From a bacterium (lineage in GTDB: Bacteria > Actinomycetota > Acidimicrobiia > Acidimicrobiales > Ilumatobacteraceae), in the NCBI GenBank assembly GCA_013205145.1, contig JABMMV010000047.1:1-49009 (forward strand): a stretch of 49,009 bases of DNA, in the 5' to 3' direction. The translations under genes and the position numbers were made by a program. The notes under the pieces were generated by a model, which was given only the letters and a program-made list of their open reading frames with translations, was not told where the DNA came from and ran no database searches. This document shows, piece by piece, positions 1 through 49,009 of this stretch (position 1 is its first letter; the number at the start of each line of letters is the position of its first letter).

Positions 1-2070
1 GAGGTAGTCAGTGAAGCTCGGATTTTTTACAATTCCATTTTGAACAATAATTTCTTCCATAACCGCTAGTCCAAGACCCTGCGCAATGCCGCCTTCAATT
101 TGTCCGAGTAATGCAAGTGGGTTGAGCGAACGCCCTACATCTTGAGCGGTAGCAATTTGTACTACCTTCACTAATCCGAGTTCAATATCAACATCAACAA
201 CTGCCCGGTGAGCAACAAATGCGAAGGCGACGTGACAATTCCCTTGACCATTCTCATCAAGCTCCTCAGTCTTGCGGTGCTGATGCAGGAAGGTCTGAGT
301 GATCTTCACTCCCTTGCTTGCCTCACTCACGCTGATGCGTAGCGGCCCCATGGTGTCGACGATGTCGGTATCTTCGATGATTAATTGCAGTGGGTCTAGC
401 CCGTGCATATGAGCAACATGTTCAAAGAGTCGTTCCCGTACAAGCCGGCACGCTCCGTCGACGGCGCCACCGCTCATCCATGTTTGACGCGAAGCCGAAG
501 TTGAACCAGCGGAACCGATGTTTGTATCGATGCGGTCAAGAACCACTACGTCGACACCAAGGACGGTTCGTGCAATCTGTTGAGCGAGTACAACGAAACC
601 TTGCCCCACTTCTGCTGTCGCAAATTTAAGAGTGGCGACTCCGTCGGCAAGTGTGCAACGAGCCTCGGCGCTGTCGTCGAACCCTTCGCTGTACATCAAG
701 TTCTTAATGGAAACGCCCCAACCAATACCGCGTTTGATGTTGTGAAGTTCTGATGTACGGCCCGAACCCCCGGGGAATTCCATAGTTTCCGTGCTCTCGG
801 ACAATGGAGCGGGGAGGGGAAGTGCATCGGTTTCACGAATGCAACGAGCAACAGGCGCAACGCTTTCCACTGGTTGACCAGTGATAAGGGTGTCTCCCTT
901 TTCCATTGCGTTGAGAAGGCGCACTTCTACAGGCGACTTACCAACTGCTTTGGCAATTTTATCCATTTGACCTTCATGGGCAAAACATGCCTGTACAACA
1001 CCGAAGCCGCGCATTGCGCCGCATGGGGGGTTGTTGGTTCGCACCGCGTATCCGTCAAAAACGGCATTAGCACACTTGTATGGACCTTGAATGTGTGTGA
1101 CGCCATTGATGAGAACAGCTGATGATGTGGAAGCGTATGCGCCGCCATCGAGCTTCATTGTTCCTTCAATTTTTACAATGCGACCTTCATTGGTGACATG
1201 GTGCTTCAGTGAAATGACGCCCGGGTGACGGTGCACATGACCGAAGAAGCTCTCTTCACGCGTGTACTGCATTTTCACTGGCCGCCCCGTGCGTAAAGCT
1301 AAGAGGCATGTATGAACCTGGAGGCTGATGTCTTCGCGTGCACCAAAGGCTCCGCCTACGCCGCCAAGTTGCAGACGCACTTTTTCTTTAGGCATGGCGA
1401 GGCAATCGGCAATTTGTTTCTGATCTTCGTGCAACCACTGCGTTGCCACAACTAACTCGATGCCTGACCCGTCGGAGTCGGGGTAGGCAAGTGCCGCTTC
1501 AAGACCGAGGAAAGCCTGATCTTGCATTCCGATCTCATATTCACCTTCAACCACAATGTCGCCTGTGGCGTTGGCATCGCCGTGGAGAATGTGTTGATGT
1601 CTAAATACATTGCCATCTGGGTGGATACTTGGAGTTTTTGGGTTGAGTGCATCTTCAATAGATGTGAGTGGTTTCAAAACTTCGTAGTGAACGATGATTG
1701 CGTCTAATGCACGGCGACATGTTTCAGGGTGATCTGCGGCAACGGCTGCGATGGGTTCTCCCATATAACGCACGAATTCTGAAGCGAATACTGGTTGATC
1801 GGAAGCAATGAGGCCGTACGTGAGTTTTCCGGGCACATCACTAGCTAAGAGGACTGTCTCTACGCCGTCAATTTTTATCGCCTCGGAAATATCTATGGAA
1901 ATGATGCGGGCATATGGGTGTGGTGAACGCAAAGTGGCACCCCACAACATGTTGTCTGCTGTGTAGTCAGATGAAAAGGAGAAGGTTCCTTGCGTTTTCG
2001 CTATGCCGTCGGGTCGCAGTGCTGAAACGCCGAGTACTTCTCGCTGCTTGCTCGTTGTACGTGTACTCAC
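1..2070 (-). CDS. Xanthine dehydrogenase/aldehyde oxidase family molybdopterin-binding large subunit (3' end outside window)
   Basis: Absent from the ORF track because it runs off the window. Manual minus-strand translation from GTG 2070 (GTGA overlap with the upstream stop at 2067-2069) stays open to position 1, about 690 codons. It reads VSTRTTSKQREVLGVSALRPDG...QLGGVGGAFGARED (about 1331-1366)...GAMRGFGVVQA (about 1000-1020)...GGIAQGLGLAVMEEI...FTDYL. These are typical Mo-hydroxylase large-subunit motifs. Confidence 0.85.
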   Translation of the reverse strand, partial: MSTRTTSKQREVLGVSALRPDGIAKTQGTFSFSSDYTADNMLWGATLRSPHPYARIISIDISEAIKIDGVETVLLASDVPGKLTYGLIASDQPVFASEFVRYMGEPIAAVAADHPETCRRALDAIIVHYEVLKPLTSIEDALNPKTPSIHPDGNVFRHQHILHGDANATGDIVVEGEYEIGMQDQAFLGLEAALAYPDSDGSGIELVVATQWLHEDQKQIADCLAMPKEKVRLQLGGVGGAFGAREDISLQVHTCLLALRTGRPVKMQYTREESFFGHVHRHPGVISLKHHVTNEGRIVKIEGTMKLDGGAYASTSSAVLINGVTHIQGPYKCANAVFDGYAVRTNNPPCGAMRGFGVVQACFAHEGQMDKIAKAVGKSPVEVRLLNAMEKGDTLITGQPVESVAPVARCIRETDALPLPAPLSESTETMEFPGGSGRTSELHNIKRGIGWGVSIKNLMYSEGFDDSAEARCTLADGVATLKFATAEVGQGFVVLAQQIARTVLGVDVVVLDRIDTNIGSAGSTSASRQTWMSGGAVDGACRLVRERLFEHVAHMHGLDPLQLIIEDTDIVDTMGPLRISVSEASKGVKITQTFLHQHRKTEELDENGQGNCHVAFAFVAHRAVVDVDIELGLVKVVQIATAQDVGRSLNPLALLGQIEGGIAQGLGLAVMEEIIVQNGIVKNPSFTDYL

Positions 2071-2558
2071 GAGATGCTCTTTTCTCTTTGAGAAATAACG
2101 AGTTGTACCGCAGAAAAAATACGACCGTATCCGGTGCACCTACAGATATTCCCCGACAATGCTTCTTTCACTTCAATTTCCGTTGGAGATGAGTTGGTCT
2201 CTAAGAGGTGGTGCACTGCAACAATGAGGCCGGGCGTGCAGAAGCCGCATTGCACGGCACCTTCTGTAACAAATGCTTGTTGTATGTCGTTAGGGCTTTC
2301 GGCGGGGGCTAAGCCTTCAACGGTAATGATGTCGGTATCAATGGCACTTGCAGCCATCACTAAGCACGAACACACGGCATCGTTGTTGATGAGGACAGTG
2401 CAACTTCCGCATTCGCCCTGTTCACAGGCACCCTTGGAGCCCATGAAGCCGAGTCTCTCGCGCAAGACGTACAGCAGGCTCTCACCAATCCATGCGTCTT
2501 TGACGTGTTGTTGCGTTCCGTTAACACGTAGCGAATACATTTCTGAAGATGAACTCAC
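2067..2558 (-). CDS. [2Fe-2S]-binding small subunit of a molybdenum hydroxylase (CoxS/XdhC-iron-sulfur type)
   Basis: 163 aa. Plant-ferredoxin-like cluster motif CEQGECGSCTV and second cluster motif QCGFCTPG...CRCTGY. GTG start overlaps the upstream stop (GTGA at 2555-2558). Confidence 0.9.
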   Translation of the reverse strand: MSSSSEMYSLRVNGTQQHVKDAWIGESLLYVLRERLGFMGSKGACEQGECGSCTVLINNDAVCSCLVMAASAIDTDIITVEGLAPAESPNDIQQAFVTEGAVQCGFCTPGLIVAVHHLLETNSSPTEIEVKEALSGNICRCTGYGRIFSAVQLVISQREKSIS

Positions 2559-3397
2559 TTCATTGCTCGTTTCAATAGTCGTTGGGCAAGTACGCCAACG
2601 GCGTGTTTGCGATATTCGGCAGTTGATCTGTGGTCTGTTATGGGAAGTGCTTCTGATGCAGCTAAGCGACCAAATTCTTCAATGACCTTGGTGGTCAAGG
2701 CAGTACTTGTAGAAAGATCTGCGTTTTCTGTCAGCCACTTTTCTGCTGTGCGACACCGGATGATTGTTGGACCTACTGCACCGAGAGCGAGAGAAATATG
2801 GCTCTTGTCGGTGTTGTGAATTAAGCAAGCACTAGCAATAGAGATCACCATGGCGTTGCGCACACCTACTTTTGCATAGCCCTGAAAACCATTGATTTTG
2901 GGTATGTGGATTGCAGTAATGATTTCATTTGAAACCCGCGCATTGCGTTTGACGCCAAGCATGAAGTCGTGAATGCTCAGCATGCGAATGCCTTTGACGC
3001 TCGACAGTTCAATTTGTGCATCGAGAGCACTGAGCACAGGCAGTGTGTCGCCTGCAGGGGAGCAGGTTCCTAAGTTTCCGCCAATTGTTCCGGTGGCTCG
3101 AATTTGAGGTGAACCCACCGTGCGTGAAGCCTCGCTTAACGCCCCTGAAACATGTGAGAACGAACCATTTTCAAATTGTTTGTAAGGAATTGCTGACCCA
3201 AGGCGATATCCGGCGCTGAGAGTTTCAAACACTTGTAGTTCTTGCACATGGCGCAGTGAAATGATGTCGGTTGGCTCGAAGTGGCGAAAGTTAATTTCCA
3301 CCATGGTGTCTGTTCCGCCGGCAAGGAGACGAGCTGTGGGGTGTTCATCCAGTACTTGTAAAGCCTCTGTAAGCGACCTTGGTGAAAAAATGGTCAT
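2555..3397 (-). CDS. FAD-binding medium subunit of a molybdenum hydroxylase (CoxM/YgfM-like)
   Basis: FAD_binding_5-type sequence ([15 protein letters not shown]), CO-dehydrogenase-flavoprotein-like C-terminus. I chose ATG 3397 because it forms an ATGA overlap with the LLM stop at 3394-3396. The track start at 3409 is a TTG 4 codons upstream. Confidence 0.85.
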
Positions 3398-4398
3398 GGG
3401 ACTTCCCAACCCTCGAATGCGTCAATCATCGCCTTCACATCTCCGAGTGGATACAGAATTGGGGATGTGCAGCCATTGTCGATGTAATGCTTCACCTTAT
3501 TACGAGCATCATCCGGGGTTCCACTAGCCGTGAGCATTTCCACAATTTCATCGGGCACGAGTTTTGAGGCTTTTACAACTTGTTCGTGCGTTGCTGGCCA
3601 AGTGAGAACTTCACCAACCTTGTCGAGCAAGCTTTGCGGTACTCCAGAAGCCTTCATGATGTGGGGCTGTTGACCCAAGTACTGGGTCACCATTAACCGC
3701 GCCATGTCTAAAGCGGTTTGGCGATCTTCATGAACACTGCAGACCACCAGTTGTGGGCGGTCTATATCGTTCAGAGTGCGTCCAGCCTTGGCTGCGCCAT
3801 TTCCGAGAGCCTCCATTGCTTGCTTGTTGTAATCGGGAGACACGAGGTAATTCAATACAACTCCATCGCCAATTTCGCCGGTGAGCTCCATCATTTGCAT
3901 ACCGGTGGCACCGATGTAAATGGGTACATTTTTTGCACGGCGCTCTTGGTAGACGTAATCCAGTTCTACTCCGTCTAGTTGTACAAACTCCCCGTTGAAT
4001 GTGACTGTTTCATTGTTGAGAAGCGCCCTGACGGTAGTGACAATTTCGCGCATTGCTTTTAATGGTTTGTGTCGACTGATGCCGACCTTGGCTGCAAGGG
4101 GGTCCCACCATGCTCCGATGCCCAATATGACTCTTCCCGGAGCGAGGTCGTCCAAGGTGGAAAATGTTGCTGCAAGACGAGCAGGGTTGCGACTCCAACA
4201 ATCGACTACTCCGGAGCCTACTTTGATGCGACTCGTCACTGAGGCAAATGCGGCCATCGGAACAGTAGCTTCGCGAACGAGACGGCTTTCGGCTTGCCAC
4301 ACAGCATCGAAACCTTTTGACTCTGCGTATTGAGCAAATTCCATTCCTTCGCGGATGTGGTGCGCATCTTGCAGATAAAGAGCCATGGGTATTTTCAT
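3394..4398 (-). CDS. Luciferase-like monooxygenase (LLM) family oxidoreductase, F420- or flavin-dependent (Mer-like)
   Basis: 334 aa. TIM-barrel LLM pattern ([12 protein letters not shown]..., [23 protein letters not shown]), resembling LLM class F420-dependent oxidoreductases. The cofactor cannot be decided by eye. Confidence 0.75.
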
Positions 4399-4420
4399 AG
4401 TTTTTCTTTCGTTGTTATAG

Positions 4421-5500
4421 CTATTCGGACATTGCTAAAGCGTGGTGCAAGCGTTGAGATTGTTCTTCGGCCTTGCGACGAACTTCTCCAAGATCAACTT
4501 TCGTGAGGCTTCCTTCAGAGAGCACATATTCGTTATTAATGCTGACATCTGTGACGTGCAACGAAGTGGTGTAGGCAATATGCCAGGAGCTATCCATGTG
4601 AGGGTAATTCCACGTGACAACATCATTTTGGGTTTCTGGCACTAGTTGCGAGCCATTGAAAAGCCAGCCCCAAGCAAGGTCGGGTGAGAAAGAGATGTCG
4701 TTGGCACGACCTGCAACAAACGCAAGTTGGAACTCGGACATCATGTTGCTGTCGATACCGTCTGAACCGAGTGCGATGCGGTTTTTCCACTGTGCTGGGC
4801 GAGCGTAACCAACTGCGTTGTTCATGTTGGAGCGTGGGTTATGAACAATTGTTCCGGCAATCGGTTCACGTAAATGCACCCCATGAACGATGAGCCAATT
4901 GTCTTTGGCGTATTTTTGCAAACGACTTTCAGCACCACGGTCGTCTGGCCCTTCTGCGACGTGAATGTGCACGCCGGTCTGAAACCGTTCAGATAGTTGA
5001 GAAGCAGTTTCGAGAGTTTCATCGGTGCAGGTGAAGGCTGCATGTACACCCACCATTGCAGGCTTACCCGTTGCGAGATAACGCTCTGTCTCGGCAAAAC
5101 CTAGGCGTGCGCCACGTGTGATGGGGGACGACGCCTTGACCTCTTGCAACCTCCCGTCATCATTCCATCTGTCGGTTACCCCGTAACACGGAATAACGCG
5201 AATACCAATGTCGGTACAAGCAGCATGGATGACGTCTAACGACCCCTCAATGCAGTTTGGAGATTCATGATGGTCGATGATTGCAGTGGTTCCTGATAAC
5301 AGGGCTTCTGCAGCGCCTAAAGCAGCCGACCAATAGATCATGTAGTGATCGAGAGCAGCGTCTAATTTCCACCATATATTTTCCAATACAGAAAGGAAAT
5401 TGTGGGGCGCAATTTTTGGTGCAGGCATACCGCGAGCTAGAGAGCTGTACAGGTGATGGTGCGCACACACAAGTCCTGGTGTGGTGTTCGCACTAGTCAT
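4421..5500 (-). CDS. SsnA-like amidohydrolase (metal-dependent hydrolase superfamily), lacking the N-terminal beta-sandwich segment
   Basis: HxH metal motif right at the N-terminus ([18 protein letters not shown]). SsnA-like signatures [12 protein letters not shown] and [13 protein letters not shown], plus GSDG. ATG 5500 sits inside ATGACTAG, overlapping the upstream stop. The longer track ORF (to 5650) overlaps the upstream gene and is not protein-like. Confidence 0.75.
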
Positions 5501-8123
5501 CGTCACGAGCCTTTGGCCGCATCGGCAATTCGTTGCGCCATATTCCGTCAACATTGCGCATTGCTTCTGCCACGGCACCAGCGGTTGGTACGAGGCCAAT
5601 TTCTCCGACACCTTTAATTCCATAAGGTGAATTAGGTTGCGGTGATTCAACCAATGTCACTTCTATGGGCGGAACATCTTTCGGACGCAAAATGCCAAGC
5701 GAACGTAATGTTGTGTTTGTTGGAAACGCAGTCTCAGGGTCGCTGGGGAATTGCTCGGACAGCGCGTATCCAAGGCCCATGTGAACGCTACCTTCAATTT
5801 GTCCTTCGCACAGCATGGGGTTCACTGCACGGCCTACGTCGTGAGCAGCAATGACACGCTCAATTGCCCCGGTGGTGCGGTCCATCACAACTACTTGTGC
5901 GGCGTATCCAAAAGTGGAGTGAATAATAGGGTTCTCCACTCCGGGTTCGCCCAACTTCGTTGTCCAGTCCACCCGGTACTCGCCAAGGTGGTCAACATCT
6001 ACAGCGCAATTGGCAACTCGTGCGGCTTCACAGGCAGCTTTCACAGCGCCGGCGCCCATCAGAGTGCCGCGCGAACCCGTGGTTTGTCCCTGGCCGAGTT
6101 CTCGCGTGGTGTCGACAATTACCTTGATGCGTAGCGGATCGATACCGAGTTCTTCAACTGCAACTTGTAGCGCAACGGTATGAATGCCTTGACCCATTTC
6201 TGTCCAACCGTGACGCACCTCAACGGTGCCGTCTGAACAAAAACGAACAACAGCTTTCGTTATTTCTTTGAAACCATTGCCGAGTCCAGAATTCTTCAAA
6301 CCCAAGCCAAGTCCGACAGCCTTGCCGTCGTGAATTGCTGCCTCGTACGCATCGCGCACTTCATCGAGACAAAGTTCTGCACCGAGGCACCCGTCGTCCA
6401 TGATTTGACCAGGACCCCACACCATTCCGGGCTTGATGACGTTTCTTTTCCGAATTTCCCAACCAGAGATGCCTATTTTTACGGCTAATCGATCGAGAAT
6501 TCCTTCCATGGCAAATTGCGCTTGATTCGCTCCGAAGCCGCGAAAGGCTCCACAAACAGGGTTGTTGGTGCGCGCAGCTACTGCCTCAACATCAATATTG
6601 GGAACGAAGTAGGGGCCACTGGCATGGCCTGCCATGCGTTCAAGTACCTTCATGCCAACGCTGGCATAGGCACCGCTGTCACCCAATGCTCGTACGCGAA
6701 GAGCAATAAGTTTCCCATTCTCGTCGCAGCCTGCCTCGTAGTCCATGTTGATGGGGTGACGCTTGGCGTGCATGCGAAAACTTTCTTCGCGGCTCAAAGT
6801 GCATTTCACGGGCGCATTAAGCAGCCATGCAGCCAAAGCAGCGTGAGCTTGGTTACTCATATCTTCTTTGCCACCAAACGCCCCACCGTTAGACACCAGT
6901 TCTACGGTGACGTTTTCATGAGCGATATTCAAGACACGAGCGATGTCGTTTCTGTCGTCCCAGACGCCTTGACCACCGGAGTACACGTGTAGCTTGCGAT
7001 TCTCTCCAGCGAGGCTGGGAACGGCAAGCGTGCTTTCAGGTTCGAGAAATGCGTGTTCTATACGTTGAGTAATGAAGGTCTCACGTACAACGTATGGTGC
7101 ATTTTTGAGCGATTGTTCGGTGTCGCCGCGGTGGTAAGTGCTCGTGCTCAAGATGTTGTTATTGGTTTTCCATACCGCAATTTCATTTGACGCTATAGCT
7201 ACAGCCGGATCTGTGATGGGTTGCATCACGTCATATTCCACATCAAGAAGTTCTGCTGCTATGCGAGCCTCTTCGCGTGTGTCAGCAACAATAATTGCTA
7301 ATACATCACCGGCATAGGAAGTGAGCCCGCCCACGGGAATCATGACGGGCCAGTCTTTATAAATAATGCCAACGTATGTTTCGCCGGGAATGTCACTTGC
7401 GGTAAATACTGCACGAACCCCAGAAGATGCAAGCGTTCGTTCGGTGTCGATATTTAAAACTTTTGCGCGGGCATGAGCAGTGAGATGCAACGCTGCATGC
7501 AGCAACCCGGGAACGCGAATGTCGTCTACATAACCGCGGTCTCCGAGAGCGAGCGATTCTCCCTCATACTTTGGCGCGTTACTGCCAACACCGCCAGATA
7601 TCAGAGGGTCTGGAACAGTGCCTTTGGCAACGCTTTCAATAGCATCGAGTACCTTGACGTATCCGGTGCATCGACAGAGGTGCGCACCCAGATGACGAGC
7701 CATATCTTCTCGTTTGAGGCCAGCACCCTTTTTATCTACCTGTGCTTTAGCCCGCACCACAATGCCGGGAATACAAAAACCACACTGCAATCCACCGCAT
7801 GCTGTGAATGCATCGGCATAAACTTTTCTCTCAGCATCGTCGATGCCTTCAAGGGTGACGATATTTGCATTGCGGACTTTCTCTACAGATTGTTGGCAAC
7901 TTACTATTGCTTTGCCGTCAATGAGCACGGTGCAACATCCGCATTGCCCAGAAGGGGAGCAGCCATCTTTTGCTGAGGTGACATTCAATTCTTCACGTAG
8001 TGCCGACAACAGATGCGGGTGGCGGGAACTGATTGTTACCTGAACGCCATTAACGGTGAGGGGCACACGGGAAGAGGAGTTCCAGTAGTTGGCCTCTGAG
8101 TGAGTGGATGGTGAAGATGTCAT
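5493..8123 (-). CDS. Fused [2Fe-2S] + molybdopterin-binding hydroxylase without FAD domain (XdhD / aldehyde oxidoreductase-like)
   Basis: N-terminal CSPSGQCGCCTV and QCGFCIPG...CRCTGY clusters, then Mo-pterin domains (EHAFLEPES, GGAFGGKED, FRGFGANQ, CEGQIEGS). ATG 8123 is preferred over the TTG at 8153 because AAGGGG lies 5 nt upstream. Confidence 0.85.
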   Translation of the reverse strand: MTSSPSTHSEANYWNSSSRVPLTVNGVQVTISSRHPHLLSALREELNVTSAKDGCSPSGQCGCCTVLIDGKAIVSCQQSVEKVRNANIVTLEGIDDAERKVYADAFTACGGLQCGFCIPGIVVRAKAQVDKKGAGLKREDMARHLGAHLCRCTGYVKVLDAIESVAKGTVPDPLISGGVGSNAPKYEGESLALGDRGYVDDIRVPGLLHAALHLTAHARAKVLNIDTERTLASSGVRAVFTASDIPGETYVGIIYKDWPVMIPVGGLTSYAGDVLAIIVADTREEARIAAELLDVEYDVMQPITDPAVAIASNEIAVWKTNNNILSTSTYHRGDTEQSLKNAPYVVRETFITQRIEHAFLEPESTLAVPSLAGENRKLHVYSGGQGVWDDRNDIARVLNIAHENVTVELVSNGGAFGGKEDMSNQAHAALAAWLLNAPVKCTLSREESFRMHAKRHPINMDYEAGCDENGKLIALRVRALGDSGAYASVGMKVLERMAGHASGPYFVPNIDVEAVAARTNNPVCGAFRGFGANQAQFAMEGILDRLAVKIGISGWEIRKRNVIKPGMVWGPGQIMDDGCLGAELCLDEVRDAYEAAIHDGKAVGLGLGLKNSGLGNGFKEITKAVVRFCSDGTVEVRHGWTEMGQGIHTVALQVAVEELGIDPLRIKVIVDTTRELGQGQTTGSRGTLMGAGAVKAACEAARVANCAVDVDHLGEYRVDWTTKLGEPGVENPIIHSTFGYAAQVVVMDRTTGAIERVIAAHDVGRAVNPMLCEGQIEGSVHMGLGYALSEQFPSDPETAFPTNTTLRSLGILRPKDVPPIEVTLVESPQPNSPYGIKGVGEIGLVPTAGAVAEAMRNVDGIWRNELPMRPKARDDD

Positions 8124-8193
8124 GCTTGCCCCTTGATCTTTACATTTTGTCAAAGGATGAGAGAAAGCGGTAGTTCATTTCGTTTCGGGAGCG

Positions 8194-9120
8194 TTAATCC
8201 TCGAAAATGACCCCTTTTTGGGCGGTTATTGACCCATAAACGTCGGGGCGACGGTATTTGCCGAAATTGAAGAGGGTCTCTTTGTATTTGCTGCACCAAT
8301 CGAGGTCACAGCGGGCCATCACCAACTCATCGTCGGTGGTGTAGGCCTGCGCCACAATTTGACCCGAAGGAGCAACAATACAGGTTTGTCCAAGGGAGTC
8401 GACGCCCTCTTCGGTACCGCCTTTGGCAACACCAACAACCCATGTACCGTTTTGGTACGCGCCGGATTGCATGACGAGTGCGTTGTGGAATCCTTGCAAA
8501 ATATCTTGGCTTGGGTCGGGTACGTAATGGATGGGCGTGTTGTAACCACACAGAATCATTTCAACACCCTTGAGACCCATGACTCTGTATGACTCTGGCC
8601 AACGTCGGTCGTTGCAGATCATCATTCCCATTCGTGCACCAAAAGCTTTCCATACACCAAAGCCTTCTGGCCCAGGTTCAAAGTAGTACCGCTCGGCATG
8701 TTGAAAGGGTCGGTCGGGTTCGTTGTGTTCGTGACCTGGTATGTGTACCTTGTGATATTTCGCTACAACGGATCCGTCTTTCTCCACCAATATTTGCGTA
8801 TTGAATCGGTGACCATCGGGAGTCAATTCTGCATAACCAAGGGAAAAACCAATAGAGAGTCGGCGTGCTTCATCGAAGAGTGGTTGTGTTTCTGGTGACG
8901 GCATTGATGTCTCGTACCAATGGTCGGCCTCGGTGATGTCGTCAACAAACCATCGAGGGAAAAAAGTGGTGAGAGCTAATTCGGGGAAGACCACAAGATC
9001 GCAACCATGCGTGCTTGCTTGGCGCAAGAGTGCAATGAGGCGATCAACGACCGAGGCCCGGGTGTCTTCTTTTTGTATGGGTCCAAGCTGTGCAGCTCCG
9101 ACCGTAATAATTCTGCTCAT
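8194..9120 (-). CDS. Carbon-nitrogen hydrolase family, N-carbamoyl-D-amino-acid hydrolase-like
   Basis: 308 aa. The N-terminus and length closely follow D-carbamoylases (VGAAQLGPI..., VVFPELALTTFFPRWF, YHKVHIPG, MMICNDRRWPE). The Glu-Lys-Cys catalytic triad is present. ATGA overlap with the upstream gene. Confidence 0.8.
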   Translation of the reverse strand: MSRIITVGAAQLGPIQKEDTRASVVDRLIALLRQASTHGCDLVVFPELALTTFFPRWFVDDITEADHWYETSMPSPETQPLFDEARRLSIGFSLGYAELTPDGHRFNTQILVEKDGSVVAKYHKVHIPGHEHNEPDRPFQHAERYYFEPGPEGFGVWKAFGARMGMMICNDRRWPESYRVMGLKGVEMILCGYNTPIHYVPDPSQDILQGFHNALVMQSGAYQNGTWVVGVAKGGTEEGVDSLGQTCIVAPSGQIVAQAYTTDDELVMARCDLDWCSKYKETLFNFGKYRRPDVYGSITAQKGVIFED

Positions 9121-10358
9121 GAGAAAACAGTATCGGCTAATTCCAGCATCACATGCAATAAAACGTTTGCCCCAGTGACAAGATCTTCTTCATCGGTATG
9201 TTCCGCTGGGTTGTGCGAAATGCCCTTCTCACTAGGCACGAAAATCATTGCCGACGGACACACTCGGGCCAGCATTTGTGCGTCGTGACCAGCACCTGAA
9301 GGGAGGCGGCGCACCCGTTTACCCGTAGACAAACAGTGACGCTCCACAATTTCTATGACTCGCTCATCGAATTGCACGGGTTCGAAACGCGACAAGGTTC
9401 TTTTCGATATAGAGACACCCTCATCTTGCTCTAATTGGAAACAAAAGGTATCGAGCAAGCGTTCTGCATCGACAAGGGTGTCTTCGTCGGTATTTCGCAT
9501 ATCGAGCGTCAGAGTTGCACGAGAGGGAATAACGTTGACGAGATTGGGGTGTAAGTCAATCTTTCCCACTGTGCACACCTGGTCGCCTCCGAACCGTTCC
9601 GCAATTTCTCGCAAATACACAGTGAGCATGGCTGCAACATAGGCGGGGTCGTGACGCAAGTTCATTGGTGTTGTACCAGCGTGATTGCTTTGTCCTTGAA
9701 TAGTTACTTCCTGCCAGGAAATACCTTGAACGCCGGTGACCGCTCCGAGAGTGAACCCTTCTGCCTCTAACACCGGACCCTGTTCTATATGAATTTCTAC
9801 AAACGCATGTGGTGCTTCACCTGGGCAAGGAGCACTTCCTGCGTAGCCAATATTGAGTAACTCGTCGCCAACGCGTTGTCCGTCAATTCCGACAATATCG
9901 AGCGCCTCTTCAAGATTGAGACCGCCTGCATAAACAAGAGAACCGAGCATGTCGGGGGAAAACCGTGCGCCTTCTTCATCTGTAAAAAATGCGACAGAAA
10001 GTGGCCGCGACGGGGTGAGCCCAGACTCCTGACACGTCTGAATTACTTCTAAGCCTGCAATGACGCCGTAGTTGCCGTCGTATACACCACCGGTGCGAAC
10101 GGTATCAATATGTGAACCAGTGAGGACGGGTTTGCCTGTTCCGACATTCCACGTTCCTAAAACATTGCCAATTGCGTCAGTTGTTACCTCGAGATTGAGT
10201 TCTTTCATCCAAGACACCACAAGATCTCGTCCATCGCGGTCTTCGGTGGTCAGTGCAATGCGACAACAGCCGCCGTCGCCTGTGCTGCCGATGTCGGCAA
10301 GAGCTGTGATGCGTTGCATCATACGATTGCCATTGATAGCTAAAACTGCAGGCTTCAT
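9117..10358 (-). CDS. M20 Zn-dependent amidohydrolase (allantoate amidohydrolase / N-carbamoyl-L-amino-acid hydrolase / beta-ureidopropionase family)
   Basis: 413 aa. INGNRMMQRITALADIG...GGCCRIALTTEDRDGRDL...GSHIDTV...FTDEEGARF...HIEQG is the AmaB/AllC-type pattern. First gene of the operon. Confidence 0.8.
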   Translation of the reverse strand: MKPAVLAINGNRMMQRITALADIGSTGDGGCCRIALTTEDRDGRDLVVSWMKELNLEVTTDAIGNVLGTWNVGTGKPVLTGSHIDTVRTGGVYDGNYGVIAGLEVIQTCQESGLTPSRPLSVAFFTDEEGARFSPDMLGSLVYAGGLNLEEALDIVGIDGQRVGDELLNIGYAGSAPCPGEAPHAFVEIHIEQGPVLEAEGFTLGAVTGVQGISWQEVTIQGQSNHAGTTPMNLRHDPAYVAAMLTVYLREIAERFGGDQVCTVGKIDLHPNLVNVIPSRATLTLDMRNTDEDTLVDAERLLDTFCFQLEQDEGVSISKRTLSRFEPVQFDERVIEIVERHCLSTGKRVRRLPSGAGHDAQMLARVCPSAMIFVPSEKGISHNPAEHTDEEDLVTGANVLLHVMLELADTVFS

Positions 10359-10415
10359 TTCAATAGTGTTTCACATTTCCTAGCTCGGCGGGGCTATGAG
10401 AATAGACCTTTCTAC

Positions 10416-10421
10416 TAGAGT
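10416..10421 (+). promoter_or_regulatory. -10 box TAGAGT, 6 nt before GTG 10428 (leaderless start of the TauE-like gene)
   Basis: TANNNT hexamer with a 6-nt spacer (ttttct) to the start codon. The same geometry recurs at 12 other operon heads in this window. Confidence 0.5.
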
Positions 10422-10427
10422 TTTTCT

Positions 10428-11153
10428 GTGATGAATGACCTGTTTGCAGTAATCGTCATTATCTGTGTCGCAGCAATTCTGCAGTCAATATCCGGCTTCG
10501 GTTTTTCGTTACTGGCTATGCCTCTCCTGTCAGTTGTTGTGGATATTCGCGAAGCAGTTGTCATTGCAACTATTTGCGGGCTTTTCTCCAATGTTGTGCA
10601 TGTCACAAAAGACCATCAAATGGTCGAACGTTCAATAGCTAGACGAATTTCATTTTCGGCGCTTCTCGGTATGCCATTGGGTGTTCTTCTTCTGTCCGTT
10701 TTTAGTGCCATGCAGATGCGGGTGTGTATTAGTGTGGTCACAATTGTTTTAGTTGTATTAATGATGTTTAAATTCTCAATAAAAAAAGAGAACACAAAAG
10801 TTGACGTAGTGTTGGGGGTAATATCGGGTGTTTTGGCAACTTCTGTTTCCACTAACGGTCCACCGCTCATATTTCTTTTGCAGTCGAAGCGCCTCGACTC
10901 GTCGCGTTTCAGAGCCACATTGGCCTATGTGTTCACTGTCTCAGGGTGTGCGTCGTTCGCCGTTTTGATGGCTGCTGGCAAAGGCAGTGTTGCTGCATTT
11001 CAATTCGCACTACTTTCAATTCCTTCGATGTACCTAGGAACATTGCTAGGACGAAGAGCGAGAAGTGCTGTTACTCAGGAAGCATTTCAACGTTTGACCT
11101 ACGTCTTGCTCTTAACGACAGCTGGAAGCACAGCGCTCGCAGCTTTTTTCTAG
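10428..11153 (+). CDS. TauE/SafE (TSUP) family sulfite-exporter-like membrane protein
   Basis: 241 aa, multi-TM, with the family-typical N-terminus ...ILQSISGFGFSLLAMPLL. The stop shares the palindrome CTAG (11150-11153) with the convergent gene. Confidence 0.8.
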   Translation: MMNDLFAVIVIICVAAILQSISGFGFSLLAMPLLSVVVDIREAVVIATICGLFSNVVHVTKDHQMVERSIARRISFSALLGMPLGVLLLSVFSAMQMRVCISVVTIVLVVLMMFKFSIKKENTKVDVVLGVISGVLATSVSTNGPPLIFLLQSKRLDSSRFRATLAYVFTVSGCASFAVLMAAGKGSVAAFQFALLSIPSMYLGTLLGRRARSAVTQEAFQRLTYVLLLTTAGSTALAAFF

Positions 11154-11875
11154 TTCTCTACGCCACCGAACCATTGCATCCAGGCCTCTTTATTTCTGGT
11201 GCGGTACACGTAGTTTGCTTGCCGCACATTTTCCATTGGCGAGCTGGAAGGAGCTGAGTACTGGTGACCAGGGTAAACGACAGTTTGGTCGGGCAGTTGT
11301 GCTAACCGTTGCAAACTGTCGTACATGTCTTCAGGGTTGCTGCCTGGTAGGTCGGTGCGGCCACAACCGTCGAGAAAGAGTGTGTCGCCAGAAACAAGAC
11401 ACCCATTGGCGAGAAAGCACTGGCTGCCCGGTGTGTGGCCTGGGGTATGGATGAAAGTGATTTCCATGTTCCCAACCGCAAGAGTGTCTCCGCCTTTGTG
11501 CTCAACAAGATCTGACCGCGTTACTCCCGTTGTCTTCATCACGAGTTCCGACTCAAGAGCATTTACATGTATGGGGAGAGAGGTGCTCTCAAGGATCTTT
11601 GCGATACCTTCGATACGCAGACCCATGATGGACCCGCCAATATGGTCGGCGTGATAATGGGTGGCAAGAACACCTGAAACCTTCATGCCGTCGTTATGAG
11701 CCGTGGCGATGATGTCGTCTACGGCATACGCGGGGTCAATGACAACACATTCCCCAGTGTCTTTGTCGCCGAGCAAATAGACAAAGTTGACCATTTGCTC
11801 TGCGGCTTTGTTGCCGACGGCAAAGTCTCTACCCGAAAGCAACTGGCGAAAATAGATATTGCTGGAATTCTGCAT
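11150..11875 (-). CDS. MBL-fold hydrolase, persulfide dioxygenase (ETHE1)-like / glyoxalase II-like
   Basis: THYHADHIGG, HTPGHTPGS, SGDTLFLDGCGRTDL...MYDSL...VYPGHQY. Start set at MQNSSNIYF (ATG 11875). The longer track ORF (to 12043) is Arg/Pro-rich junk overlapping the divergent gene. Confidence 0.7.
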   Translation of the reverse strand: MQNSSNIYFRQLLSGRDFAVGNKAAEQMVNFVYLLGDKDTGECVVIDPAYAVDDIIATAHNDGMKVSGVLATHYHADHIGGSIMGLRIEGIAKILESTSLPIHVNALESELVMKTTGVTRSDLVEHKGGDTLAVGNMEITFIHTPGHTPGSQCFLANGCLVSGDTLFLDGCGRTDLPGSNPEDMYDSLQRLAQLPDQTVVYPGHQYSAPSSSPMENVRQANYVYRTRNKEAWMQWFGGVEN

Positions 11876-11882
11876 GTTTGCC

Positions 11883-11888
11883 ACACTA
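11883..11888 (-). promoter_or_regulatory. -10 box TAGTGT, 7 nt before ATG 11875
   Basis: TANNNT hexamer on the minus strand with a 7-nt spacer (ggcaaac) to the start codon. No SD sequence. Confidence 0.4.
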
Positions 11889-11907
11889 TGTCGTAATCTG
11901 CTTCTAT

Positions 11908-13389
11908 ATGAACTTCGATGTTTCTGGCATGGAAAAAGTGGACTCACTTGAGGCTGGCCAGCGCATTTTGTGTGGAAATCAGTGGGTGCGCGTTTCTCAG
12001 GAACTGGCCGATGCATTCCAACCGGGCGATTCCCTGATTGCACTGCAGGAGATGGGAGAACTGTTACGAATGACCGCGGCCGATTTGAAGATTGCAGATG
12101 CTGCTGTTACCGAAGCAGCAGAAGCCTTCACGGCAATGGCGCATGTGGGTGATGAGCAAATCTCTCGCTTCTATGAAAAATTCGCCGAATTACTGGCCGA
12201 CAACGACCTCTTTCGCTATGTGCAGGTTGCCAACGATGTAGACGTTGAATCGGCTTTAAAAAAAGGTCGGTCGGTAACACGGTTGCGAATTGACGAAAAG
12301 ATGCGTAGCGACATGGTTGAAGGTCTGCTGATGTGGGCACAATTAGACCTCACCCGAGATCTCGTCATGAGCAACATCGAACACGACGGATGGAATGTTG
12401 AAGTAGTGCGTGCGCCACTTGGCGTAGTTGGTTTCGTATTCGAAGGTCGACCCAATGTATTTGCCGATGCAACGGGTGTTTTGCGTACTGGCAATACTGT
12501 GGTTTTCCGTATCGGTAGCGACGCATTAGGCACCGCACGTGCCATCTCAAAACACATGCTGGTTCCGGCCCTCATTGCGTCGGGGTTACCAGAGAAATCT
12601 GTAGTGCTCATCGACAGTCCAACCCATGGTGCTGGCTGGGCCCTATTTGCTCATTCTGGGCTGTCACTTGCAATTGCTCGCGGTTCTGGCAAAGCAGTTG
12701 CCCAACTTGGTGCAGTTGCTCGCCAATCTGGCACGGCGGTGAGTTTGCACGGAACAGGTGGTGCCTGGATGATTATTGGTCAATCGGCAGACGCTGATGA
12801 CATCGCATCTTTCGTTGTGAACTCTTTAGATCGCAAAGTGTGCAACACACTGAATGTTGTTGCGATGACTAGCGATGCTCCTGTGCACAATATTCAAGCT
12901 GTGTTGAAGGGTATCTCTCACGCGGCAATGCATCGCAATACCCAAGCCATTGTTCATGTACCTCACGCTTCAAAAAAATTTCTTGATAGTTGCGATATTC
13001 CGGTCAATGTCAATATTGAGTGGAGCAACGATATTGATTATGCGCTGGAATATGAATGGGAAGATCAGCCAGAGTTGGCGCTTTCATTTGAGTCGAGCTT
13101 GCATGATTGCGTAGTATCTTTCAACGCCCACAGCCCGCAATTTATTGTTTCGTGTCTTTCTCAAGATCAAAGAGATCATGACCTCATCTGGCGCGAATGT
13201 AATGCACCATTTGTTGGCAACGGATTCACGCGTTGGGTAGACGGTCAATATGCCTTGAACAGACCCGAACTTGGTCTTTCCAATTGGCAAGGTGGCCGGC
13301 TTTTGGCCCGTGGGGGAGTTCTCTCTGGTGACGGTGTGCATACAGTGCGATTGCGGGTACAACAAACCGACAGCGATGTGCGGCGCTAA
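11908..13389 (+). CDS. Glutamate-5-semialdehyde dehydrogenase (ProA)-like aldehyde dehydrogenase with extra N-terminal segment
   Basis: VFEGRPNVFADATGVLRTGNTVVFRIGSDA, LAIARGSGKAV and the catalytic-Cys motif RKVCNTLNVV parallel ProA. The start is uncertain (TTG 11878, ATG 11908, ATG 11929). There is no adjacent proB. Confidence 0.65.
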   Translation: MNFDVSGMEKVDSLEAGQRILCGNQWVRVSQELADAFQPGDSLIALQEMGELLRMTAADLKIADAAVTEAAEAFTAMAHVGDEQISRFYEKFAELLADNDLFRYVQVANDVDVESALKKGRSVTRLRIDEKMRSDMVEGLLMWAQLDLTRDLVMSNIEHDGWNVEVVRAPLGVVGFVFEGRPNVFADATGVLRTGNTVVFRIGSDALGTARAISKHMLVPALIASGLPEKSVVLIDSPTHGAGWALFAHSGLSLAIARGSGKAVAQLGAVARQSGTAVSLHGTGGAWMIIGQSADADDIASFVVNSLDRKVCNTLNVVAMTSDAPVHNIQAVLKGISHAAMHRNTQAIVHVPHASKKFLDSCDIPVNVNIEWSNDIDYALEYEWEDQPELALSFESSLHDCVVSFNAHSPQFIVSCLSQDQRDHDLIWRECNAPFVGNGFTRWVDGQYALNRPELGLSNWQGGRLLARGGVLSGDGVHTVRLRVQQTDSDVRR

Positions 13390-14109
13390 CTATTCAACGA
13401 TGTCGTGAAGCGGTAGTTCCATATGCGACAACAGCGGAAGTATGCGTTCGAAGTCACCTTGCCATGGATAAGCAAATAGTTGGCTCTGAGAACGTCTACT
13501 TCCGGTGAGACGTACCAATTCAAAAATAGGATTCGTTGCTGCACTGAGATCGAGAGTGGCAATTACGTCACCCAAGCCACATTGCCACTCGTAGTCATTG
13601 GCAACGAGCAAGAGCGAACCGACTTCAGCCTTTGAGATATCGCCATGGAGGATGAGTGCTGCAACATTCATTGCGAGGAGCAGTGCATCGTTATCGGTTA
13701 AGACAGGCGGATTTTGCAACGCATGATGTAGGTCAAATTCATGTACCAACAAGTCGTATGTCAGTGGCATGGCTAACCGCATGTCAGACGTAGCAATTGC
13801 TGAGAAATCATTCAAAGATCCCTGCCACTGTGCAGTGATCTCTGTTGAAGAAAGACCTCTTCTCGAGATGACCTGCTGATCGACCCAATTCTGCGTATCG
13901 GCAGGTGGTGCATCACCTTGCGATATTGCGACGCAGAGCCCGGTGACATGGCTCAAAAGGTCGTGGATATTCCAGTCTGGACAGCTCTGAATTTGGACGA
14001 GCGTTTCCTTCGCTGACAGTTTGCCAATAACACTAGAAAATCGAGCGCATGAGTCTCTGTATGTATTCATATGTTCTATTGCAGTGAATTTGGGAGCGTT
14101 CGACTTCAT
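13390..14109 (-). CDS. Maleylpyruvate isomerase-family (MDMPI N-terminal/DinB-like) mycothiol-dependent enzyme family protein
   Basis: N-terminal pattern ...CPDWNIHDLLSHVTG is typical of the mycothiol-dependent MDMPI/DinB fold. ATG 14109 lies 1 nt after the panC stop. The stop abuts the convergent ProA-like stop (TAACTA). Confidence 0.6.
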   Translation of the reverse strand: MKSNAPKFTAIEHMNTYRDSCARFSSVIGKLSAKETLVQIQSCPDWNIHDLLSHVTGLCVAISQGDAPPADTQNWVDQQVISRRGLSSTEITAQWQGSLNDFSAIATSDMRLAMPLTYDLLVHEFDLHHALQNPPVLTDNDALLLAMNVAALILHGDISKAEVGSLLLVANDYEWQCGLGDVIATLDLSAATNPIFELVRLTGSRRSQSQLFAYPWQGDFERILPLLSHMELPLHDIVE

Positions 14110-14110
14110 G

Positions 14111-14950
14111 TCACTGCAGCTCTTGATTGTCGATGAGTCGCACCTGTGAACCCAATATTGCACCTAGTGCAACTAAGCGCTTGCTTGTATCTCGAGAGGG
14201 TTGCAACGAGTCCTGTTCTGCAACATCGAAGTAATCGAGTTGAAAGTGCACCATATTATTGAATTGTGCTGTTGCATCTGAGATGGCTTCACTGAGACTG
14301 TTAGTGCTGGAAAAAGAGCGGTTAAACATCTGGAGGATTTCAAAAAACTTGGGCGCTTCATTTCTCTCGCCATCAGTAAGTTGAGCATTGCGGCTTGAGA
14401 GCGCTAGTCCGTCGGCTTCTCGAACAGTCTCCATGCCGTGAATGTGAATTGGGAAATTAAGGTCTGCTACGAAACGCCTTATAATTGCGAGTTGCTGATA
14501 ATCCTTTTTGCCGAAAAAGGCAATGTTAGGTTGCACAAGGTTGAACAGCTTCACAACAACTGTTGCCATTCCGGCGAAGTGTCCGGGACGCGATGCGCCT
14601 TCGAATAGCGAACCGAGTGATCCGGGTGTGATGAAGGTGTCGAATCCTTCAGGGTAGATATCTGATATCTCAGGTAAATAGACGTAGTCAACATTGAATG
14701 TTCTGCAGGTGTCTAGGTCTTCTTCAACGGTGCGTGGATACTTTGCTAAATCTGACGCTGAGTTAAATTGCTTCGGGTTGATAAAGATTGATGCAATTGT
14801 TACATCTGATTTCTCGGTTGAAACTTTTAACAATTCAGCGTGACCCAAGTGCAAAGCGCCCATTGTGGGCACGAAGCCAATAGTTTTTGAACTAGCTAAG
14901 GTCTGTGCGCGTAGTAAACGCAGCTCTTCAATGCTCCGTAAAATGTGCAT
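14111..14950 (-). CDS. panC: Pantoate--beta-alanine ligase
   Basis: 279 aa. GFVPTMGALHLGHAELL, SIFINPKQF. Directly downstream of panB. Confidence 0.92.
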   Translation of the reverse strand: MHILRSIEELRLLRAQTLASSKTIGFVPTMGALHLGHAELLKVSTEKSDVTIASIFINPKQFNSASDLAKYPRTVEEDLDTCRTFNVDYVYLPEISDIYPEGFDTFITPGSLGSLFEGASRPGHFAGMATVVVKLFNLVQPNIAFFGKKDYQQLAIIRRFVADLNFPIHIHGMETVREADGLALSSRNAQLTDGERNEAPKFFEILQMFNRSFSSTNSLSEAISDATAQFNNMVHFQLDYFDVAEQDSLQPSRDTSKRLVALGAILGSQVRLIDNQELQ

Positions 14951-14953
14951 TGT

Positions 14954-15775
14954 TTAGTGGAAAGAATGTTTGTCATCGGGCCATGAACCATTGCGTACGT
15001 CTTGAGCAAACTCTTGGAAAGCATTCGTAGCTAACGATCTCATGTCGACGTATTTCTTAGTGAATGTAAGTTCGCGCTCGGAGAGTCCGAGAATATCGTG
15101 CATCACCAAAACTTGCCCATCGCAGAAAGATCCAGCGCCGATACCAATAGTTGGTATGGAGATTTTTGATGTGATCTCTTGGGCCAATTCTGTAGGTATG
15201 CCTTCAAGAACAACCGCAAAGGCTCCGGCCTGTTCAACTGCATGTGCATCGTCAAGAAGCCTTTGTCGACCGCCTGGCTCTACGCCATCGACGCGACCCT
15301 GTACTTTGTGCCCGCCCATGCGATGAACACTCTGTGGCGTGAGTCCAATATGGCCCATCACCGGAATATCGGCTCGTGTAATTGCTTCAATAGTCGTAGC
15401 AACGGTCGTTCCACCTTCGAGTTTGACGCATTGAGCACCAGCCTTCATCAGAACCACAGAGCTCTCAATGCCTTGGCCGGCACTCACCTGGTAGCTGCCA
15501 AAGGGCAGATCACCAACAACCAATGCTTTTGGCTGGGCACGACGCACAAGCGCCGTATGGTACGCCATTTCACTCAATGTCACAGGAATGGTGTTGTGGT
15601 GCCCCTGCATGACCGTGGCAACTGAGTCGCCGACGAGAATGGCATCAACGCCCGCGTCATCAATAATTCTTGCGAACGTTGAGTCATAGGCTGTGACCAT
15701 TACGATTTTTTCCCCAGCAGACTTCATTACTTGAAGCATGGGAACTGTGACAGGTTTGCGTGTAGGTGTTGTCAT
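14954..15775 (-). CDS. panB: 3-methyl-2-oxobutanoate hydroxymethyltransferase
   Basis: 273 aa. MVTAYD...ILVGDS...DLPFGSY...VKLEGG...GHIGLTPQ. SD GAGGAAAG upstream. Confidence 0.92.
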   Translation of the reverse strand: MTTPTRKPVTVPMLQVMKSAGEKIVMVTAYDSTFARIIDDAGVDAILVGDSVATVMQGHHNTIPVTLSEMAYHTALVRRAQPKALVVGDLPFGSYQVSAGQGIESSVVLMKAGAQCVKLEGGTTVATTIEAITRADIPVMGHIGLTPQSVHRMGGHKVQGRVDGVEPGGRQRLLDDAHAVEQAGAFAVVLEGIPTELAQEITSKISIPTIGIGAGSFCDGQVLVMHDILGLSERELTFTKKYVDMRSLATNAFQEFAQDVRNGSWPDDKHSFH

Positions 15776-15804
15776 GGCTTTCCTCGATAACTGGCGGTTG
15801 AACG

Positions 15805-16461
15805 CTACTGCCAGAGTGGCTTTTCAACTCTCCAAGGAACAGGATTTCCCCACGTGTCTTGGAACGTGACTTCATGTGGCTGTTGACGTTGCGCAACACC
15901 CCACTTGCCAGTGGGGTAGCCGAGAGTGATCATGGCCATGGGAACCCACACCCCGGTTTCAGGAGCGCCAAGTAGTTCAAGTACCTGCTGCGTGTGGTTC
16001 TTGAAAAGCAAGGTGGTCAAAGAGGTCCCAATTCCTTCTGCGGTTGCAGCTAGTTGGAGGCTCCATAAGGCGGGGTAGATAGAACTTTCGCCATTTGGCT
16101 TTCCCCAGGCAAAAAGCAAAGTGGGAACGATGTGCAAGTTGTCGGCTAGCCATTCCGCAGATGCATTCGTCTTTTTGGCCTGAATAACTTCCGGATCAGT
16201 TGGGTCACCGTCTGTGATGAGATCCATGACAGCTTTGTACTTGGTTGCATTTAAGTCGGTGAGACCTTCGCGGTACATCTTTTGTAGCGCGATGCGTTTG
16301 GCAGGGTCTGAGACAAGTAGAAACCGCCAACTTTGTGTATTGCCACCAGATGGCGCACGTACCGCAGCGTCAAGGAGCTTCGCGAGAACTGTGTCGGGTA
16401 TTGGATCTGGCTTCACTCGACGCATTGCTCGGGTGGTGTACAAAGCTTGAGAAAGTTCCAT
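15805..16461 (-). CDS. Nitroreductase family protein
   Basis: 218 aa. TTRAMRRVKPDPIPDTVLAKLLDAAVRAPSGGNTQSWRFLLV is the canonical nitroreductase N-terminus. Confidence 0.8.
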   Translation of the reverse strand: MELSQALYTTRAMRRVKPDPIPDTVLAKLLDAAVRAPSGGNTQSWRFLLVSDPAKRIALQKMYREGLTDLNATKYKAVMDLITDGDPTDPEVIQAKKTNASAEWLADNLHIVPTLLFAWGKPNGESSIYPALWSLQLAATAEGIGTSLTTLLFKNHTQQVLELLGAPETGVWVPMAMITLGYPTGKWGVAQRQQPHEVTFQDTWGNPVPWRVEKPLWQ

Positions 16462-16478
16462 CTCACAAGTTTATGGTG

Positions 16479-16991
16479 TTACTGAGCGGTATTTCTTCCT
16501 CGGGCCATTTCAAATATTGCTTCATTACCCAATCGCCACCTCACATTGAGTGCGCAACGTGCAATTTTCCAAGTTTTGCCTTCGCGTACCAGATCGTTGG
16601 TGTAGTGGCCGCCAAGATCGCACCAGTTCACTTCGCCTGTGTGCCCCAGATTGGACATCGTTTCGTGTGAGAACCAGTGTTGTGCTCTGAGTTCAGTGAT
16701 GCAGGTAGCACTTGATTTCTTCAGTTTGCTGATGACGTGATTAGTCATTTGGTGTGCAGTGGCATCGAAGTTGCCATTTAATGACTCCACATTGGTACGC
16801 CATTGTTTTGCCGTGAGGGTGGTGGGTGGGTTCCCGGAGAAGGAAGAGAAGTCGAATTCACACTGATCGGTGAAACAGGTTTCATAAAGATCCCATTGGC
16901 GGTGATCTATACCCATCGCGTATTTGTAACTCACTTGAATGATGTCGTAGCGGGCGGTCAACTTCTGAGTTTTTTCATTTTTCATTGTCAT
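16479..16991 (-). CDS. NTF2-like / SnoaL_4 domain protein
   Basis: 170 aa. ARYDIIQVSYKYAMGIDHRQWDLYETCFTDQCEFDF is typical of SnoaL-like NTF2 proteins. Overlaps the end of the upstream ThuA-like gene. Confidence 0.6.
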   Translation of the reverse strand: MTMKNEKTQKLTARYDIIQVSYKYAMGIDHRQWDLYETCFTDQCEFDFSSFSGNPPTTLTAKQWRTNVESLNGNFDATAHQMTNHVISKLKKSSATCITELRAQHWFSHETMSNLGHTGEVNWCDLGGHYTNDLVREGKTWKIARCALNVRWRLGNEAIFEMARGRNTAQ

Positions 16992-17781
16992 TTAGTCTTT
17001 CCTTGCCGAGCCAACACAAGGTGTTGCTGATGAGTTTGCGGTAATGGTTGTTGTTGAAAGCAAGAGGTCCGTCACCTGGTTGCAGGTAAACAACTGTGCT
17101 CATTTCATATTTGTGAGTCCACGCAACAAGTCTCGATTCATCTTGGTGAAACCAATCACCTTGATCTTCGCGTCGGATAGCAGCATATGCAGAAGAAAAA
17201 TTTGAGGAGTGGCTTGATGCACGGGTGGAAATAAGTGCAGTTACTTCATTTTCGAAAATAGGGCAGAGGTAGGTCTCGTCGGTGAGTTCAAAAGATTCTG
17301 GTAACCCGTCGCAAATAGGGTGCGAGGGGAGCAGCACGTCGAACACCTGGTGAACAGGGTTTGCCCAACCGCTATCTGGGTAATTTTTGCCGCGCAGTTC
17401 TGCAGGCACGTAGTGGAAACGGCCTTTCAGTATTTCCGCGAACAGAGGCCAAGTGGGCCACGAAGCAATGGCGTGGTGCATGGCCAAAATGGGGATACCT
17501 AATTGTGTCAGTCTCTGCCATGCGTTCGTCACTTCTGTTGATGGGTCAACAAGGTCGGGTTCGCTACCACGGTTGAACTGAATTCCGGGAAGATCATAAA
17601 GAGCTAGTACGCCGCCTTCCCTATGCATTTTTTCGATGGCCTTTGTTGTGAAGAGTGCTGCCGCGTCGGGCCACTTCAGGACTTTCGAATCAATTCCTTC
17701 CAGACTGTTGAGCATGTCACCGAACGCAATTTCATCATATGGGTGACCACCAACAATCCAGGTAACGGCAACAGAACTCAC
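16975..17781 (-). CDS. ThuA-like domain protein (class I glutamine-amidotransferase-like fold)
   Basis: 268 aa. General resemblance to ThuA/trehalose-utilisation family proteins (VTWIVGGHPYD..., LAMHHAIASW). GTG start. Family assignment is by eye only. Confidence 0.5.
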   Translation of the reverse strand: MSSVAVTWIVGGHPYDEIAFGDMLNSLEGIDSKVLKWPDAAALFTTKAIEKMHREGGVLALYDLPGIQFNRGSEPDLVDPSTEVTNAWQRLTQLGIPILAMHHAIASWPTWPLFAEILKGRFHYVPAELRGKNYPDSGWANPVHQVFDVLLPSHPICDGLPESFELTDETYLCPIFENEVTALISTRASSHSSNFSSAYAAIRREDQGDWFHQDESRLVAWTHKYEMSTVVYLQPGDGPLAFNNNHYRKLISNTLCWLGKERLNDNEK

Positions 17782-17787
17782 GACAAG

Positions 17788-17793
17788 AGCGTA
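17788..17793 (-). promoter_or_regulatory. -10 box TACGCT, 6 nt before GTG 17781
   Basis: Minus-strand TANNNT with a 6-nt spacer (cttgtc) to the ThuA-like start. It lies in a 39-nt divergent intergenic region. Confidence 0.5.
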
Positions 17794-17808
17794 ACTCGTT
17801 CCATTGGG

Positions 17809-17814
17809 TAGATT
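17809..17814 (+). promoter_or_regulatory. -10 box TAGATT, 6 nt before GTG 17821
   Basis: TANNNT with a 6-nt spacer (tcacac) to the GTG start of the acyltransferase gene. Confidence 0.5.
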
Positions 17815-17820
17815 TCACAC

Positions 17821-18462
17821 GTGAGAAACCAGCGAATGAATAACTTTTTGCATCAAGTGGTGCAGTCATTACGACAGCGAGTTGTTCTGTACGGGGCCAT
17901 CGGAGCGCAAAATGCTTCTGGTAAAAAGTTCCTACAATTTGGAGATCGCAGCGTTATTTGCTTCCCGCAAACGACAATTTTCAACGAGCAATATATTTCA
18001 ATCGGAAGCGACACAATGATTGGTGAGCACGTTGCCCTGTCCGCAGGAATGGTTCCGGGTCAGGAATGCGTGGTGACACCGGTCGTCAGTATCGGAAACA
18101 GATGCTTAATTGGCCGCGGCAGTGGCATTGTTGGACACTTTTCAATTTTGATTGAAGATGATGTGTGGACTGGGCATCACGTGTATATCACCGACCAAAA
18201 TCATGGTTACGAAGATATCTCTCGACCAATTTCGCAGCAGAGCCAACCCGAGCGTGCGGTTCGTATCGGAAAAGGTAGTTGGATAGGCCATGGAAGCGTC
18301 GTTCTTCCAGGGTCAAATATCGGAGAACACGTGGTGATCGGTGCGCAGTCAGTTGTTAGCGGTGTCATCCCCGATTATTCCGTGGCTGTTGGTGCACCCG
18401 CACGCGTTATTAAGCAGTATCGCAGTGGTGAAGGTTGGGTTTCTATACCGACAGATCAATAG
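17821..18462 (+). CDS. Hexapeptide-repeat (left-handed beta-helix) acyl/acetyltransferase
   Basis: 213 aa. Repeated [LIV]-G-x4 hexapeptides (IGSDTMIGEHVAL, IGNRCLIGRGSGI, IGKGSWIGHGSVV, IGEHVVIGAQSVV). Confidence 0.8.
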   Translation: MRNQRMNNFLHQVVQSLRQRVVLYGAIGAQNASGKKFLQFGDRSVICFPQTTIFNEQYISIGSDTMIGEHVALSAGMVPGQECVVTPVVSIGNRCLIGRGSGIVGHFSILIEDDVWTGHHVYITDQNHGYEDISRPISQQSQPERAVRIGKGSWIGHGSVVLPGSNIGEHVVIGAQSVVSGVIPDYSVAVGAPARVIKQYRSGEGWVSIPTDQ

Positions 18463-18955
18463 GCGGAGCGCAACTGGGCGCCGCGTTGTCGGCAGCAAAT
18501 GTTGCTATTTTTTCGCTAATGGGCAAGCCCTCTGTCACGGTTTCTGAGAACGGTTCGTTCACACCAGTGCGAAGGTCATCTGCGTATTCACGCCGGTCTG
18601 CAATATGAGTACGGTAATCGGCCAACCAAAGTGGAACCAGAGCCTGTCCTTTTAAATCAGAAATAGATATTGCTGCAAGGGAGTTCACTGCGCGCTCTAG
18701 TGAGTCTGTCGCCTTGTCTATGATTTGAGCTCGTTCCGAGAGAGCGTTATCTCCTGAATCTTTAACTTTGCGTAGATCGATAAGCGTCATTCGCTCTTTC
18801 TCGGAAACTGCACAAATTTTCTCGGCAGTAGCCTTCCATGATTCATCACCAATTTTATTGATGGACTCTTTGCTCGAAAAAAAGAGAGCGTAAATCCACA
18901 TTGCTCCAATGAGCACACAGACTACGATTAGTAGGGGTTTTGTTATTCGACGCAT
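18443..18955 (-). CDS. Hypothetical membrane-anchored protein
   Basis: Start set at MRRITKPLLIVVCVLIGAMWIYALFF (one N-terminal TM helix). The rest is helical and charged. No family recognised. Its 3' end overlaps the convergent acyltransferase by 20 nt. Confidence 0.5.
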   Translation of the reverse strand: MRRITKPLLIVVCVLIGAMWIYALFFSSKESINKIGDESWKATAEKICAVSEKERMTLIDLRKVKDSGDNALSERAQIIDKATDSLERAVNSLAAISISDLKGQALVPLWLADYRTHIADRREYADDLRTGVNEPFSETVTEGLPISEKIATFAADNAAPSCAPPIDLSV

Positions 18956-18975
18956 CTTAAAGAAGTCGTTTCTTG

Positions 18976-19476
18976 TTATTTTGATGTTGGACGATAAAAG
19001 AGGGCGAGATGCAGGGTAGAGCCGGCGACCGCTATTGCTGCACAGAGAGCGAACGAGATCCATTCGTCGGTGAAAACATTAAGAGCGTGATCGAGTGAAT
19101 ATCTACCCGATCCCGTTGTCGCTAGAGCCAATGCGGTGACGCTAATAAAGGCGCAATACTCCCAACCTTGACCTTCATTGAAAATGAAAAAACCTGATTT
19201 GCGGTGCGAAACAACAATTGCGACAATCATCGTGGAAATGAGTGCTGCACATGCAAGAGGAGTGAAGAGCCCGAGAAGTATGAAGAGCCCACTGAGCGTC
19301 TCGGTTAAAGCTGCAAGGAGTGCTTGTTTTTGTGGATGACGCATGCCTATTGAGGCGAACCACTGGCCGGTTCCTGTGAGGCTCTGTTTGCTTTTCATTT
19401 TGTTCAAACCATGGAGGACTATCATTCCGCCAAGGGCGAGTCGTAGCAACAACGATGCAAAATCAATAGACGACAT
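18976..19476 (-). CDS. DoxX family membrane protein
   Basis: SIDFASLLLRLALGGMIVLHGLNK and four TM segments. ATG 19476 is chosen because TAACGT lies 6 nt upstream. The track start at 19482 is a GTG 2 codons earlier. Confidence 0.75.
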   Translation of the reverse strand: MSSIDFASLLLRLALGGMIVLHGLNKMKSKQSLTGTGQWFASIGMRHPQKQALLAALTETLSGLFILLGLFTPLACAALISTMIVAIVVSHRKSGFFIFNEGQGWEYCAFISVTALALATTGSGRYSLDHALNVFTDEWISFALCAAIAVAGSTLHLALFYRPTSK

Positions 19477-19482
19477 ATGCAC

Positions 19483-19488
19483 ACGTTA
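19483..19488 (-). promoter_or_regulatory. -10 box TAACGT, 6 nt before ATG 19476
   Basis: Minus-strand TANNNT with a 6-nt spacer (gtgcat) to the ATG. Confidence 0.45.
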
Positions 19489-19533
19489 GATGTTTGGTGC
19501 GCTGACGGCAACGATAGGAGACATAAACTAACC

Positions 19534-20280
19534 ATGATGTTACGCAAATCACTGCACTCCGTCACGCTGCTTGCGTTCGTTGTAGTAACGGTGAGCTGTA
19601 GCGCAGGAGCAATACAGAAAATTGCACTTTGCCAGCGTTCTAGTCGCCTCGATACTGCCAATAATAACGCTGGCAATATGCCGCAATCATTCGGCTCTTA
19701 CACAGGTCTCTCTTTGAAGTCGCAAATACTTGATGATCTTGATGCGCTGACAGTTGCTCAAGACGTCGGACCAACATCGCTTGATGGTGACTTCGCTTAC
19801 CTTATTAGGGTAAACCAATCTTTATTTGAGGTGATGTCTAACTTGTCGTGGGATTCTTCTGTCGCAGCAACTAATAGTTCCATCGATGAGGTTCTTGGCG
19901 AATATGCAGCAATTACGACTACAAGACACATCGCACGTATTTCAGAATACTTGCTTAAAAACTGCGAATCTGAAGTGCCAAATAACATTGCTCCTCCAGA
20001 CAGCGTTGTTGAAATAATTGCTACGTCTACATCGCTCTTGTCCATCGTGAACGATCGCATCAATCCAGATCCACCTGCAATGAGTGAGAATATTTCGTTA
20101 GGGCTCACCATTGCAGAGTCGTTGGGCATCGAGGTGACCAATGATGTCGCAAGGTGTCTAGGCGAAAAAGCCCAATTAGTTTCTCAAACTCAGACAAATG
20201 GTAATGACATGCAAAAAGCGTTTAACCCAATATTCGCAGCCTGTGGTATCGACGTCACTGCAACTACTTCGAGTGGTTAG
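19534..20280 (+). CDS. Hypothetical lipoprotein
   Basis: AGGAG 13 nt upstream of ATG 19534. Signal peptide plus lipobox MMLRKSLHSVTLLAFVVVTVSC. The mature part has no recognisable family. Confidence 0.6.
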   Translation: MMLRKSLHSVTLLAFVVVTVSCSAGAIQKIALCQRSSRLDTANNNAGNMPQSFGSYTGLSLKSQILDDLDALTVAQDVGPTSLDGDFAYLIRVNQSLFEVMSNLSWDSSVAATNSSIDEVLGEYAAITTTRHIARISEYLLKNCESEVPNNIAPPDSVVEIIATSTSLLSIVNDRINPDPPAMSENISLGLTIAESLGIEVTNDVARCLGEKAQLVSQTQTNGNDMQKAFNPIFAACGIDVTATTSSG

Positions 20281-20283
20281 AAC

Positions 20284-21303
20284 CTAAGAATTTGGATCTA
20301 CCAAGATCTTGACCGCACTCGATGGATTATCGGCAAGTGCTTCAATAGCAGCAGGGAGTTCTTCGAGAGACACCGTTTTGTCGTGTAGTGGTTCTACAAG
20401 AATGCGACCATCTGCAATGAGGTTCATTACATCTGAAAATTCATGGTGCATATAGCCGAGAGAGGAAATAACAGTTGCTTCTTTCAATAGCCAGGTGTGG
20501 GGGTTAATTGTGGCAGTACCACTAGCGAGCCCCACTAGGTTGACAACTCCACCTCTGCGAATCATGTCGACAGCCGACTGGATTGTGGGAGGAATGCCGG
20601 CACATTCAAAAATGAGATCGGCACCCTTGTGTGAATAGCGTTCTTTCGCTTCCTCTGGCGTTATTGCCTCATGCGCCCCAACCGTGAGGGCTTTCTCTCT
20701 GCGCAGGGCATTGGGCTCGATAGCTACAACTCGGCCTGCTCCTGCAGCGTTTGCGGCTTGCAAGGTGAGCAAACCAATGGGGCCACAACCCTGCACCACA
20801 ACTTCTTGGTCGGGACGCGGAAGCGTGCGCATGACCGCGTGATATGCAACCGTTGCCGGTTCAACAATAGATGCCTGTGAAGCGCTGAGAGCACCGTTGG
20901 TTTTTACTAGTCGCATTGCATCGAGGGCTATGCGAGGTGCAAAGCCACCATGAGGCGGTGCTAACGGGTCTCGTCCAATCATTCCCAAAAAGGCGTACAT
21001 GCAATAACCACTTTGACCACCTAAGCACTGTGGGCATTTGCCACAGGCTGGAGCGATGCCACACACAACACGGTCGCCCTCGCGGATATGACGAATTTCT
21101 TTCGACACAGCCGAAACAGTGCCAGAGAACTCATGTCCGCAAATTGCAGGGTTGTACGGGTCGTGCGAGAGAAACCCATGCAGGTCTGTTCCACAAATGC
21201 CGCAGCTGTCGACATGAACTACCGCTTTGCCCTCAGAGACAACTGGTTCGGGTACATCGACAATGGTAAATGTTCGATGACCTGTAACGAGACCAGCTTT
21301 CAT
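20284..21303 (-). CDS. Zn-dependent medium-chain alcohol dehydrogenase (threonine/sorbitol dehydrogenase-like)
   Basis: 339 aa. GICGTDLH, GHEFSG, structural-Zn Cys cluster CGKCPQC...C, and GCGPIGL Rossmann motif. Confidence 0.85.
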   Translation of the reverse strand: MKAGLVTGHRTFTIVDVPEPVVSEGKAVVHVDSCGICGTDLHGFLSHDPYNPAICGHEFSGTVSAVSKEIRHIREGDRVVCGIAPACGKCPQCLGGQSGYCMYAFLGMIGRDPLAPPHGGFAPRIALDAMRLVKTNGALSASQASIVEPATVAYHAVMRTLPRPDQEVVVQGCGPIGLLTLQAANAAGAGRVVAIEPNALRREKALTVGAHEAITPEEAKERYSHKGADLIFECAGIPPTIQSAVDMIRRGGVVNLVGLASGTATINPHTWLLKEATVISSLGYMHHEFSDVMNLIADGRILVEPLHDKTVSLEELPAAIEALADNPSSAVKILVDPNS

Positions 21304-21306
21304 GGT

Positions 21307-22059
21307 TTAGAACTTGATGCGCTTTGTGTATCCACCATCGACAGTTACGTTGCTGCCCGTTACCAAGCTTGCAGCAGGCGATGCAAGGAAAGCTACGACG
21401 TTTGCAACTTCCTGTGGTTCACCGAGTCGCTTGATTGGCATTTTTGCAACAATGGAATTGTAGAAATCTTCCATGTTCTGTTTAATGGTGTCCCAGTTGC
21501 CGCCATCGAAATAGACGGGACCCGGTGAAACGATGTTGACGCGAATGTTTTTTCCGGCAAGAGACTGAGCCAAGTTGTTTGCATATGCAGTCATAGCAGC
21601 CTTCATTGCTCCAAAACTTCCCGGACCAGCAAATTCTTCTTGCGCTGCAATTGTTGACAAACAAACAATGGAGCCGCCGCCTCCTGCTTCCATTATGGGC
21701 GCTAATACTTCTTGCGCACGCACAAGGCCCAACACGTCGAGTTCGAGGTTCTTGGTCCACTGTTCTTCGCCACGACCTGAAGCACCAGACATGTTGTGAA
21801 TAAAAATGTCGCAGCCACCAAGTTGATCGCTGGCTGTCTTCAGCCAAGTTTTGTACTCGTCACCATTAGAAGCATCGATGCCTGCACCAACAACCTTGGT
21901 TCCGTGTGCTGAAAGAGCAGCTACTGACTCGCTCACATCGCCACGCGCACAAATTGCAATATCGGCGCCTTCTTTGGCCAGGAGAGTTGCGATTGCAAAA
22001 CCCAGTCCACGCTTACCGCCAGTAACAATGGCTTTTTTCCCACGCAATCCAAGATCCAT
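21307..22059 (-). CDS. SDR family oxidoreductase
   Basis: Start at MDLGLRGKKAIVTGGKRGLG (TGxxxGxG), with a GGGGA SD-like element upstream. 3 nt upstream of the ADH gene. Confidence 0.85.
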   Translation of the reverse strand: MDLGLRGKKAIVTGGKRGLGFAIATLLAKEGADIAICARGDVSESVAALSAHGTKVVGAGIDASNGDEYKTWLKTASDQLGGCDIFIHNMSGASGRGEEQWTKNLELDVLGLVRAQEVLAPIMEAGGGGSIVCLSTIAAQEEFAGPGSFGAMKAAMTAYANNLAQSLAGKNIRVNIVSPGPVYFDGGNWDTIKQNMEDFYNSIVAKMPIKRLGEPQEVANVVAFLASPAASLVTGSNVTVDGGYTKRIKF

Positions 22060-22096
22060 AATTTTCCCCAGTACTAGATGAATATGTGCCCCAGCA

Positions 22097-22102
22097 TAGG
22101 GT
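22097..22102 (+). promoter_or_regulatory. -10 box TAGGGT, 6 nt before ATG 22109
   Basis: TANNNT with a 6-nt spacer (aagacc). An alternative reading is a weak SD (AGGG). Confidence 0.35.
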
Positions 22103-22108
22103 AAGACC

Positions 22109-22882
22109 ATGAGTATTAGCGAAGTCGCAATAGTTACAGGAGCGGGTTCTGGAATTGGTCGGGCAACGGCCGAACTTTTCGCTTCCCGGGGTTATCGAGT
22201 GGTCGTCAACGACATCTTGAGCGACAGTCTGAAATGGGTGAGTGCGTCTCCAGATGCTGAGTCATTTCTTGCTTTGCCGGGTGATGTGTCTCAAGGAGAC
22301 CACAATGCGGCCTTAGTACAGGCAGCAGTGTCTCATTTCGGCGGATTATCGGTTTCTGTATTGAACGCCGGAATGGTGGGAACTCTGCCGTGGGAAGACC
22401 CAGGCGCAGTAGAAAAGTTCGAACGAATCATGGCTGTCAATGTCACTGGTGTGGTTCACGGCATTCGCAACGCCGCAGAAGTGATGAAAAAAGCCGGTTC
22501 TGGAGTCATATTGGCAACGGCCTCTACATGTGGATTACGAGGAGACCCAGGCAACTACGCCTATAACGCGTCTAAAGCTGCCGTGTTCAACCTTGTGCGT
22601 GCTGCGGCTGTTGATCTTGGTGTTTACGGCATTCGTGTGAATGGTGTCGGCCCAGGGCCAGTAGAAACGGGCATCACTGAGCGTCTCAAGGGTGTTCCTG
22701 GCGCAATGGATGAAATGGCTAAGCGCATACCATTACGGCGTTGGGGGCAACCGAGCGAACTTGCGGAAGCTTTCTATTTCTTGGCGTCTCCAGCAGCTTC
22801 ATTTATCACTGGTACCACGCTGATGGTCGACGGTGGGCATTCGGCACACGCAGCGCACTTCGACTTACGCGACAAGGCTTAG
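22109..22882 (+). CDS. SDR family oxidoreductase
   Basis: 257 aa. VTGAGSGIGRA, NAG, YNASKAA catalytic Tyr-x3-Lys. Confidence 0.85.
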   Translation: MSISEVAIVTGAGSGIGRATAELFASRGYRVVVNDILSDSLKWVSASPDAESFLALPGDVSQGDHNAALVQAAVSHFGGLSVSVLNAGMVGTLPWEDPGAVEKFERIMAVNVTGVVHGIRNAAEVMKKAGSGVILATASTCGLRGDPGNYAYNASKAAVFNLVRAAAVDLGVYGIRVNGVGPGPVETGITERLKGVPGAMDEMAKRIPLRRWGQPSELAEAFYFLASPAASFITGTTLMVDGGHSAHAAHFDLRDKA

Positions 22883-22923
22883 CTGATCTAAATTAATTTC
22901 ACCGTTACCAACAAGTAGGGATC

Positions 22924-23451
22924 ATGGAAGAAAAACTCATTACCAATTACGAAGATGTGACCGTTTATGGTCTCGATGCAGATGTTGAAACTCTCATGCT
23001 GTCACAGCAGAAGGAATTGACGTTTTGTTGGACCACAAAAGATGGTTCACCAATGGCTTCCATTTTGAGTTACTTCTATGCAGACGGAAAATTCTGGATG
23101 ACGTCAGCTGCACATCGTAAGCGCGTTCCGGCAATCCGCCGCGACCCACGAGTTGCGTTGGTCATTACCTCTACAGGTATGGAGATGGGTGGAAGCCGTA
23201 CGGTTACTTACAAAGGAACTGCACGCGTACTCGACGATGCCGATACGAAGAAGTGGTTCTACAGAGCTCTTGCAGAAAGACTGTACGAAAAATTCGGTGA
23301 AAATCGCGTCAAAGAATTTGCGATGATGCTCGATTCGCCCGATCGTATTGTGATTGAGGTAACGCCAGGCCTACGAGTTGGGTATGACGGCACAAAAATG
23401 GGCGCAGCCACCACGAAGTCTCGTGAAGCTGGAATTCTTAAGGTCGACTAA
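22924..23451 (+). CDS. Pyridoxamine 5'-phosphate oxidase (PPOX)-fold, possibly F420/FMN-binding protein
   Basis: 175 aa. Split-barrel PPOX-like pattern (ASILSYFYADGKFWMTSAAHRKRVPAIRRDPRVAL). Confidence 0.55.
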   Translation: MEEKLITNYEDVTVYGLDADVETLMLSQQKELTFCWTTKDGSPMASILSYFYADGKFWMTSAAHRKRVPAIRRDPRVALVITSTGMEMGGSRTVTYKGTARVLDDADTKKWFYRALAERLYEKFGENRVKEFAMMLDSPDRIVIEVTPGLRVGYDGTKMGAATTKSREAGILKVD

Positions 23452-25112
23452 ATCTTTAGCAGTTTCATCGCTATGTCGCGCGTGATGTTGTAGTCGGCTT
23501 TACCACTTGGGCTTCTGTAAACGGCATCAACAAAAATCACGTGGCGTGGGCACTTGTACGCCGCAAGAGTTTTGCGCATTTCTGTTAATAGTTCCTCAGC
23601 CGTGATAGAGGAACCAGGATTTCGCGAAACAACAGCTGTTACTGCATTTCCGAAGCGGTCATCGGGAACTCCAACAACGGTGCAATCGGCAATGCCCGAA
23701 ATTGATCGTGCTACTACTTCTACCTCTTCCGGGTAAATTTTCTCACCACCGCTGTTGATGCAAACGGATCCGCGTCCGAGTAGTTGCATCACTCCTTGTG
23801 CATCAATCAACGCGTAGTCACCTGGGATGGTGTACCGCACGCCGTTGATCTCTTTGAAAGTTTGAGCGGTTTTTGCTTCATCTCGGTAGTAGCCCTGCGG
23901 CATAGGGCCCGAAACACCTAAAACTCCTGGCACTGTGCTTCCGCGGGGTAGCGGTTCCCACGTTTCATCGTTGAATGTTGTTGCATTGGGGGGAGCAATG
24001 AAAACAGCAGTAGCGATGGGGTCTTCATTTGGTGCGGTCATTGCAATACCAAACGGACCACCTTCACTTGCACCAAGCATGTCAATAATGGTTGCGTTCG
24101 GCATGTACTTCTGGAGCAACGACTTTTGATCGCCTGAAAAAGTGGCGCCAGAGGAAGTAATGCGAATGATGCTCTCCAGATGCGGAAGCGGCTGATTTTG
24201 TTCTACGAGTGTTTGTAGGTAACGAGTGATTGGTTTACAGAATGCATCGCCAACAATGGACAACTGCGTCACGGAATATTTTTCTGATAGATCGAGGAGT
24301 TCCTTGGCGTCAAATTTTCGTGATTTGAGAAGAATAACTTTCCCCCCAAGTACAAAACTAGACATGGCTAGAAATAGAGCAACACCATGCATGAGAGGTG
24401 CTGCGCAGAGGTTAGTAGGGCTCTTTTTTTCAGACGCAAGTTGAGCTGCAGTTTGACCAACTTGCTGCACTGTTGTGGGAATAGGTAGGCCTAATGCGTG
24501 GTAGCCAGAAAACGCAAGTACGCCAAAAAGATCTACGTGTCTCCACATCACCCCTTTGGGCATACCTGTCGTACCACCTGTGTAGAGGAACAAAAGATCT
24601 TCGCCAGAACGTTCGATACGTTGAGCTGGAATAGCGCTGGAAAGAACTTCTTCGTATTTGAGATGTCCTTTTTCTGGATTGAATTCTGGGCCAACGTCGT
24701 TTACACAGACAAGTGTTTTCAACAAGGGAACAAGATCTTTAATACCAACTAATTGCTCGGCTAGAGATGCATGATAGACGAGCACCTCTGATTCGGAATT
24801 ATTGAGAATGTATGCAATTTCGCCTTGCAGGTAACGATAATTAATGTTGACTGGCGTTGCACGCAGTTTGAAAAGCGCGTATATAGATTCGATGTATGCG
24901 GCATCGTTGAACAACAGCTGAGCAACTTTTGAGCCTGGGCCAACACCTTGTTGAGACAGCACTGAGGCTAGTTGTGCCGATCGCTCGTCGAGTTCGCCCC
25001 ATTTAATTTCTGCATCACCAAGTACAACAGCTACGTCGTTAGGTCGTTCATCGGCGAGTGCTTCCCAAAGAGTTGCCCAGTTCACGCTGAGTTCATTTAT
25101 ATTTTGCGACAT
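23448..25112 (-). CDS. AMP-dependent acyl-CoA synthetase/ligase
   Basis: 554 aa. AMP-binding motif LFLYTGGTTGMPKGV, YRDEAKT, GDYA, GRGSVCINSGGEKIYPEEVE, and the terminal PSGKADY lysine motif. Confidence 0.9.
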   Translation of the reverse strand: MSQNINELSVNWATLWEALADERPNDVAVVLGDAEIKWGELDERSAQLASVLSQQGVGPGSKVAQLLFNDAAYIESIYALFKLRATPVNINYRYLQGEIAYILNNSESEVLVYHASLAEQLVGIKDLVPLLKTLVCVNDVGPEFNPEKGHLKYEEVLSSAIPAQRIERSGEDLLFLYTGGTTGMPKGVMWRHVDLFGVLAFSGYHALGLPIPTTVQQVGQTAAQLASEKKSPTNLCAAPLMHGVALFLAMSSFVLGGKVILLKSRKFDAKELLDLSEKYSVTQLSIVGDAFCKPITRYLQTLVEQNQPLPHLESIIRITSSGATFSGDQKSLLQKYMPNATIIDMLGASEGGPFGIAMTAPNEDPIATAVFIAPPNATTFNDETWEPLPRGSTVPGVLGVSGPMPQGYYRDEAKTAQTFKEINGVRYTIPGDYALIDAQGVMQLLGRGSVCINSGGEKIYPEEVEVVARSISGIADCTVVGVPDDRFGNAVTAVVSRNPGSSITAEELLTEMRKTLAAYKCPRHVIFVDAVYRSPSGKADYNITRDIAMKLLKI

Positions 25113-25152
25113 TCATACATACTTGCACTTAGGCAGGCTGTATTTCCACGTC

Positions 25153-25158
25153 TAAGAT
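25153..25158 (+). promoter_or_regulatory. -10 box TAAGAT, 6 nt before ATG 25165
   Basis: TANNNT with a 6-nt spacer (ggtcat). No SD. Confidence 0.5.
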
Positions 25159-25164
25159 GGTCAT

Positions 25165-25845
25165 ATGCGTATCACTCTCATTCGACACGGAGAACCCGAA
25201 TGGGTAAAAGATGGACTCAATGTCGATAACCCTCCTTTGACCCTCAAGGGCCGCGAACAGGCCGAGATGGTAGCGACGTATCTTGCCGACACTCGCTTCG
25301 ATGAAATTTATGTCAGCCCGCTATTGCGTGCCCAGCAAACTGCAGCGCCTCTTCTTCAACAAAGTGGACGAACAAGCGTTACTGCCGATTGGTTACAGGA
25401 AATCCGCAACCCTATTTGGCATGGCACTCCTGTGGAGAAGGCAGTAGAGGCGTATAAAGAAGAACGTTCGCGGCCGAGTAACCAACGGTGGGGTGGTATC
25501 AACGGTGGCGAAGCGGTTTCCGACTTCGTCAAGCGAATCAACAGCGATTGTGCGCAGTTCTTGCAAGAACGACACTACGAAAAAGCCGATAGTGAACTTC
25601 CCGTGTGGACCCATGGCAATACGTTGGACAAACACATAGCTTTCGTTGCCCACGCCGGAACAAATTCTGTTGTCATATGCCACTTACTTGGTTTGGAGCC
25701 AACACCATGGGAATGGGAGCGCTTTGTGCTGGGGCACGCGTCTATCTCTGAAGTTGAGCCACTTGCATTGTCGGATGGTGTCACTTTTTCATTGACTCGA
25801 TTATCTGGCGTTGAGCATTTGCCGAAGAGCCACCGAACGGTCTGA
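25165..25845 (+). CDS. Histidine phosphatase (phosphoglycerate mutase-like) family protein
   Basis: MRITLIRHGEPEW (RHG motif), SPLLRAQQTAAP, and a later HAG. Confidence 0.85.
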   Translation: MRITLIRHGEPEWVKDGLNVDNPPLTLKGREQAEMVATYLADTRFDEIYVSPLLRAQQTAAPLLQQSGRTSVTADWLQEIRNPIWHGTPVEKAVEAYKEERSRPSNQRWGGINGGEAVSDFVKRINSDCAQFLQERHYEKADSELPVWTHGNTLDKHIAFVAHAGTNSVVICHLLGLEPTPWEWERFVLGHASISEVEPLALSDGVTFSLTRLSGVEHLPKSHRTV

Positions 25846-25872
25846 CCGCCAAGCGCCTTATCAGCAAAGGTC

Positions 25873-25878
25873 TACCAT
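25873..25878 (+). promoter_or_regulatory. -10 box TACCAT, 6 nt before ATG 25885
   Basis: TANNNT with a 6-nt spacer (taatag). No SD. Confidence 0.5.
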
Positions 25879-25884
25879 TAATAG

Positions 25885-27006
25885 ATGACTTCGCCCGATC
25901 GAGCACTAGACCCAGAAGCCCTGAAGCTTTTCTCCTTTAATGTTTTCTCGCAGCTATCAGGCGCCGTAACCGCGGGCATGATTCATATCGGCGATCAATT
26001 GGGTTTGTATCGCATTCTGGCGGCATCTGACGGTTTGACGAGCAACGGTATTGCGCAGGCAGCACACCTTTCTGAACGATGGGTAAGAGAGTGGTGCGCT
26101 AATCAGGTAGCGGCGCGAATTGTGACTGCGGGGTATTCATATGAAGCTCACGAGGCTGCCGGGCACATTGACGAAAACACAACTTACAAACTCACACCCG
26201 AAGCAGTAGCAGTGTTGGCGAATGAAGAGCATCCAGCATTTGGCATGGGTATGTTCCATCGTCTGCCCGCTACCTTTGACAGACTGAAAGACTTGCCGGA
26301 ATCGTTTCGTACTGGTGTCGGTTTCGATTACGACGCGCACGGACCAGATGGTGCAGTTGGCATTGAACGCTCTTTTGAACCATGGAGCAATGCCTTTCTC
26401 ATAGATCTTGTACTCCCAACTCTGACCGGTGTAATCGACAAATTAAGAACAGGCATCAGCGTTGTAGACATTGGATGCGGAGCTGGGTCGGCTGTGTTGC
26501 TCATGGCGAAGCAGTTCCCGAAGAGCACCTTTGTAGGTATTGATATATCTGAGCATGCGCTTGCTAGGGCGGCGGAAAAGTTGGTTCAATCGGGTCTCAG
26601 CAACGTGAATTTTATGAATGCGAAAACGTCAGATTTGCCCAAGAGCTCTTCAATTGACTTCGTTACAACATTTGATTGCATTCACGATATGACGTATCCA
26701 CGAAAAATGATTGCAGATATATACCGGATGTTAAAAGAAGATGGATCATGGCTTCTCGTCGACATTAAAGCTGGCAATACGCTGCAGGAGAACGTCAGTA
26801 AAAACCCTATGGCCGCATTAATGTATGGAATCAGTGTTCTCTCTTGCATGGCTTCTGCTTTGTCGGATCACAATGGAGAAGGGCTCGGAACACTTGGTTT
26901 TCCATCACTTTTAGCTGAGGATTTCGCACGTCAAGCTGGTTTTAGTTCCTTTCAACAATTAGATATTGCACACTCTGTTAACGCCTTTTATGAGATTCGG
27001 AAATAG
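25885..27006 (+). CDS. Class I SAM-dependent methyltransferase with N-terminal winged-helix-like dimerisation domain
   Basis: 373 aa. Motif I VVDIGCGAGSAVLLMA. Overall architecture resembles Rv2258c-type methyltransferases. Confidence 0.8.
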   Translation: MTSPDRALDPEALKLFSFNVFSQLSGAVTAGMIHIGDQLGLYRILAASDGLTSNGIAQAAHLSERWVREWCANQVAARIVTAGYSYEAHEAAGHIDENTTYKLTPEAVAVLANEEHPAFGMGMFHRLPATFDRLKDLPESFRTGVGFDYDAHGPDGAVGIERSFEPWSNAFLIDLVLPTLTGVIDKLRTGISVVDIGCGAGSAVLLMAKQFPKSTFVGIDISEHALARAAEKLVQSGLSNVNFMNAKTSDLPKSSSIDFVTTFDCIHDMTYPRKMIADIYRMLKEDGSWLLVDIKAGNTLQENVSKNPMAALMYGISVLSCMASALSDHNGEGLGTLGFPSLLAEDFARQAGFSSFQQLDIAHSVNAFYEIRK

Positions 27007-28095
27007 TTATTTCTTCTTGCAAGCATCAACTGCTTTAACGATGGGAAACGGGTTCACAGCGGCTCCACCTTTGGGGTGAACTTCGAAATGCAGGTGGTTG
27101 GTATTCGTGTTGCCAGTTGAACCAACAAATCCAATTATTTGTCCGGCCTTTACTGCAGTTCCAGCGGTAATGCCGGGAGCAATTGAATCAAGGTGGGCGT
27201 AGAAGAAGTAAGTTCTATCTGCAGTTGTAAGGCGTAAGGCGTTGCCAGATAACGAACTAGTAGCGGCATCATAAGCTCGTGTGATGGTGCCATCACTGAC
27301 GGCGAGCAATGGTGTTCCACGATTCGCAATGATGTCAACACCTTCGTGAAGACGTGTTGCGCCGCGTGCCTCTTGCCAAGTGTCAATGAAGTAGCAAGCG
27401 GGTTGCACAGGAAATACTGCAATTGTTACATCGAGAACTGGGCGGGGGAGAAGACCAAGCTCAATTGCCGTGTCTACGTCAACCTTGCCCGTTGCAACAA
27501 TGTTCTTTATTTTTTGAAATGAGGTGATTGAAGCTTTTGTTCCATTACCAAATACTCCGTCAGCGCCACCCTTGACTTCGACGCCAGCAAGAATGAGCGC
27601 GTTTTGCAACATCGCAACAGGTTCACCCTTTGCGCCTATGACAGGAAGTGTCTCTGGAGTAAAAGTGAGAATTGCAACCGGAGCTGGGGCAGGAGTTACT
27701 ACTGGTGTTGCTACCGGTGCTGGTACTGGCGCAACTACTGGTGCAGCTACTGGGGCTGCAGTCAAAAGACCAAGTACCTTCGCAGTCTTGCGGTCAAGGT
27801 TTCCCGTTGCCTTCAGGCCAACAACTTTCTGGAATGAACGCAATGTGGCACGTGTGCGCGGGCTGAAGGTTCCGTCGACCCCGCCCACAAGGGTGAAACC
27901 GTTTTTGAGGAGAGCAGCTTGCAGCGACTTCACATTCTCGCCGACCTCACCAAACTTCGGCAGCCGGACACTTTGAGCCTGAACAGGAGTTGACGTAGCG
28001 GCAGACGCGCCTGTGGCACCAAATGCCGAAATAGCGATCGTGGCGACTAAAGCGATGGTTAAGGTCTTGATTGCTGAGGTGTGAGAAATACGCAT
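27007..28095 (-). CDS. Secreted M23 (LytM) peptidase with two PG_binding_1 domains
   Basis: Signal peptide. Two peptidoglycan-binding repeats (GENVKSLQAALLKNGF..., GEPVAMLQNALILAGV...) joined by a Pro/Ala/Val linker. M23 motifs HEGVDI and GNTNTNHLHFEVH. AAGGAG SD upstream. Confidence 0.88.
   Translation of the reverse strand: MRISHTSAIKTLTIALVATIAISAFGATGASAATSTPVQAQSVRLPKFGEVGENVKSLQAALLKNGFTLVGGVDGTFSPRTRATLRSFQKVVGLKATGNLDRKTAKVLGLLTAAPVAAPVVAPVPAPVATPVVTPAPAPVAILTFTPETLPVIGAKGEPVAMLQNALILAGVEVKGGADGVFGNGTKASITSFQKIKNIVATGKVDVDTAIELGLLPRPVLDVTIAVFPVQPACYFIDTWQEARGATRLHEGVDIIANRGTPLLAVSDGTITRAYDAATSSLSGNALRLTTADRTYFFYAHLDSIAPGITAGTAVKAGQIIGFVGSTGNTNTNHLHFEVHPKGGAAVNPFPIVKAVDACKKK
27672..27765. 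repeat. Low-complexity imperfect tandem repeat (ggtgc/ggtac units) encoding the (A/V/T)P-rich linker of the M23 protein
   Basis: The plus strand reads ...ggagctggggcaggagttactactggtgttgctaccggtgctggtactggcgcaactactggtgcagctactggggctgca. It translates on the minus strand to AAPVAAPVVAPVPAPVATPVVTPAPAPVA. Confidence 0.7.
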
Positions 28096-28185
28096 GTGTT
28101 GCTCCTTGTGTGATCCACAAGAAACAACGGCACTCCTGAAAGGAACTTGAATAAATTCTCACTTAAAATATTTATATAAACACTA

Positions 28186-28237
28186 AGAGTGATATATACG
28201 ACAGAAAGGCCACTATCAGTCATTCCAATATCACTCT
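28186..28237. repeat. Perfect 10-bp inverted repeat AGAGTGATAT-N32-ATATCACTCT upstream of the M23 peptidase gene
   Basis: Arms at 28186-28195 and 28228-28237. It lies between the intrinsic terminator and an AT-rich stretch (28150-28185) that probably holds the M23 promoter. Confidence 0.6.
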
Positions 28238-28243
28238 GGGCAT

Positions 28244-28275
28244 AAAAAAAGAGACCCACCAAAGGTAGGTCTCTT
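28244..28275 (-). terminator. Rho-independent terminator of the NTF2-like gene (28298..28705)
   Basis: Minus-strand RNA: aaGAGACCUACC-uuu-GGUGGGUCUCuu followed by a U-run (7 T in DNA). The stem is 10-12 bp with one G-U pair. It lies 23 nt after the stop codon. Confidence 0.8.
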
Positions 28276-28297
28276 CATGGCTGTGGTGCCAAATGGC

Positions 28298-28705
28298 TTA
28301 GTTGCGTTCGATAATTTCCAAAATTCTCTCTGCAAAGAGCCATTCGCCATCAATTTTCACGTATTGGTCGATGTATTTGGCAAGTAGATCGCCGCGTGTA
28401 CCGTCGGTACGTTCATAGCGCTCCCGAACGACCACATGGCCCGAACCGGTGCCATTTGCTTCGTCAATGTTGAGGGAAAAGTGTTCCGCAGTTTGAATGG
28501 TCCAGTTGAATGCACCCATAGCTGTGGTCCACAGGTCGACGATTGCTTTTTTGCCAAGTACTTCACGACCCATGCCGAGGTTCCAATGTGCATCGACAGA
28601 CCAAGTAGCCCCCCAAATGCTCGCATCACGACGAATGACCCCGTCGCAATACTGATCAACGAGCCTGCGGATCGCAATTTCTGTTTCGATTGATAATTTG
28701 GTCAC
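28298..28705 (-). CDS. NTF2-like / SnoaL-like domain protein
   Basis: 135 aa. IRRLVDQYCDGVIRRDASIWGATWSVDAHW... is typical of SnoaL_4/NTF2 cone-fold proteins. GTG start. Confidence 0.6.
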   Translation of the reverse strand: MTKLSIETEIAIRRLVDQYCDGVIRRDASIWGATWSVDAHWNLGMGREVLGKKAIVDLWTTAMGAFNWTIQTAEHFSLNIDEANGTGSGHVVVRERYERTDGTRGDLLAKYIDQYVKIDGEWLFAERILEIIERN

Positions 28706-28798
28706 GCCGTATCTACTTTCATCTTAAGAACTTGTAATAGTTCAAATGGTAGTGACTTTGTTGTCGTCACGGTTTGTCGGAGATTTACCATCCGGGTC

Positions 28799-28804
28799 TA
28801 ACGT
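28799..28804 (+). promoter_or_regulatory. -10 box TAACGT, 6 nt before ATG 28811
   Basis: TANNNT with a 6-nt spacer (ggatct). No SD. Confidence 0.5.
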
Positions 28805-28810
28805 GGATCT

Positions 28811-29263
28811 ATGTCGTCTACCAAGGTAGTTACCTTCGATGAGTTGTTGAACGAATCAAGTCGCTTTGGTCGTAGTGCTTACATCGCTTCTGTCTCAAAG
28901 GCGTCTATTCCTTTCGTTTCGCCAGTGACTTTTTCTTGGTTTGGTGAAGATCTCTTAACTTTTCTCGCAAGCAATGAGCAAAAAGTTAAGAATTGCCGTG
29001 TTAATTCTGAGGTCAATATTCATTTTCCTGTTTCGCTGGAAAATAATTGGGACAGTTTTCTTTTATGGGGTACAGCACAGATCATCTCAGATACACAAGG
29101 CAGAGAGTTCCTTTGGGACAAAATGGGATACGACTGCAACCTCTTTGAACCTGGGGGTCCAAGTGCCGATACGCATGTGTTCATGCAGATTCGCCTTCAC
29201 AAGGGTCTCATATTGCGCCGCTACGGGATAGACGGTCGAGAGGTGTGGAGACGTGAATCGTAA
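28811..29263 (+). CDS. Pyridoxamine 5'-phosphate oxidase-like (PPOX-fold) protein
   Basis: 150 aa. Small split-barrel-like sequence (SAYIASVSKASIPFVSPVTFSWFGEDLLTF...). Weak assignment by eye. Confidence 0.45.
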   Translation: MSSTKVVTFDELLNESSRFGRSAYIASVSKASIPFVSPVTFSWFGEDLLTFLASNEQKVKNCRVNSEVNIHFPVSLENNWDSFLLWGTAQIISDTQGREFLWDKMGYDCNLFEPGGPSADTHVFMQIRLHKGLILRRYGIDGREVWRRES

Positions 29264-30155
29264 GATTTCACCACGCGCATACGAAAAGTTGTGCTTTGCT
29301 TCGTACGTATCGCTTTTCGTTATTGTTATTTCTGGTGGTCTCGTGCGCCTTACTGGTTCCGGATTGGGATGCAGCGACTGGCCGCAATGTAACTCTGAAA
29401 GATTTATCGACGTCTCTTCCGTGCACGGAGCAATCGAGCAGGTGAATCGACTATTCACTGGTGTGGTTGCCGTATTGGTCATTGCTGCAGTTTTGGGTTC
29501 ATTGTTTCTTGAAGAAAGAAAACGCTCGCTCACCCAACTGTCGCTTGGCCTAGTAGTCGGTGTACTGGCTCAAGTGATTCTTGGAGCAATTGTCGTTTTA
29601 ACGGGTTTGAACCCCTTCGCAAATATGGGGCACTTTCTGCTTTCCATGGTGCTTATAGGCAATGCAATTGTTTTATATCGCAAGTCGCGAATCGCAAAAA
29701 ACCCTGTCCTCGATTGTTCTTCGCGAGAAAGAAAATGCTTATTGGCTATCGGAGTTTTGTTTGGGTGTGCAGTCATATCTGGAACTGTTGTCACTGCAAC
29801 TGGTCCGCATGCCGGCGATGAGAACGCTGTGCGTTTCGGGTTCTCCATAACATCTGTTGCACGTGTGCATAGCTTTTTCGTTTTACTCTCACTACTTGTA
29901 CTGCTGCTTGTTCTACTCAAAGTGCGAAAAAGCCCCCAAGCGAGGGAGTTCCTCGAACAACGATTGGCAGCATTTCTAGGAGTAGGACTGCTTCAAGCGC
30001 TCGTGGGTTATGTTCAGTACTTCAACGGAATTCCAGTTATTTTGGTTGCAACGCACCTCTTTGGTGCAGCTCTCATTTGGTCGTTAGCAGTTGACACCAT
30101 CACTGTGTCGGGAAGTGGCTTATTGCATGCCAGAAACCAGTCATCGTCTCGTTAA
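29253..30155 (+). CDS. ctaA: Heme A synthase (COX15/CtaA family)
   Basis: 300 aa. FVIVISGGLVRLTGSGLGCSDWPQCN. Multi-TM with conserved His (HGAIE, MGHF, GPHAGD, RVHS, THLFG). GTG start overlaps the upstream stop region. Confidence 0.85.
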   Translation: MNRKISPRAYEKLCFASYVSLFVIVISGGLVRLTGSGLGCSDWPQCNSERFIDVSSVHGAIEQVNRLFTGVVAVLVIAAVLGSLFLEERKRSLTQLSLGLVVGVLAQVILGAIVVLTGLNPFANMGHFLLSMVLIGNAIVLYRKSRIAKNPVLDCSSRERKCLLAIGVLFGCAVISGTVVTATGPHAGDENAVRFGFSITSVARVHSFFVLLSLLVLLLVLLKVRKSPQAREFLEQRLAAFLGVGLLQALVGYVQYFNGIPVILVATHLFGAALIWSLAVDTITVSGSGLLHARNQSSSR

Positions 30156-31068
30156 TAATTTGCGCCACTGGCTTGACAGACGTGATTCGACCGGCGACTT
30201 GACCCGTCAGAGCAATAGATGATTCCATATCGCCCCCAAAATATAGGTCGGTCATATTGGCAAAATTTTCAAGACCAACGTGGTCTTCATGTTCAAGGAG
30301 AGTGGTTTTCTCGGTTCGTAGAGCACGTAATGCTGGTCGTGAAAACCGGTTGAGAAACACGGTGTCGGTTTCCTTAGCGTTAATAATTGCTTGCTTCCAA
30401 TTTTCGTGTACTGGGCTCTCTTTGGCAGACACCATGCGTGTTCCCATCTGCACGCCTTCTGCGCCTAACGCAAATGCGGCAGCCATCGATTTTCCATCTG
30501 TTATGCCGCCAGCAGCAATGACCGGAATTTCTACGTTTTCGCAGACCAAAGGAAGCAGCACCATTGTGGCCACATCTTTCGGGTTCTTGAAGCCACCGCC
30601 TTCGCCACCTTCAACCACCAGGCCATCAACTCCTGCATCTTGGGCTTTTAACGCTGCAGCCAATGTGGGCACGACGTGAAACACCTTGAGTCCGGCCGAT
30701 TTCAATTGTTTAGTGTACTTATTGGGGTCGCCAGCAGAGGTTGTCACTACACGTACGCCTTGCTCAACAACGAAATCGGCAATCGATTCATCACGCACAA
30801 AAAGTTGTGCAATATTGACGCCAAAGGGATGAGGCGTGAGTTCTTTCATTTGCAAAATTTCTCTGCGTACCGCGACGAGATCTCCTGAAGAGGTCTCAAT
30901 AATGCCAAGTGCTCCGGCATTAGACACGGCGGAGGCAAGTGCAGATCGAGCAATGTAGCCCATGGGCGCTTGAACGATGGGGTAGGGGATATTGAGAAGA
31001 TCCGTTATTCGATTGCGGATGGGCGACGGCATATTTTGTTCATCCGAATATATTTGCACATTTTGCAT
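30100..31068 (-). CDS. Nitronate monooxygenase (NMO, 2-nitropropane dioxygenase-like) FMN enzyme
   Basis: LLNIPYPIVQAPMGYIA, VVEGGEGGGF, IPVIAAGGITDG. The start may be ATG 31068 or ATG 31032. The 3' end overlaps ctaA by 56 nt. Confidence 0.85.
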   Translation of the reverse strand: MQNVQIYSDEQNMPSPIRNRITDLLNIPYPIVQAPMGYIARSALASAVSNAGALGIIETSSGDLVAVRREILQMKELTPHPFGVNIAQLFVRDESIADFVVEQGVRVVTTSAGDPNKYTKQLKSAGLKVFHVVPTLAAALKAQDAGVDGLVVEGGEGGGFKNPKDVATMVLLPLVCENVEIPVIAAGGITDGKSMAAAFALGAEGVQMGTRMVSAKESPVHENWKQAIINAKETDTVFLNRFSRPALRALRTEKTTLLEHEDHVGLENFANMTDLYFGGDMESSIALTGQVAGRITSVKPVAQIINETMTGFWHAISHFPTQ

Positions 31069-31072
31069 CGGC

Positions 31073-31078
31073 TAACTT
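31073..31078 (+). promoter_or_regulatory. -10 box TAACTT, 6 nt before ATG 31085
   Basis: TANNNT with a 6-nt spacer (atgtga). Its near-complement TAAGTT (31074-31079, minus strand) lies 5 nt before the divergent ATG 31068. Confidence 0.5.
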
Positions 31079-31084
31079 ATGTGA

Positions 31085-31903
31085 ATGGCTGATTCGGACA
31101 CACCTCAAGAAGTTCTCTATGAAGTTGCAGACCATATTGCAACAATTACGCTCAACGCTCCCGAGAGAATGAACACTATTTCTAGTGCAATGCTCGAACA
31201 GATGACTGAAGCATTTTTGCGTGCTGAGAAAGATAGTGATGTGCGCTGTGTCATTCTCACTGGTTCGGGAAGGGCATTTTGTGCAGGCCTCGATCTTGCT
31301 TCGCAGATGTCTGGCCCGAAAGATGCTTTGGGAGGTTTAGGTAGCATCGGCGCAGGAGCAGGAGAGTTCGACATACGTAATGCACCTCCCGTGGTGCTGC
31401 ACAATATGGATACGCCCACTATTTGTGCATTAAACGGAGGTGCTGCTGGATATGGCCTCGATATGGCTTTCGGATGCGATATTCGCATTGCAAGTGCAAC
31501 CGCAAAGCTGAATCCTGGTTTCGCAAAGCGTGGCATCGTTCCTGAAAGCGGCGGAACATGGTTGCTTCCCAGGATGATTGGTTACGCCAAGGCTGCCGAA
31601 ATTTCATTCACCGGCAAGACACTCACCGCCGATGAAGCATTATCGCTGGGCATTGTTAATCATGTAGTCGCCCCCGACCAATTGCTCACATTTACCCGCT
31701 CAATGGCAGCTGATGTTGCAAGCAATGCTCCACTTGCAGTGAGGGCAATCAAACGCATGATGAGAGCTGCTGAGACAGAGACATTTGAGCAAAACATTCA
31801 TCACGTGTTTTTACAGCTTTTGCCATTATTCAAAACTAAAGATTTCCAAGAAGGCGTTGCAGCATTCATGGAGAAGAGGGATCCTCATTTCATTGGAAAA
31901 TGA
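31085..31903 (+). CDS. Enoyl-CoA hydratase/isomerase (crotonase) family protein
   Basis: 272 aa. ITLNAPERMN, GSGRAFCAGLDL, and the C-terminal EGVAAFMEKRDPHF. Confidence 0.9.
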   Translation: MADSDTPQEVLYEVADHIATITLNAPERMNTISSAMLEQMTEAFLRAEKDSDVRCVILTGSGRAFCAGLDLASQMSGPKDALGGLGSIGAGAGEFDIRNAPPVVLHNMDTPTICALNGGAAGYGLDMAFGCDIRIASATAKLNPGFAKRGIVPESGGTWLLPRMIGYAKAAEISFTGKTLTADEALSLGIVNHVVAPDQLLTFTRSMAADVASNAPLAVRAIKRMMRAAETETFEQNIHHVFLQLLPLFKTKDFQEGVAAFMEKRDPHFIGK

Positions 31904-32408
31904 AGTCGAGTGGGCAGAGAACCTGCTCAAATTACGCCAGCCGTATTCACATAAGGATATTGAGGCAGGGCAACGTGCGCTGATGAAAACCGCTCATCCT
32001 GATGCAGGCGGCTCTCATGCTGCGTTCATAGAGGTGACCAGGGCTACGCAGATACTGCTGAACACAGAGCGAACTTCCAAACGAACATCAGATGTTTCCT
32101 ACGATGGGTCAAAAAGTGATCACCCATCTTTTACCATTGATGTTTTGCCAGTGGAAGCGTATGAGTACATTTATGTAGCCGCGAACGTATTAGGACAATT
32201 AGCAGACGAAGATCCTCCGTATTCGTTGCAGGTATTGCTGAATGATCCGCAGCATTGTTGGTGCTTGGTGACTGTTGTACCCGAAGCCGGAGGATCCATA
32301 GTGAGCATCACGGTCCATAATGCCGACGACAGTCAGAACCGAACATTCAATTTGGAGGCAATCCGTGACGTCTGGGTAAGCACTATCAATGAGGTGCAGC
32401 TGCCTTAA
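31893..32408 (+). CDS. Small J-domain (HPD motif) protein with uncharacterised C-terminal domain
   Basis: LLKLRQPYSHKDIEAGQRALMKTAHPDAGGSHAAFIEVTRATQILL reads as helix II, HPD, helix III of a J-domain. The only in-frame start upstream of it is TTG 31893, which overlaps the crotonase stop by 11 nt. The track ORF start at 31785 lies inside the crotonase gene. Confidence 0.55.
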   Translation: MENEVEWAENLLKLRQPYSHKDIEAGQRALMKTAHPDAGGSHAAFIEVTRATQILLNTERTSKRTSDVSYDGSKSDHPSFTIDVLPVEAYEYIYVAANVLGQLADEDPPYSLQVLLNDPQHCWCLVTVVPEAGGSIVSITVHNADDSQNRTFNLEAIRDVWVSTINEVQLP

Positions 32409-33360
32409 AGAGTCGATCACGAATGGCTTTTCCAATGTCGGTCGATTCAGGAAGTAATACAAGAATCTCATGAGGTTGAAGCGCATCTGCATCGCGCAGT
32501 AACGAATACAACTCTCGTGCATAAAGTTTCGGGTCTTCGTGCCCGGTTATGGAAACGTAAGGAACTTTGTTCACATCACATTGGTTTGCATAGGCGAAGA
32601 GCGAATCTTTGGTCTCGAATAATTTCACACCTGCACGCGGAGCGTAATGAGAAAGTTTCATTCCTGGAGCACGAGAATCTCCATTGATTTCTTCAGTGGC
32701 AATGACTCCAGTTGGTGTTAACGCTGCATTGACAAGGTCTAATGTAATTGCACCTTGACGAAGAATAGTGGGCGGGTTCACAGTGCAATCGACAATTGTT
32801 GATTCAATGCCAACTGCGCATTGTCCACCATCAATAATGGCGTCGATGAGATGACCCATATCGCTTAATACGTGTTCCGCAGTTGTTGGGCTAACGGAAC
32901 CGTAAAGATTTGCTGAAGGTGCTGCAATTGCCCCGGAAGCTATTTGCGAGAACGCGGCGAGCACCTTTTGAAATGTCTCGTGGGCAGGTACGCGTAGCGC
33001 TACCGTTTCTCGGCCTCCTGTTATTTCATCAATTACTTTGCTCGATCGTTTTACAAGAAGTGTGAGTGGTCCAGGCCAGAATGCAGATCCGAGAGTTTCT
33101 GCCACTTCATTAAAATCACTTGAAAATGTGCGCGCACTCTCGATGTTTGTTACATGGATGATGAGCGGGTGACCTGCTGGCCGTTTTTTTGCGGTAAAGA
33201 TTTTCTGTACTGCTGAGGAGTTGGTTGCATCGGCTCCCAGGCCGTAAACCGTTTCAGAAGGAACTGCTACTAATCCGCCTGAAGAAAGAATCTCTACGGC
33301 TTTGGCAATATCGGTAACGCTGTTCTGTAGTTGCAGACACTGGCGTGCTTCATCATTCAC
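32386..33360 (-). CDS. tsaC: L-threonylcarbamoyladenylate synthase (Sua5/YwlC/TsaC with Sua5 C-terminal domain)
   Basis: GGLVAVPSETVYGLGADA, KKRPAGHPLIIHV, GPLTLL, SANLYG, plus a roughly 120-aa Sua5 C-domain. GTG 33360 gives a GTGAATGA overlap with the upstream stop. Confidence 0.88.
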   Translation of the reverse strand: MNDEARQCLQLQNSVTDIAKAVEILSSGGLVAVPSETVYGLGADATNSSAVQKIFTAKKRPAGHPLIIHVTNIESARTFSSDFNEVAETLGSAFWPGPLTLLVKRSSKVIDEITGGRETVALRVPAHETFQKVLAAFSQIASGAIAAPSANLYGSVSPTTAEHVLSDMGHLIDAIIDGGQCAVGIESTIVDCTVNPPTILRQGAITLDLVNAALTPTGVIATEEINGDSRAPGMKLSHYAPRAGVKLFETKDSLFAYANQCDVNKVPYVSITGHEDPKLYARELYSLLRDADALQPHEILVLLPESTDIGKAIRDRLFKAAAPH

Positions 33361-34048
33361 GAAAATTCTCTTCCAGCCATTGAACCAAAGCATCAATGAA
33401 ACTAAACGAGTTGGGTGTAGCGAAATGATCGGTGCGCGGAAGAATTTTCAGCGTTGATGAGGGCATTGCTGAACTGAGTTTTGCAGAAGGGAAAGCGAAG
33501 TCCTTATCGCCAATGGCGACAAGAGAAGGCTGTGTCAAAGTAGATAAACCAGCTGTAGTTATATCTTCTGATGGGGTCCGTCTTAATACTGCTGCAAGTG
33601 CAACCGGATCATTATCTTCTCTATTGCCATATTGTCCGAATAATCGAGCGACGTTGTCGCTGGGGTCAGCACGGCCTTCTAACCCCGCAAGGATCCTTTC
33701 GGTTTCCTCAGGCTGACGAGGCTCGAAGACTCCGTCGCCTATTCCGGCGAAACACAGACCAATAAAGCGCTGAGGAGAACGAATAGCGGCTCTTGCCAAA
33801 GTGAGTGCTCCTAGGGAAAAGCCAACCGCTATGACGGGTTCCAGAGGGAGCTGCGACAAGAGGTAACCCGCTAGATCTGCATATGCTGCAGGCTCATGGG
33901 GTTTTTCTGCGGTGCCGTGACCGAGAAGGTCGACGCCCTTTACAAGGAAACCAGATTCGGACACGATGTCGGTTACGCCCGGCTCTTGCCACGTACTTAG
34001 GAAAGATCCGCCCCATCCATGGACGAGAACCACTGTTTTCTGACTCAT
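33353..34048 (-). CDS. Alpha/beta hydrolase
   Basis: 231 aa. VVLVHGWGGS oxyanion region and nucleophile elbow GFSLG. Confidence 0.8.
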   Translation of the reverse strand: MSQKTVVLVHGWGGSFLSTWQEPGVTDIVSESGFLVKGVDLLGHGTAEKPHEPAAYADLAGYLLSQLPLEPVIAVGFSLGALTLARAAIRSPQRFIGLCFAGIGDGVFEPRQPEETERILAGLEGRADPSDNVARLFGQYGNREDNDPVALAAVLRRTPSEDITTAGLSTLTQPSLVAIGDKDFAFPSAKLSSAMPSSTLKILPRTDHFATPNSFSFIDALVQWLEENFRE

Positions 34049-34055
34049 AGAGGCA

Positions 34056-34061
34056 TATCCT
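34056..34061 (+). promoter_or_regulatory. -10 box TATCCT, 7 nt before GTG 34069
   Basis: TANNNT with a 7-nt spacer, inside a 20-nt divergent intergenic region. Confidence 0.4.
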
Positions 34062-34068
34062 AAGACAA

Positions 34069-35505
34069 GTGCGTTTTTTAAGCGAGCTTCCCGCCCATGA
34101 CCTGACCTATAACGACGTGTTTATGGTCCCTAGTAGGTCAGATGTCCCCAGCAGATTCAACGTAGATCTCACTACGCCTGATCTCATAGGAACAACAATC
34201 CCAGTTGTTGTAGCCAATATGACAGCTGTTGCTGGCAGACGAATGGCCGAGACCATTGCGCGAAGAGGGGGGCTAGCAGTGATGCCCCAAGACATTCCAC
34301 TTGACATTATTGCGTCTGTTACTCGTTTTGTGAAGAGTTGCCACGCCGTATATGAAACGCCCATCACTCTTGCACCTACAGATACTGTTGGCAATGCTCT
34401 AAGTCTCATCCATAAGCGTGCGCACGGCGCAATTATTATTGTTGATGAGTCAAATAAACCAATTGGAATTTTCACAGAGCACGACGCTTCTGGTTTTGAT
34501 CGATTTACACAAGTACAACATGTAATGAACAAAGACATCATTTCGCTCGACGATCAGATGTCGCCAGAGGAAGCTTTTAACTTTCTCACCGATCATCGTC
34601 TCTCTTTTGCGCCAGTAGTAGACGGAAGTGGCGCACTAAAAGGTTGCATGACGCGTAAAGGCGCACTGCGCAGCACCATTTATAAGCCAGCATTGAATGC
34701 AGAAGGTAAATTCATTGTCTCTGTTGCTGTGGGCATTAATGGAGAAGTTGCATCACGTGCAAAGAGCCTTCACAACATGGGTGTAGACGTTCTTGTTATC
34801 GACACTGCACACGGACACCAATCAAGAATGATTTCCACCATTGAAGCGGTGCGCAAGGCTGTTCCGAACGCAACCCTTGTAGCTGGAAATGTAGTGACAC
34901 CACAAGCCACCCGCGATCTCATCTCGGCAGGCGTAGATATTGTAAAAGTTGGAGTTGGGCCTGGCGCTATGTGCACTACACGCATGATGACAGGCGTGGG
35001 CCGCCCGCAGTTCAGTGCTGTTTTGGAATGTGCGCAAGCTGCTCGAGACCTTGGCAAACATATATGGGCCGACGGTGGTGTGCGTTACCCACGTGACGTT
35101 GCACTAGCCCTTGCCGGTGGTGCAGCAAGTGTGATGTTTGGTTCTTGGCTAGCCGGTACTTACGAGTCGGCAGCCGACACTTTGCGAGACACTGAGGGTC
35201 GCTTGTATAAAGAAAGTTTCGGTATGGCTTCAAATCGTGCTGTACGGAACAGAACAAGCACTGAAACTGCTCTGGACCGCGCACGTAAAGAGCTTTTCGA
35301 AGAAGGCATTAGTACTTCTCGTATGTACCTCGACTCTGATCGGCCAGGGGTGGAAGACATTGTCGATCAAATTGTCGCTGGCGTACGTTCTGCCTGTACA
35401 TATGCCGGTGCATCAAATATCAACGAATTTCATGAGCGCGCAGTGGTGGGTATCCAAAGTGCTGCTGGTTACGACGAAGGACGTCCTCAAGGAACTACCT
35501 GGTAA
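34069..35505 (+). CDS. guaB1: GuaB1-family IMP dehydrogenase-related protein (GMP reductase in mycobacteria)
   Basis: 478 aa. MRFLSELPAHDLTYNDVFMVPSRSDVPSRFNVDL...IPVVVANMTAVAGRRMAETIARRGG is very close to mycobacterial GuaB1. CBS pair and catalytic loop GVGPGAMCTTR are present. Confidence 0.88.
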   Translation: MRFLSELPAHDLTYNDVFMVPSRSDVPSRFNVDLTTPDLIGTTIPVVVANMTAVAGRRMAETIARRGGLAVMPQDIPLDIIASVTRFVKSCHAVYETPITLAPTDTVGNALSLIHKRAHGAIIIVDESNKPIGIFTEHDASGFDRFTQVQHVMNKDIISLDDQMSPEEAFNFLTDHRLSFAPVVDGSGALKGCMTRKGALRSTIYKPALNAEGKFIVSVAVGINGEVASRAKSLHNMGVDVLVIDTAHGHQSRMISTIEAVRKAVPNATLVAGNVVTPQATRDLISAGVDIVKVGVGPGAMCTTRMMTGVGRPQFSAVLECAQAARDLGKHIWADGGVRYPRDVALALAGGAASVMFGSWLAGTYESAADTLRDTEGRLYKESFGMASNRAVRNRTSTETALDRARKELFEEGISTSRMYLDSDRPGVEDIVDQIVAGVRSACTYAGASNINEFHERAVVGIQSAAGYDEGRPQGTTW

Positions 35506-35509
35506 ACAG

Positions 35510-36175
35510 ATGACCAAGCGCCTACGCATAGTGGCAATAGACGGTCCAGCAGGAGCCGGAAAATCAACAATTGCGCAAGCTTTGGCACTAGCTCTCGAAA
35601 TTCCGTACCTCGATACCGGTGCGATGTATCGGATGGTCACTTATGTGGCTTTACGGGATGGTGTTGACCTTCAAGATGAAAACACCGTGGCTGATGCAGC
35701 GAGGCGCATGAAAGCCGTCATGTCTACAGATCGTTTTCTTGTCGATGAAGTAGACGTGACTGACATCATTCGTGGTCCGCAAGTGACTGAAGCAGTGAGC
35801 ATTGTTGCTGCTCTTAGTGCGGTTCGCAATGAACTGAGAACTGCACAACGGACATGGGTCGCTAATGCTGGCGGTGGAGTAGTTGAAGGTCGCGATATTG
35901 GCACTGTCGTTTTCCCCGACGCAACCCTTAAGGTCTTTCTCACCGCTTCACCAGCGGTGCGTGCTCAACGTCGCGTTGCGCAATCAGGCGGTGATGTACT
36001 GGTCATAGAACAACAAATCCGTAAACGAGATCACCTTGATTCAACAAGAGCCGATAGCCCCTTGCGCGAATCTAAAGATTCGCTATTCATTGACACCACT
36101 AATTTGAGTATCGATAAAGTTGTGCAGCAAATTACATCTTCGGTGGCGACCATAGAGAGTTCCATGAATGAGTGA
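35510..36175 (+). CDS. cmk: Cytidylate kinase
   Basis: MTKRLRIVAIDGPAGAGKSTIAQALA...LDTGAMYR. Start at ATG 35510; the track ORF start at 35237 lies inside guaB1. Confidence 0.92.
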   Translation: MTKRLRIVAIDGPAGAGKSTIAQALALALEIPYLDTGAMYRMVTYVALRDGVDLQDENTVADAARRMKAVMSTDRFLVDEVDVTDIIRGPQVTEAVSIVAALSAVRNELRTAQRTWVANAGGGVVEGRDIGTVVFPDATLKVFLTASPAVRAQRRVAQSGGDVLVIEQQIRKRDHLDSTRADSPLRESKDSLFIDTTNLSIDKVVQQITSSVATIESSMNE

Positions 36176-36869
36176 CGTAGAGAGTTTTTTGGCGGGTGAA
36201 GGTCTCGGCAGTAAAGCGTTTTACCGTTTTGCACGTTTCATTATTAACTTGCTCTGCAGAGTTTTTTGGCGTGTGCGCGTGACTGGTAGAGAAAATATTC
36301 CATTGTCAGGAGCCTTTGTACTTGCTCCAGTACACAGGTCAAATATTGACACCATGTTGGCCTGTACGGTGACGCCTCGCCGCATGCGCTACATGGGAAA
36401 AGATTCTCTGTGGAAAAATCCCGTAACAGGTTGGTTATTTTCCGCGCTCGGCGGCTTTCCGGTTACTCGCGGAACCGCAGATCGAGAAGCTCTTCGTCGC
36501 TGCGTTTATGTGCTTCAAAGTGGTCAACCTTTGGTGATGTTTCCTGAAGGCGAACGTAAGTCCGGGGCAATTGTTGAAAAGTTGTTCGACGGCGCCGTCT
36601 ATGTAGCTATTAAGGCAAACGTTCCCATCATTCCTGTCGGAATTGGCGGCTCAGAATTAGCAATGCAAAAAGGTTCAAAGATGATACGACCCGTACGTTG
36701 TGCAATGGTTATCGGAAAACCAATTGATGTGGGCACTAGCGATGGTACGCGAACAGCACGTTCCTCGGTCAAAACTATTTCCCAGGAATTACAGGCGTCA
36801 TTACAAAACGTTTTTGATGCTGCTCAGAAGTCAGTTGAGCCGAGAAGGTTGAAAAGATCTACCAAGTAG
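36168..36869 (+). CDS. plsC: 1-acyl-sn-glycerol-3-phosphate acyltransferase
   Basis: 233 aa. HxxxxD motif (PVHRSNIDT), FPEGER, PIIPVGIGG. Overlaps the cmk end by 8 nt. Confidence 0.85.
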   Translation: MSDVESFLAGEGLGSKAFYRFARFIINLLCRVFWRVRVTGRENIPLSGAFVLAPVHRSNIDTMLACTVTPRRMRYMGKDSLWKNPVTGWLFSALGGFPVTRGTADREALRRCVYVLQSGQPLVMFPEGERKSGAIVEKLFDGAVYVAIKANVPIIPVGIGGSELAMQKGSKMIRPVRCAMVIGKPIDVGTSDGTRTARSSVKTISQELQASLQNVFDAAQKSVEPRRLKRSTK

Positions 36870-38077
36870 TCAGGATCTTTTGTTCCACACATTTCGCGCA
36901 CTGAATGCATTGAAAGTTGCGGCACACCAACATCGATGGTGTCTATTCCTAATCGCGTAGCGCTCATTGGCCCAATAGTGCTTCCACAAGGCATCGCGTT
37001 ATTTGCTACAAAGTCTTGAGTAGGAATGTTCGCGCGACGAGCTGCATCAACAACGCGGGAAGCTATTTCTCCATTTGTTGCATAGCGCTGGTTCGCATTT
37101 CGTTTGATCACTGGCCCTAAATTGACCATAGGAGCATGCTGCTGGTCATGTTTTTCCAAATAGTTAGGATGAATAGCATGCGAGTTGTCGGCGGACACCA
37201 TGACAGATTTCTTGGCAATTGCTGCGAAACTCTGAGAGGCTTTTCGCTCGTGCAACAGTTCTCCTAGAACGTGCTCCAGAAGCGGCCCAGCAGCGCCATT
37301 AATGCTTTGTGAACCGACCTCTTCATGATCAAAAAGAGCTACAAGAGTCGGCTGAGTCGGTTGAGTATTTTCAATGAGGCTTTTCACCACTGCCCAACAC
37401 GAAACCTGGTTATCGAGCCGCCCCGATACAAGAAACTCACCCATGGCCCCCAGCACGACCGATTTCTGAGTATCAAACAATTGCAGTTCGAAACCGGTGA
37501 GGAGAGATGGCGACACTTCGCACTTCTCACATAACCATTGCGTGAATAGCAACGAGGTATTCGTGCCCCATATTGGTTTCATGTGATTTTGCCGATGAAG
37601 CATCAAGCCTTTTTCTGAGATCTCGCGGTCCAAGTGGATTGCCAGCTGAGGGATGCGAGCGATGGGCTCATCAATGGAAATAAGTTTGCACTTTCCATCG
37701 GCGAAATAAAGAAGACCAGCGACTCCGAGATCTCTATCGAGCCACGAGTTCAGAAGTACGCCTCCGTATATTTCAACATTTAACTGCGACCATCCGAGTG
37801 TTGTCGATGTGCTGTTGGGCTTTAAATGTAGACCAGGCGAATCGCTGTGTGCACCAAAGATCAGCACACCTTCAGGAGTAGTTATTTCCTGTGGCCAATG
37901 CCACGCAATTAATGCACCACCACGGGTGACAACCCCTTTGTCTTTTGCGAAGTGGGAACCACCAGCATCTTTATAGGTCTGTGAGGCGTACCCAACTTGC
38001 TCGAGCTCATGAGAAGCGCTGTTCACTACGTGAAACGACGTAGGGCTCACGTCGAGAAACTCTTGTAGTGAAATCAT
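36824..38077 (-). CDS. M18 family aminopeptidase (aspartyl aminopeptidase-like)
   Basis: 417 aa. FLDVSPTSFHVV, GAHSDSPG, FDHEEVGS, PCGSTIGP, SMHS. The 3' end overlaps plsC by 46 nt. Confidence 0.88.
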   Translation of the reverse strand: MISLQEFLDVSPTSFHVVNSASHELEQVGYASQTYKDAGGSHFAKDKGVVTRGGALIAWHWPQEITTPEGVLIFGAHSDSPGLHLKPNSTSTTLGWSQLNVEIYGGVLLNSWLDRDLGVAGLLYFADGKCKLISIDEPIARIPQLAIHLDREISEKGLMLHRQNHMKPIWGTNTSLLFTQWLCEKCEVSPSLLTGFELQLFDTQKSVVLGAMGEFLVSGRLDNQVSCWAVVKSLIENTQPTQPTLVALFDHEEVGSQSINGAAGPLLEHVLGELLHERKASQSFAAIAKKSVMVSADNSHAIHPNYLEKHDQQHAPMVNLGPVIKRNANQRYATNGEIASRVVDAARRANIPTQDFVANNAMPCGSTIGPMSATRLGIDTIDVGVPQLSMHSVREMCGTKDPDYLVDLFNLLGSTDF

Positions 38078-38080
38078 TAG

Positions 38081-38707
38081 TTATCCCTTTTGGAAGAGAC
38101 CCATTGGTAAACCAGTTCCACGAAGATGGGAAGTTTCATTGATGGTCACAATTGATCTTTCACCACTTCGAGCCGCAGCTACACGATGGATGGAGGTGTA
38201 GTTCGGATAGAAGAAACCTTGTTGGTAGTTGCTGAGTCCAAGAATGTACGTGAGATATGCATTGATTACCCCGCCATGGCACACGATGGCAATGCGGTGT
38301 CCTGAATGAAGATCAATGAGTTTGTCAACGGCCCCAATAGTGCGCTTGTTGAATTCATCAGCCGACTCCTCGGGGACATTCCATTCACCTCTGAGCATGG
38401 CTTGCCAACGTGGGTCGTTTGTAGCCTTGAGTTCTTCCACAGGTACGTATTCATTCGAGTTGCGATCCCATTCAGCCACATCATCAATGAGTGTGACTGC
38501 CACTTTTTGCAAGGCGGCGAGCGGAGCAGCTGTTTGCTGTGCCCGACGAAGCGGGCTGGCATAAACGGCATCAATCTTCTCCGTGGCGAGGTACTTCGCT
38601 AGATGATCAGCTTGCAAAAGACCTTCCGGCGCTAATTCGGGGTCGGCAATTCCTTCCGTGAGCTCGCGGCGGACTGGGAGTGCGTGACGAATGATAAGAA
38701 GTTCCAT
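38081..38707 (-). CDS. Histidine phosphatase family protein
   Basis: MELLIIRHALP (RHA/RHG motif), SPLRRAQQTAAP, VCHGGVI. Confidence 0.85.
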   Translation of the reverse strand: MELLIIRHALPVRRELTEGIADPELAPEGLLQADHLAKYLATEKIDAVYASPLRRAQQTAAPLAALQKVAVTLIDDVAEWDRNSNEYVPVEELKATNDPRWQAMLRGEWNVPEESADEFNKRTIGAVDKLIDLHSGHRIAIVCHGGVINAYLTYILGLSNYQQGFFYPNYTSIHRVAAARSGERSIVTINETSHLRGTGLPMGLFQKG

Positions 38708-38755
38708 GGAGCCGCTACGTTATTGCACAGACACCAATTTCATGAAGCCGAATGC

Positions 38756-39073
38756 TTAATTACTTAACTGCTTAATTTTTGCAGTATCGATATTGATGTC
38801 CTGACCGAAAAAGGTGCAGTTCACTGAAGCGGCACCTGCATTCTCCTGAACCTCCTGCGAAATCTTTTGTGCACAGTCGGCCAAAGAAGCTCGTTGTGAG
38901 TAGGCAGCCCCTCCAACCAAGGTCAAAATGATGGTGAAGATGATTTTCGTGACCACAGAACTAATGAACTTCAAGATGAGCAACAAAAGAATGACGCACA
39001 CCGCAATTGCGATGAGCGAACCATTTTTGGCTTGGTCTACCGTCAGTGAACTGGTAATGCTTTGAAAGTCCAT
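38756..39073 (-). CDS. Hypothetical small membrane protein
   Basis: 105 aa with two predicted TM helices (LIAIAVCVILLLLILKF, IIFTIILTLVGGAAY) and a C-terminal tail with two Cys. No family recognised. Confidence 0.5.
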   Translation of the reverse strand: MDFQSITSSLTVDQAKNGSLIAIAVCVILLLLILKFISSVVTKIIFTIILTLVGGAAYSQRASLADCAQKISQEVQENAGAASVNCTFFGQDINIDTAKIKQLSN

Positions 39074-39079
39074 GAGGAA

Positions 39080-39085
39080 ACCTTA
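39080..39085 (-). promoter_or_regulatory. -10 box TAAGGT, 6 nt before ATG 39073
   Basis: Minus-strand TANNNT with a 6-nt spacer (ttcctc). Confidence 0.5.
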
Positions 39086-39133
39086 GCGGTCACTGATATC
39101 GCAGATGAGGACATCTCTTTGGTGGGAATACAG

Positions 39134-39139
39134 TAACTT
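39134..39139 (+). promoter_or_regulatory. -10 box TAACTT, 6 nt before ATG 39146
   Basis: TANNNT with a 6-nt spacer (ctgcat). No SD. Confidence 0.5.
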
Positions 39140-39145
39140 CTGCAT

Positions 39146-39577
39146 ATGGCTAATGTCTCGCTTACCCCCAGTGGTCCACCTGAAACTGTTTTGCCAGTTG
39201 ACCCACCGAATGTTCAACAGCTCATTAATGAGATCTCTACATCGCTCACCCTTGATCGGGCAAAGTTATTGCAACTTGTATCCCTCGCGCCGCGGTCGCC
39301 GAGCGTATGGGCGCTGTATGGCCAACACGGCTTAGACACGTTAGAAAGCTATGCCGCGTATCGCGTGGGTTATCACCGTGGCCTCGACATGCTGCGTGCC
39401 AATGGTTGGCGTGGCTCTGGTTTCGTGAGGTGGCAACATCCAAGCAATAGGGCTTTTCTTCTGTGTCTCTTGGGGCTGCAAGTAAATGCAGAGCACATCG
39501 GCGAAGCCGATGAAGCAGAACGATGCCGATTGTTCTTGTTGCAGTTGGATCCGTCTGGAGTTCCCGAAGACAAATGA
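39146..39577 (+). CDS. DUF3151 domain protein
   Basis: 143 aa. PETVLPVDPP..., YAAYRVGYHRGLDMLRANGWRGSGFVRWQHPSNRAFL...IGEADEAERCRLFL matches the conserved actinobacterial DUF3151 core as I remember it. Confidence 0.75.
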   Translation: MANVSLTPSGPPETVLPVDPPNVQQLINEISTSLTLDRAKLLQLVSLAPRSPSVWALYGQHGLDTLESYAAYRVGYHRGLDMLRANGWRGSGFVRWQHPSNRAFLLCLLGLQVNAEHIGEADEAERCRLFLLQLDPSGVPEDK

Positions 39578-40140
39578 ATTCTTTGTGGGCAATATTGAAC
39601 GGGGGACAAAGTTCTCGGTTTGGATCCCCGAAGTATTTAGCTGAACGTAATGGTGAAACGTTTTTAGACATCTCGTTGAAAAGAATCAATGAGGTAAGTA
39701 GCGGCGCCGATCGCATTGTTCTGAGTGGTGGGCCTGCGCCAGACGCGGCATGGGAAGTGGTGGCAGATAGTGCCCATTACTCAGGGCCCGTCGCTGGTTT
39801 GCATTCGTTATTGCTCGTCGCGGCACAGGCACAGTTTGACGTAATGATTGTTCAGCCAATCGATATGCCGATGCTCCAACCTGATCATCTTCGCTTATTG
39901 CGAGATCAGGCATCTCGCGTTGAAGGAATCGTTGTCGCCGAATCAGAGCGTTCTCAAGATCGGCACTGGGTATTGGCTGGCGTACATTGCTCTCGATACC
40001 AAGACGCTATTGCCCATATTGAATCGGGTGCGGGTGGTTCTTTAAAGAATCTATGGTCAGCATGTGCGTGTGATTTCATCAATTTTCCCGATGAATTTCT
40101 CGTTAATGTCAACTACCCCGAAATAACGGATGAACGGTAG
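39574..40140 (+). CDS. NTP_transf_3 family molybdenum-cofactor nucleotidyltransferase (MobA/MocA-like)
   Basis: MNSLWAILNGGQSSRFG resembles the LAGGxxxRMG loop, followed by PIDMP. ATGA overlap with the DUF3151 stop. G versus C nucleotide specificity cannot be judged. Confidence 0.6.
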   Translation: MNSLWAILNGGQSSRFGSPKYLAERNGETFLDISLKRINEVSSGADRIVLSGGPAPDAAWEVVADSAHYSGPVAGLHSLLLVAAQAQFDVMIVQPIDMPMLQPDHLRLLRDQASRVEGIVVAESERSQDRHWVLAGVHCSRYQDAIAHIESGAGGSLKNLWSACACDFINFPDEFLVNVNYPEITDER

Positions 40141-40165
40141 TGATGTCGTTACGTATGAAAATGAC

Positions 40166-40171
40166 TAGCAT
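40166..40171 (+). promoter_or_regulatory. -10 box TAGCAT, 6 nt before ATG 40178
   Basis: TANNNT with a 6-nt spacer (tggaaa). Confidence 0.45.
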
Positions 40172-40177
40172 TGGAAA

Positions 40178-40501
40178 ATGGCGATAGAGGAAATATCGGT
40201 GGCCGAGCTGCAAGGCTTGTTGCCCAACATTGTGCTCATTGATGTACGTGAAACAGATGAATACGAGTCTGGCCACGTTCCTGGATCAATTTCAATTCCG
40301 CTTTCAACGGTGCAAGATAACGTTGAACCGTTTCTTGCACAGAAACCGACTTACGTCATTTGCCAAGTGGGCGGACGCAGCATGCGGGCATGTGAATTCG
40401 CTGAACAAAGTGGCGCTCTTTGTATAAACATTGCGGGTGGCACAGGGGCATGGATCCAGTCGGGCTTCGATGTAGTACTCGGTGAATTGCCAAATATATA
40501 A
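40178..40501 (+). CDS. Single-domain rhodanese (sulfurtransferase)
   Basis: 107 aa. LIDVRETDEYESGHVPGSISIP and active-site loop CQVGGRS. Confidence 0.85.
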   Translation: MAIEEISVAELQGLLPNIVLIDVRETDEYESGHVPGSISIPLSTVQDNVEPFLAQKPTYVICQVGGRSMRACEFAEQSGALCINIAGGTGAWIQSGFDVVLGELPNI

Positions 40502-41671
40502 ATGAAAACTACTTATCGTTGGGTAGACGAAGACCATTCTGTGTTGGCTCTAGCAGAGCGTTTGCGGGCCGTTCCGAACTACGCAATTGATACAGAGTTC
40601 CATCGCGAAAAGACATATTTCCCACAACTTGCTCTTATTCAGATTCGCGTGGAAGATGATACTTATCTTCTTGATGCTCCTCATCTCTCTGCTTCTGCCG
40701 TCGCAGACTTATTCAAGAACAGCGCTGTAGCAATCGTCCATGCAGCTCAGCAAGACCTCGAGATACTTTCCCTTGCGTGTGGAGCAAAACCAGAATTGAT
40801 ATTTGATACTCAAATAGCTGCTGGTTTCATCGGCTATTCCACGCCTTCACTTGCCTCATTGGTGCAACGTGAATTAGAAATTTCACTTCCGAAAGGTGAC
40901 CGTCTCACCGACTGGCTGCGGCGCCCGCTCACGAGTGACCAATGTTCATACGCGGCAAGCGATGTTGAACACCTTCATGATCTGTACAGAGTCATTAGTC
41001 TTCAGCTACAAGAATTGCAGCGGGAGAGTTGGGCCCTTGATGCATGTGCAGAATTGGTCAAGCGTCCGACACAACCAGTTGACCCTGCGATGGCTTGGTT
41101 ACGGATGAAAGATGCACGCACCCTGAAACCGAAATCTCGAGGTGTTGCTCAATCAGTGGCGCAGTGGCGAGAAGAACGCGCTCAGAAACTCGACGTTCCG
41201 GTCCGTCAAGTACTTCCAGACCTCGCGCTGTTGGGAATTTCTCAAAAATCTCCACAAAATCATGATGAGTTATCGCAATGCAGAGGTGTTGATGGCCGGC
41301 ACCTCAAGGGCACCATTGCTAGTGAAATATTGGCTGCGGTCAACAGAGGCCGCGAGGTGACAGCAGAGTTCCCGGTGAACGACGTAGAGGATTTCGACCG
41401 TGACTTGCGCCCTGCCGCAACTCTTATTTCAGCGTGGATTAGCGAAGTAGCGGGAAAGACCAGCATTGAAACTGCTCTGCTCGCTACCCGTGCAGACATC
41501 ATCGATTATCTACGTGGCAATAGTCACGCTCGATTGCGTATTGGATGGAGAGCCGAGATCATCGGATCTGATCTCGATGACCTACGAGAGGGTACAGCTG
41601 GCATTTCCTTTGACGGGAAAGGGGGGCTACGCCTAGTGCGGGCTGCCCCAGAGGAGAACTTCGAGCATTAG
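40502..41671 (+). CDS. rnd: Ribonuclease D (DEDDy 3'-5' exonuclease + HRDC)
   Basis: 389 aa. AIDTEFHRE (DxE), VHAAQQDLE, YAASDVEHL. Starts on the nucleotide after the rhodanese stop. Confidence 0.85.
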   Translation: MKTTYRWVDEDHSVLALAERLRAVPNYAIDTEFHREKTYFPQLALIQIRVEDDTYLLDAPHLSASAVADLFKNSAVAIVHAAQQDLEILSLACGAKPELIFDTQIAAGFIGYSTPSLASLVQRELEISLPKGDRLTDWLRRPLTSDQCSYAASDVEHLHDLYRVISLQLQELQRESWALDACAELVKRPTQPVDPAMAWLRMKDARTLKPKSRGVAQSVAQWREERAQKLDVPVRQVLPDLALLGISQKSPQNHDELSQCRGVDGRHLKGTIASEILAAVNRGREVTAEFPVNDVEDFDRDLRPAATLISAWISEVAGKTSIETALLATRADIIDYLRGNSHARLRIGWRAEIIGSDLDDLREGTAGISFDGKGGLRLVRAAPEENFEH

Positions 41672-41757
41672 CGGCATTCTGTGGCCTGCCTGCGATACAA
41701 TATAAAACTGTTGTATCCAATGCGGTGTTGTGCCGTTAGTTAGGTTGGAGCCCTCTC

Positions 41758-41955
41758 GTGAAAAAGGGTCGTCATCGTCGCTTCGAAGAAGCGCGTAAAT
41801 TAAAGCAAGCTGGGCCTAGTGCCGCAGATCTCGGTTTCAGTGAACAAACATCTCGCACGAAGAGCGAAGATGATGAATACGCTGCAATCGCCGAGAAATA
41901 CGGAGTTCGATTCGACGACGAAGAAGACGAAGACGACGAACGTTCCGAATTTTAA
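41758..41955 (+). CDS. Small protein with basic N-terminus and highly acidic C-terminus
   Basis: 65 aa, GTG start with GGAG 7 nt upstream. KKGRHRRFEEARKLKQ...DDEEDEDDERSEF. The architecture recalls actinobacterial DUF3073 proteins, but this is not verified. Confidence 0.55.
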   Translation: MKKGRHRRFEEARKLKQAGPSAADLGFSEQTSRTKSEDDEYAAIAEKYGVRFDDEEDEDDERSEF

Positions 41956-42033
41956 ATTAGGCCTCTCGCGCTCACCCCCTTATTCAGTCAGTTCTCGCAG
42001 CTGCCCCTCACCCATTACTGATTGTTGATCATT

Positions 42034-43857
42034 ATGACCCCACGTAGAAATATTGCCCTTGTAGCCCACGTAGACCATGGAAAGACCACGCTTGTCGACG
42101 CCTTGTTGCGCACCACTGGTACGTTCGCTGCCCACCAGGCCTTAGTCGAGCGAGTAATGGACTCCGACGACCAAGAACGCGAACGTGGAATCACTATTTT
42201 GGCCAAAGCCGCTCAAATCACCTACAAGGGAACTTGTATCAACTTGGTTGACACCCCTGGTCACGCTGACTTCGGAGGGGAAGTAGAGCGAGCACTGCAC
42301 ATTGTTGACGGCATCGTTTTGCTCGTTGATGCTGCTGAAGGCCCGTTGCCACAAACTCGTTATGTGTTGTCGAAGGCCATGGAAGCCAATCTTCCTGCCA
42401 TTGTTGTGTTGAATAAAGTTGACCGTCACGACGCCCGCACCCAAGAAGTGCTCGAAGAAGTAGAGCAACTTTTTCTCGATCTCGCGAAGACTGATGTACA
42501 ACTTGCTTTCCAGGTCATCAGTGCCGTGGCGCGCGAAGGTAGGGCAATGGTTGGCGTAGGAATGCCAGCGCCAGATGCCGACCTGTCTGCGTTGCTCGAT
42601 TGCATGTTGACACTTCCAGCACCATCAAGCGACCCAAATGCCATCTTGCAAGCACTGGTAACCAACCTAGATGCTTCTGAGTATCTGGGTCGCCTCGCTA
42701 TTGGTCGCGTATATTCCGGAACCTTGAAAAAGGGTGAGACCGTGGCAGTAATGCAAAAGCCAAACGAAGACGGTACAGAGAACGTCATTCGTCGTCGCCT
42801 CACGCAGCTTTATGCGTTCGACGGCATTGGTCGTCGTGAAGTCGACTCCGTTGAAGCTGGTGACCTCTTTGTTGTTTCTGGAATTCCAGAAGTTCAAGTG
42901 GGCGACACTCTGTGCACTATCGACCAACAAGTTCCATTGGCACGACTTAGCGTTGATGAACCAGTTATTCGCATGAGTTTTGGAGTGAACACTTCACCCT
43001 TGGCGGGACGCGAGGGTAAATACCTCACCAGTCGTCACCTCAAGGAACGTCTCGATCGTGAAGTATTAGGAAACGTGTCAATTCGTTTGACCGACACCGA
43101 TTCTCCAGAAATTATTGAAGTTGCTGGCCGTGGAGAATTGCAACTGTCTGTGCTTATCGAAAATATGCGACGAGAGGGTTACGAGCTTCAAGTGAGTCGC
43201 CCTCAAGTGGTCACGCGAGAGATAGACGGCAAACGTCAAGAGCCACTCGAAAATGGCGCATGCGACGTGCCTGACGAGCATGTGGGTGTTGTCACCCAAA
43301 CCTTGGCACCACGTAAAGGCAGGGTAACCGATATTCGCCCCGGCGATATTGGCCGCACAATCATCAGCTTCGAGGCTCCTTCACGAGGTCTCATCGGTTT
43401 TCGTTCCGAGCTCATTACCCAAACACGTGGAACTGCTCTCATTCATATGAACCATGCAGGCTGGACTCCATGGGTAGGAGAACTTCCACAACGTCTTGGT
43501 GGCGCCATGATTGGTGACCGCATGGGCAAAGTAACTGCGTATGCACTCGACAACCTGCAGGCGCGCGGCACTCTATTTGTAGAACCCGGTACTGAAATCT
43601 ACGAAGGCATGGTTGTCGGAGAAAATGCACGCAACGACGAAATGGTTGTTAATGCTGTGCGCGAAAAGGAAAAGAATAACATTCGCACACATAGTCATGA
43701 CGACGGCGTGAAGCTTGCTGCTCCTACTTTGCATAGTTTGGAAACAGCAATCGAGTGGATCGCCGACGATGAATTGGTGGAAGTCACTCCAAAGTCAATT
43801 CGCATCCGCAAACGCGGTTTATCAATCGAAGAACGCAAGCGCGCATTTAAGAAATAG
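42034..43857 (+). CDS. typA: Translational GTPase TypA/BipA
   Basis: MTPRRNIALVAHVDHGKTTLVDALL, DTPGHADFGGEVER, NKVD. Roughly 607 aa. ATG 42034 is preferred to the TTG at 42022. Confidence 0.93.
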   Translation: MTPRRNIALVAHVDHGKTTLVDALLRTTGTFAAHQALVERVMDSDDQERERGITILAKAAQITYKGTCINLVDTPGHADFGGEVERALHIVDGIVLLVDAAEGPLPQTRYVLSKAMEANLPAIVVLNKVDRHDARTQEVLEEVEQLFLDLAKTDVQLAFQVISAVAREGRAMVGVGMPAPDADLSALLDCMLTLPAPSSDPNAILQALVTNLDASEYLGRLAIGRVYSGTLKKGETVAVMQKPNEDGTENVIRRRLTQLYAFDGIGRREVDSVEAGDLFVVSGIPEVQVGDTLCTIDQQVPLARLSVDEPVIRMSFGVNTSPLAGREGKYLTSRHLKERLDREVLGNVSIRLTDTDSPEIIEVAGRGELQLSVLIENMRREGYELQVSRPQVVTREIDGKRQEPLENGACDVPDEHVGVVTQTLAPRKGRVTDIRPGDIGRTIISFEAPSRGLIGFRSELITQTRGTALIHMNHAGWTPWVGELPQRLGGAMIGDRMGKVTAYALDNLQARGTLFVEPGTEIYEGMVVGENARNDEMVVNAVREKEKNNIRTHSHDDGVKLAAPTLHSLETAIEWIADDELVEVTPKSIRIRKRGLSIEERKRAFKK

Positions 43858-43860
43858 TTA

Positions 43861-44598
43861 CTATTTTTTAGGCCGTTGAGTTAATACAACTGGGTGACCA
43901 ACAGCGGTTGATTTGCGCTTGTCTAATTCAATCGCGAGAAGTGCATACACCTTGTCGCCGACCATCTCGGAAATTTCGTCTTTGAGGTACTTGTAAACGG
44001 GCTTGTCGCCAACAAAGGCGAGTCGATCATCGTTACACCACCAATGGAATTCGTGTCCGCCTTCGCCCCAGTCGCGGCGCTTCCATTCGCGAATAAAAGT
44101 AACTACGTGTCCATCTTCGTCTGTTGTGTCTTGTGAACGCATCGGCACTTGCCAACATACGTCTGGCTTCCAGTCCATCGGGCGTTCGCCAGCTTCAGTG
44201 GCACCTATGTGTAAGGCACAACCAACGCCTCCTTCAAAACCCGGACGGTTGAGAAAGATGCAGGCACCGTCGACGAGCTTTGTGGTGACCGTACCGCTCT
44301 TGTCGGTTTTGCTCCAACCCTTCTCATCGGCTTTTGCTTTGAACTGCCAGTTCTTAGCAGTGAGTCGTTTTGAAGATTTTTTCACTGTCTTCACATCGTC
44401 TGCATCAATGAAGTGAGCACCAAAACTGCAGCAACCTTGCATCAGTTCGGGTGAGGCTTCTTCAAGTATTCCTTGGCAACCTTGCCCATATATGCACATC
44501 CAGTTGGAGAGCATGTACGACACGTCGAACATGTAAGTGCGCTCTTCTTCTGGGTCTTCGAAACTTACCCATTCATGGAGATCTTCAGGTATAGACAC
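43861..44598 (-). CDS. Conserved Cys-rich hypothetical protein (possible YkgJ/UPF0153-like metal-binding fold)
   Basis: 245 aa with 8 Cys: CIYGQGC...GCC...GACIFLN...GCALH...RP...KPDVCWQVP...WWC. GTG start. Family unverified. Confidence 0.5.
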   Translation of the reverse strand: MSIPEDLHEWVSFEDPEEERTYMFDVSYMLSNWMCIYGQGCQGILEEASPELMQGCCSFGAHFIDADDVKTVKKSSKRLTAKNWQFKAKADEKGWSKTDKSGTVTTKLVDGACIFLNRPGFEGGVGCALHIGATEAGERPMDWKPDVCWQVPMRSQDTTDEDGHVVTFIREWKRRDWGEGGHEFHWWCNDDRLAFVGDKPVYKYLKDEISEMVGDKVYALLAIELDKRKSTAVGHPVVLTQRPKK

Positions 44599-44668
44599 AG
44601 GTAGAGATGTTACAGATAAAACGTCGAAACTAACGAATTACATCAAGAATTTTGGGCTGACCTGTGAG

Positions 44669-44674
44669 TACTCT
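44669..44674 (+). promoter_or_regulatory. -10 box TACTCT, 6 nt before ATG 44681
   Basis: TANNNT with a 6-nt spacer (agagaa). No SD. Confidence 0.5.
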
Positions 44675-44680
44675 AGAGAA

Positions 44681-46054
44681 ATGTCAGGTGTTGTTCACAC
44701 AAGCACTGCGGAGCTCTTTCTCGTAGGTCAAGATGCGTCAAACATGATGGGGAACCCTGCTGGCGTGTGTTATCCAACCTCTACGGCTGAGGTGCAAGAG
44801 GCCGTGCGTTGGGCAAGATCAAAAGGCATGGCCTTCATTGCCCGTGGTGCGGGCACTGGTTTGGCAGGCGGAGCCATACCAACAGCCGGATCATTGGTCA
44901 TATGCCTGACGAAAATGAACAATATTCGTAGCGTCGACGTACACCGACGTGCGGCATGGGTTGAACCTGGGGTGTTGAACGCCGACTTGTCTCGTCACAC
45001 GTCACGCCATGGCTTGCACTTTGCTCCTGACCCCTCAAGCCAGCAAAGTTGCACCATCGGTGGGAATGTTGCAAACAACTCTGGTGGACCTCATTGTCTG
45101 TCAGAGGGTGTCACCTCTGCCCATATTCTTGCGCTCGAAGTAGTGCTGCCTTCAGGAGAAGTATGCATTCTCGATGCCGAGAATTCACTATTTGACCTGC
45201 GCGGTGCCTTTATTGGTAGTGAAGGGATGTTTGGCATTGCAACTGCTATTGAGGTGCGCCTTGTGCAAAACCCGCCACACGTTTCGACAATGGTTGTTGG
45301 TTTTGCCTCGGTGCACGAGGGCGCCATGGCGGTCAGTGCCATTATTGCTTCCGGCATCATTCCCAGTGCATTAGAAATGATGGATGCCCCCATTACAAGG
45401 GCCGTTGAAGAGTATGTGCATGCAGGTTTCCCCCTCGACGCTGCCGCCATGCTTATTGTGGAAATTGATGGTCTTGAGCATTCGGTGTCAGACGGCACTC
45501 GACAAGTGAAAGACATTGTTTTACGTTTCGGAGCCACAAGTTTTAAGGTCGCGCAGAGCGCTGCAGAACGAGCCCTTATATGGAAAGGTCGCAAAACAGC
45601 GTTTGGGGCAATTGCGCGTATTCAACCCAACTACTATCTACACGACACGGTGGTGCCGCGAAAGAAATTAGCAGAAGTCCTATCACAAGTATCTGCAATT
45701 GCGACTGAAGAACAACTACAAGTGATGAACGTATTTCATGCTGGTGATGGCAACTTGCACCCCATTTTGATGTTCGATAAGAGGGTGGAAGGCGTGATGG
45801 ACCGCGTTCATCGTGCCGGATCAGAAATTGTTCGGGTCTCTTTAGAAGCTGGCGGAGTGTTATCGGGTGAGCACGGTATCGGTCTTGAGAAACGAGACTT
45901 CATGAGATGGATGTTTACCGAGAACGACCTTTTGTTTCAACAAAAATTGCGAGCTGCTTTTGACCCAGAAGGCATCTCGAACCCCCATAAGGTTTTGCCG
46001 CGGGGTTCAGGCTGCGCAGATGCATCATCCATTCCTCCTGGAAGTTGGATGTGA
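44681..46054 (+). CDS. glcD: FAD-linked oxidase, glycolate oxidase subunit GlcD-like (or D-lactate dehydrogenase)
   Basis: Start at MSGVVHT. FAD_binding_4 (ARGAGTGLAGGA, GGNVANNSGG) and FAD-oxidase C-domain (NVFHAGDGNLHP, GEHGIGLEK). Confidence 0.85.
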   Translation: MSGVVHTSTAELFLVGQDASNMMGNPAGVCYPTSTAEVQEAVRWARSKGMAFIARGAGTGLAGGAIPTAGSLVICLTKMNNIRSVDVHRRAAWVEPGVLNADLSRHTSRHGLHFAPDPSSQQSCTIGGNVANNSGGPHCLSEGVTSAHILALEVVLPSGEVCILDAENSLFDLRGAFIGSEGMFGIATAIEVRLVQNPPHVSTMVVGFASVHEGAMAVSAIIASGIIPSALEMMDAPITRAVEEYVHAGFPLDAAAMLIVEIDGLEHSVSDGTRQVKDIVLRFGATSFKVAQSAAERALIWKGRKTAFGAIARIQPNYYLHDTVVPRKKLAEVLSQVSAIATEEQLQVMNVFHAGDGNLHPILMFDKRVEGVMDRVHRAGSEIVRVSLEAGGVLSGEHGIGLEKRDFMRWMFTENDLLFQQKLRAAFDPEGISNPHKVLPRGSGCADASSIPPGSWM

Positions 46055-46055
46055 C

Positions 46056-46883
46056 ATGTTGAGGCAACCAGTGAATTTAGGCAGCGTTGTCGATGATCTG
46101 CAGTATCAGATGGCCAATAGCGATGTTGTAAATATTGTTGGTACCAACAGTACGGGCGTTGCAAGCAGTAGCCCCGATGCATGCGCACTGAAGGCGCCCT
46201 CGGGAATCATTTCTTACGAACCAGATGAGTTGATGGTGTCTATTTTCGCTGGTACCTCAATGAGCGAAATTAACTTTGAGTTGCAACGAGTGCGGCAACG
46301 TATTGTTATTCCTGAATGGGGGACCATTGGAGGAGCTATCGCTACTTGCCGTAACGGACTACGGGAATCCCATCATCAGACACTTCCCAATAATGTATTG
46401 CAGTGCACCGTCGTTGCAGCCGATGGAAGTCTGTTCCAAGGCGGAGGACAAGTGGTGAAAAATGTGTCAGGCTTCGACCTTGTGAAACTACTGGTGGGCA
46501 GCTGGGGGCTTTTGGGTTTGATAGTTGAGGTAACGATGCGCACAGAGCCAATTCCTCAAGCATCACAATGGGTGCAGTCGCCAGAACCTGTTGCTTCAGA
46601 GCAAATCAGTAATTTGTACAGACCCGCTGTTGTCACGCGTGTCGATGGTGTGATGTATGTGCTGTTAGAAGGACACAAACTAGATGTCGAGCAAGAGATT
46701 TCGCACCTGCATGGCTTTGCATTGTGCGAGAGCCCAAATTTTATTCACTCCACTTCTCTAACGAATTTACATCGGCTGTCACAAGACCTACCTCACTCCA
46801 TTGAGTGGGATATACGTAAGCAATTCGACCCGACCAATAAGTTGAACAGGCACATTGCCATACAGAGGAACCTTTTTACATGA
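46056..46883 (+). CDS. glcE: Glycolate oxidase FAD-binding subunit GlcE-like (short, divergent)
   Basis: 275 aa. KNVSGFDLVKLLVGSWGLLGLIVEVTMR is typical of GlcE/FAD_binding_4. ATG lies 1 nt after the glcD stop. Confidence 0.65.
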   Translation: MLRQPVNLGSVVDDLQYQMANSDVVNIVGTNSTGVASSSPDACALKAPSGIISYEPDELMVSIFAGTSMSEINFELQRVRQRIVIPEWGTIGGAIATCRNGLRESHHQTLPNNVLQCTVVAADGSLFQGGGQVVKNVSGFDLVKLLVGSWGLLGLIVEVTMRTEPIPQASQWVQSPEPVASEQISNLYRPAVVTRVDGVMYVLLEGHKLDVEQEISHLHGFALCESPNFIHSTSLTNLHRLSQDLPHSIEWDIRKQFDPTNKLNRHIAIQRNLFT

Positions 46884-48076
46884 ACAAAACTCAGGGAATC
46901 TTTCAGCTGGTCAATGAAGAAGACCTCAATACCTGTGTTAATTGTGGACTATGTTTGCCGCATTGTCCTACATACAGAGTTACTGGAGAAGATATCTACA
47001 GTCCGCGAGGACGCATCAACCTCATTCGTTCAGTGAAGCACGGAGATCTTGAACTAACGAAAGAAATTGTTCAGGCTTTAGACACGTGTATTCAATGCAT
47101 GGGATGCGAGCCCGCTTGCCCATCTGGTGTGCAGTACCACTCAATTATTTCACCAGTTAAAGCCGAAATGCATTCTGGATGGCGATGGCGTGATGCTCCT
47201 TTGCGTTGTGGGCTGTATGTCGTGACCCACATGCGTTGCTTGCGCCTGTTCACCCGAGTGATATCCATCGCACAGAAACTTAAAATTGTTCCAAAACAAA
47301 TATCTGTGCCAAAAATAGATTTTCCCAGACCACGGTTTAATAAGAAACCACAAGTTCGCTCTGGGAAAGAAGTTCTGCTGTTCACAGGATGCGTTATGGA
47401 CGCTTGGTATCGAAATATTCACTTAGATACCATCACGTTGCTGGAAGCCCTTGGATATTCAGTAAAGATCTCCGGAGACGAATATGGCTGCTGTGGAGCG
47501 CTGCACGAACACGCAGGTTTCAATAAGTCTGCGTTAAAAATGCAACGTAAAATGCAACAATCTGAAAGTGTTTCTACAATCGTAGTGAACTCAGCTGGTT
47601 GTTCTGCATCGTTAAAAAATGCCTTGGCAGGAAGTCGCGTCGTTTTAGATATCAATGAACTGCTGTATCGCCACATTACAGATTTACAACACTTACTCGT
47701 TCGGCGAAACGAAACCGTTCTCATCCAAGAACCATGTCATTTGCGCCATGTGCAAGGCATATCTAAAGAGGTGAAGGAATTATTGGAAATCAGTTTTACT
47801 GTTACTCAAATGGAAGACGACGGCCTGTGCTGCGGAGCTGGAGGCTCATTTAGTTTTAGCCAACCGGCAATGGCTACTGCGGTACGTGGAAGAAAACTTG
47901 ACGAAGTAAACAGAGTAATAATCTCCGTTGCGCCAGAGACCATCAGTTTCATAGCTTCTGCGAATCCGGGTTGTTTATCTTTTCTAGCGGGAGGGAAAAT
48001 TGATGTAGCGATTGTGCACCCAGTGACTCTTTTGGCTCAGTCATTAAGTTCCCTCAACGCAATAGGAGTTATTTGA
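46880..48076 (+). CDS. glcF: Glycolate oxidase iron-sulfur subunit GlcF-like
   Basis: 398 aa. Two 4Fe-4S motifs (CVNCGLCLPHCP, CIQCMGCEPACP) and two CCG-domain signatures (GCV...CCG, PCH...LCCGAGG). ATGA overlap with glcE. Confidence 0.85.
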   Translation: MNKTQGIFQLVNEEDLNTCVNCGLCLPHCPTYRVTGEDIYSPRGRINLIRSVKHGDLELTKEIVQALDTCIQCMGCEPACPSGVQYHSIISPVKAEMHSGWRWRDAPLRCGLYVVTHMRCLRLFTRVISIAQKLKIVPKQISVPKIDFPRPRFNKKPQVRSGKEVLLFTGCVMDAWYRNIHLDTITLLEALGYSVKISGDEYGCCGALHEHAGFNKSALKMQRKMQQSESVSTIVVNSAGCSASLKNALAGSRVVLDINELLYRHITDLQHLLVRRNETVLIQEPCHLRHVQGISKEVKELLEISFTVTQMEDDGLCCGAGGSFSFSQPAMATAVRGRKLDEVNRVIISVAPETISFIASANPGCLSFLAGGKIDVAIVHPVTLLAQSLSSLNAIGVI

Positions 48077-48279
48077 TGAGCAATTTTCGTGAACAATGTG
48101 ACGAAGTAGTTTCTCAACTAGAGGCGATGACGGAACATTTGAGCGATCTGTCGCAATCGCTTCTGCTCGACGCACTAGACGGGAAGACAGATGCAATTGG
48201 TTTTGAAAAACGCGTTCAAAAAGCGAGAGGGCATCTAGCTAAAACTATTCGCTTACTTCAGGACGAAATAATAGGGTAG
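48076..48279 (+). CDS. Small helical hypothetical protein coupled to glcF
   Basis: 67 aa. AGGAG 7 nt upstream of ATG 48076, which overlaps the glcF stop (TGATG). The sequence is amphipathic and helical. No family recognised. Confidence 0.5.
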   Translation: MSNFREQCDEVVSQLEAMTEHLSDLSQSLLLDALDGKTDAIGFEKRVQKARGHLAKTIRLLQDEIIG

Positions 48280-49009
48280 AAGCTATTGAGGCGATTAATT
48301 AACCGTCGCAGATCTCCGTATTCAACCTTTGTAAAAGAGAACTTTATTCGAGGTAGTTCTGGGTGGTCATGATCTCTGTGTTCAATTTTATGAGTCTCAG
48401 CACGTTCTATTGAACCCTCAGTACATAAGTAGTCGAACTCTTGGTTAACGATTTCTAGTTGCTCATCTGTAATAAGTTTTTGAAGACGTATGACGAGCGA
48501 TTTCCCTATATAACGCAACGAGTGGTAATTGGTGTAGAAACTTCTAATTTCACGAACTGCCTCATGGATGTTGTTCGTAATGAAAAACAATGCCATGTCT
48601 GCTCCCGATACCAGTCCTCTCGATACCAGTTCGTTTTGTATGAAAGTGTTTACTTGTTCCCAATACGTATCGCCTGGTGCATCAAGAAAAACAATAGGCA
48701 CAGGCATGCTCTTACCAGTTTGCACAAGAGTGAGTAATTCAAATGTTTCATCAAGCGTGCCGAATCCGCCCGGAAGGCATATGAATGCGTGAGATTCCTT
48801 AACCAACATGAGTTTGCGCGTGAAAAAATAGCGCATGCTGACATGTTTTGAGTCATTTGCAATGAGGGCATTTGCTTCATTTTCCATTGGTAGCCGAATG
48901 GACACACCGATGCTCTTATCGGCGCCAGCTCCTTTCATTCCAGCTTCCATAATTCCTGGGCCTGCGCCCGTTACGACCATCCAGTCATGCCGGGCCAGTT
49001 CAGCTGCCA
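48258..49009 (-). CDS. LOG / TIGR00730-family nucleotide 5'-monophosphate nucleosidase-like protein with C-terminal extension (5' end outside window)
   Basis: The frame stays open upstream of the track Met to the window edge (AAELARHDWMVVTGAGPGIMEAG). PGGFGTLDETFE motif. About 100 extra C-terminal residues beyond a minimal LOG domain. Confidence 0.8.
   Translation of the reverse strand, partial: AAELARHDWMVVTGAGPGIMEAGMKGAGADKSIGVSIRLPMENEANALIANDSKHVSMRYFFTRKLMLVKESHAFICLPGGFGTLDETFELLTLVQTGKSMPVPIVFLDAPGDTYWEQVNTFIQNELVSRGLVSGADMALFFITNNIHEAVREIRSFYTNYHSLRYIGKSLVIRLQKLITDEQLEIVNQEFDYLCTEGSIERAETHKIEHRDHDHPELPRIKFSFTKVEYGDLRRLINRLNSFYPIISS

Follow-up and report, generated by a model that had tools for sequence, protein, structure and literature searches.

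Which compound is degraded by the eight-gene operon at the start of this stretch of DNA, and by which route? The window, 49,009 nucleotides in all, comes from an uncultured freshwater actinobacterium of the class Acidimicrobiia. The first-pass annotation had read the operon as an undescribed pathway for N-heterocycles without a characterised counterpart, with hydroxylation by two Mo enzymes, reduction by a luciferase-like (LLM) oxidoreductase, ring opening by an SsnA-like hydrolase and final decarbamoylation. From homology and gene context we consider it likely that the operon combines oxidation of purines to urate with an Acidimicrobiia variant of the reductive uric-acid pathway (2,8-dioxopurine or "isoxanthine/yanthine" pathway), in which unrelated enzymes act as replacements at several steps. 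The general logic of the earlier scheme is retained, but its claim of an undescribed pathway falls because the operon can be mapped onto a pathway that has been characterised and whose substrate is known; an LLM variant of this pathway had also already been noted for Chloroflexota.

Table 1. Predicted products of the eight operon genes, in gene order, with the profile matches or structures on which the assignments are based.
Product	Coordinates	Strand	Basis
M20 carbamoyl-amidohydrolase, AmaB / hydantoinase-carbamoylase family, 413 aa	9117..10358	-	Pfam Peptidase_M20 + M20_dimer; TIGR01879
N-carbamoyl-D-amino-acid hydrolase (DCase), CN-hydrolase fold, 308 aa	8194..9120	-	CN_hydrolase; solved DCases
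FAD-less [2Fe-2S] + Moco fusion, 876 aa	5493..8123	-	Fer2_2 + Ald_Xan_dh_C + MoCoBD_1/2, FAD domain absent
Short SsnA homologue, 359 aa	4421..5500	-	Amidohydro_1; best NCBIfam match SsnA
LLM oxidoreductase, Mer-like, 334 aa	3394..4398	-	Pfam Bac_luciferase
Xanthine dehydrogenase FAD-binding subunit, CoxM/XdhB type, 280 aa	2555..3397	-	FAD_binding_5 + CO_deh_flav_C
Xanthine dehydrogenase [2Fe-2S] subunit, 163 aa	2067..2558	-	Fer2 + Fer2_2
PucD-type xanthine dehydrogenase Moco subunit, first 690 codons; 3′ end past window edge	1..2070	-	TIGR03196 pucD

The positions and the shared strand of the eight ORFs were reproduced, all junctions were verified by reading the sequence, and searches with Pfam and NCBIfam profiles confirmed the domain content assigned to each gene. 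The M20 and DCase genes overlap in ATGA at 9117-9120 and the LLM and FAD subunit genes in ATGA at 3394-3397, while GTGA overlaps join the FAD and FeS subunit genes (2555-2558) and the FeS and Moco subunit genes (2067-2070); the FAD subunit gene overlaps its neighbours at both its start and its stop. The fusion and SsnA-like genes share the 8 nt ATGACTAG at 5493-5500. There is a gap of 22 nt between the SsnA-like and LLM genes (4399-4420) and one of 70 nt between the DCase and fusion genes (8124-8193), and AAGGGG precedes the ATG of the fusion at 8123. Read as its longest ORF, the SsnA-like gene would extend to 5650; since the homologues all have 352-375 aa, the ATG at 5500 is the start.

Among the related loci fetched, at least 20 species-level Acidimicrobiia genomes carry the same eight genes in identical order with 51-98% amino-acid identity, and in 18 of the 20 loci every gap is at most 253 nt. 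Because the same genes recur in the same order in 20 related species-level loci, the arrangement is not due to chance. The LLM gene is the most conserved of the block (median identity 86%).

The relation to the E. coli ssnA/xdhD locus, also proposed in the first-pass annotation, is borne out by the SsnA-like protein. In an hhalign comparison it matches residues 54-440 of E. coli SsnA with a probability of 100% and an identity of 35%, and the SsnA motifs are common to both, although it stays under the NCBIfam cutoffs for SsnA (229 vs 444 and 216 vs 455.5 bits). Its AF2 model (pLDDT 90.3) resembles amidohydrolases of the deaminase/chlorohydrolase type. By these comparisons we regard the protein as a true, if short, SsnA homologue, and propose that it is the ring-opening amidohydrolase for reduced 2,8-dioxopurine.

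Species genomes with a member of this short SsnA family number at least 591; 80 were kept, every one of them from Acidimicrobiia. Gene context was surveyed for 83 loci carrying short SsnA. Directly downstream of it, LLM is encoded in 45 of the 83 loci and YgfK in 5; the YgfK proteins pass the curated Se_ygfK equivalog (883 and 875 bits vs a cutoff of 835), and LLM and YgfK occur together in 0 of 56 loci. In relatives L051, L073, L082 and L056 the fusion is paired with a genuine YgfK. Homologues of HyuA are found in L059, L049 and L064, of YgeX in L039, L047, L049, L056 and L057, of YgeW and YqeA in L076, and of YqeB/YqeC in L051 and L059. One representative each passes the NCBIfam cutoff for HyuA (L059), YgeX (L049) and YqeC (L051), and for the rest of this group the assignment is by identity to the E. 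coli queries in tblastn. In L049, a single block reads hyuA, FAD, FeS, Moco, M20, DCase, fusion, SsnA, LLM, ygeX and 8-oxoguanine deaminase, an enzyme whose product is urate. It is this presence of YgfK, HyuA, YgeX, YgeW and YqeA beside the same short SsnA in members of the same class that allows the operon to be mapped onto the reductive uric-acid pathway. In Ca. Poriferisodalis a second, unrelated LLM adjoins SsnA and YgeX. A class-III aminotransferase gene and an aldehyde-dehydrogenase-like gene lie near the block in many relatives.

The FAD, FeS and Moco genes would, by family membership, specify a three-subunit PucD-type xanthine dehydrogenase that makes urate. The partial Moco product scores 721.7 bits against TIGR03196 (pucD), and a full-length orthologue from L005, 95% identical, passes this equivalog (804 vs a cutoff of 783.65). 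The Moco subunit has the Glu and Arg motifs of xanthine dehydrogenases, and its L005 orthologue also shows the catalytic Glu. The best NCBIfam matches are XdhB for the FAD subunit (176 bits) and XdhC and PucE for the [2Fe-2S] subunit, in each case below the cutoff. As in PucABCDE of Bacillus subtilis, the FAD and FeS subunits are separate proteins; in contrast to that system, the FAD subunit is nearer to XdhB than to PucC, the operon lacks a maturation gene of the PucA/XdhC or PucB/MocA type, and the route proposed downstream is not the allantoin route.

The fusion scores 804 bits against TIGR03311 (Se_dep_XDH) over profile positions 3-842, slightly under the cutoff of 830. It is 39.5% identical, across 97% of its length, to the "selenium-dependent xanthine dehydrogenase" of Enterococcus faecalis, which is the sole Mo enzyme of the ssnA-ygfK-hydA-dpaL-ygeY-ygeW-arcC cluster; identity to E. 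coli XdhD is only 23%. The purine-type Glu/Arg and the catalytic Glu are retained. We propose that the fusion is functionally XdhD-like, a urate 6-dehydroxylase / 2,8-dioxopurine dehydrogenase (DOPDH). Most likely it acts as a dehydroxylase, from urate to 2,8-dioxopurine, and not as the second hydroxylase of the earlier scheme.

Among NCBIfam profiles and PDB structures, the LLM protein is matched best by F420-dependent LLMs throughout (Mer, FGD, fHMAD), and no match exceeds a curated cutoff. As the place downstream of SsnA can be taken by LLM or by YgfK, which are never found together, we propose that the LLM enzyme is the 2,8-dioxopurine reductase in place of YgfK, probably dependent on F420H2. 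The DCase aligns over its full length with solved DCases (8i99, E 2.5e-118, about 60% identity), and the motifs of its Glu/Lys/Cys triad are intact (FPEL, KxH, ICNDRRW). It shares this degree of identity with the Agrobacterium and Nitratireductor enzymes that work with a D-hydantoinase; unlike these, it has no adjacent D-hydantoinase in the window and sits in a purine-catabolic operon. The M20 protein scores 388 bits with TIGR01879 ("hydantase"), above the cutoff of 204.

The proposed pathway would start with the oxidation of hypoxanthine or xanthine to urate by the three-subunit enzyme. The fusion would then strip the 6-oxo group from urate, as its homology to the Firmicute uricolytic Mo enzyme and its gene context suggest, and the LLM enzyme, replacing the Fe-S flavoprotein YgfK in position, would dearomatise the resulting 2,8-dioxopurine. 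Short SsnA would, by homology, cut the amidine bond at C4 in the reduced purine to give 5-ureidomethyl-hydantoin or 5-ureido-dihydrouracil. Once the second ring is open, the DCase may take the 2-ureido group off 2,3-diureidopropionate, by analogy with UacY or YgeW/YqeA, which agrees with the D-specific hydantoinase / D-aminoacylase logic established for the pathway. The M20 enzyme, as a stand-in for YgeY, may remove the 3-ureido (beta-ureido) group, leaving 2,3-diaminopropionate, CO2 and NH3. The pathway as encoded here has two gaps because the window lacks the enzymes that open the cyclic amide (HyuA in E. coli) and cleave diaminopropionate (the ammonia-lyase YgeX); the genes for these steps must lie in another part of the genome, or the steps proceed in a different way. 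About 5-10 kb around the eight-gene blocks of the Ilumatobacteraceae type likewise contain no homologue of either.

The E. coli ygeW…ssnA-ygfM-xdhD locus had been called only partly resolved, which is outdated, as two studies from 2025 showed by reconstitution that it encodes the reductive uric-acid / 2,8-dioxopurine pathway (PMC12507026 = bioRxiv 10.1101/2025.05.19.654654; bioRxiv 10.1101/2025.04.24.650524). Clusters for this oxygen-independent pathway, worked out in gut bacteria and described in anaerobes, are those of E. coli (xdhD-ygfM, ygfK, ssnA, hyuA, ygeW-yqeA, ygeY, ygeX), Clostridioides difficile, Clostridium sporogenes and E. faecalis (PMC12507026; bioRxiv 10.1101/2025.04.24.650524). 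Like them, the operon sets an SsnA homologue beside a proposed reductase for dearomatisation and beside an FeS-Moco purine enzyme that lacks FAD, here a fusion of the type found in the E. faecalis cluster; it also has two ureido-cleaving enzymes and a companion xanthine dehydrogenase. It differs in having LLM where they have YgfK/UacX, a nitrilase-fold D-carbamoylase instead of YgeW plus YqeA or UacY, an AmaB-type M20 enzyme instead of YgeY, an SsnA that is about 50 N-terminal residues shorter and below the family cutoffs, and xanthine dehydrogenase genes joined into the same operon. HyuA, YgeX, YqeB/C, SelD and MocA are not encoded in cis: tblastn with E. coli queries (E<1e-5) found no homologue of YgfK, YgeW, YqeA, YqeB/C, HyuA, YgeX or YgeY in the 49-kb window, in agreement with the reported absence of YgfK, carbamoyltransferase and carbamate kinase. 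Neither selenium-cofactor genes, whose absence had likewise been reported correctly, nor F420-biosynthesis genes were found in the window. Since CtaA and GlcDEF are encoded in the window, the host appears to be aerobic, a planktonic actinobacterium as opposed to the gut anaerobes. This counts against the reductive reading, as do the two gaps, the absence of F420-biosynthesis and selenium-cofactor genes from the window, the low identity of the fusion to E. coli XdhD, and the fact that short SsnA and the fusion are both under the curated family cutoffs.

An LLM/F420-type reductase (PF00296) that replaces YgfK/UacX beside SsnA was proposed in an earlier bioinformatic analysis as an alternative 2,8-dioxopurine reductase of Chloroflexota. 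The likeness to the operon is one of family and position, and the phylum is different. That analysis was built on the SsnA family IPR017700; because short SsnA scores far under the corresponding TIGR03314 cutoff, it is probably absent from the network of that study, the text of which contains neither "carbamoylase" nor "nitrilase" and does not mention the DCase and AmaB-type replacements.

Could the operon work without a reductive step? In one clade, eight loci at the same syntenic site keep M20-DCase-SsnA-FAD-FeS-Moco and lack both the fusion and LLM in cis; the only LLM near them (L085) is 33% identical and represents a paralogue. Either the core does not strictly need these two enzymes or both have been relocated. 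If they are an optional add-on with another role, xanthine dehydrogenase, short SsnA, DCase and M20 might degrade a purine or related heterocycle, for instance by hydrolytic opening of xanthine as in Clostridium cylindrosporum (xanthine amidohydrolase, then ureido-imidazolecarboxylate amidohydrolase), or might act on another substrate. To our knowledge, no genes have been assigned to this classical route, and the literature that we found on them consists only of genome-guided proposals; moreover, the folds nearest to short SsnA are those of deaminases that hydrolyse amidines in unreduced heterocycles. However, short SsnA is flanked by YgfK, HyuA and YgeX class-wide and directly by LLM in 45 of 83 loci, and it shares the specific motifs of E. 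coli SsnA. Two carbamoylases suit a diureido product, whereas a single ureido intermediate occurs in the xanthine route, and the loci with six genes form one nested clade, which agrees with a single loss or relocation. We consider this explanation unlikely, though it is the one that survives best beside the reductive uric-acid pathway.

An ordinary oxidative route is still less probable. Xanthine dehydrogenase would make urate, a uricase encoded elsewhere would yield allantoin, the amidohydrolase would be allantoinase-like, the M20 enzyme would be an allantoate amidohydrolase and the CN-hydrolase would act on ureidoglycine or ureidoglycolate. The M20 protein does pass NF006771 "allantoate amidohydrolase" (428.7 bits vs a cutoff of 399), but among solved structures it is nearer to L-carbamoylase / beta-ureidopropionase types (3n5f, 294 bits; 8c46, 269 bits) than to E. 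coli AllC (218 bits) or UAH. The PucD-type xanthine dehydrogenase of B. subtilis feeds the allantoin route, and the host looks aerobic; yet no domain of uricase, OHCU decarboxylase, allantoinase or ureidoglycine hydrolase was found in window ORFs of at least 150 aa (proteins longer than, for instance, HIU hydrolase) or flagged among conserved neighbour genes. The lack of uricase and allantoinase noted earlier is correct within this scope. In addition, the amidohydrolase, as an SsnA homologue, is of the mononuclear deaminase type rather than a cyclic-amidase allantoinase, the CN-hydrolase is a bona fide DCase, and the fusion and LLM would be left without a role.

A reductive pyrimidine or hydantoin route, with LLM as an F420-dependent analogue of dihydropyrimidine dehydrogenase, the amidohydrolase as a dihydropyrimidinase analogue, DCase and M20 as beta-ureidopropionases and the Mo enzymes as co-located purine salvage, is the least probable of all: DCase and AmaB-type M20 are classical enzymes of such pathways and the aminotransferase and aldehyde-dehydrogenase-like genes of relatives recall beta-alanine catabolism, but the amidohydrolase falls outside the hydantoinase/dihydropyrimidinase type, related clusters carry real hydantoinases (TIGR02033) besides short SsnA, both Mo enzymes have purine-type active sites and are translationally coupled in the operon, and 8-oxoguanine deaminase and diaminopropionate ammonia-lyase in related clusters point to purines.

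In summary, what is new in this probable variant of the reductive uric-acid pathway is the particular set of enzymes and the host group. The position of the DCase in a purine operon suggests 2,3-diureidopropionate as a natural substrate for the industrial DCase family.

Eight consecutive ORFs on the minus strand occupy positions 1 to 10358, and all junctions named in the first-pass annotation were found again when the sequence was re-read. The gene content that had been read from the sequence is confirmed by Pfam and NCBIfam: an M20 hydrolase, a CN-hydrolase (here DCase, for N-carbamoyl-D-amino-acid hydrolase), a [2Fe-2S]+Moco fusion without FAD domain (the fusion), an amidohydrolase with SsnA as its top family match (the short SsnA), a luciferase-like oxidoreductase (LLM), and the FAD, FeS and Moco subunits of a second Mo enzyme. 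The frame of the short SsnA is open for a further 150 nt upstream of its start (5501-5650), within the 3′ end of the fusion gene. The longest ORF (409 aa, from TTG 5650) was rejected; it would overlap the fusion gene by 158 nt, and homologues are all about 355 aa long. Because thousands of homologues have lengths of 352-375 aa, ATG 5500 was assigned as the true start. In a promoter/terminator scan the sequence scored fewer matches than its shuffled versions did, with no match inside the gaps, and an Rfam search of positions 1-12000 gave no match; both are silent on co-transcription.

Genes and junctions of the eight-gene operon, and selected features of the remaining window.
Feature	Position	Strand	Remark
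M20 gene	9117-10358	minus	
M20/DCase junction	9117-9120	minus	ATGA
DCase gene	8194-9120	minus	
DCase/fusion gap	8124-8193	minus	70 nt, ends AAGGGG(N5)ATG
Fusion gene	5493-8123	minus	
Fusion/short SsnA overlap	5493-5500	minus	ATGACTAG
Short SsnA gene	4421-5500	minus	
Short SsnA/LLM gap	4399-4420	minus	22 nt
LLM gene	3394-4398	minus	
LLM/FAD junction	3394-3397	minus	ATGA
FAD subunit gene	2555-3397	minus	
FAD/FeS junction	2555-2558	minus	GTGA
FeS subunit gene	2067-2558	minus	
FeS/Moco junction	2067-2070	minus	GTGA
Moco subunit gene	1-2070	minus	interrupted by window edge
TauE	10428-11153	plus	
MBL-fold hydrolase	11150-12043	minus	
ProA-like dehydrogenase	11878-13389	plus	
panB/panC	14111-15775		
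CtaA	29253-30155		aerobic marker
GlcDEF	44537-48076		aerobic marker

The E. coli ygeW…ssnA-ygfM-xdhD locus, which the first-pass annotation had described as only partly resolved, is now understood, the reductive uric-acid pathway having been worked out in 2025 (Li et al., Life Metab 2025, PMC12507026, preprint 10.1101/2025.05.19.654654; Liu et al., bioRxiv 10.1101/2025.04.24.650524). In it, urate is reduced to 2,8-dioxopurine by XdhD-YgfM or by the XdhAC fusion of clostridia ('DOPDH'), 2,8-dioxopurine is dearomatised by YgfK or the PydA-like UacX, and ring opening by SsnA leads to 5-ureidomethyl-hydantoin or 5-ureido-dihydrouracil. The product of HyuA is 2,3-diureidopropionate, from which the 2-ureido group is cleaved by YgeW/YqeA or UacY and the 3-ureido group by YgeY, and diaminopropionate is converted to pyruvate and ammonia by YgeX (PMC12507026; 10.1101/2025.04.24.650524). 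The operon maps onto this pathway, and in relatives the same short SsnA is found beside YgfK, HyuA or YgeX. The genes and junctions reported at first are confirmed and part of their interpretation holds, but the proposal of an undescribed, unmappable route had to be given up: the operon is most likely a new variant of the reductive uric-acid pathway. It differs from the known pathway in that three steps would be performed by unrelated enzymes (LLM for YgfK, DCase for YgeW/UacY, an AmaB-type M20 enzyme for YgeY), in its trimmed SsnA, and in having the second Mo enzyme fused into the operon.

Upon alignment with residues 54-440 of E. coli SsnA, the short SsnA shows 35% identity (hhalign, probability 100%), and the motifs HxHxYSxLxRG, WWRLDxALD, IDHHxSP, HNxRSNMNNxVGY and GTDGIGxDM are common to both. 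Compared to E. coli SsnA it is about 80 aa shorter, it lacks some 50 N-terminal residues, and it scores below both curated SsnA cutoffs (TIGR03314, 216 vs 455.5; NF005540, 229 vs 444). In its AlphaFold model (pLDDT 90.3), it is similar to proteins of the deaminase/chlorohydrolase branch that hydrolyse amidines (isocytosine deaminase, 3hpa, TM0936, AtzA, TrzN). Since the protein is embedded in reductive-pathway gene contexts in relatives, its assignment as the probable functional SsnA of the class Acidimicrobiia is supported.

These contexts were obtained by searching related loci (designated L005, L018 and so on) with the E. coli pathway proteins, covering 10 kb of flank per locus. The gene directly downstream of the short SsnA codes for LLM in 45 of 83 loci, for a FAD subunit in 10, for YgfK in 5 (L051, L059, L073, L076, L082) and for YgeX in 3. 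YgfK is encoded nearby in L056, and the YgfK proteins of L076 and L051 pass the curated Se_ygfK equivalog. LLM and YgfK never co-occur. A TIGR03311-type fusion accompanies LLM in 41 loci and YgfK in 4. HyuA is encoded in L049, in L064 and in L059, where it passes TIGR02033, and YgeX beside short SsnA or LLM in L039, L047, L049, L056 and L057 (the L049 protein passes NF006058). YgeW and YqeA occur in L076, and YqeB/YqeC in the YgfK-type loci L051 and L059. An XdhD of the E. coli type is present in L059 and L076. In L049, from Microthrixaceae, a single block comprises hyuA, FAD, FeS, Moco, M20, DCase, fusion, SsnA, LLM, ygeX and 8-oxoguanine deaminase, and L057 carries a similar full set. Neither HyuA nor YgeX has a match in the 49-kb window or near the Ilumatobacteraceae-type eight-gene blocks, within 10 kb of flank per locus.

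Two proteins encoded inside LLM-type clusters (L043:12416-13837 and L049:13307-14707) pass the curated 8-oxoguanine deaminase model, and a guaD-like ORF in L057 (8744-9898) is a similar candidate; the window itself has no 8-oxoguanine deaminase. The product of this enzyme is urate, so its presence in related clusters supports urate as the pathway hub.

YgfK (TIGR03315) has no match in the window, where its position is held by LLM. Because LLM uses the same slot downstream of the short SsnA and the two are never found together, it is supported as a probable non-orthologous replacement of YgfK, a substitution which has already been noted bioinformatically in Chloroflexota. LLM is Mer-like; the families and structures that it matches best in NCBIfam and PDB are all F420 enzymes (Mer, E 1.7e-53; 1z69, E 9e-40), and it reaches no curated family cutoff. 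The window has no recognisable gene for F420 biosynthesis. F420 biosynthesis has been reported for other Acidimicrobiia, the Actinomarinales (PMC7771536); the literature yielded nothing specific on F420 or purine catabolism in Ilumatobacteraceae or acIV. Two PNPOx-like proteins (22924-23451, 28811-29263) weakly match PPOX families that depend on F420. A protein with nitroreductase fold (15805-16461) has weak matches to BluB and to the FbiB C-terminus. All of these are below cutoff, and they may be taken as a hint of deazaflavin use.

In a protein search with LLM, the best 120 matches are all Acidimicrobiia proteins with 86-98% identity. Another LLM, only about 25% identical, is encoded directly upstream of short SsnA and YgeX in the sponge-associated Acidimicrobiia Ca. 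Poriferisodalis (L039:8914-9921, L047:8885-9895), which suggests that LLMs were recruited beside SsnA more than once.

The fusion scores 804.4 bits against TIGR03311 (cutoff 830.45) and 162 bits against TIGR03313, the E. coli XdhD type. It shares only 23% identity with E. coli XdhD, and the XdhD loop with Glu606 can be aligned to the fusion only poorly. Its identity to a protein of E. faecalis annotated as 'selenium-dependent xanthine dehydrogenase' is 39.5% at 97% coverage. The E. faecalis protein is the sole Mo enzyme of its cluster, ssnA-ygfK-hydA-dpaL-ygeY-ygeW-arcC, which lies on a plasmid and also has selD, yqeB and yqeC. The overall architecture of the fusion is like that of D. gigas MOP. 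It retains equivalents of Glu802, Arg880 and Glu1261 of xanthine dehydrogenase (XDH), which argues for action on purines and against an aldehyde oxidoreductase.

The complete uricolytic cluster of E. faecalis (L088) resides on the 139.5-kb plasmid pCF3A-343-2 of a pig isolate (NZ_CP142821.1, 93094-125628) and consists of ssnA, ygfK, hydA, dpaL, ygeY, ygeW, arcC, a permease gene, xdh, mocA, sclA, selD, yedF, yqeC and yqeB.

For the three-subunit enzyme, the Moco fragment within the window scores 721.7 bits against TIGR03196, while a full-length orthologue from L005, which is 95% identical, passes this equivalog (804 vs cutoff 783.65). The window gene has the motifs GGAFGARED and AMRGFG for the purine-binding Glu and Arg, and the L005 orthologue has GVGEPP for the catalytic Glu. 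As judged from these models and motifs, the enzyme is a PucD-type XDH. The window shows no XdhC-type chaperone and no recognisable selenium-cofactor maturation gene, with no match to YqeB or YqeC. Its only candidate for Moco-nucleotide maturation is a MobA-like nucleotidyltransferase (39523-40140, plus strand), which is below the MobA and MocA cutoffs.

The CN-hydrolase is about 60% identical to solved DCases, has intact Glu-Lys-Cys triad motifs and matches 8i99 over residues 1-304 (E 2.5e-118); its sequence places it as a genuine D-carbamoylase family member. Such an enzyme would fit the D-stereochemistry, since the known pathway has a D-hydantoinase and the D-aminoacylase-like UacY. The M20 protein belongs to the AmaB/hydantoinase-carbamoylase family and is nearer to L-carbamoylases and beta-ureidopropionases than to AllC. 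Homologues of YgeW, YqeA and YgeY are absent from the window, which instead has DCase and the AmaB-type M20 enzyme; by analogy, these two would be functionally equivalent to YgeW+YqeA/UacY and YgeY.

In a scan with one genome per species, relatives of the short SsnA occur in at least 591 genomes. Among the best 80 of these, nearly all are labelled as MAGs of Acidimicrobiia or of unclassified Actinomycetota, with few other labels; the groups include Ilumatobacteraceae, freshwater 'acIV', Microthrixaceae and Ca. Poriferisodalis. Proteins identical to those of the window are also encoded on short MAG or metagenome fragments of 2.9-4.4 kb (including GCA_037133935.1). The eight genes were found in the same order in 20 loci, and further loci are interrupted by contig ends; the block is a real, selected unit. 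Across the orthologues in the 20 loci, the median identity to the window proteins is highest for LLM (86%), followed by DCase (76%), fusion (75%), Moco (74%), FeS (69%) and M20 (67%). The value for LLM is far above those of its neighbours, short SsnA (57%) and FAD (55%), which indicates unusually strong constraint or recent spread.

In relatives, the block stops after the Moco gene and is followed by an ALO-type FAD oxidase in opposite orientation. The remainder of the window carries ordinary housekeeping genes and aerobic markers (see table). The TauE/MBL/ProA-like trio (10428-13389) and panB/panC are syntenic with the block in genomes with six-gene and eight-gene forms alike, and 17 relatives have a class-III aminotransferase, absent from the window, between TauE and the M20 gene. 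Possible pathway members that were weighed but not adopted are TauE, the MBL-fold hydrolase, the ProA-like protein, the class-III aminotransferase, a DEAD-box helicase and an MFS transporter. Although syntenic, they have diverged or lie on the opposite strand, and HyuA or YgeX is supplied by none of them.

Families and gene contexts being observed, we infer the catalytic steps as follows. XDH would convert hypoxanthine/xanthine to urate, the fusion urate to 2,8-dioxopurine, and LLM, probably with F420H2, 2,8-dioxopurine to its dihydro form, whose ring the short SsnA would then open. Opening of the second ring would fall to an enzyme encoded outside the window, or the short SsnA might perform both C4 hydrolyses, which may account for the missing hydantoinase. 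DCase would then convert 2,3-diureidopropionate to 3-ureido-2-aminopropionate and the M20 enzyme would convert this to 2,3-diaminopropionate. We speculate that XDH might pass electrons from xanthine to the FAD-less fusion, with a net isomerisation of xanthine to 2,8-dioxopurine. This is conceivable because the operon has a single FAD subunit and the clostridial DOPDH does not use a pyridine nucleotide.

Three rival readings have less support, and even together we consider them unlikely: a route through allantoin, a reductive breakdown of pyrimidines or hydantoins, and a hydrolytic breakdown of purines without reduction. The last of these draws on eight loci (L018, L019, L024, L028, L032, L034, L085, L086; for example L086:7778-14659), which keep a core of M20-DCase-short SsnA-FAD-FeS-Moco without fusion and LLM. 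In a neighbour-joining tree of SsnA proteins, they group as a single clade within the eight-gene clade, with the window's own group as sister, and the six-gene form occupies the same syntenic site (panB/panC, ProA-like, MBL, TauE). This clade leaves room for a core acting without the reductive step, but the joint absence is also consistent with fusion and LLM being one functional module that was lost or relocated. The readings by way of allantoin or pyrimidines were weighed and rejected.

Tentatively, and at somewhat less than even chances, we propose that LLM, as a Mer-like protein, represents a new type of reductase for 2,8-dioxopurine (isoxanthine), one which would have no oxygen-sensitive Fe-S clusters and would probably depend on F420H2. 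Acting alongside the trimmed SsnA, DCase and the AmaB-type carbamoylase, it would allow abundant aerobic freshwater Acidimicrobiia (acIV/Ilumatobacteraceae) to mineralise purines by an 'anaerobic' reductive route, with selenium-cofactor maturation genes not present in cis. The pathway, found only in 2025, has been presented as typical of anaerobes in the gut and as needing selenium and oxygen-sensitive Fe-S enzymes, and it has not been discussed before for aerobic planktonic Acidimicrobiia. The operon extends this newly described pathway and overturns nothing. If confirmed, it would provide a new enzyme class for purine dearomatisation, a plausible natural substrate for the industrially used D-carbamoylases, and oxygen-tolerant parts for engineered urate-degrading probiotics. 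The operon suggests that planktonic Acidimicrobiia commonly use this chemistry, relatives of the short SsnA being present in 591 or more species-level genomes, and it would, again if confirmed, point to a route for the recycling of purine nitrogen in lakes.
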